Under the pieces are notes generated by a model. The model ran no database searches and was not told where the DNA came from. It saw only the letters and a list, made by a program, of their open reading frames with translations. From the IMG/VR virus record IMGVR_UViG_3300027865_000006: 20,000 nt of DNA. One strand, given 5' to 3'. Numbering within the stretch: the first letter of the stretch is position 1; every line of letters begins with the position of its first letter. The stretch is from an uncultured virus (IMG/VR IMGVR_UViG_3300027865_000006). Its lineage: Duplodnaviria > Heunggongvirae > Uroviricota > Caudoviricetes. Below are positions 1 to 20,000 of the stretch, piece by piece. Both the position numbers and the translations under genes were made by a program.

Positions 1-117
1 AAACATTTAGATCCCACCAAAACAATTATGCTTTGTACAAGTGGCCCATTAGATCCCCTCGTGCTTCAAAACAGCGACGGAGATCACATAGCCGTCATAA
101 TGCCTATGCGTATTTGA
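1..117 (+). CDS. dnaN: DNA polymerase III beta sliding clamp-like protein, C-terminal fragment (5' truncated)
   Basis: Frame 1 reads KHLDPTKTIMLCTSGPLDPLVLQNSDGDHIAVIMPMRI*. The P-x-x-P-hydrophobic segment plus terminal VIMPMRI matches the typical beta-clamp C-terminus. Only 38 aa visible; not in the ORF track. Confidence 0.7.
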   Translation, partial: KHLDPTKTIMLCTSGPLDPLVLQNSDGDHIAVIMPMRI

Positions 118-129
118 TGAGGTGGATTG

Positions 130-153
130 AAAGGGGGAATCATTCCCCCTTTT
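130..153 (+). terminator. Rho-independent terminator, possibly bidirectional
   Basis: AAAGGGGGAA-TCA-TTCCCCCTTTT inverted repeat with T-tail just after the tandem TGA stops at 115-120. Confidence 0.7.
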
Positions 154-184
154 ACTCGGTTTTATCAAACGAAAGGGAAACAAC

Positions 185-604
185 ATGAATTTAGCAGAAA
201 AATTTGAAGTGCTTGCTTATAAGACTAACCACTTTCCGATCGCTAAACACCATTGTGTGGCTACAATTAAAGATTTAAATTCGCGAGATATTTACGCTCT
301 TTTTACAGATGGTTCAGTCGCGAAATGGATTGATGAATGTTGTAATTGGTTTGAGCAAGGGGAACGGGTCTTTGTGAATACTGCCGAAGAGTTTGGGGAT
401 GGAAATGAGCCTTTAATCGGCGAGACTCCTGAACGGGTGTTAGAAGATCCTGCGTTAGTGGCGTTAGTGGCTGACTGGGCTAAGCAATGTGAAGGTGATT
501 TTGAGGCCCACCGAAAACTTATCCGGGTTGAATTTGCAAAAGCACTAAAACCCGCCACATGGGACGGCAAGCGATGGTTGGAGGGTGAATCATGTATGAA
601 GTGA
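185..604 (+). CDS. Hypothetical protein (139 aa)
   Basis: ORF with SD GAAAGGGA at 171-178; overlaps next gene. Confidence 0.8.
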   Translation: MNLAEKFEVLAYKTNHFPIAKHHCVATIKDLNSRDIYALFTDGSVAKWIDECCNWFEQGERVFVNTAEEFGDGNEPLIGETPERVLEDPALVALVADWAKQCEGDFEAHRKLIRVEFAKALKPATWDGKRWLEGESCMK

Positions 605-1065
605 AATTATTGAAAGGCACCGAACCGTTGCGTGTATGGCCTAGCTCGACACTCGCAGCAGCGGGGCAAGCCTATGTCAATCCTGGCCTCCTCGCTCCGA
701 TTGGCACAATTGCGCAGGCAACCTGTGTGACGCTTTCAAACCCAGATTCATTTCTGGGGGGGTTACGCCGTAGACCAGATGAACTCATTTGGATAATTGC
801 GTGTGAGCATGACCAGCGCGTGGAGGTGCATGAATTGTCTTATGCGCTACTGAGGAAACCACTGGAGAAACTCCACAAGCAGATCCTAGCTTGGTTTCCT
901 TACCTGGATCCATGGCGTGCCGTTGCGATTGCGTCCGGTTTGCGCGATTGCGCTTTCATGCGTCTCAGCAAATGGGTTACGTTGGATTTGGTTGAGGTCG
1001 ATCCGAGACATTGTGAACTAAAATTACTCAAACGCGCACAGGAGATAGATAATGAGACGAGTTGA
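592..1065 (+). CDS. Hypothetical protein (157 aa)
   Basis: SD GGAGGG at 580-585; short overlaps with both neighbours. Confidence 0.75.
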   Translation: MYEVKLLKGTEPLRVWPSSTLAAAGQAYVNPGLLAPIGTIAQATCVTLSNPDSFLGGLRRRPDELIWIIACEHDQRVEVHELSYALLRKPLEKLHKQILAWFPYLDPWRAVAIASGLRDCAFMRLSKWVTLDLVEVDPRHCELKLLKRAQEIDNETS

Positions 1066-1393
1066 ATACCCAACTCCCGCGCAAATGGTTCATAGCGAGC
1101 CATTTGAGCTCAACACCATCAAACGGCTTCACAAGCTCTTCCCGAAGGAGAGTCGGCTACGGTTGACCTACGGATTTCCGGAAGATGAATGTTGTGATTT
1201 GGAAATCGAGTATCAGGTAAAAAAGGGTGGTCGCTGGCGAGCTATTGGATTCGCTCAAGGATCGATGCTGTTTAAATGGCTTCCGGAAGGCAGCTCGGGC
1301 GAGTTTCTCGGCTGGATTCATGATTTGTATCATGACAAGGTTGATATCGAGAATTCCCCCGTGGATAAGCTCCACGAAGATTGTTTCACGTGA
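1052..1393 (+). CDS. Hypothetical protein (113 aa)
   Basis: SD AGGAG at 1040-1044; last gene before a 267-bp intergenic region. Confidence 0.75.
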   Translation: MRRVEYPTPAQMVHSEPFELNTIKRLHKLFPKESRLRLTYGFPEDECCDLEIEYQVKKGGRWRAIGFAQGSMLFKWLPEGSSGEFLGWIHDLYHDKVDIENSPVDKLHEDCFT

Positions 1394-1463
1394 TGAAGCC
1401 GAAAACCTAGCGTGACTAGGTTTTGAACTTGAAATTGATACCATCATTTGGTAGTTAGTTTGC

Positions 1464-1572
1464 GCGCCAGTTGTTCTTTCAGTGCTACGTTGGAACTATT
1501 TTTAACGAGCCTTCGAGACAAGCTCGCTATTTGGTGGATGGAGCCTCACCCTCTATCCCTGGCGCATTTTTT
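1464..1572 (+). ncRNA. Candidate structured RNA A (cloverleaf topology, not a canonical tRNA)
   Basis: 7-bp closing stem GCGCCAG(1464-70)/CTGGCGC(1559-65); arms GTTC/GAAC, CGAGC/GCTCG, GGATGGAG/CTCTATCC; then A and T6. G-U pairs work only on the + strand. Confidence 0.5.
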
Positions 1573-1649
1573 CTTACGCCCTCAAAGCTCCGTTACTCGC
1601 TGAGTTACTTTCCCTTTCGCAGGGGGTAACGGGGCTCTGAGGTCGCAAG
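1573..1649 (+). ncRNA. Candidate structured RNA or leader B (long hairpin with pyrimidine-rich loop)
   Basis: CCTCA(1580-84)/TGAGG(1638-42), AGCTCCGTTAC(1586-96)/GTAACGGGGCT(1626-36), CTG/CAG; loop AGTTACTTTCCCTTTCG; ends right at the helicase SD. Confidence 0.5.
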
Positions 1650-1660
1650 AGGAGAAAATT

Positions 1661-3916
1661 ATGGGTGAATTTAAGGGTCGAGTGACTCGGGTGCATAGAT
1701 CCGGGGAAGAATGGAGTTCTGGCCGGATTTATTGCCACCATCTCGATAAGGAGATTGGCTTTGCTGGCTCTTGTTACGCCTCGACGGGTGTGACTATGAC
1801 GCTTTACGGGGAGCTGGTCACAGATCCCAAGTGGGGTCAGCAAATCAAGGTTACGTCCGGCCAAGTCGACCTGACGTTTACGGCGCAAGGGCTGATTGAC
1901 TATCTCACCGACGAAAACAAATTCGAGCATATCGGGCCGGTGCGTGCTCGTGCTCTAGTCGACGAATTCGGAGTGGACGGTTTTCAAAAGCGCGCTGAAG
2001 ATCCCTCGCGTCACATGGATTTCGCGAAGATCAACGGAGTCACCGCCGAAACTGCTAAGGGGATCCATGATCATTGGCAGGAAGCCAAGACGGTTAATGC
2101 CCTCATGGTCGCGTTCCGAACCTATGGACTCGACCACGCGCGTGCAATCCAGGTTGTAAGAGCCCTTGGCGGTACCGCTGTGCTGCTATTGAGGGAAGAT
2201 CCCTATCGGTTGATTGACCTGGCTGGCGTGCCTTTCGCTGAAATCGATAAAGTAGAGAGAGCGGGTGGTATCGATAAGCGGGATGTTCGCCGAATAGCTG
2301 GCGTGGTTCTATCCGTCCTCACGCATCACGCAAAGGACGGGCACACTCGTATGGACCATAAGGCCCTCCTGACCGCTGCGCGCAATTACAGCGCCTATAT
2401 GGGGCTTTCTGTCGAGAAGATGCAGGAAGCCGAGAAATACCGAGCTGGGTTGTCCTCTGGATCTCCATTTCAGTTGCTGGAGTATGGCGCGGCTTTGACC
2501 AGGCTCCTAAAAGCCGAGCAAGATTTCTACCAGTGGGTTGTAAAGAGCCGGTCGCAGCCTTCGCAGCTTGCGAAGCGTACACACACAGCTAGTGCTGTAG
2601 CACCGTCTGAATTAACCGCGCAGCAGCAACAAGCCTTTAAGCTCTGCCTGAATTCTTCTGTGACTTGGATTTATGGCCTCGCTGGCACCGGCAAAAGTTA
2701 CAGCGCGAGGATGATTTGCGATCTGTATTCAGCAGCGGGAATGAGTGTGATGCTCATGGCCCCTACGGGCAAGGCTGCGAAGCGTCTCGAGGAGTCTACT
2801 GGACGGGTGGCCACCACTATTCATAGGGGTCTCGCGTGCCGTCCGAAAGTCGGCGGGGCGTCCGGTAAACTGAAGTTTACGTTCGAGGGCGATCCCCTCG
2901 AGGCTCAGCTCATCATAGTCGACGAAGTTTCCATGGTTGACTCCGAATTAATGGGTCACTTAATACGTCGTATTGATCTCACGCGAACATCTGTGATTTT
3001 TATGGGTGATGTCAATCAACTCGTACCAGTGGGAGCGGGGCAACCTGCCGTAGATATTCATAAATTTGAATGTTGCGTGCCTATGGTTCAATTGACCGAA
3101 ATCGTAAGGCAAGCGGGTAAACTCGCGCACTATTGTGTTGATGTATTGGATAACAAAGTACGTGAAACTACGGACTATGAGAACGGGTGGATACTGCGCA
3201 CGAGTGTTCAGGCTACCGATACCTACGAACATATTCTAGGGGCTTTCGAATCCAAGTGGACGGAAGAGTACGACTCGTTTTCGGATATTCAAATACTCAC
3301 TCCTCAGAATCGAGGACCGTTAGGGGTCAACACACTCAACATCGTATTGCAGCGCCATTTTCAACTTTCGCGCTACGGAATCCATACGGATACACCGCTC
3401 GATGGCCACCCTCAAATCATGGTGGGAGACAAGGTTATCCAAACGAAAAACGATTACAATTTGGGGATCTTTAACGGTGATACTGGAATCGTTTTGGAAG
3501 TCGTAGAAGATCAGTTTCATACCTACAAAAAAGGGTCGATTTGCGTGGACTTTGGCTTGATCGATCCTGTATGGTTGTTAACATCAGGGGGATCTTCAAA
3601 TACTAATCAGACCAAGAATCTCAAGCTAGCATACGCGCTCACAGTCCACAAAGCTCAGGGCTCTGAATACCCTTGTGTCATCGCAGTCGTAGACCGAATA
3701 CATAAACATATGCTTACCCGTTCTTGGCTCTACACAGCCGTGACAAGGGCGCAAGAATCGATCTGCATTCTCGGCCAACTATCCGCTGCTCAAACCGCAG
3801 CCAGGCAAATACATTCACCAATCGCGAAGACTCAAGGCCCACGGCAGACCTACCTCAGTGCCCTCCTCTTGGAGGAGGATCTTGCTAACTGGTCTGAGGA
3901 GGAAACCAAATCATGA
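1661..3916 (+). CDS. recD2: RecD2-like ATP-dependent SF1B DNA helicase (751 aa)
   Basis: N-terminal OB-like region (G.LVTDPKWGQQ), HhH-like IGPVRA, EDPYRL, Walker A GLAGTGKS, APTGKAAKRL, DEVSMVD, GDVNQL, GDKVIQTKNDY, NGDTG, YALTVHKAQGSEY, LYTAVTRA. Confidence 0.95.
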   Translation: MGEFKGRVTRVHRSGEEWSSGRIYCHHLDKEIGFAGSCYASTGVTMTLYGELVTDPKWGQQIKVTSGQVDLTFTAQGLIDYLTDENKFEHIGPVRARALVDEFGVDGFQKRAEDPSRHMDFAKINGVTAETAKGIHDHWQEAKTVNALMVAFRTYGLDHARAIQVVRALGGTAVLLLREDPYRLIDLAGVPFAEIDKVERAGGIDKRDVRRIAGVVLSVLTHHAKDGHTRMDHKALLTAARNYSAYMGLSVEKMQEAEKYRAGLSSGSPFQLLEYGAALTRLLKAEQDFYQWVVKSRSQPSQLAKRTHTASAVAPSELTAQQQQAFKLCLNSSVTWIYGLAGTGKSYSARMICDLYSAAGMSVMLMAPTGKAAKRLEESTGRVATTIHRGLACRPKVGGASGKLKFTFEGDPLEAQLIIVDEVSMVDSELMGHLIRRIDLTRTSVIFMGDVNQLVPVGAGQPAVDIHKFECCVPMVQLTEIVRQAGKLAHYCVDVLDNKVRETTDYENGWILRTSVQATDTYEHILGAFESKWTEEYDSFSDIQILTPQNRGPLGVNTLNIVLQRHFQLSRYGIHTDTPLDGHPQIMVGDKVIQTKNDYNLGIFNGDTGIVLEVVEDQFHTYKKGSICVDFGLIDPVWLLTSGGSSNTNQTKNLKLAYALTVHKAQGSEYPCVIAVVDRIHKHMLTRSWLYTAVTRAQESICILGQLSAAQTAARQIHSPIAKTQGPRQTYLSALLLEEDLANWSEEETKS

Positions 3917-4191
3917 GTGAGGTAAGCAGAAACCGTAATACTAAATTCTTTTTCGCTTTCCTGGGTCTCCTGTTCGGCGTTGTCGTAACTCTTTCAGGGT
4001 TACGTGGTTTACACGAACCTCGCGTCGAGATTCCAGTTGAGCCTTCCGAGGATACCAGTGCTGACGCGCAGTACGACCGGCTAATCGAAAAGTGTCGCGC
4101 TGCCTGTAAACCCAATGCAGTGAAGTCTTGCACCATGATTAATGACTGGGGCGTGTGGCCTCGAATTGAATGCTGGGGGCCGAAGCTATGA
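3913..4191 (+). CDS. Small membrane-anchored protein with Cys-containing C-terminus (92 aa)
   Basis: ATGA coupling to helicase; hydrophobic FFFAFLGLLFGVVVTL; four Cys in C-terminal part. Confidence 0.75.
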   Translation: MSEVSRNRNTKFFFAFLGLLFGVVVTLSGLRGLHEPRVEIPVEPSEDTSADAQYDRLIEKCRAACKPNAVKSCTMINDWGVWPRIECWGPKL

Positions 4192-4553
4192 AGTTACTTT
4201 TAGCCCATTTTAAAGAGCTCTATGATCTTCCTGAAGAGTGGACCTGGCAGAGATCCGATGCAATGACTTTCCCCGGATTTTGGATGCTTACGGGAGCTGT
4301 GTACGCTCCGTGTAAATCAGGCAAGCGTAAAGGCCAGCCTAACTGGCGCAAGCCTTTGAGCCCCAAAAGAACCTTGCTTATCGCTGAAGACGCCCACCGA
4401 GCATGGACAGAAGAATGGTCAAAGCGCACTGGTCTTTGCGTTAGGTGTACGGGGGACGGTGCGACTTTGAAATCCTGGGATCATATCAAAGGAGCAACAC
4501 TTAGACCCTGCCCTAAGTGCGACGGTACGGGGAAACGCGAGGGGAAGCTATGA
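4188..4553 (+). CDS. Hypothetical protein with DnaJ-type CxxCxGxG zinc finger (121 aa)
   Basis: Start moved to ATG 4188 (ATGA overlap). Motifs CVRCTGDG and CPKCDGTG. Confidence 0.8.
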   Translation: MKLLLAHFKELYDLPEEWTWQRSDAMTFPGFWMLTGAVYAPCKSGKRKGQPNWRKPLSPKRTLLIAEDAHRAWTEEWSKRTGLCVRCTGDGATLKSWDHIKGATLRPCPKCDGTGKREGKL

Positions 4554-4864
4554 CTAGAGCTGAATTACTCCTACGTCTAAACGTAATCGCTGGCGAGGAT
4601 ATGAAAGCCACGAAAGACACACTAGCTTTCGAGGACTCATGGGTGCCTGATCGGTGGTTTCGCGAATGTCTTCCTGGGTATGGCCCTTTGATGCGCTGCG
4701 AAAATGATCACGTGTCAACCCAGGGACTGCAAACCGAGGACCAAGGAATTTTATGTTTTGGGTGTTGGGCGAAGGTGGTCTGGACCTTTCCGGAAGACGA
4801 GAACGGACCCCTCGAGGATAGCTGGACGAGACTTCAAAAACTACGCGAGAAGGATCAAAGATGA
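4550..4864 (+). CDS. Hypothetical protein, possible zinc ribbon (104 aa)
   Basis: Start moved to ATG 4550 (ATGA overlap, SD GAGGGG). CENDH...CFGC pattern. Confidence 0.75.
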   Translation: MTRAELLLRLNVIAGEDMKATKDTLAFEDSWVPDRWFRECLPGYGPLMRCENDHVSTQGLQTEDQGILCFGCWAKVVWTFPEDENGPLEDSWTRLQKLREKDQR

Positions 4865-5166
4865 CTGAATTTAACTGGGAACGAGGCGTGAAATTGTGCC
4901 GCGAGGCTGAAGAGATGGAAGCTCAACTAGAGTGGTTCGACACTATAGCCCCAATAGAGCTTGACGTGCTGATCTCGAAGAAGGGGATTATGTGGGAAGC
5001 GCTTTGCGATGACGACCACGTGGACTTTGCCGACCTCGAAATAGTCAACGCTGTATGCAAGGCTGCCGTTGCAACACTCCGAAAGCAACTGTTTGATAAA
5101 CGCGAAGAGCTTCAAGAGCTCCTACTCGCGAAACCTGGCCGTCACGGGAAGGTGGAAGATGACTGA
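4861..5166 (+). CDS. Hypothetical acidic helical protein (101 aa)
   Basis: ATGA coupling, SD AAGGA. Confidence 0.75.
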   Translation: MTEFNWERGVKLCREAEEMEAQLEWFDTIAPIELDVLISKKGIMWEALCDDDHVDFADLEIVNAVCKAAVATLRKQLFDKREELQELLLAKPGRHGKVEDD

Positions 5167-5452
5167 AGAAACCACCATGACCAGCACTGACGTGTTTGAA
5201 TTGCGCGGACGGCTTAACATCGATGTTCCCATGTTCGCCGCTATGCTCGGAATGTCTCAGAACGTGGTACATGCCTGGGAAGCTGGGGTTCTGCTAGTGA
5301 GCCCTAAATTCAGTTCGATACTCTTTGGGTTGAAAGACGCGCTGGACACTATCGAAGGCGAGGATACGAGTAATCTCGTGACTAACCTCATCGCGCAAGG
5401 CGGCTTGTTTCCCGCGACTATTGAGGCTGCGCACAAGTCGATGGGAAAGTAA
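5159..5452 (+). CDS. XRE-family helix-turn-helix protein (97 aa)
   Basis: LRGRLNIDVPMFAAMLGMSQNVVHAWEAG fits the XRE/HTH_3 pattern. Start moved to ATG 5159 (alternative 5177). Confidence 0.8.
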   Translation: MTEETTMTSTDVFELRGRLNIDVPMFAAMLGMSQNVVHAWEAGVLLVSPKFSSILFGLKDALDTIEGEDTSNLVTNLIAQGGLFPATIEAAHKSMGK

Positions 5453-5493
5453 GTGAGCTGGCTACGCGAAAACGCGAAGTTTGGCTCACCTTT
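5453..5493 (+). terminator. Intergenic hairpin (weak terminator or processing site)
   Basis: GTGAGC(5453-58)/GCTCAC(5484-89) enclosing CGCG-AAAA-CGCG; only a short CTTT tail. Confidence 0.4.
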
Positions 5494-5525
5494 GCAAACG
5501 TAATAATCTGAACAGGGGAAGAGTG

Positions 5526-5981
5526 ATGACAACATGTAAAGAATGCAGGCAATACACCTTCGTGAATATGAGCGTGGATGAGAATAGCCTCCTTGCCTAC
5601 TCCGCGAGTTCTCCACATTGGTGCAATCACTACAAGCGGGAGCTAACTGATCGCGAGGCTACAGAGGTTCCGTATAGACAAACCTGCGTAGGGTTTGGGT
5701 GGAAGGAGATCGTTGTGGATAAGCCTAAAACCTACATAGATTGGCGGCGAATCTCAGTGTTGAGTGTGAGCCTGGCTGACCGTGACGCGGAGATGAAGTT
5801 CTGTGAGGATTACATGGACAAGGAAGTCACCGTCACGGTCAGGGCTCCGGATTCGAACACAGTCATAACGGCTATAGGCCAGGGACCAGACACCGGAAAG
5901 ATGCTCATGGATCTGCACAAGAAACTTTTGGAGAGTTCTTTGAAGCTCCGAGAAGAGCTGGATGAATTATTAAATGAATAA
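5526..5981 (+). CDS. Hypothetical protein with N-terminal four-Cys module and C-terminal coiled coil (151 aa)
   Basis: SD AGGGGA, start ATG 5526 (or GTG 5523); CKEC...WC...CVGF. Confidence 0.75.
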   Translation: MTTCKECRQYTFVNMSVDENSLLAYSASSPHWCNHYKRELTDREATEVPYRQTCVGFGWKEIVVDKPKTYIDWRRISVLSVSLADRDAEMKFCEDYMDKEVTVTVRAPDSNTVITAIGQGPDTGKMLMDLHKKLLESSLKLREELDELLNE

Positions 5982-6046
5982 TTGAAGTACCCCCGCGCTC
6001 CCAAAGGGTAACAAAACCAGGCGCGGTTAGCAAGAAAGGGATCACC

Positions 6047-6769
6047 ATGAATCGCAAAAATGTAATCTTTTTATCGCTCGTTTTACTAGCCGTAATTGGC
6101 TGCAATCGAGGCTACACATTGCACACCACGCCGATCAACAAGATCGCAGTGATCGGGCCTTCTGTTTACGGTGTTCAGGGCGTGCTCGACACCGGCAAAG
6201 GCTCAGTTTGGCGCACTGGCGTTGTGACTGGCGGTGATAAGTCCACTGGAGACGCTTTTGAAGCTGCAATCAGACAAATCCGTTTGGACACTGAGGCCTC
6301 CTTCTCGGAGCTCTACGAAGTAGTGTCCTCGGATTGGTTCTTAGAGCGTCCGGACGTGATCGCTTTGTCAGAAGGCTGCGCTGCACGGGCGGATTGCCAA
6401 GTGAATTCACGAGGGGAGCTGCTTGGTAGTTTCGGGCGAAACATTGGCGGGGTGAGTTCCGCAGCAATACCCACCGAGAAAATTATTGAGCTTTGCAACT
6501 TGCTCGAGGTGGACGGAATCTTGATAGTGTCCTCACATTGGAAGTCGCTTGGCAAGTTCGTCAAGCAGGCTTACTCGCACTCCATAGCTAGGTTGTATGA
6601 CCGGGAAGGCAATCACATATATGTTGCTGAAGGCGAGGCATATGGCGGGGCAGTGGGCGGCTGGAAGATCACTGCGATGAATGCAAAGACACTACCGAAA
6701 TGGGCGGAAGCTCATAGGATTGCTACCGAGCAGAACCTAGAAAAATTCAAGGAGGCTATAAATGACTGA
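6047..6769 (+). CDS. Lipoprotein (240 aa)
   Basis: Signal peptide II MNRKNVIFLSLVLLAVIG-C; SD GAAAGGGA; alpha/beta body with KIAVIG and LEVDGILIV. Confidence 0.8.
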   Translation: MNRKNVIFLSLVLLAVIGCNRGYTLHTTPINKIAVIGPSVYGVQGVLDTGKGSVWRTGVVTGGDKSTGDAFEAAIRQIRLDTEASFSELYEVVSSDWFLERPDVIALSEGCAARADCQVNSRGELLGSFGRNIGGVSSAAIPTEKIIELCNLLEVDGILIVSSHWKSLGKFVKQAYSHSIARLYDREGNHIYVAEGEAYGGAVGGWKITAMNAKTLPKWAEAHRIATEQNLEKFKEAIND

Positions 6770-7010
6770 AAATCGAGCTAAACTCACGCTAGTCCTACCT
6801 GAAGGCACTGAAGACACTCCAGCTACTGAGGCGCTAATTCTAGCGATGTTCGGGCTTGCGGGGCAGCACGATTTGAAGCTCAGTCTTTTAACTGGCGAAA
6901 GCGTTTCACCTATCACGGTATCAGGGGATATAGATTTAGTTTATGCAGAGAAGATCAAGCAAGCGGCTTTGAGTTATGTGCATATCTGGGAGTCTTCGAA
7001 GCCATCGTAA
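6762..7010 (+). CDS. Hypothetical protein (82 aa)
   Basis: Strong SD AAGGAGG; 8-nt overlap with lipoprotein stop. Confidence 0.75.
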   Translation: MTENRAKLTLVLPEGTEDTPATEALILAMFGLAGQHDLKLSLLTGESVSPITVSGDIDLVYAEKIKQAALSYVHIWESSKPS

Positions 7011-7714
7011 AAACCCTTCTCGAAATTATCCAAAATTCGTTTGATTGTTTTCGGGTCAAATGACTTGCCATTGCGCTGGTAAACTCCCTTGTCGGCTAGT
7101 TTAGCGGCAATTTTGCGGTAGCTTTCGCCCTTGGGCTCTGCAGTTCTCAAGTCGTGCATAAAGCGCAAAGCACCCATTTCATCCAAGTTGTATTCGAGGT
7201 GCATGGGATCGTCGTCGCACTTCTTCAGGCCGTAAGGCACAAGCCCGCCAATGTGCTCCAGGTTGCGCCTCTTGAATTGCATGACCGCTGATACTCGTTC
7301 CGAGGTTTGCTCCCGCTCTAGCTGCGCCAGCGAGCCCAAGAGATTCAAGCCGAACCGACCCATTGCCGTATCCGTATCGATGTTGTCACTCATGGAGATG
7401 AGCCGGTAGGCGCTTTTCGAATGGAAGTACAAATCGACTAGCCCTAGCAGGTCTTTGAGCGTGCGTGTGAGGCGGTCAATCTTTACTATGAGCAGAGCCT
7501 CGACTTCATTGTTGTCGAGCATACGCAGGGCGCTCTTGAGGCCCTCGCGCTTTTCGATGGTAGAGCCAGAAATCCCTTCGTCGCTTTTGATGTCTATGAG
7601 GTCAAGCTCCTTGGCATGAGCAAACGACTTCATGCGATCTGCTTGCTCTGCTAGGGAGTGCCCTCGCTCGGCTTGCATGACCGTGGAGACTCGTATGTAG
7701 CCAACTGTCTTCAT
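6974..7714 (-). CDS. Serine recombinase (resolvase catalytic domain plus short recombinase-type DNA-binding domain, 246 aa)
   Basis: GYIRVST (catalytic Ser), SDEGISG, R.GL, KIDRLTR, IDTDTAMGR, AQLEREQTSER, GG..PYG, SYRKIAAKL. True start ATG 7714 (SD GAAAGG, ATGA overlap), not 7873. Confidence 0.93.
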   Translation of the reverse strand: MKTVGYIRVSTVMQAERGHSLAEQADRMKSFAHAKELDLIDIKSDEGISGSTIEKREGLKSALRMLDNNEVEALLIVKIDRLTRTLKDLLGLVDLYFHSKSAYRLISMSDNIDTDTAMGRFGLNLLGSLAQLEREQTSERVSAVMQFKRRNLEHIGGLVPYGLKKCDDDPMHLEYNLDEMGALRFMHDLRTAEPKGESYRKIAAKLADKGVYQRNGKSFDPKTIKRILDNFEKGFYDGFEDSQICT

Positions 7715-7965
7715 GGTGCCTTTCCCGGCCACGCGCCTATTATTACGGTGTGCTCTGTTCGGGTTGTTCGGATGCTTCGCGACTTGCCCGCTATGGAATG
7801 CACGAAACCACCGTCCACTAGTCGGTCGAGCATGTAGGCAATCGAAGTAGCGGTTCGTTTTACGAGGCCGCATAGTTCTAGCTGTGTTGGAGCACTTCCG
7901 TGCTCTAGCCAGTATCCTTCAATAGCTTCGATGTATTCTAGCTGTGTTGGTGTTGGTTGATTCAT
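7711..7965 (-). CDS. LexA N-terminal DNA-binding-domain-only protein (84 aa)
   Basis: T..Q...I......G.APT..EL.......S....L..L...GF....GKSRSIR matches the LexA winged HTH; no peptidase domain. Confidence 0.85.
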   Translation of the reverse strand: MNQPTPTQLEYIEAIEGYWLEHGSAPTQLELCGLVKRTATSIAYMLDRLVDGGFVHSIAGKSRSIRTTRTEHTVIIGAWPGKAP

Positions 7966-8084
7966 TATTTGTCCTCATTATCGTTATCGAGGAGATGAGC
8001 GGTGAGCCCTACAATAAGTAGGATTATTATGAATCCAATTAAGACTCCCCAAAGCCCAAAAAAGACTATTTCCCAAGTGCTCAT
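7965..8084 (-). CDS. Small single-pass membrane peptide (39 aa)
   Basis: MSTWEIVFFGLWGVLIGFIIILLIVGLTAHLLDNDNEDK*. Fills the gap exactly, with ATGA overlap upstream and TAATG overlap downstream; below ORF-track cutoff. Confidence 0.8.
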   Translation of the reverse strand: MSTWEIVFFGLWGVLIGFIIILLIVGLTAHLLDNDNEDK

Positions 8085-8326
8085 GCTGAGCACTCATGAA
8101 TAACCACCTCGATTTCCATCCTTGTAGTTTGGATATTGCGAATCAATCCCCCCATAGGACGGATGAACCCTCCGTCTTGTAGGCGTTCGAGCATGGAAGC
8201 TACCGCAGGTTGTTTGCGCCCCATGAGGGTTGCTAGGTCTCGCTGCGTAGGGCTCATTCCACGGTGTTGCCAAAACCATTCGATAGCTTTGATGTAGGCT
8301 AGTTGTAAAGGCGTAGGTTCTTTCAT
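8081..8326 (-). CDS. LexA N-terminal DNA-binding-domain-only protein, paralogue 2 (81 aa)
   Basis: PTPLQLAYIKAI...GMSPTQRDLA...SMLERLQDGGFI...RNIQTTR; aligns end to end with 7711-7965; SD GGGAG. Confidence 0.85.
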   Translation of the reverse strand: MKEPTPLQLAYIKAIEWFWQHRGMSPTQRDLATLMGRKQPAVASMLERLQDGGFIRPMGGLIRNIQTTRMEIEVVIHECSA

Positions 8327-8341
8327 GGTTGATTCTCCCGG

Positions 8342-8782
8342 CTACGGTAAAGTGTCGTAGATGTAAGGATTCGCAAACATGAAGTAAATATTGCGTCCTT
8401 TGTCATTCAAATCTTTACGGCGAATGAGGCAGTAACTGCCATTACTGTGGACGCTCCAAGAGTGGCACCATCCCCAGTTGGTTTTGTCATTACCAGTGAA
8501 GGCTTCATTACAGCAATCTTCAGGGCGAGTTCTTCTGACAGCTATGCCTAGTGCGGTCCCGCGAGCATCTTCCCAGAGTTGACCTTCCCACCCAGCAGCG
8601 TTCATGTCGTGCTCTGTGATCTCGATATTGCCTATGCGGTAGGGTTGGGGAGCTTGAACTGTAGGAAGCAATTTTTCGGTTGACTCAGCATGAAAAATTC
8701 CCAGTCGGAAGATTCCCGTTATCACTGATACAGTGAGTATCAACAACCCAAGTGTCATAATAGGAGAAATTTTAATCCGCAT
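8342..8782 (-). CDS. N-terminally anchored membrane/secreted protein (146 aa)
   Basis: Start moved to ATG 8782 (SD AAGGGGG); hydrophobic IMTLGLLILTVSVITGIF; Cys-containing C-terminal domain. Confidence 0.75.
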   Translation of the reverse strand: MRIKISPIMTLGLLILTVSVITGIFRLGIFHAESTEKLLPTVQAPQPYRIGNIEITEHDMNAAGWEGQLWEDARGTALGIAVRRTRPEDCCNEAFTGNDKTNWGWCHSWSVHSNGSYCLIRRKDLNDKGRNIYFMFANPYIYDTLP

Positions 8783-9080
8783 TTTTAGTCCCCCTTTCGG
8801 CACCTAACACTGAAGTAACGTACCCAGTGTAATCATGAACCCAGCAACGTCTAAGGCTCTCAGACTCTCGGTCTGCGTCGGTATCAGGTTGTGCTCTGAC
8901 TGAGCAGTGTTCATAGAGGTTTAAGTCGGGGGTAATAGAGGTTTGCTTACTTTCTGGAAGTTGTATTTTTTGAGCCGTGGCAAAAATGTGTATGCTTGAA
9001 GCTGTCAATGCAGTGTTAATGAAAATTGCAAGAAGCAACACAAGTCCTATGATGATTAATGTGCGTAATTCTGGGTTCAT
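8772..9080 (-). CDS. N-terminally anchored membrane protein (102 aa)
   Basis: LIIIGLVLLLAIFI helix; SD GGTGAGG; ATGA-type overlap. Confidence 0.8.
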   Translation of the reverse strand: MNPELRTLIIIGLVLLLAIFINTALTASSIHIFATAQKIQLPESKQTSITPDLNLYEHCSVRAQPDTDADRESESLRRCWVHDYTGYVTSVLGAERGTKNAD

Positions 9081-9526
9081 TTAACCTCACCATTTTGAGG
9101 CTTTTTGTATTTCTCAAGTAGCCGGTGAATACGTTTTCCCAGGGATGATAATTTTCTAGTGTTGATATGGCAAATTTTTCGGTAATTGTCTTGAGCCGCA
9201 TTACAAATACCCCACGGTGATTTCACTCCATCTAAAGGATCGCTTATGGGGTAAAGGGGGAGTACTACCATGAGCACCCTAGGGTTAGGTAATATGAAAA
9301 TTGGATGGTCAAAAGGCTCAGATTTAAATTTGCATGGAGCGCACTCGTCAGCCGTAGCTTGGATTTCAGTTTCTCGGTTTGTGTCAGTGGGGGTAGTTAA
9401 AGTCTGTTTGTTTTTGGGTGGTTCAATTTTAGCTGGATTATGATCAAGGACCATTAATCCTATCAAACAGGCCGCACCAATAGCGATTAGAAAACACTGC
9501 CAAAATAGTAAGGTTCGATATTTCAT
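9077..9526 (-). CDS. N-terminally anchored membrane protein with Pro/Thr-rich linker (149 aa)
   Basis: LLFWQCFLIAIGAACLIGLMVL helix; SD AGGAGG. Confidence 0.8.
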   Translation of the reverse strand: MKYRTLLFWQCFLIAIGAACLIGLMVLDHNPAKIEPPKNKQTLTTPTDTNRETEIQATADECAPCKFKSEPFDHPIFILPNPRVLMVVLPLYPISDPLDGVKSPWGICNAAQDNYRKICHINTRKLSSLGKRIHRLLEKYKKPQNGEVK

Positions 9527-9834
9527 TTAGTCCTCCTTTGTGAGGCTTTTAGCCTCAAAATTTCTTTTACCTCGTCTAGCGTTATACAGTCCTCTGGGGG
9601 AGAATAATTAAACTTCTGAACGATGCTTTCCTCTGGGCCATCGCTCATAATCGGCACTTCAAGATTTGATTGCGTATTTGATGGTCTTCCGGAAAGCGGC
9701 GTAGGCACCGTATTTTTGACAGGATCAATTGGGCAAAGATCCATTTCAACGATAATGGCTATCGTTATAAACACCATGCCTATAAGTGCGCTGGCAAAGA
9801 ATAAACATGCTAAGGCTAATTTGAGGCTACTCAT
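9523..9834 (-). CDS. N-terminally anchored membrane protein (103 aa)
   Basis: Start moved to ATG 9834 (ATGA overlap with MTase stop); hydrophobic LALACLFFASALIGMVFITIAIIV. Confidence 0.75.
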   Translation of the reverse strand: MSSLKLALACLFFASALIGMVFITIAIIVEMDLCPIDPVKNTVPTPLSGRPSNTQSNLEVPIMSDGPEESIVQKFNYSPPEDCITLDEVKEILRLKASQRRTK

Positions 9835-10541
9835 TTCTCTTCCTTCCAGTCCAGCCACTTGAACTGCGTTGCTCCGGGAGGATTCCACGGTCGCCACAAG
9901 GCCAAGATATACTCGCGCATGTCAGTGCCATTGGATTTCCCCTCGCGCACAAATCCAGCACGCGGTACCAACATGTTAATCTCCCATGGAGTGAACTGCT
10001 TAAAGAATTCTCGCCTGCGGATTGCACCTAAAAAACCGGATTGTAGCAGCATGGCCACCACGCCATCTTTGTCTACGAGCTCCATGCTAGTACGCACGAA
10101 TTCTTCCGCTAAAGAGAAAGGCGGATTGCCTAAAATGACAGTCGACTTCAAAAAGGATTTATCGTTTTCGGTGAGTGCTAGGTAGTCGAGCTTTTCATAC
10201 TCAGCATTCTCACTATCGAAGTCTTCTGGCTCATCTATGATGTCTACGCCAGTCAAGCACAGCGGGGCTCGCCCGTCCCAAGCCTTATTGAAGGCTTTAA
10301 GAAAAGGACCATCGTAGCAGCCAGGTTCGAGCACGTAGATCGGGTCTTTTTGATTGCAGAGTAGTCCTGACCCCAGGTGAATTTTTTTCACCATATCGAC
10401 CACTACTTGTGTAAGTGGCTCGGCGAGGTTTGGGCGAGTGCGGTAGAGGTCTCTATCCTCGCGAGGATTCTTGGGTTTGGTAGTACTGAGTTTTTCAGAT
10501 ATGGCTTCGTATTCGTCAACGCTGAGAGTAATAACGCCCAT
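9831..10541 (-). CDS. Small orphan amino-DNA methyltransferase (motif I before motif IV, gamma-like order, 236 aa)
   Basis: DLYRT (motif X-like), VLEPGCYDGPF (motif I), TGVDI, ILGNPPFS (motif IV), GVVAMLL. Start ATG 10541, SD GAGGAGGA. Confidence 0.85.
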   Translation of the reverse strand: MGVITLSVDEYEAISEKLSTTKPKNPREDRDLYRTRPNLAEPLTQVVVDMVKKIHLGSGLLCNQKDPIYVLEPGCYDGPFLKAFNKAWDGRAPLCLTGVDIIDEPEDFDSENAEYEKLDYLALTENDKSFLKSTVILGNPPFSLAEEFVRTSMELVDKDGVVAMLLQSGFLGAIRRREFFKQFTPWEINMLVPRAGFVREGKSNGTDMREYILALWRPWNPPGATQFKWLDWKEEK

Positions 10542-10771
10542 CAGTCTTCGTCCTCCTCTTTGCCCTGCATTTTGAAAATGCCGTCGAAATGATCCCATGC
10601 GTCAGTAACGCTACTAGCGCTGTAACTACTTAAAAACTCACTGATGTCTTGCTGTGTTCCGAGGCCGACTAGCGTTGAAAAGCAGGTCGGGCAAATGTAG
10701 CCGTGTTCAGGGCTATAGCGGCTGCACATGATGTTATCACAGCCCCATTTTGCGCATTCTAGAACGCTCAT
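10541..10771 (-). CDS. Cys-rich hypothetical protein (76 aa)
   Basis: C-x4-C-x4-C...CPTC; coupled to both neighbours. Confidence 0.75.
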   Translation of the reverse strand: MSVLECAKWGCDNIMCSRYSPEHGYICPTCFSTLVGLGTQQDISEFLSSYSASSVTDAWDHFDGIFKMQGKEEDED

Positions 10772-11067
10772 TTTTCCACCATCCTTGAAATTGCTTCGTC
10801 AGCGTAAAATTCAGCACGAGGTATTCCGACATCTTTAGCGTGCATTCCGAAAATGAGGCCCCACGCCTGACTGTGCTCTTGGCGTGCTTCTCCTCGGGGC
10901 TTGAATTGAGTGGGCGAAGAGTAAGGGCCTGGCGTGTACTGGCAAAGGTGTACAACTAGCCTCTCAAAGTCTTTCAGACGGCAGCGAGCTTCCGTAGCCT
11001 TCATGTCACGATCATGCCCAAGCTCGCCGTGAATGCACTTCAAGCAGTACTCATAAATCGGTTTCAT
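10768..11067 (-). CDS. Hypothetical protein with four-Cys module (99 aa)
   Basis: Start moved to ATG 11067 (SD AAGGAAG); CLKCIHG...RC...LCQY. Confidence 0.7.
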   Translation of the reverse strand: MKPIYEYCLKCIHGELGHDRDMKATEARCRLKDFERLVVHLCQYTPGPYSSPTQFKPRGEARQEHSQAWGLIFGMHAKDVGIPRAEFYADEAISRMVEK

Positions 11068-11473
11068 TTTGATCTTCCTTTGAGCATTTAACGGTAGGCA
11101 GAGTAACGTCAATCTTCTGCCAAACGTGGCCACCATACCCAGCAGTGCAGCGCCCTTGCATGATCGTACCGTCCTGGTAGAGCACTGTGAGGAGCTCTAT
11201 AGCTTGGTGGTAGCCTGCAGGAGGATCTACGATGGTGTGCTGTATTTGGATCGGGTTGTTGACTTGCTCGTAGGGGATGTCTTTTCGAGCTTCGAAAGTA
11301 TCCTTCAGAACCATATTCAAACCTTCTACAGTAAGTGCTACAAAATAGGTTTCTTCTATGCCAACCTCTAATGTTATGTCTCCGTCACGATCGGTTTTAA
11401 TGCTTGCACCATGTTCAACTAATATTGTGCGTAGATCGGACAAAAATTTCCTTGTTTTCTCGTAGTGAGTCAT
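11051..11473 (-). CDS. Hypothetical two-domain protein (140 aa)
   Basis: Start moved to ATG 11473 (SD GGAGGAG); C-terminal domain paralogous to 11475-11783. Confidence 0.8.
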   Translation of the reverse strand: MTHYEKTRKFLSDLRTILVEHGASIKTDRDGDITLEVGIEETYFVALTVEGLNMVLKDTFEARKDIPYEQVNNPIQIQHTIVDPPAGYHQAIELLTVLYQDGTIMQGRCTAGYGGHVWQKIDVTLPTVKCSKEDQNETDL

Positions 11474-11474
11474 C

Positions 11475-11783
11475 CTACTCCTCCAGCTCGTTTGGGTTAG
11501 GTGGAATGATCTTGCGCCAGTTGTAGCGAGTACTCCCGACTGCGCAGTTACCTTTAACAATCATGCCGTCACTGTAGAGCAGTGTCAGGAGTTCGGAACC
11601 ACTGTTACGGTCTGCGCTTACTATGATAGAGGCTTGTATTTGAACGACAGTGGCTAGAGGCTTCAAGATGCTTCGAGGACGCTTTGAGAATTTAATACAT
11701 CGTTCAGAATCTTGTTGCTGCTCGGGTATGCCTGCGTGACAACCACCCGCGACCCAATAGAAGCATTCTTCGCAAATACGCAT
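11475..11783 (-). CDS. Hypothetical protein: four-Cys module plus shared ELLTxLYxDG domain (102 aa)
   Basis: SD GGAGG; CEEC...GC...CIKF followed by domain shared with 11051-11473. Confidence 0.8.
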   Translation of the reverse strand: MRICEECFYWVAGGCHAGIPEQQQDSERCIKFSKRPRSILKPLATVVQIQASIIVSADRNSGSELLTLLYSDGMIVKGNCAVGSTRYNWRKIIPPNPNELEE

Positions 11784-11784
11784 T

Positions 11785-13014
11785 CTATTCCTCCGATTTT
11801 TCTAGTTTTTCAAGCCGCGCTACGGCTTTTTCAATCCTTTGCTGCGCAACCTTAAAATAGCTTTTATCTATTTCGATGCCGACGAAACCAAACCCCTCAT
11901 GCACAGCAGCTTTACCCGTCGAGCCAGAACCCATATATGGATCCAGCACAGTGCCTCCAGGTGGGGTTATGAGCCTGCACAAGTACCTCATGAGGGCTAG
12001 AGGTTTGACAGTGGGGTGGTTATTTTTTGCGCCTGCGGGGAGTTCTTTATTTCGTTCGCTTTTTGACGCTTTAGCGCAGTAAAAGAATCGAGCAGCAGAT
12101 CCTTGATCTCCGTAAGATTCTTGAGTCACAAAGCCATTTTTTGCGTCTCGACCATAAACGCCTCTTTGACTATTTGAGTGTGTTGGCATCATTTTGCCGC
12201 TCTTAGTTTCGGGAAACACTGCTAATACTTCTTCTGAGCCATCGTGGATCAGGTTGGCTGGAAATCTTCCGGTTTGAGTAACTGAGGCAGCGACTTTATG
12301 AGCCGTTGGCCGATCTTCTCTATTCTCGCCTTCGCGCCACGCATCAAAATTACTGCCTCCCGAAGAAATAAACGGAGCCCCTACCCGACACTGCTCAATA
12401 TTGATTCCGCCTGTGCCCCACTTCAGCACATTGGCTACAATGGTCTTTTCGCTCAAAGGCTTGCGGGCTAGAGTGAAGAATTCACAGGCTGGCTTTAACG
12501 CCGTACCCCAACCATCCCACTGCTGGGCAGCTTCCGTTGCAGGAGCTGTGATAGTTGCACCATTGTCGGTGCGATCCGACTTCTTGCTGGTGCCTCCGAT
12601 ATTACCAATAGCCCCGCTTGCATACTTTCTATTTGGCCGTACCCGAGAGGAATCATGGCCTACTACCTTTCTCTTAGCCCCCGCCGCTTTGTCGATAGCT
12701 TTGCCAATGTTCAAATTTTTCGGAAACCCCGAACCATACACCCAACTCACAATATCGCGTATCTCAAAGCCTGCGTCCTCAATATTCACAACCATCCTGT
12801 GCTGTGTCCTGGTTCCGCAAGCGCATAGCATGTGACCGCCAGGCTTCAGCACTCGCAGTGCTTCTTCCCACACCTCCACAGAAGGGACGTTGTAATCCCA
12901 TTTCTTAGCCATAAACGAAATCCCGTACGGAGGGTCAACAACGATAGAGTCAACCGAATCGCAAGGAAGACCAGCCATCTCCTCTAAACAATCGCCTAGA
13001 TACAATTCAATCAA
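11785..13014 (-). CDS. Orphan N4-cytosine/N6-adenine DNA methyltransferase, beta group (409 aa)
   Basis: LYLGDC, VDSIVVDPPYG (motif IV), RVLKPGG, WVYGSGFPK, GRFPANLIHDGS, HPTVKPLALM, VLDPYMGSGSTG (motif I). Likely start TTG 13014 with SD GGAG, not 13122. Confidence 0.95.
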   Translation of the reverse strand: MIELYLGDCLEEMAGLPCDSVDSIVVDPPYGISFMAKKWDYNVPSVEVWEEALRVLKPGGHMLCACGTRTQHRMVVNIEDAGFEIRDIVSWVYGSGFPKNLNIGKAIDKAAGAKRKVVGHDSSRVRPNRKYASGAIGNIGGTSKKSDRTDNGATITAPATEAAQQWDGWGTALKPACEFFTLARKPLSEKTIVANVLKWGTGGINIEQCRVGAPFISSGGSNFDAWREGENREDRPTAHKVAASVTQTGRFPANLIHDGSEEVLAVFPETKSGKMMPTHSNSQRGVYGRDAKNGFVTQESYGDQGSAARFFYCAKASKSERNKELPAGAKNNHPTVKPLALMRYLCRLITPPGGTVLDPYMGSGSTGKAAVHEGFGFVGIEIDKSYFKVAQQRIEKAVARLEKLEKSEE

Positions 13015-13055
13015 AACAAACTCCGATTTTTTCAAACTCCCTCGACCATGAAAGA

Positions 13056-13303
13056 GTGTGGCAGTGCTATCACAATTTTCCGTGTGTGGCAATGGACTCC
13101 TACTGCCACGCACGTTTACCATAGCAAACCGGGCATTTAGCCCTTTGAGGGGATCAATTTTCCGTAGGGGCCAGTAGGGGTAAATACGCGGAAAATAACG
13201 GTTTTTATCCGTTTTTACTCGAGTGAAAAATAAAAAATAAATTATTTTTAGGGGAATGTCAGATCTAGCGTCTCGGTGTGCTATCCTGGGGGAGCCTTGG
13301 GAT
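13056..13303. promoter_or_regulatory. Palindrome-dense, AT-rich intergenic region (regulatory hub or candidate origin)
   Basis: Inverted repeats at 13081-13114, 13131-13143, 13157-13196, 13197-13213, 13212-13229, 13233-13249, 13283-13303; pure A/T run at 13226-13250. Confidence 0.5.
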
Positions 13304-13309
13304 CCGTAG

Positions 13310-13516
13310 TTATTCCCACCCGAAAAGTTTTCTTACTCGCGTGATTTGTTTGGTGGCCTCGACTCGCAATAGTTCTGCTCTGTGCGGAGTGCACAGCCCA
13401 ACTTCCAGGTAGGTGTCTATATCGTGATATACGGCCTCCACTTGGGTTAGTACGGAAGTCTGAATGAATTCCTTCATCTCGGTTTTGCTCATCTGGTTTA
13501 GATTAGGGCTACTCAT
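13310..13516 (-). CDS. Hypothetical protein (68 aa)
   Basis: Leader AAACGAAAGG resembles that of the gene at 185; plausible helical protein. Confidence 0.7.
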   Translation of the reverse strand: MSSPNLNQMSKTEMKEFIQTSVLTQVEAVYHDIDTYLEVGLCTPHRAELLRVEATKQITRVRKLFGWE

Positions 13517-13570
13517 GAGTTGTCCTTTCGTTTAGAATTGTAGTAAATTACCTGAGCTATTGCATTCATC

Positions 13571-13609
13571 GCCTCGGAGGTCACCACACCTTCGGGGCAT
13601 TTTCTTCTT
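13571..13609 (+). terminator. Rho-independent terminator on the + strand inside a minus-strand block
   Basis: GCCTCGGAGGT/ACCTTCGGGGC 11-bp stem with two G-U pairs valid only on +, followed by ATTTTCTTCTT. Confidence 0.55.
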
Positions 13610-13613
13610 GGCT

Positions 13614-13943
13614 TCAAATAACTGACGACCACACCATCAAAAGGTGCTTTAGCAGCGCAGAAATATCCTTACACGATTTGGCTATTACAACTACGGCAGA
13701 CGCTTGAAGCCGGTTCACCGCCAAATGATGCTGGAGCGTTCCCATGAGCCCTATCACTAGCGGATCGGGGTACACTGAGCCATCTTCCCATGCTGTGAGT
13801 ATATCTGGCGTTATGTGCATGAAGTGAGCAAATTCGAACGGAGTCATTTCTAGTTGTGCTCGTAGTGTGCTTACCGCAGTACTTAGAGTCACTGGCATTT
13901 TCATTACTCGGTCTTCCGGTGGGTGTAAATTAGCTTTTTTCAT
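13614..13943 (-). CDS. XRE-family helix-turn-helix protein (about 109 aa, start uncertain)
   Basis: LRAQLEMTPFEFAHFMHITPDILTAWEDG...P fits XRE HTH; similar to 5159-5452. Confidence 0.75.
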   Translation of the reverse strand: MKKANLHPPEDRVMKMPVTLSTAVSTLRAQLEMTPFEFAHFMHITPDILTAWEDGSVYPDPLVIGLMGTLQHHLAVNRLQASAVVVIAKSCKDISALLKHLLMVWSSVI

Positions 13944-14361
13944 TGTGCTCGAAGCATGAACAAGAACTTTCCTCGTCCAGAGTAACTGATCCTCCGTCAA
14001 CTCCCCCATACCAGCAGTGCCGTTCTTTAAGGTGAGCACAATCGGAGCATTTAACGCGTTCGGCATCCCCAGAGGCTGCTCTCGGAGGAACTGCTAATAG
14101 CAGATTCGCGTTGTCTTCCGTTGGGAGGCTAATGCGTGGACCAATTAATCCACTCCCCTCGTTAATGAGCGCGGTAAGTAATACCTCTTCACGCACTGCT
14201 CCTGCTAAGATAGGGATGTAATAAACTAGATAATCAGGTTGTTCGGTATAGTGGTTATTGATGTTAGTGACTTTCATTACTTCGTAGTCACCTTCGCCGT
14301 CTAAGTCTACCCAGTAGAATCCGGGCTTTTTTGGAATTGTCTTAGTGAAATTAGTCTTCAT
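13930..14361 (-). CDS. Hypothetical protein: P..PGFYW domain plus C-terminal four-Cys module (143 aa)
   Basis: Start moved to ATG 14361 (SD AGGGAGGA); CSDCAH...HC...CSCF. Confidence 0.8.
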   Translation of the reverse strand: MKTNFTKTIPKKPGFYWVDLDGEGDYEVMKVTNINNHYTEQPDYLVYYIPILAGAVREEVLLTALINEGSGLIGPRISLPTEDNANLLLAVPPRAASGDAERVKCSDCAHLKERHCWYGGVDGGSVTLDEESSCSCFEHNEKS

Positions 14362-14636
14362 CGCGTCATATCCTCCCTCGAATTTACTTAGGCTCAAACA
14401 CTTGGCACCATGTTTTTTCGCCCGTACCAACTTCCGCGCCTTCAGGGCTTTCAGCCCGAAAGCAGCGAGGCTTCCCACGGACTTCTTTACCGTGAAGGCA
14501 CTCTAAGCAGATCTCTTCTGCGCCGACCAGATAGACTACGCCATAGTGAATACACTCAATGCCTGTATCGGTGCCGTCAGGCAGGTACACTCTGCGCACG
14601 TTCTTAGTCTTCATTTCGTCATGTCCTCCCTTGAAT
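14351..14636 (-). repeat. 33-bp direct repeat (14351-14383 and 14604-14636) covering SD and first codons of two adjacent genes
   Basis: TTAGTCTTCATcgCGTCATaTCCTCCCTcGAAT versus TTAGTCTTCATttCGTCATgTCCTCCCTtGAAT, 29/33 identical. Confidence 0.9.
14384..14614 (-). CDS. Hypothetical protein with four-Cys module (76 aa)
   Basis: Start ATG 14614 (SD AGGGAGGA); CLECLHG...RC...WCQVF. Confidence 0.8.
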   Translation of the reverse strand: MKTKNVRRVYLPDGTDTGIECIHYGVVYLVGAEEICLECLHGKEVRGKPRCFRAESPEGAEVGTGEKTWCQVFEPK

Positions 14637-14671
14637 CGCGTCACTTCGCGCCAGGAATCGCGTCAACTTCG
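14633..14671. repeat. Tandem direct repeat with 22-bp period (candidate operator pair)
   Basis: GAATCGCGTCA-CTTCG (14633-48) and GAATCGCGTCAACTTCG (14655-71). Confidence 0.7.
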
Positions 14672-14674
14672 TAC

Positions 14675-14881
14675 TCATGATTTATCAGTCCTTCGCTCCT
14701 CTAGAATATCTAGTACCCGTTCAAACTCAGCATCACTGAAGTCGTCCCAGTTCTGGGCCATGAGTCGAGCGAGTTTGAGCGCTGGACGGCTTTCACCTTT
14801 GAGGGTTAGAGTAATGCTTCCTTTGGTTTTCGCCGCAGCGTAATGAGGAGGCTTGGAATTCGTAGTGGGTTTCGTGCTCAT
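14675..14881 (-). CDS. Hypothetical protein (68 aa), possibly ribbon-helix-helix-like
   Basis: ATGA coupling; alternating SITLTL strand followed by two helices. Fold call is weak. Confidence 0.65.
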   Translation of the reverse strand: MSTKPTTNSKPPHYAAAKTKGSITLTLKGESRPALKLARLMAQNWDDFSDAEFERVLDILEERRTDKS

Positions 14882-15231
14882 GATACGCCTACCCCTTTGC
14901 GAACTTTGGCTTCAAGTTGCTTGTCGGCCTCAATCCGCTCGTTGAATTCTTGAAGCTCTTCCTCAGTCCAGCCACGTTGAACTTTGATTCGCTCTTGAAG
15001 CCGGCCTAGTTCAATCCCCTGGTCAGTGATTGCCCGAGCTTCCTTCTTCATACCGAGGAGGGCGTTAGTGAGGTCGTAGAATAGCACCCAGCAGCCGGTT
15101 CCTGTCCACATGTAGAGCACTGGCGGGAAGCACTCTTTGAACATCTCCCCCTCGAGGGTAAGGATCATAGTGAGTGCGATTGCACTGGTGCAGATAAATA
15201 TTAGTCTTAGGGTGCTGCTGAAAGTTTTCAT
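14878..15231 (-). CDS. Two-TM membrane protein with charged coiled-coil tail (117 aa)
   Basis: Start moved to ATG 15231 (ATGA overlap); two hydrophobic segments then an E/K/R-rich tail. Confidence 0.7.
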   Translation of the reverse strand: MKTFSSTLRLIFICTSAIALTMILTLEGEMFKECFPPVLYMWTGTGCWVLFYDLTNALLGMKKEARAITDQGIELGRLQERIKVQRGWTEEELQEFNERIEADKQLEAKVRKGVGVS

Positions 15232-15731
15232 TCTTTGCTCGCTTTCTCCGCGCACTCCCCGCATACCAAGCTCCCGTCCTCGATGTGCCGGAAAGAACTC
15301 ACTACGGTTCCGCATTTGGGGCATGGGAACAGTGCATGGTTTCGGCGCGGGTTTTTCGAGCCCTCGGGCTGCTTGGACTCTAGATTGGATTTCCCAGTAT
15401 AATCTCTGACCTCGACAGCTCTTACATCATCACCCTTATCAAGGATCAATCGGTTTATGGCTTCCCAGTGGAGTTCACGATTTTGTTCTACTAACTCAAA
15501 GGCTTCCTCGAGTGTAAAAGCTAGGTGGTGGCTGTGGTGTGCTACTCCGCAACTGAGTTTTGCTATCTCCTCGGTAATAGCGCCGGCGTCGTGTAGTCCT
15601 TTTGGCAGTTTATGGTGGTATAGTCCGGTTATAGTGTCTCTGAGCACTACAGCGTGCACTTTGTCTGTTTTGGCGTCCCGTGCTGTACTGACCACATAAA
15701 CTTCGTCTCCCAGTGTGAACTTGTTTTTCAT
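15228..15731 (-). CDS. Hypothetical protein: KFxxGDxV SH3/KOW-like start and C-terminal zinc ribbon (167 aa)
   Basis: Start moved to ATG 15731 (SD AGGGAGGA); CPKCG...VCGEC. Confidence 0.8.
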   Translation of the reverse strand: MKNKFTLGDEVYVVSTARDAKTDKVHAVVLRDTITGLYHHKLPKGLHDAGAITEEIAKLSCGVAHHSHHLAFTLEEAFELVEQNRELHWEAINRLILDKGDDVRAVEVRDYTGKSNLESKQPEGSKNPRRNHALFPCPKCGTVVSSFRHIEDGSLVCGECAEKASKE

Positions 15732-15839
15732 TCGTTCCTCCCTTTGGTTTTTGAACCTATCAATTTTTAGTTGAAATAGCCAGCGGGTTTCTGCTAAGGT
15801 GCTCCTCAACTCATGTGGGCGTAAATCTACTTGGGTTGC

Positions 15840-15942
15840 GCGAGGGCGCTCCTTCACAATAGGAGTAGCAGTAAGAAGTATTCTTGCCGCTGGAGGCTCA
15901 TTCACCATCATGATTGATCACCGAAGGCCCTCGTTTTCTTTC
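15840..15942 (+). ncRNA. Candidate structured RNA C (multibranch, in the divergent intergenic region)
   Basis: Closing stem CGAGGGC(15841-47)/GCCCTCG(15927-33); hairpins GCTCCT/AGGAGT and AGCAGTAAGAA/TTCTTGCCGCT; then TTTTCTTT. Confidence 0.45.
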
Positions 15943-15959
15943 ACCTTCAAGGTTTAACC

Positions 15960-16256
15960 ATGAGGAAAAATTTATACGTCACTTGTGCAGCGATTCATTA
16001 CGATACGAAGAAATATTACCCCTTCCAGCAGCCAGTCAATATTGACCACGGTATCGTGGTTTGTGGCTGGAATCATCGCCACTGCTTAGTTATGGGGCGT
16101 ATGGCTCAAATCCCGAAAAGAACTAAACGTACTCTAGGTTTCATCACGAGTCGGCGGGAATTCATTGATCCTGTAAAAGCTGCTGAAATAGCTCTTAAAG
16201 CCGGACAAATTCCACCAGAAGAGTGGGCAGAAGGGGCAGAACTTTATGTTCTCTAA
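15960..16256 (+). CDS. Hypothetical phage-type protein, paralogue 1 of the CAAIH-HGIVxCG-GFxTS-AGQ family (98 aa)
   Basis: Aligns throughout with 16787-17164. Confidence 0.85.
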   Translation: MRKNLYVTCAAIHYDTKKYYPFQQPVNIDHGIVVCGWNHRHCLVMGRMAQIPKRTKRTLGFITSRREFIDPVKAAEIALKAGQIPPEEWAEGAELYVL

Positions 16257-16280
16257 AGTACGAGAAAGTAAGGAATTACC

Positions 16281-16790
16281 ATGGAATGGATTGGCGTAGA
16301 CCTTGATAAAACTCTTGCGGAATACCATGACTTCCAGGGTATGCTGCATATCGGCAAACCGATTCCCAAGATGGTTGCCAGGGTAGTAGACTGGCTAGCT
16401 GAAGGGCGCACAGTCAAGATACTGACGGCCAGAGCGTACCCAAATGGCATGATTAATCGGGACACTCCTACAGTAGGGGGTACTCCACTTCACCTTATTA
16501 TAAAGGCTATCCAAGATTGGTGCACGGAGCACATAGGGCAGGCCTTAGAGGTAACATGTGTCAAAACCATTCACATGACTGAGTTATGGGATGATCGCGC
16601 TGTGCAAGTGGTACCCAATACCGGCGAACGAGTCGGTGAGGGGAGCTCGAAAACAGCAGATTTCAATCCGGACGCTTTCGCGCAGGGGTATGCTGACCTT
16701 CTCCATGAAGTTGAGCAGCTTCGTAAACACCGTGCCACATTAGTGGTGAAGTACGAGAAATTGAGAGCTAAATATGAGGGGCAAGTATGA
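16281..16790 (+). CDS. Capless HAD-superfamily phosphatase, phage type, with coiled-coil tail (169 aa)
   Basis: WIGVDLDKTLA (motif I DxDxT), ILTAR (motif II), K, LWDDRA (motif IV). Confidence 0.85.
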   Translation: MEWIGVDLDKTLAEYHDFQGMLHIGKPIPKMVARVVDWLAEGRTVKILTARAYPNGMINRDTPTVGGTPLHLIIKAIQDWCTEHIGQALEVTCVKTIHMTELWDDRAVQVVPNTGERVGEGSSKTADFNPDAFAQGYADLLHEVEQLRKHRATLVVKYEKLRAKYEGQV

Positions 16791-17164
16791 CTGAAGCAAA
16801 GTATAGTAAAGCAGAAATCAGCCAAACCACTTCCAGCCAAACCACTTTTCGTTACACTACTGACGAGGCAGGTCCGGGGCACATTCTCTGTGCTGCGATT
16901 CACTTCAAAACCGAAAATGCTTACGCACACCAGCCTCGTAACATCGAGCACGGTATCGTGCTTTGTGGTTGGCGGCACCATAACTGTATCGCTATCGCCA
17001 GCGCTATGCACATACCCAAGAGCACTAAGTATGTTCAAGGCTTCCTCACGAGCAAAGGTATGTTCGTGGATCGGGAAGAAGGCGCTGCAATGGCAATCGC
17101 TGCCGGTCAGGTCGAAGAAGGCGCTCAGATTTCCAAATGCCTAACTAGCGAAGATCTCTACTAA
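16787..17164 (+). CDS. Hypothetical phage-type protein, paralogue 2 (125 aa)
   Basis: CAAIHF...QPRNIEHGIVLCGWRHHNC...QGFLTS..FVDREE...AGQ...LTSEDLY; coupled to both neighbours. Confidence 0.85.
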   Translation: MTEAKYSKAEISQTTSSQTTFRYTTDEAGPGHILCAAIHFKTENAYAHQPRNIEHGIVLCGWRHHNCIAIASAMHIPKSTKYVQGFLTSKGMFVDREEGAAMAIAAGQVEEGAQISKCLTSEDLY

Positions 17165-17832
17165 TGGATGATTGGCCTGTGGTTCCTTTGTGCTCTAAGC
17201 AGCTTTTAGACGTGAATTCTAGGGATATTTTAGAGGGAGGTCTGTATCGGAAGTGTAATGTGTATAAGGGCGGTGGGGGTTACGATCAGTTCCCAGCCAT
17301 ATATAAGAAACGCTTTGGGCGTGCAGAAGATCCAGTTCAGTTTGTGGTCCAGCTTAAAGGGTGTCCTTTAAAATGCCCTTACTGTTACGTGACTCGGCAG
17401 GGAGTTTGGGGGGACGCTATAGAAGTTTCTACGCTCTCAATGTTGCAGGCATACGACAGAACCGGATTGGATATTTTTCATTTAATGGGAGGAGCACCAG
17501 CAATATATCTACACCGTTGGAAAGAATTGGCCTCTAAGGTCAAAGTGTTTCACAGTGATTTATTACTAGTAGAGAGTCTTTACCGAAGCAAAGACTTAAA
17601 GGATTTGCCAGGGCTCCATGCGGTCTCGTTTAAGGAACGTCACATATATCCATCAGCTTGGATACCTAACATTTGGCGGAACTTGGAAAAACTCATAGAA
17701 AATCGAGTCAACTTTTACATAACCTTTACAGGCTCCGATGAGTTTAGTTCTGAAATTATTGAGCGTTTTGGCCCTGAAGTCTTAGAAGATAGTTTTATAA
17801 TTCCTGTCAAACAGTACAAAGCCCTAGATTAA
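17164..17832 (+). CDS. Short radical SAM enzyme (222 aa)
   Basis: GCPLKCPYCYV (CxxxCxxC) and FHLMGGAP (GGEP-like); TAATG coupling to upstream gene. Confidence 0.88.
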   Translation: MDDWPVVPLCSKQLLDVNSRDILEGGLYRKCNVYKGGGGYDQFPAIYKKRFGRAEDPVQFVVQLKGCPLKCPYCYVTRQGVWGDAIEVSTLSMLQAYDRTGLDIFHLMGGAPAIYLHRWKELASKVKVFHSDLLLVESLYRSKDLKDLPGLHAVSFKERHIYPSAWIPNIWRNLEKLIENRVNFYITFTGSDEFSSEIIERFGPEVLEDSFIIPVKQYKALD

Positions 17833-17912
17833 CAGTTCACTTGTCCCCCCGTCACTACTGTGCGACACTGTAATTTACTCGGTAGTTAGTCAACCATCCC
17901 CCCTTTAACTCA

Positions 17913-18018
17913 GAGTCCCCTCGACCAAATTGCTCTGAGGACCGGCTACCGGGTATCTCTTTGCTCTTGCCTATTACACCCCCTTTTTGGTAGCTTCAAT
18001 TCTCGGGTTGAGGGACTC
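17913..18018 (+). ncRNA. Candidate structured RNA D (rod-like hairpin with large C/U-rich loop)
   Basis: GAGTCCCCTCGACC(17913-26)/GGTTGAGGGACTC(18006-18), AATTG/CAATT, GCTACCGGG(17945-53)/TTTGGTAGC(17986-94). Confidence 0.5.
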
Positions 18019-18076
18019 GAAAACCAAATTATAAGGTGATGAGGGATGCTTCATCTTTCGCCTAAAAGGAGGGAAA

Positions 18077-18268
18077 TTGCCTAAACTAAAAGATTGCCCA
18101 AATCCAACTTGTATCCAGCCAGGAGACCACCTAGCCATTGCGGGACACTCCGAGTTAGGACATTGGGTCGTATGCCGTGCGTGCCACGTACGCGGGCCAC
18201 AATTACGTGACTGCGACGGAGCTGCTCAGGCTTGGAACAACCTACCAAGGAAAGAGGTGTCAAAGTGA
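18077..18268 (+). CDS. Lar-like restriction alleviation zinc-ribbon protein (63 aa)
   Basis: LKDCP...C...VVCRAC..RGP......A..AWN pattern of the Lar family; TTG start with SD AAGGAGG. Confidence 0.7.
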   Translation: MPKLKDCPNPTCIQPGDHLAIAGHSELGHWVVCRACHVRGPQLRDCDGAAQAWNNLPRKEVSK

Positions 18269-18864
18269 GTCGTCAGCCATGGCAAAAAGCGAGACTTGAA
18301 GTGCTCACAAGAGCACGCAACCTAGTCCACCACTTGCACGAATGTTTCACTTCGAAAGAAGCACATTATCGAGAGACTATATGGAGCATTCAGCACGATA
18401 CAGCGAGCATCACTTCAAAGGACTATGAGAATACCGCGATGCTCCGCGTGTACACTGACTTGGTGTACGATAGGCTACTTCCGGAAGATTTCCGGGAGCG
18501 TCTTGGGGTCATCTTAGTGCATGGTTTAGTGGGCCTTACGCAACATTCGTGGCTCTGCGTCGAAGGCAATGTGCGCGAAGTCGGGGCAGAGCCCGACAGA
18601 TGCGAGGCGCTTGTACGCACGATACATAGATCCTCAGCGGGCTTGTTGTATTGGCGTGTCATAGTGGATATTTGTGCGCCCGAAATAGAGCCTTCAATAA
18701 TCCTCATAGCCCCTACGTCGCCACTAATGCCCCAGTACACCGAACAGGAACGGTTTACCGAGCCTGTGGACTACTCCGAAATTATACTCGCCCCAAGGGA
18801 GGGAGCTGCCGATGAGTCCCAAGAGGACCGCATCATGAAGGCGCTCATACACAAACATGTCTGA
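18265..18864 (+). CDS. Hypothetical protein, possible degenerate transglutaminase/papain-like fold (199 aa)
   Basis: GTG start 18265 (GTGA overlap, SD GAGG); LVHG....HSW...IVDI pattern. Function call is weak. Confidence 0.7.
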   Translation: MSRQPWQKARLEVLTRARNLVHHLHECFTSKEAHYRETIWSIQHDTASITSKDYENTAMLRVYTDLVYDRLLPEDFRERLGVILVHGLVGLTQHSWLCVEGNVREVGAEPDRCEALVRTIHRSSAGLLYWRVIVDICAPEIEPSIILIAPTSPLMPQYTEQERFTEPVDYSEIILAPREGAADESQEDRIMKALIHKHV

Positions 18865-19405
18865 TAGAAGAGCAGATCAGCGATATGGAAGGTTCACCGA
18901 GACTCGGCCAGGAGTAGAGGCTAAGCAAGGCGTAGCCAAACGCTTTCGGGTCAAAACCTGGGGCAAGATGTGCGACTTCAATTATCAGTACAAGCCTGGG
19001 GAGATATGGCTGGTTCACGCGAGCCGTAACGGTGGGCCAATCACCGAGCACTACACGCTTATTGGCGAAACTCCTGAAGAGTGGGAGAAGAAGCACAAGC
19101 ATTGCTCGCTATGTCCACGTATGCGCACGAAGATGCGTTTCGCTACAGTAGGATTGACCTCTCAGGAAGAGATGGAAGAGAACTTCCTGCACTTACGAAA
19201 CAACCTACTTTTTGAGAAGGATTGGACAGTGAACTTGAAGTTTGATTTCGTCGTAGGATACTTCAACCTAATACAGCCGATAGCCTTTGAGCCGTGGAAA
19301 GGCATAAACGACCGTACAGCTATGCCACCCATCGCAGAGAGGCCTATACGAACTGGTGGAATGGTTGTGGATCAGCACTCATTTAGGGAGGAGGACCATG
19401 ACTGA
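18857..19405 (+). CDS. Hypothetical protein, possibly ASCH/PUA-like (182 aa)
   Basis: RVKTW...GEIWLVHAS...L.QPIAFEP resembles ASCH elements; fold call tentative. Confidence 0.65.
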   Translation: MSDRRADQRYGRFTETRPGVEAKQGVAKRFRVKTWGKMCDFNYQYKPGEIWLVHASRNGGPITEHYTLIGETPEEWEKKHKHCSLCPRMRTKMRFATVGLTSQEEMEENFLHLRNNLLFEKDWTVNLKFDFVVGYFNLIQPIAFEPWKGINDRTAMPPIAERPIRTGGMVVDQHSFREEDHD

Positions 19406-20000
19406 TTTATTGTGCCTCACTGTTACGAAAGACCGGCCTCATTTCATGCCGTGGCTCGCAACGGTGTTCAGGCGGATTGAGTGGCCCTGGGGTGAGAAAC
19501 ACTTAGCAGTGTTCGTGGACGGAGCTGCAGGGCCTTATAAAGAAATGCTGCCTGCTGTAGCTCGACGACTGGACCAACCTGCGCCTGTAGACATCAGTAT
19601 TCACGCTACCGCAATATACAACTCACTCGGAGACCACAGGCAGCATGCACTGGAAGTAGCTTGTTCCATTGCACGGTACAAAGCGGGCCTCCACAGCACT
19701 TGGATTACTTGGATGGATGATGATGACTGGCGGCATCCGGCTATGGCGAAGAGCGTCTTCCAGGCTACTAGAGGCTTGCTGCACAGCGATCAACTAAGGC
19801 TCATTGTCCCCCGGTGCGGACGTAATGTGCTCATCGATGTAGCTACTGGGCGCTGGGCAGAAACTCCCAAGCAAGTGCACTGGTATGAAACTATGATTCG
19901 AGCCGATTTAGCCTTGGAGCTCGAACCCTTCATGCCGGTGAACATCTCCGAGGATTACTACTGGCACCAAAACGCTGTGAGCCTCGCAGAAGCCCTTGGG
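19398..20000 (+). CDS. GT-A fold family 2-like glycosyltransferase (3' truncated)
   Basis: Open frame from ATG 19398 (SD GGAGGAGG): MTDLLCLTVTKDRPHFM...VFVDG...SLGDHRQHAL...WITWMDDDDW..P...NISEDYYW, i.e. the T.xR, DG, G..R, DDD and ED motifs. Not in the ORF track. Confidence 0.8.
   Translation, partial: MTDLLCLTVTKDRPHFMPWLATVFRRIEWPWGEKHLAVFVDGAAGPYKEMLPAVARRLDQPAPVDISIHATAIYNSLGDHRQHALEVACSIARYKAGLHSTWITWMDDDDWRHPAMAKSVFQATRGLLHSDQLRLIVPRCGRNVLIDVATGRWAETPKQVHWYETMIRADLALELEPFMPVNISEDYYWHQNAVSLAEALG

Follow-up and report, generated by a model that had tools for sequence, protein, structure and literature searches.

A 267-nt non-coding spacer (positions 1394–1660) that precedes a RecD2-like helicase gene encodes a conserved, folded plus-strand RNA, most likely a 5′ leader of about 197 nt on the helicase mRNA. 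The spacer element sits in the replication module of an uncultured marine phage-like element, and the window (the whole stretch of DNA analysed) is 20 kb of its 74,295-bp contig. The apical loop of the main hairpin, B, is exactly complementary over 10–11 nt to an extended ribosome-binding motif (YGAAAGGRAAR, 4–5 nt before ATG) in each of three lineages. Whether the helicase leader pairs with these ribosome-binding sites (RBSs) through its anti-RBS loop is, in our judgement, evenly balanced.

The spacer is syntenic and conserved in three lineages, represented by the window, by L001 and by L002, L003 and L004, and it is flanked in all three by orthologues of a 113-aa gene (44–55% identity) and of the helicase. 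No reading frame in the spacer is open across the three lineages; two small ORFs, at 1448–1603 and 1471–1629, were considered as genes and rejected, being without conservation. In assembled contigs from four seawater DNA runs, strain variants were seen at 1401–1403 and 1427 in X2, and none fell within 1428–1660 among the differences listed. No RNA run was found among the sequencing runs listed as matching the sequence. The phage-like element also carries a serine recombinase. The following features, all on the plus strand, were recognized in and around the spacer.

Upstream of the spacer, plus strand: gene for a 113-aa protein, its stop codon just before P0.
1404–1422, plus strand: hairpin P0 (AACCTAG-CGTGA-CTAGGTT), just after that stop codon.
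1429–1457, plus strand: promoter-like spacing, by eye (TTGAAA, 17 nt, TGgTAGTTA).
1464–1565, plus strand: domain A with helices P1, P2 and P3, from folds and alignment.
1464–1470 with 1559–1565, plus strand: helix P1, by eye from folds.
Within 1470–1478, plus strand: invariant single strand GTTGTTCTT of domain A, from folds.
1484–1510, plus strand: helix P2, from folds; missing from L002 and L004.
1536–1543 with 1551–1558, plus strand: helix P3, with a C-rich loop at 1544–1550.
1567–1655, plus strand: hairpin B, irregular and conserved, about 34 bp, from covariation and folds.
1603–1619, plus strand: apical loop of B, AGTTACTTTCCCTTTCG, with the anti-RBS sequence, closed by a conserved G–C pair.
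1649–1654, plus strand: helicase Shine–Dalgarno sequence (SD) GAGGAG, inside the basal helix of B.
1661–3916, plus strand: RecD2-like SF1B helicase gene, 751 aa, from protein comparison.

Hairpin B comprises 34 pairs, 20 of which have changed on both sides, and 91.1% of 101 cells are paired. None of 500 shuffles was as good, and no slid control equalled B. The minus strand forms only 25 pairs (−27.0 versus −49.6 kcal/mol for the plus strand), and covariance model R1 gives 79.9 bits on the plus strand and 31 on the minus strand. The spacer RNA as a whole has a fold z-score of −5.3, its better folding on the plus strand being due to G–U pairs. The length of the irregular helix is conserved, about 25 positions separating the inner base from the loop. 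The loop, of 16–17 nt (consensus AGUU..CUUYCC(C)UUUCR), is pyrimidine-rich and much more conserved than the covarying stem, most of its columns being invariant; unpaired in every fold, it is an unpaired, conserved, C-rich motif of the anti-SD type. At the base of B, TTTTTTCTT pairs with AAGAGGAGA in the fold and buries the helicase SD, whose predicted probability of being unpaired is 0.0–0.1 in the window and L001. This masking is not universal: the GAGGGT that is paired in L002 is 22 nt away from the ATG, and the SD that works there, GAAAGGA, is outside B. The helix length of about 34 bp is the one feature compatible with a candidate RNase III processing site.

Domain A, small and built of the helices P1, P2 and P3, contains the invariant single strand GUUGUUCUU. 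By lineage, the strands of P1 are GCGCCAG/CTGGCGC, GCGCCGG/CCGGCGC and ATGCCGG/CCGGCAT, so that three of seven pairs change on both sides; this count was made by eye, RNAalifold having given 0 pairs in the L002 domain A because MAFFT misaligned it. Four of the eight pairs of P3 and five of the seven of P0 are compensatory. The two hairpins named in the original prediction, A (P3, 1536–1558) and B, are real and conserved. The invariant GTTGTTCTT strand was also tried as a second anti-RBS seed and rejected, as it showed no enrichment (100/300 and 61/300 shuffles as good).

The promoter-like spacing recurs, again by eye, at the aligned place in L001 (TTGAAA-17-TGaTAGGTA) and L002 (TTGCAT-17-TGcTAAATC); it would put the start of the RNA near 1464. 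A consensus promoter scan of 1394–1660 called no promoter. A terminator scan (GC-rich hairpin plus U-run) called none after hairpin B or at P0, where a T-run follows the hairpin in the window and in none of the relatives. Because no terminator follows B and the element leads without a break into the SD and start codon of the helicase gene, it reads, barring processing, as a 5′ leader.

The exact reverse complementarity on which the original prediction was built, between loop positions 1609–1619 (TTTCCCTTTCG) and positions 170–180, was confirmed: each string occurs once in the 20 kb, and the motif ends 4 nt before the ATG of gene 185. The shorter loop matches it listed at genes 6047, 8782 and 13516 are also present in the sequence.

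170–180, plus strand: extended ribosome-binding motif CGAAAGGGAAA, an 11-nt exact complement of the B loop, single copy in the window.
185–604, plus strand: gene 185, an ORF of 139 aa with no family and without homology to the motif-bearing genes of L001 and L003.
6034–6041, plus strand: GAAAGGGA at the RBS of gene 6047, an 8-nt loop complement 5 nt before the ATG at 6047.
8792–8799, minus strand: CGAAAGGG, an 8-nt loop complement 9 nt before the ATG at 8782.
13524–13530, minus strand: CGAAAGG, a weak 7-nt loop complement 7 nt before the ATG at 13516.

Only one RBS within the 20 kb of the window has a long match to the loop. The strain contigs X4 and X5 have loose ends at 591, and the DNA before 592 is replaced in other strains. 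Within the regions counted (the 20 kb of the window and part of the 42.7-kb contig of L001), the motif occurs at gene 185 alone in the window, at six sites in L001 and at a single site in L003. The six L001 copies of the 10-mer TGAAAGGGAA are all on the plus strand, 4–5 nt before an ATG and upstream of the helicase, and three of them extend to the 11-mer TGAAAGGGAAG; the reverse complement of the 10-mer was found once, in the B loop. The genes that they head, which include one RadC-like and one sliding-clamp-like gene, lie 1.3–4.6 kb upstream. Other genes of the same element have GGAGG-type SDs, so ordinary 16S pairing fails to explain a 10-nt invariant RBS. In the third lineage, L002 and L003 share 98.95% identity across 1335 nt; there the loop CTTTCCTTTC is exactly complementary to GAAAGGAAAG, found at the RBS of gene 3477 in L003, and a further 8-nt loop match, TGAAAGGA, is the helicase SD of L002 itself. 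Gene 3477 is an inserted gene, and the L003 orthologue of gene 6047 (3913) is without the motif. The motif is carried by non-orthologous genes in different lineages, and so is maintained as a motif and not inherited with one gene.

When the loops are aligned from the 3′ end, the lineages differ at three positions, each with the complementary base in a cognate RBS: G/A/A opposite C/T/T, C/C/T opposite G/G/A, and T/C/C opposite A/G/G, with G in three of the six L001 sites. The covariation is confined to three positions because there are only three independent lineages, and loops and motifs are homologous. Against the RBS sets of the window, L001 and L002 plus L003, the longest exact matches were 11, 10 and 6 nt for the window loop, 9, 11 and 7 nt for the L001 loop, and 9, 7 and 10 nt for the L002 loop, with off-diagonal matches reaching 9–10 nt between lineages. 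By duplex energy the cognate set is not always the best (L002 loop, −17.8 against the L001 RBSs and −15.0 against its own). The CCUUUC in the loop is part of many bacterial 16S 3′ tails, so that the loop should show some complementarity to any SD of the GAAAGG type.

That a pyrimidine-rich loop simply meets purine-rich RBSs by chance, with no function, we find hardly credible. In composition-preserving shuffles of the 17-nt window loop, scored against 38 window gene starts from a crude purpose-made gene caller, an 11-nt exact match to any start arose in 12/5000, and four starts with at least 8 nt in 3/5000; among the 1215 pyrimidine-rich 17-mers that occur naturally in the window, 6 did as well as the loop. 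At least five RBSs with at least 10 nt were reached by 1/5000 shuffles of the L001 loop, and a maximum of at least 10 nt by 27/5000 of the lineage C loop. The complementarity also recurs in three lineages despite the changes in the loop. The natural 17-mer control for L001 (58/1306) is confounded, because the antisense strands of its six repeated RBS sites match one another. What speaks for chance is the energy ranking: with G–U pairs and bulges allowed, RNAduplex placed the best site at gene 185 (−16.8 kcal/mol), and 69/300 shuffles did as well. Ranking against shuffles thus favours hairpin B by exact match and not by energy, and for the latter the original caveat, that pyrimidine-rich strings match SDs easily, holds.

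The original prediction went further, to a stand-alone phage sRNA system in which A and B both silence genes 185, 592 and 1052. Its literal complementarities exist: 1546–1558 of A pairs with 576–588 (11 Watson–Crick pairs, one G–U and one U–U mismatch) and 1552–1565 with 1034–1049 (14 bp with two 1-nt bulges), and by RNAduplex genes 1052 (−25.9) and 592 (−24.8) rank first and second of the 38 starts for the A segment. We nevertheless consider the full model highly improbable. The pairing segments of A form the 3′ sides of helices P3 and P1, both conserved, and 22/300 shuffles were as good. The homologous A segment in L001 lacks targets of this kind (203/300 shuffles as good), and neither L001 nor L002 has a match at the RBS of its 592 or 1052 orthologue. 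Compensatory change in relatives, looked for in both elements, was found for the B loop and its RBSs in three lineages and not for the targets of A. The three genes just upstream also fail as a target set, since the motif stands on gene 185 only and the motif genes of L001 are more distant. That the targets are early genes, and that they are silenced, were assumptions of the original prediction. A free sRNA is not supported, as no terminator follows B and the element continues into the helicase gene; of an own promoter and an own terminator, the spacer offers only the by-eye −35/extended −10 pattern. Of the proposed anti-SD regulation by A and B, then, the anti-RBS loop of B stands, its complementarity kept through loop changes, and element A falls away.

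A purely cis-acting leader is a serious but less probable possibility. Hairpin B would then be an SD mask, a processing site (e.g. for RNase III) or a protein operator of the helicase gene, its loop conserved for protein or ribosome binding and complementary to RBSs as a by-product of resembling the 16S anti-SD. The buried helicase SD in the window and L001, the missing terminator, the long irregular helix of conserved length and a window loop energy no better than shuffles all agree with this, and the L002 loop match to its own helicase SD fits a contact in cis. It leaves unexplained, however, the exact 10–11-nt matches beyond the GAAAGG core, the three covarying positions and the invariant RBS 10-mer of six L001 genes in an element that otherwise uses GGAGG-type SDs. 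Very unlikely, in our view, is a feature at the DNA level, with the 10-mer as a protein site in both orientations or B as an ssDNA replication origin or ssDNA promoter. A changed DNA-binding specificity would shift all motif copies in concert, the element lies within a replication module, and ssDNA tolerates G–T pairs; but all direct copies have one orientation and a fixed 4–5-nt distance to ATG, which indicates a property of RNA or translation. The sole inverted copy, moreover, is placed precisely at the apical loop of a helix in which 20 pairs are compensatory, and it is the plus strand that folds better.

In the window and L001, the U/C-rich strand of the basal helix of B is predicted to mask the helicase SD. 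If the helicase leader does pair with RBSs through its loop, the pyrimidine-rich apical loop, resembling the anti-SD tail of the ribosome, would recognize the private extended motif that it exactly complements at the head of several genes of the same replication module. Such a loop-to-single-strand antisense contact would be repressive, limiting 30S binding at these sites, and could link translation of the motif genes to the amount of helicase-operon transcript. The contact could be in trans, or else in cis should a single long transcript carry all the genes. A rather unlikely extension is a private 'RBS code', in which the 10–11-nt motif marks replication-module genes, the helicase-leader loop reads it and the two co-evolve lineage by lineage, much like P1 and P7 c4 loops with their targets. 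The leader would then set the timing or stoichiometry of replisome proteins. Since loop specificity differs by lineage, a further role in RNA-based exclusion or immunity is conceivable, in which a resident element would silence replication genes of a closely related newcomer with the same motif. The 17-nt loop and 11-nt RBS motif form a small, testable pair with natural compensatory variants in three lineages. If the pairing is real, it would define a new RNA family, make co-regulated genes in uncultured phages predictable from sequence alone and offer an orthogonal loop/RBS pair as a candidate translation control part.

No known family accounts for the element. Rfam 15 gave no match at gathering score in the window, with C4, RsaE/RoxS and cuckoo-type RNAs included, and at E ≤ 10 over 1380–1680 only microRNA-hairpin models far below threshold appeared, the best with 27.1 bits where the gathering score is 120. 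A tRNA/tmRNA search found none. Model R1, run on 96 sources (679,382 bases; the window and L001–L095, leaving out L096–L149), retrieved its four training sequences only. In the viral contig collection, the exact loop string was absent, the helicase protein search gave no match, alignment of the helicase gave 65 loci, all at ≤38% identity, and alignment of the 113-aa upstream protein gave none. The five and one loci retrieved there with structured DNA patterns were discarded as AT-rich coding DNA, 0/6 matching R1. The helicase protein search of the genome contig collection likewise had no match, and alignment kept 80 loci, which are distant RecD2 genes. In phage and plasmid collections, blastn of 1–4000 gave no match and tblastn of the helicase matches below 60% identity only. 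The protein relatives P0002 and P0004 of the helicase stand at 68% and 52%. The literature, screened at listing level, held no description of such a helicase leader.

Several systems are comparable. Among phage mRNAs, the lambda N leader and the intercistronic R sites of T7 are examples of SD-masking leaders and RNase III sites. Hairpin B resembles them as a long irregular hairpin that immediately precedes a gene and holds the SD in its base; we know of no loops in them complementary to the RBSs of other genes. T4 RegA and RegB, a repressor and an endonuclease, control early-gene RBSs; a feature common to these sites lets the phage turn down a set of its own genes. The T4 agents are proteins, whereas the agent proposed here is RNA. 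To our knowledge, there are very few cases in which a phage regulates its own gene set through a shared ribosome-binding motif, and these are protein-based.

The c4 RNA of P1 is excised from a leader as a discrete small RNA by RNase P. Citron and Schuster reportedly found in 1990 that c4 loops pair at a ribosome-binding site and that matched changes in loop and target distinguish P1 from P7. Both of these marks, a loop complementary to an RBS of the same element and matched loop/target changes between relatives, were found for the B loop. In P1 and P7, c4, icd and ant1/2 form one operon, and full ant repression requires the C4 antisense RNA (PMC8198154). The likeness to c4 of the immI operon is that of a phage RNA that heads an operon and pairs with a downstream message of that operon. 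The spacer element differs from c4 in having no Rfam match to C4, in its fold, which has a junction domain and a single hairpin of about 34 bp, and in its proposed targets, which are several genes upstream or elsewhere and not one downstream RBS.

In Staphylococcus aureus, RNAIII, RsaE and other Rsa RNAs have an unpaired C-rich motif that is their most conserved part, binds SDs and blocks formation of the initiation complex (PMC2790875). The B loop, with UCCC/UUCC within CUUYCC(C)UUUC and matching RBSs, is similar to these UCCC-loop RNAs of Firmicutes. It has no Rfam match among them, and they are bacterial, stand-alone RNAs with own terminators and short seeds, whereas the spacer element is part of a mobile element, runs on into an mRNA and matches a private RBS motif over 10–11 nt. 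By analogy, the loop of hairpin B would act like c4 or the staphylococcal UCCC-loop RNAs, but belongs outside both families.

The spacer at 1394-1660, between the gene for a 113-aa protein and the RecD2-like helicase gene, folds much better than its shuffles on both strands (z = -5.3 and -5.2), contains no tRNA and matches no Rfam family. A helicase alignment search recovered four metagenomic loci (L001-L004). The L001 helicase is 68% identical to that of the window. Identity is 96.6% between L002 and L004 and 98.95% between L002 and L003 (1335 shared bases), and owing to this near-identity the comparison rests on three lineages: the window, L001 and L002/L003/L004. The spacer holds the same position in all three, between an orthologue of the 113-aa gene (44-55% identity) and the helicase start, and no reading frame within it is open across the three lineages. 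It is conserved in the manner of an RNA, with compensatory changes supporting four helices.

Helices of the spacer and pairs changed on both sides among the three lineages
Hairpin B (1567-1655): 34 pairs, 20 changed on both sides
P3 (1536-1558, hairpin A of the original prediction): 8 pairs, 4 changed on both sides
P0 (directly after the stop codon): 7 pairs, 5 changed on both sides
P1 (closing helix): 7 pairs, 3 changed on both sides, counted by eye

The P1 strands read, by lineage, GCGCCAG/CTGGCGC, GCGCCGG/CCGGCGC and ATGCCGG/CCGGCAT. Another helix, P2, is present in the window and L001 only, L002 being deleted by ~40 nt there. In hairpin B, 91.1% of 101 cells are paired, a value approached by none of 500 shuffles and no slid control. 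The plus strand is the folding strand: hairpin B forms 34 pairs on it (-49.6 kcal/mol) versus 25 on the minus strand (-27.0 kcal/mol), covariance model scores are 80-103 and 31-40 bits, respectively, and many of the pairs are G-U. A single-stranded 9-mer adjoining P1, GTTGTTCTT (window 1470-1478), is invariant in L001 and L002/L004. No conserved pairing partner was found for it; pairing with the helicase SD (AAGGATA) is possible in L002, and as a second anti-RBS seed it performed no better than shuffles.

A conserved G-C pair closes the apical loop of hairpin B, whose sequence is AGTTACTTTCCCTTTCG (window), AGTTACTTCCCTTTCA (L001) or AGTTTTCTTTCCTTTCA (L002/L004). The loop columns are mostly invariant; only 9/34 stem pairs never vary. 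All strings behind the original prediction, including both element-A duplexes, are in place in the window, and the complementarity that it proposed between this loop and ribosome-binding sites is real and is strengthened by the comparison across lineages. The 11-mer TTTCCCTTTCG (1609-1619) and its complement CGAAAGGGAAA (170-180), which ends 4 nt 5' of the ATG of gene 185, occur once each in the window. Shorter loop matches at 6034, 8799-8792(-) and 13530-13524(-) lie 5, 9 and 7 nt before start codons. Every lineage has one or more RBSs complementary to its own loop. L001 carries six plus-strand copies of the 10-mer TGAAAGGGAA (1365, 1678, 1952, 2870, 3999 and 4604), always 4-5 nt 5' of an ATG and within 4.6 kb upstream of the helicase; three of the six copies are the 11-mer TGAAAGGGAAG, and the reverse complement of the 10-mer is found once, in the B loop. 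Genes bearing this motif include those of a RadC-like JAB protein and a sliding-clamp-like protein. The site at L001 1365-1395 precedes an ATG that opens a 10-codon frame only, and is either a tiny leader peptide or a motif without a real gene. In L003, the RBS of gene 3477, GAAAGGAAAG, complements the L002-type loop exactly, and the L002 helicase SD, TGAAAGGA, is an 8-nt complement of its own loop.

With loops aligned at their 3' ends, three positions differ among lineages, and at each the complementary base is present in a cognate RBS.

Variable loop positions (window / L001 / L002) and RBS bases (window / L001 / L002-L003)
Loop G / A / A; RBS C / T / T
Loop C / C / T; RBS G / G / A
Loop T / C / C; RBS A / G (3/6 L001 sites) / G

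Longest exact match of each loop to the RBSs of the window, L001 and L002+L003
Window loop: 11, 10, 6
L001 loop: 9, 11, 7
L002 loop: 9, 7, 10

Complementarity thus persists through loop change, the own-lineage value being the maximum of each row and column, with off-diagonal values of 9-10 occurring. By duplex energy, the L002 loop does better with the foreign set (-17.8 vs L001 RBSs, -15.0 vs its own). The genes that bear the motif are not orthologues from one lineage to the next. Neither L001 nor L002/L003 has a relative of gene 185, and in L003 the orthologue of window gene 6047 is without the motif, which is found there on an inserted gene directly upstream.

Two further elements lie near such sites. 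The 28-nt TACCCCCGCGCTCCCAAAGGGTAACAAA (window 5988-6015, L001 9045-9072, L003 3416-3443) is near-identical in three lineages (1 and 4 substitutions) despite differing flanks, is single-copy per locus, 20-45 nt 5' of a GAAAGG-type RBS, includes a small CCC-AAA-GGG hairpin and may be a promoter or operator. A terminator-like hairpin, TGAAAGGGGGAATCATTCCCCCTTTTA (window 128-154), directly precedes the gene-185 RBS; the 5' arm is similar to the RBS motif, the 3' arm to the loop of hairpin B.

The window is 20 kb out of a 74,295-bp contig and occurs in seawater metagenome runs.

Genes of the window
1661-3916: RecD2-like SF1B helicase
6974-7873, minus strand: serine recombinase
9831-10598 and 11785-13122, both minus strand: DNA methyltransferase-like genes

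No structural phage gene lies within the 20 kb, so the label 'phage' is drawn from PHROG-type replication genes; nucleotide and helicase searches of phage and plasmid collections retrieved no close cultured relative. The recombinase suggests that the element may be temperate or invertible, and parts of it and of the two methyltransferase-like genes are conserved with L001 (74-78% nucleotide identity). At 16787-17832, a gene for a 125-aa protein (phrog_839), directly preceded by one for a HAD/PNK-like 169-aa protein, is followed by one for a 222-aa protein with a weak, sub-threshold radical-SAM match (28.4 vs a cutoff of 29.5 bits); this region may be a nucleotide or DNA-modification cassette. 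Strain mosaicism appears in the seawater runs at 591/592 and 3912-4861: X4 and X5 contigs carry unrelated DNA up to position 591, which makes gene 185 a replaceable cassette, and one X4 contig lacks 3913-4860 (948 bases, three small genes).

Chance was gauged on 38 window gene starts from a crude caller. Composition-preserving shuffles of the 17-nt window loop gave an 11-nt exact match to any start in 12/5000 and four starts with at least 8 nt in 3/5000, and 6/1215 natural pyrimidine-rich 17-mers equalled the loop. RNAduplex placed gene 185 first of 38 (-16.8 kcal/mol), with 69/300 shuffled loops as good, and the element-A duplex energy was equalled by 22/300; the caveat first attached to the prediction, that pyrimidine-rich strings match SDs easily, is therefore correct for energy ranking. 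Ranking start regions against shuffles upheld the exact length of the B match and not the duplex energies of A or B; in the window alone, the match stands out only by exactness and length. Shuffles reached at least five RBSs with at least 10 nt in 1/5000 for L001, a count helped by the likeness of the RBS copies, and at least 10 nt in 27/5000 for L002/L003/L004. A chance match seems very improbable.

Hairpin B continues straight into the helicase SD and ATG, and the element is consequently read as a ~197-nt 5' leader, not a free sRNA. A consensus scan called neither a promoter within the spacer nor a terminator downstream of B. By eye, a hexamer resembling a -35 box, followed after 17 nt by an extended -10-like box (TGnTA...), appears at the aligned position in the three lineages (window 1429-1457); from such a promoter, transcription would begin with the first base of P1. 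A U/C-rich strand pairs with the helicase SD GAGGAG in the basal helix of B in the window and L001 (predicted unpaired probability 0.0-0.1). The L002 homologue of this SD, GAGGGT, also remains paired but is 22 nt away from the ATG, and the working SD (GAAAGGA) is outside B; predicted SD masking therefore holds in two lineages and is not the one conserved function.

We give roughly an even chance to a reading in which a helicase-operon leader would display an anti-RBS loop, this loop would pair with an RBS motif common to several replication-module genes and limit their initiation, and the base of the same hairpin would mask the helicase SD in two lineages. The promoter, transcript ends, pairing in the cell and sign of the effect we infer; titration of the leader by such pairing, or contact inside a single long transcript, would be equally conceivable. 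Possible though less probable is the main rival, in which the element acts in cis alone as a leader, or is a processing site or protein operator, and its loop does no more than look like the 16S anti-SD tail. Basal pairing of the helicase SD would fit this rival; other genes of these elements carry GGAGG-type SDs, so canonical 16S-tail pairing does not explain the invariant 10-mer. A DNA-level motif is improbable beside the compensatory changes and the single folding strand. Slightly less probable still, and not supported here, is the full sRNA model originally proposed, in which A and B silence genes 185, 592 and 1052: the exact B match to gene 185 remains, yet B runs into the helicase SD with no terminator called. 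The segments matching the RBSs of 592 and 1052 form the 3' sides of two conserved helices, P3 and P1. Orthologues of these two genes in L001 (4930, 5387) and L002 (210, 718) show no comparable RBS match, and 203/300 shuffles did as well as the A segment of L001. We regard the element-A matches as chance, or window-specific at most.

Functional analogies include the SD-masking leaders and RNase III sites of lambda and T7, and T4 RegA/RegB. Citron and Schuster in 1990 reportedly described covariation of c4 loop and target between P1 and P7. The c4 antisense RNA of P1/P7 lies within the operon under its control (PMC8198154), and in the UCCC-loop RNAs of S. aureus unpaired C-rich motifs attach to SD regions and prevent initiation (PMC2790875). 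Antisense control of this kind, exerted on ribosome-binding sites, is a known principle, of which this element would be a variant. By analogy, it would work most like c4 and the UCCC-loop RNAs; it belongs to neither, because it has no Rfam match, its fold differs from both and, unlike the S. aureus RNAs, it has no bounding terminator.

Follow-up and report, generated by a model that had tools for sequence, protein, structure and literature searches.

A conserved structured RNA ahead of a RecD2-like helicase gene in an uncultured virus: a candidate regulatory leader

In this work we describe a conserved structured RNA located upstream of a RecD2-like helicase gene in the DNA of an uncultured virus. 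The stretch analysed, from here on the window, has 20,000 nt and is part of a 74,295-bp contig. The RNA, here called element A (1464-1565, plus strand), is not a tRNA mimic, and it is probably not a discrete terminated sRNA either. Our preferred reading, on which our belief is evenly balanced, is that element A forms the 5' domain of a structured regulatory leader of about 200 nt on the plus strand (about 1464-1660), of a family that is not in Rfam. The initial annotation of this DNA had drawn a tRNA-shaped cloverleaf and had proposed an undescribed RNA. The latter proposal held. What we find is an undescribed conserved structured RNA on the plus strand, with covarying helices and without an Rfam family.

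Element A lies in a gap of 267 nt (1394-1660) between two genes of the plus strand. The upstream one is a 113-aa ORF with no function assigned (1052-1393, stop codon 1391-1393). The downstream one encodes the RecD2-like helicase (1661-3916, 751 aa), which contains the Pfam domains AAA_30, AAA_19, HHH_RecD2, SH3_13 and UvrD_C_2 and is assigned to phrog_4412. The helicase Shine-Dalgarno sequence (SD), GAGGAG, is found at 1649-1654 on the plus strand, followed by the ATG at 1661 (feature 1649-1663). Bases 1-111, at the left end of the window, code for the C-terminal part of a sliding-clamp homologue, recognised by tblastn (E 1.4e-4) through a protein of the relative L001, described below, that matches phrog_947. 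The gene order is therefore sliding-clamp homologue, small genes, leader and helicase. The clamp homologue, the helicase and the neighbouring genes indicate that this is the replication module of a phage-like element. The window also encodes a serine recombinase and DNA methyltransferases. A short ORF over element A (1448-1603 or 1471-1629) was considered and rejected, since the homologues differ by indels, including the absence of both middle arms in one of them (L002).

Relatives of this locus are scarce. The 113-aa ORF has two homologues in 5.8 billion clusters, and only three of 659 helicase matches exceed 50% identity. By scanning metagenome contigs with an alignment of four close helicases we obtained four loci (L001-L004). 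Identity at the helicase locus is 68% for L001 and 55-56% for L002 and L004. L004 equals L002 across the gap save for one base, and L003 comes without the upstream region. The distinct sequences compared are the window, L001 and L002. As relatives are rare, every comparative statement made here is based on these three distinct sequences, a number with which a statistical covariation test of the R-scape type is without power. Between the window and L001, identity is 74-84% in the gap and 56-63% in the flanking coding DNA.

Other searches added no close relative. A blastn search of INPHARED phages and PLSDB plasmids gave no match, single-protein scans of viral, metagenome and genome contigs gave no relative, and in viral contigs there were no matches to exact and degenerate DNA patterns and none in an alignment scan with the upstream ORF. 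Helicase-alignment scans found 65 loci in viral contigs (maximum 38% identity) and 80 in genome contigs (maximum 35%), which are distant RecD2; a covariance model of element A (R1, see below) detected no copies of it in those 145 distant loci (1.27 Mb). The lineage is rare: no further member of it was found in IMG/VR, INPHARED or PLSDB.

The plus strand of the region folds better than its shuffled controls. Folding of 1450-1572 gave an MFE of -38.2 with a z of -2.29, equalled by 2 of 200 shuffles, and trimming to 1462-1572 gave an MFE of -37.2 with a z of -3.08, equalled by none of 200. The minus strand of element A folds about equally well (z -2.80), so that the strand is not decided by energy alone. 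The element is closed by helix P1, of 7 bp, formed on the plus strand by 1464-1470 (GCGCCAG) and 1559-1565 (CTGGCGC). P1 keeps its 7 bp in all three sequences, with double changes in three of the seven pairs (G-C to A-U, C-G to U-A and A-U to G-C). Stacked on P1 is arm P4 (1536-1558, plus strand), an 8-bp hairpin in which GGATGGAG (1536-1543) pairs with CTCTATCC (1551-1558). P4 likewise abuts P1 and has 8 bp in the three sequences, with double changes in three pairs and one pair that occurs as G-U/A-U/G-C. Its loops are C-rich: CCUCACC in the window, CUGCCC in L001 and CCUUCC in L002. The strand that follows the 5' side of P1, J1/2 (GUUGUUCUU, 1470-1478, plus strand), is invariant in the four sequences that carry the region (window, L001, L002 and L004).

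The two middle arms, both on the plus strand, behave differently, as they are found in the window and L001 and are missing in L002 and L004. Arm P2 (1484-1510) has 3 + 8 bp (1484-1486 with 1508-1510, and 1488-1495 with 1500-1507), a bulged A and the loop CUAU. Between the window and L001 it shows one double and three one-sided pair-preserving changes, and it contains two G-U pairs in the window. Arm P3 (1514-1526; 3-4 bp with a GAG/CUC core) is weakly supported, with three pairs common to the window and L001 and no covariation. An alternative to P3, CGAGC/GCUCG, shows one compensatory change and costs 4.3-9.5 kcal/mol.

We counted the pairs of element A by coordinates, in a script, because MAFFT misaligned arm P4. 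Taking P1, the two segments of P2 (P2a and P2b) and P4 together, 67 of 67 cells are canonical (4 G-U, no A-C) and seven pairs are compensatory. When the 3' partner was slid by 1-3 bases as a control, 39-45% of the element A cells were canonical. Model R1, built from the window and L001, recovers the elements of L002 and L004 with an E of 0.0016 and, beyond the two sequences it was built from, hits nothing else in 39.6 kb. When 239 nt are folded together, the MFE structure of the window re-pairs part of P1. From this comparison of sequences, the conserved core of element A is P1, the stacked P4 and the invariant single strand GUUGUUCUU, while the cloverleaf arms are specific to one lineage. Covariation in homologues, which would be expected of a real structure under the initial annotation, is seen as compensatory changes in P1 and P4 (n = 3 sequences) and in P2 (window and L001), but the GTTC/GAAC stem that the annotation had also drawn is not kept.

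Several parts of that drawing are present. The 7-bp stem is there, and so are the unpaired A1566, the T6 at 1567-1572 and, abutting the stem, the 8-bp arm that ends in the 7-nt loop CCTCACC. Two other parts hold as letters and fail as structure: GTTC (1473-1476) and GAAC (1493-1496) are complementary, but the stem is not conserved and is energetically worse; a 5-bp arm of CGAGC (1506-1510) and GCTCG (1522-1526) exists in the window, but it is part of a disfavoured fold and is missing in L002 and L004. A fold constrained to contain both the GTTC/GAAC stem and the 5-bp arm reaches -32.9 kcal/mol, versus -37.2 kcal/mol for the fold with the 11-bp arm. In L001 the cloverleaf reaches -31.3 versus -40.8 for the fold with the conserved arms. 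L001 has GAAAC where the window has GAAC, so the GTTC/GAAC stem is not kept. Judged by these energies and by the GAAAC, the cloverleaf as drawn is outcompeted by another fold and is not conserved.

The proposed tRNA mimicry did not survive either. In the window and L001 the likeness to a tRNA consists of a 7-bp closing helix, a stacked hairpin and a four-way junction; the junction is not conserved, being absent in L002. The tRNA features listed as missing by the initial annotation (T-loop, D-loop GG, 7-nt anticodon loop and CCA) are indeed missing from element A. The stack of P1 on P4 has 7 + 8 = 15 bp, whereas the acceptor/T minihelix stack of a tRNA has 12 bp, and the 3' tails AUUU (window), ACUU (L001) and ACUU (L002) carry no CCA. 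ARAGORN found no tRNA genes in the 20 kb. The whole window had no Rfam match at gathering scores, and at E<=10 the surroundings of the element in the window, L001 and L002 gave no tRNA, tmRNA, tRNA-like, C4 or riboswitch family. At that threshold the matches on the neighbouring hairpin B are generic sub-threshold types of miRNA precursors. Five other weak matches lie off or partly on hairpin B. DUF805b (9.6 bits) is one of them in the window, and those of L002 include mir-33, a snoRNA and a fragment of group II D5.

Hairpin B (1577-1645, plus strand) is a long helix with a 17-nt loop (1603-1619) and the most structured stretch of the gap. Its z is -4.55 in the window, -4.05 in L001 and -7.73 in L002, and it is among the top scores in a sliding scan of the window. 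Eighteen of its 25 pairs are changed on both sides, and 91.9% of the cells pair. The shuffled controls were 72.9% paired, with 0 of 500 reaching the observed value, and slid partners gave 37-49%. The stems of the window and L002 differ completely and pairing is nevertheless kept. G-U or U-G cells occur in six pairs and an A-C cell occurs once. The presence of G-U pairs in both hairpin B and element A, with almost no A-C, indicates an RNA on the plus strand.

Between element A and hairpin B there is a pyrimidine linker, UUUUUUCUU (1567-1575, plus strand), which includes the T6 and which is the putative anti-SD strand, paired with A1647-A1655 in the MFE fold. The initial annotation had closed its element with the T6, as would suit a terminated small RNA. 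Folds of the window leader that run as far as the start codon join U1567-U1575 to A1647-A1655, a strand that contains the SD, and give bases 1649-1654 an unpaired probability of 0.02-0.06. This helix extends the base of hairpin B. In L001, CUUUUC (3901-3906) pairs with GAGGAG (3983-3988), with the six SD bases unpaired at 0.00-0.18 and five of them at no more than 0.09; the sub-threshold Rfam hairpin matches of L001 cover 3899-3990, that is, from the linker to the SD. L002 differs in that its paired purines, GAGGGU (1288-1293), do not serve as the SD. The working SD of L002, GAAAGGA (1300-1306), comes from an insertion nearer the ATG and has an unpaired probability of 0.29-0.92. Since the SD of L002 is partly open, SD masking, as predicted by the folds, is a feature of two of the three sequences and not a universal one.

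The T6 reads poorly as a terminator. The tail after P1 is AUUUUUUC in the window, ACUUUUCC in L001 and ACUUUCCU in L002. A run of U6 is found only in the window, the others having CUUUUCC (L001) and CUUUCC (L002), and from these differing tails we conclude that the U-tract is not conserved. A terminator scan made no call at P1 plus T6, where the P1 stem encloses about 90 nt. With the U-tract not kept and its bases pairing with the helicase SD in the folds, a discrete sRNA terminated by the T6 finds no support.

Hairpin B displays a loop with complementarity to ribosome-binding sites located upstream. Its seed UUUCCCUUUCG (1609-1619, plus strand) matches CGAAAGGGAAA (170-180, plus strand), the SD box of the gene with ATG at 185, where the box occupies -15 to -5 of the ATG and is the proposed target of the seed. 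On neither strand of the 20 kb does the B-loop region have a perfect complement longer than these 11 nt, its own site excluded. The L001 loop, CUUCCCUUUCA, is perfectly complementary over 11 nt to TGAAAGGGAAG, which occurs at 1999 (ahead of gene 2014) and at 2604 (ahead of gene 2619). Over 10 nt it also matches a site at 870, ahead of the ATG (884) of the clamp homologue. The four boxes (170 in the window; 870, 1999 and 2604 in L001) stand at an equal distance from the ATG, with an intergenic hairpin before each. Between the window and L001, which are the two informative genomes for the pairing of loop and box, the positions that flank the shared 9-nt core covary (G-C to A-U and U-A to C-G). 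The sequence of the B loop is kept between them while the stems change. The SD-box genes of the two genomes are positional equivalents and are not homologous.

Loop shuffles that preserve composition reached 11 nt in 18 of 5000 cases for the window (35 translation-initiation regions, TIRs) and in 8 of 5000 for L001 (16 TIRs). By duplex energy, the box at 170 comes second in the window with -18.0, after an interrupted duplex with gene 592 (-19.1), and the boxes of L001 come first and second (-21.1 and -19.5), with medians near -11 in both cases. The pattern of the window 11-mer with one mismatch is not over-represented, and purine SDs and pyrimidine loops match easily. No other copies of the B-loop motif stand out in the window. 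The B loop of L002 matches just its own helicase SD, over 8 nt, the upstream boxes being outside the short contig or absent. The initial annotation had raised an antisense RNA as one possibility for element A. Complementarity to ribosome-binding sites does exist in this leader region, but in the loop of hairpin B; none is significant for any loop of element A. The P4 loop, the J1/2 strand and the linker have no significant complement in the TIRs (35 in the window, 16 in L001), with shuffles equalling them in 190/3000 to 2779/3000 cases.

Upstream of element A, hairpin 1 lies just past the stop codon of the 113-aa ORF (1402-1424, plus strand; AAAACCUAG-CGUGA-CUAGGUUUU). Its stem is AACCUAG/CUAGGUU in L001 and is replaced by GCUCCAAU/AUUGGAGC in L002. 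We rejected hairpin 1 as a terminator because a U-tract follows it only in the window and is lacking there in L001 and L002. The adjoining block (1423-1457, plus strand) contains three TTGA hexamers (1423-1440) and a conserved TGnTA (1449-1453), with the invariant columns TTGA..TTG.A.TTGA and TG.TA. The TA of TGnTA is located 12 nt ahead of the first P1 base in the three sequences. Although a sigma-70 consensus scan did not call it, the block may be a promoter with an extended -10, and the constant 12-nt distance fits a transcript that would start at P1. A conserved hairpin in this block was rejected, since its registers differ between the window and L002. Neither GUUGUUCUU nor the TTGA repeats have further copies that stand out in the window.

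Within our preferred reading, that of a regulatory leader with element A as its 5' domain, we infer the ends of the transcript, the direction of regulation and the specific role of element A as follows. Transcription from the putative TGnTA promoter would start the RNA at P1. The linker (1567-1575) and hairpin B would then mask the ribosome-binding site of the helicase, and a masked SD should leave the helicase untranslated until something opens or cuts the helix, for instance a duplex-specific RNase or a bound factor. The B loop would present its 11-nt antisense seed to the SD boxes of upstream genes of the replication module; through such a seed those genes could also be repressed by base pairing, be it with the intact leader or with a fragment processed from it. 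Element A could act as a 5'-terminal anchor, either by protecting the 5' end, by stacking on the masking helix or by serving as a protein platform through GUUGUUCUU. More tentatively, and with rather less conviction than we place in the leader itself, we suggest that the whole is a two-part riboregulator new to phages, in which element A is joined to an SD-masking hairpin whose antisense loop acts on the SD boxes of fellow replication genes, among them that of the sliding-clamp homologue in L001. It would tie the translation of the module to transcription of the helicase operon, and element A would contribute stability, a switch or a protein site.

Other explanations were considered for the same observations. 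Element A could be a free-standing trans-acting sRNA of about 105 nt that starts near 1464 and ends at P1 plus T6 as a branched intrinsic terminator. In the window this has some appeal, given the GC-rich 7-bp stem followed by A and U6, the possible promoter just upstream and the fold z of -3.08. We nevertheless consider it unlikely: the U-tract decays in L001 and L002, the terminator scan is silent, the folds of the window and L001 put the T6 bases into a helix with the SD, and the loops and strands of element A are without a significant complement in the TIRs, as their shuffles show (190/3000 to 2779/3000 equal). If element A were instead a sensor of a ligand or factor, with the linker, hairpin B and the SD as its expression platform, the locus would resemble a translational riboswitch, in which a junction followed by an SD-sequestering helix is the usual layout. 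The junction closed by P1, the invariant unpaired strand and the predicted SD-sequestering helix directly after it agree with this arrangement. Two of the three arms are dispensable, however, because L002 lives without them, no alternative pairing of P1 with the anti-SD was seen in the folds run (leader folds, with no targeted search), no Rfam class was recognised, and a helicase gene is an atypical target for a riboswitch; an aptamer is in our opinion quite improbable. We give equally little credit to the idea that element A is a tRNA-like RNA which RNase P would release from the leader by cleaving where P1 begins, and which would then work as an immunity antisense RNA like C4 or CI. A 7-bp end-closing helix stacked on a hairpin in the leader of a replication operon speaks for it, the outline agrees with the description of C4 in PMC5320573, and the neighbouring hairpin B has a loop complementary to an RBS. 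Against it are the absence of ARAGORN calls, the absence of tRNA or C4 matches at E<=10 in any of the three sequences and of a junction in L002, the stack of 15 bp and not 12, the missing T-loop and CCA, and loops in element A that are not complementary to an RBS.

The last alternative acts at the level of DNA. A DNA-binding protein would use CGAAAGGGAAA (TGAAAGGGAAG in L001) as its operator, in both orientations, and the inverted repeats would make up an origin or operator by the helicase gene. This would explain why the 11-mer precedes several genes and recurs, in the opposite orientation, in the middle of a long inverted repeat, and TTGA direct repeats are found nearby. The joint change of all copies between genomes is also expected from the co-evolution of an operator with its protein. 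But the many G-U and almost no A-C pairs point to a single-stranded RNA of plus sense, the spacing between the motif and the start codons is constant and the SD is part of the motif, and the stems of hairpin B, wholly different in L002 and the window and paired in both, are unexpected for a duplex bound by protein. On these grounds a DNA site has a slight chance of being the correct explanation, and we retain the leader as the preferred one.

The leader invites comparison with regulatory RNAs of other phages. Hartmann et al. (1995) is said to deal with one of them, the C4 antisense RNA of P1/P7. According to PMC5320573, C4 arises when a larger transcript is processed at the 5' end of the P1 stem, and its loops pair with the RBS of the target. 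The features in common are a structured RNA embedded in a leader, an end-closing helix with stem-loops and a loop complementary to an RBS, which here is in hairpin B. The differences are that none of the three sequences has an Rfam match to C4 at E<=10, that the complementary loop is outside element A and that the targets are upstream or in other transcription units. In satellite phage P4, the leader of the primase-helicase operon contains CI, a small structured RNA that pairs with sites in the same transcripts; CI makes transcription terminate prematurely and is itself a substrate of RNase P. Our element shares with it the position of a structured RNA in the leader of a replication (helicase) operon, and no homology was detected. 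By analogy, then, the resemblance to C4 and CI is one of layout and logic and not of family membership.

Early phage mRNAs offer a second parallel. They include leaders that mask the SD and hairpins processed by RNase III, as in the lambda N leader and the intergenic sites of T7. A long, near-perfect hairpin just ahead of the start codon, whose base is predicted to occlude the SD, is found likewise in the window and L001. In contrast to lambda N and T7, the loop sequence is here conserved and antisense to the SDs of other genes, and there is an extra 5' domain of several helices, element A. In bacteria, the ompA 5' UTR is a 5'-terminal stem-loop that stabilises its mRNA, and element A resembles it in placing a helix at, or within 1-2 nt of, the 5' end that we propose. 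Element A is, however, much larger than that of ompA and carries an invariant single strand. Its size and this strand suggest more than passive protection. A comparable leader was not found in a thin literature search that included the review PMC12197685.

Because the lineage is rare (n = 3), what we report is a well-supported structure with an inferred function. There is also a lesson for annotation in this locus, as a cloverleaf deduced from a single sequence dissolved when three homologues were compared, and an apparent terminator T-run is better explained as an anti-SD strand. If our reading is true, a new RNA family without an Rfam model would join the few riboregulators embedded in phage leaders, such as P1 C4 and P4 CI, and a single structured leader would couple the translation of the helicase, clamp and accessory genes of a replication module.

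The window opens on coding sequence for the C-terminus of a sliding-clamp homologue (25-111; 41% identity to an L001 protein matching phrog_947), and therefore the proposed leader of the RecD2-like helicase gene (1661-3916, plus strand) lies inside a replication module. Upstream of this leader, the 113-aa ORF (1052-1393, plus strand) is followed, directly after its stop codon, by a hairpin, located at 1402-1424 in the window and at about 3741-3760 and 1070-1089 in its metagenome-contig relatives L001 and L002, respectively. L002 retains this hairpin with a wholly different stem (CCUAG/CUAGG versus GCUCCAAU/AUUGGAGC). As a U-tract follows it only in the window, the hairpin is probably not a plain terminator.

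Between this ORF and element A, the structured RNA proposed to form the 5' domain of the leader (1464-1565), three tandem TTGA hexamers (TTGAAC TTGAAA TTGATA) and a TGnTA motif are found at 1423-1457. All relatives share this block, and its distance from P1, the closing helix of element A, is constant at 12 nt. It may represent either a promoter with an extended -10 or a site bound by a protein. Sigma-70-type promoter matches across window positions 1-20000 were fewer than in shuffled sequences (10 versus a mean of 19.6); promoter signals of other kinds may be in use in the host or in the element. Elsewhere in the window, a structured stretch with several hairpins (7960-8100, minus strand; MFE -40.7, z -3.06) is located upstream of the minus-strand serine recombinase gene that starts at 7873, and a strong terminator-like hairpin of 11 pairs followed by ATTTTCTTCT (13571-13598, plus strand) occupies a gap between minus-strand genes.

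A short distance 3' of element A lies a long, conserved hairpin, termed B (window 1577-1645, loop 1603-1619; L001 3913-3976). Its loop is a perfect 11-nt complement of the SD boxes, Shine-Dalgarno-region motifs of the form [C/T]GAAAGGGAA[A/G] that precede several replication-module genes (window 170-180; L001 870, 1999 and 2604), and comparison of the window with L001 shows covariation at the flanking positions. The B loop of L002, UCCUUUCA (1250-1257), is instead a perfect 8-nt complement of that sequence's own helicase SD, UGAAAGGA (1299-1306), located about 45 nt downstream. The L002 pairing could give rise to a pseudoknot that masks the SD, replacing the helix predicted in the window between the pyrimidine linker strand (1567-1575) and the helicase SD.

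A hairpin also lies 15-30 nt upstream of every SD box (window 128-154, for the box at 170-180; L001 upstream of 884, 2014 and 2619). One of its strands is an alternative potential partner of the box; the candidate pairing in the window is UUCCCCCUUUU with GAAAGGGAAAC. This potential pairing suggests that the hairpins may be local SD-masking switches.
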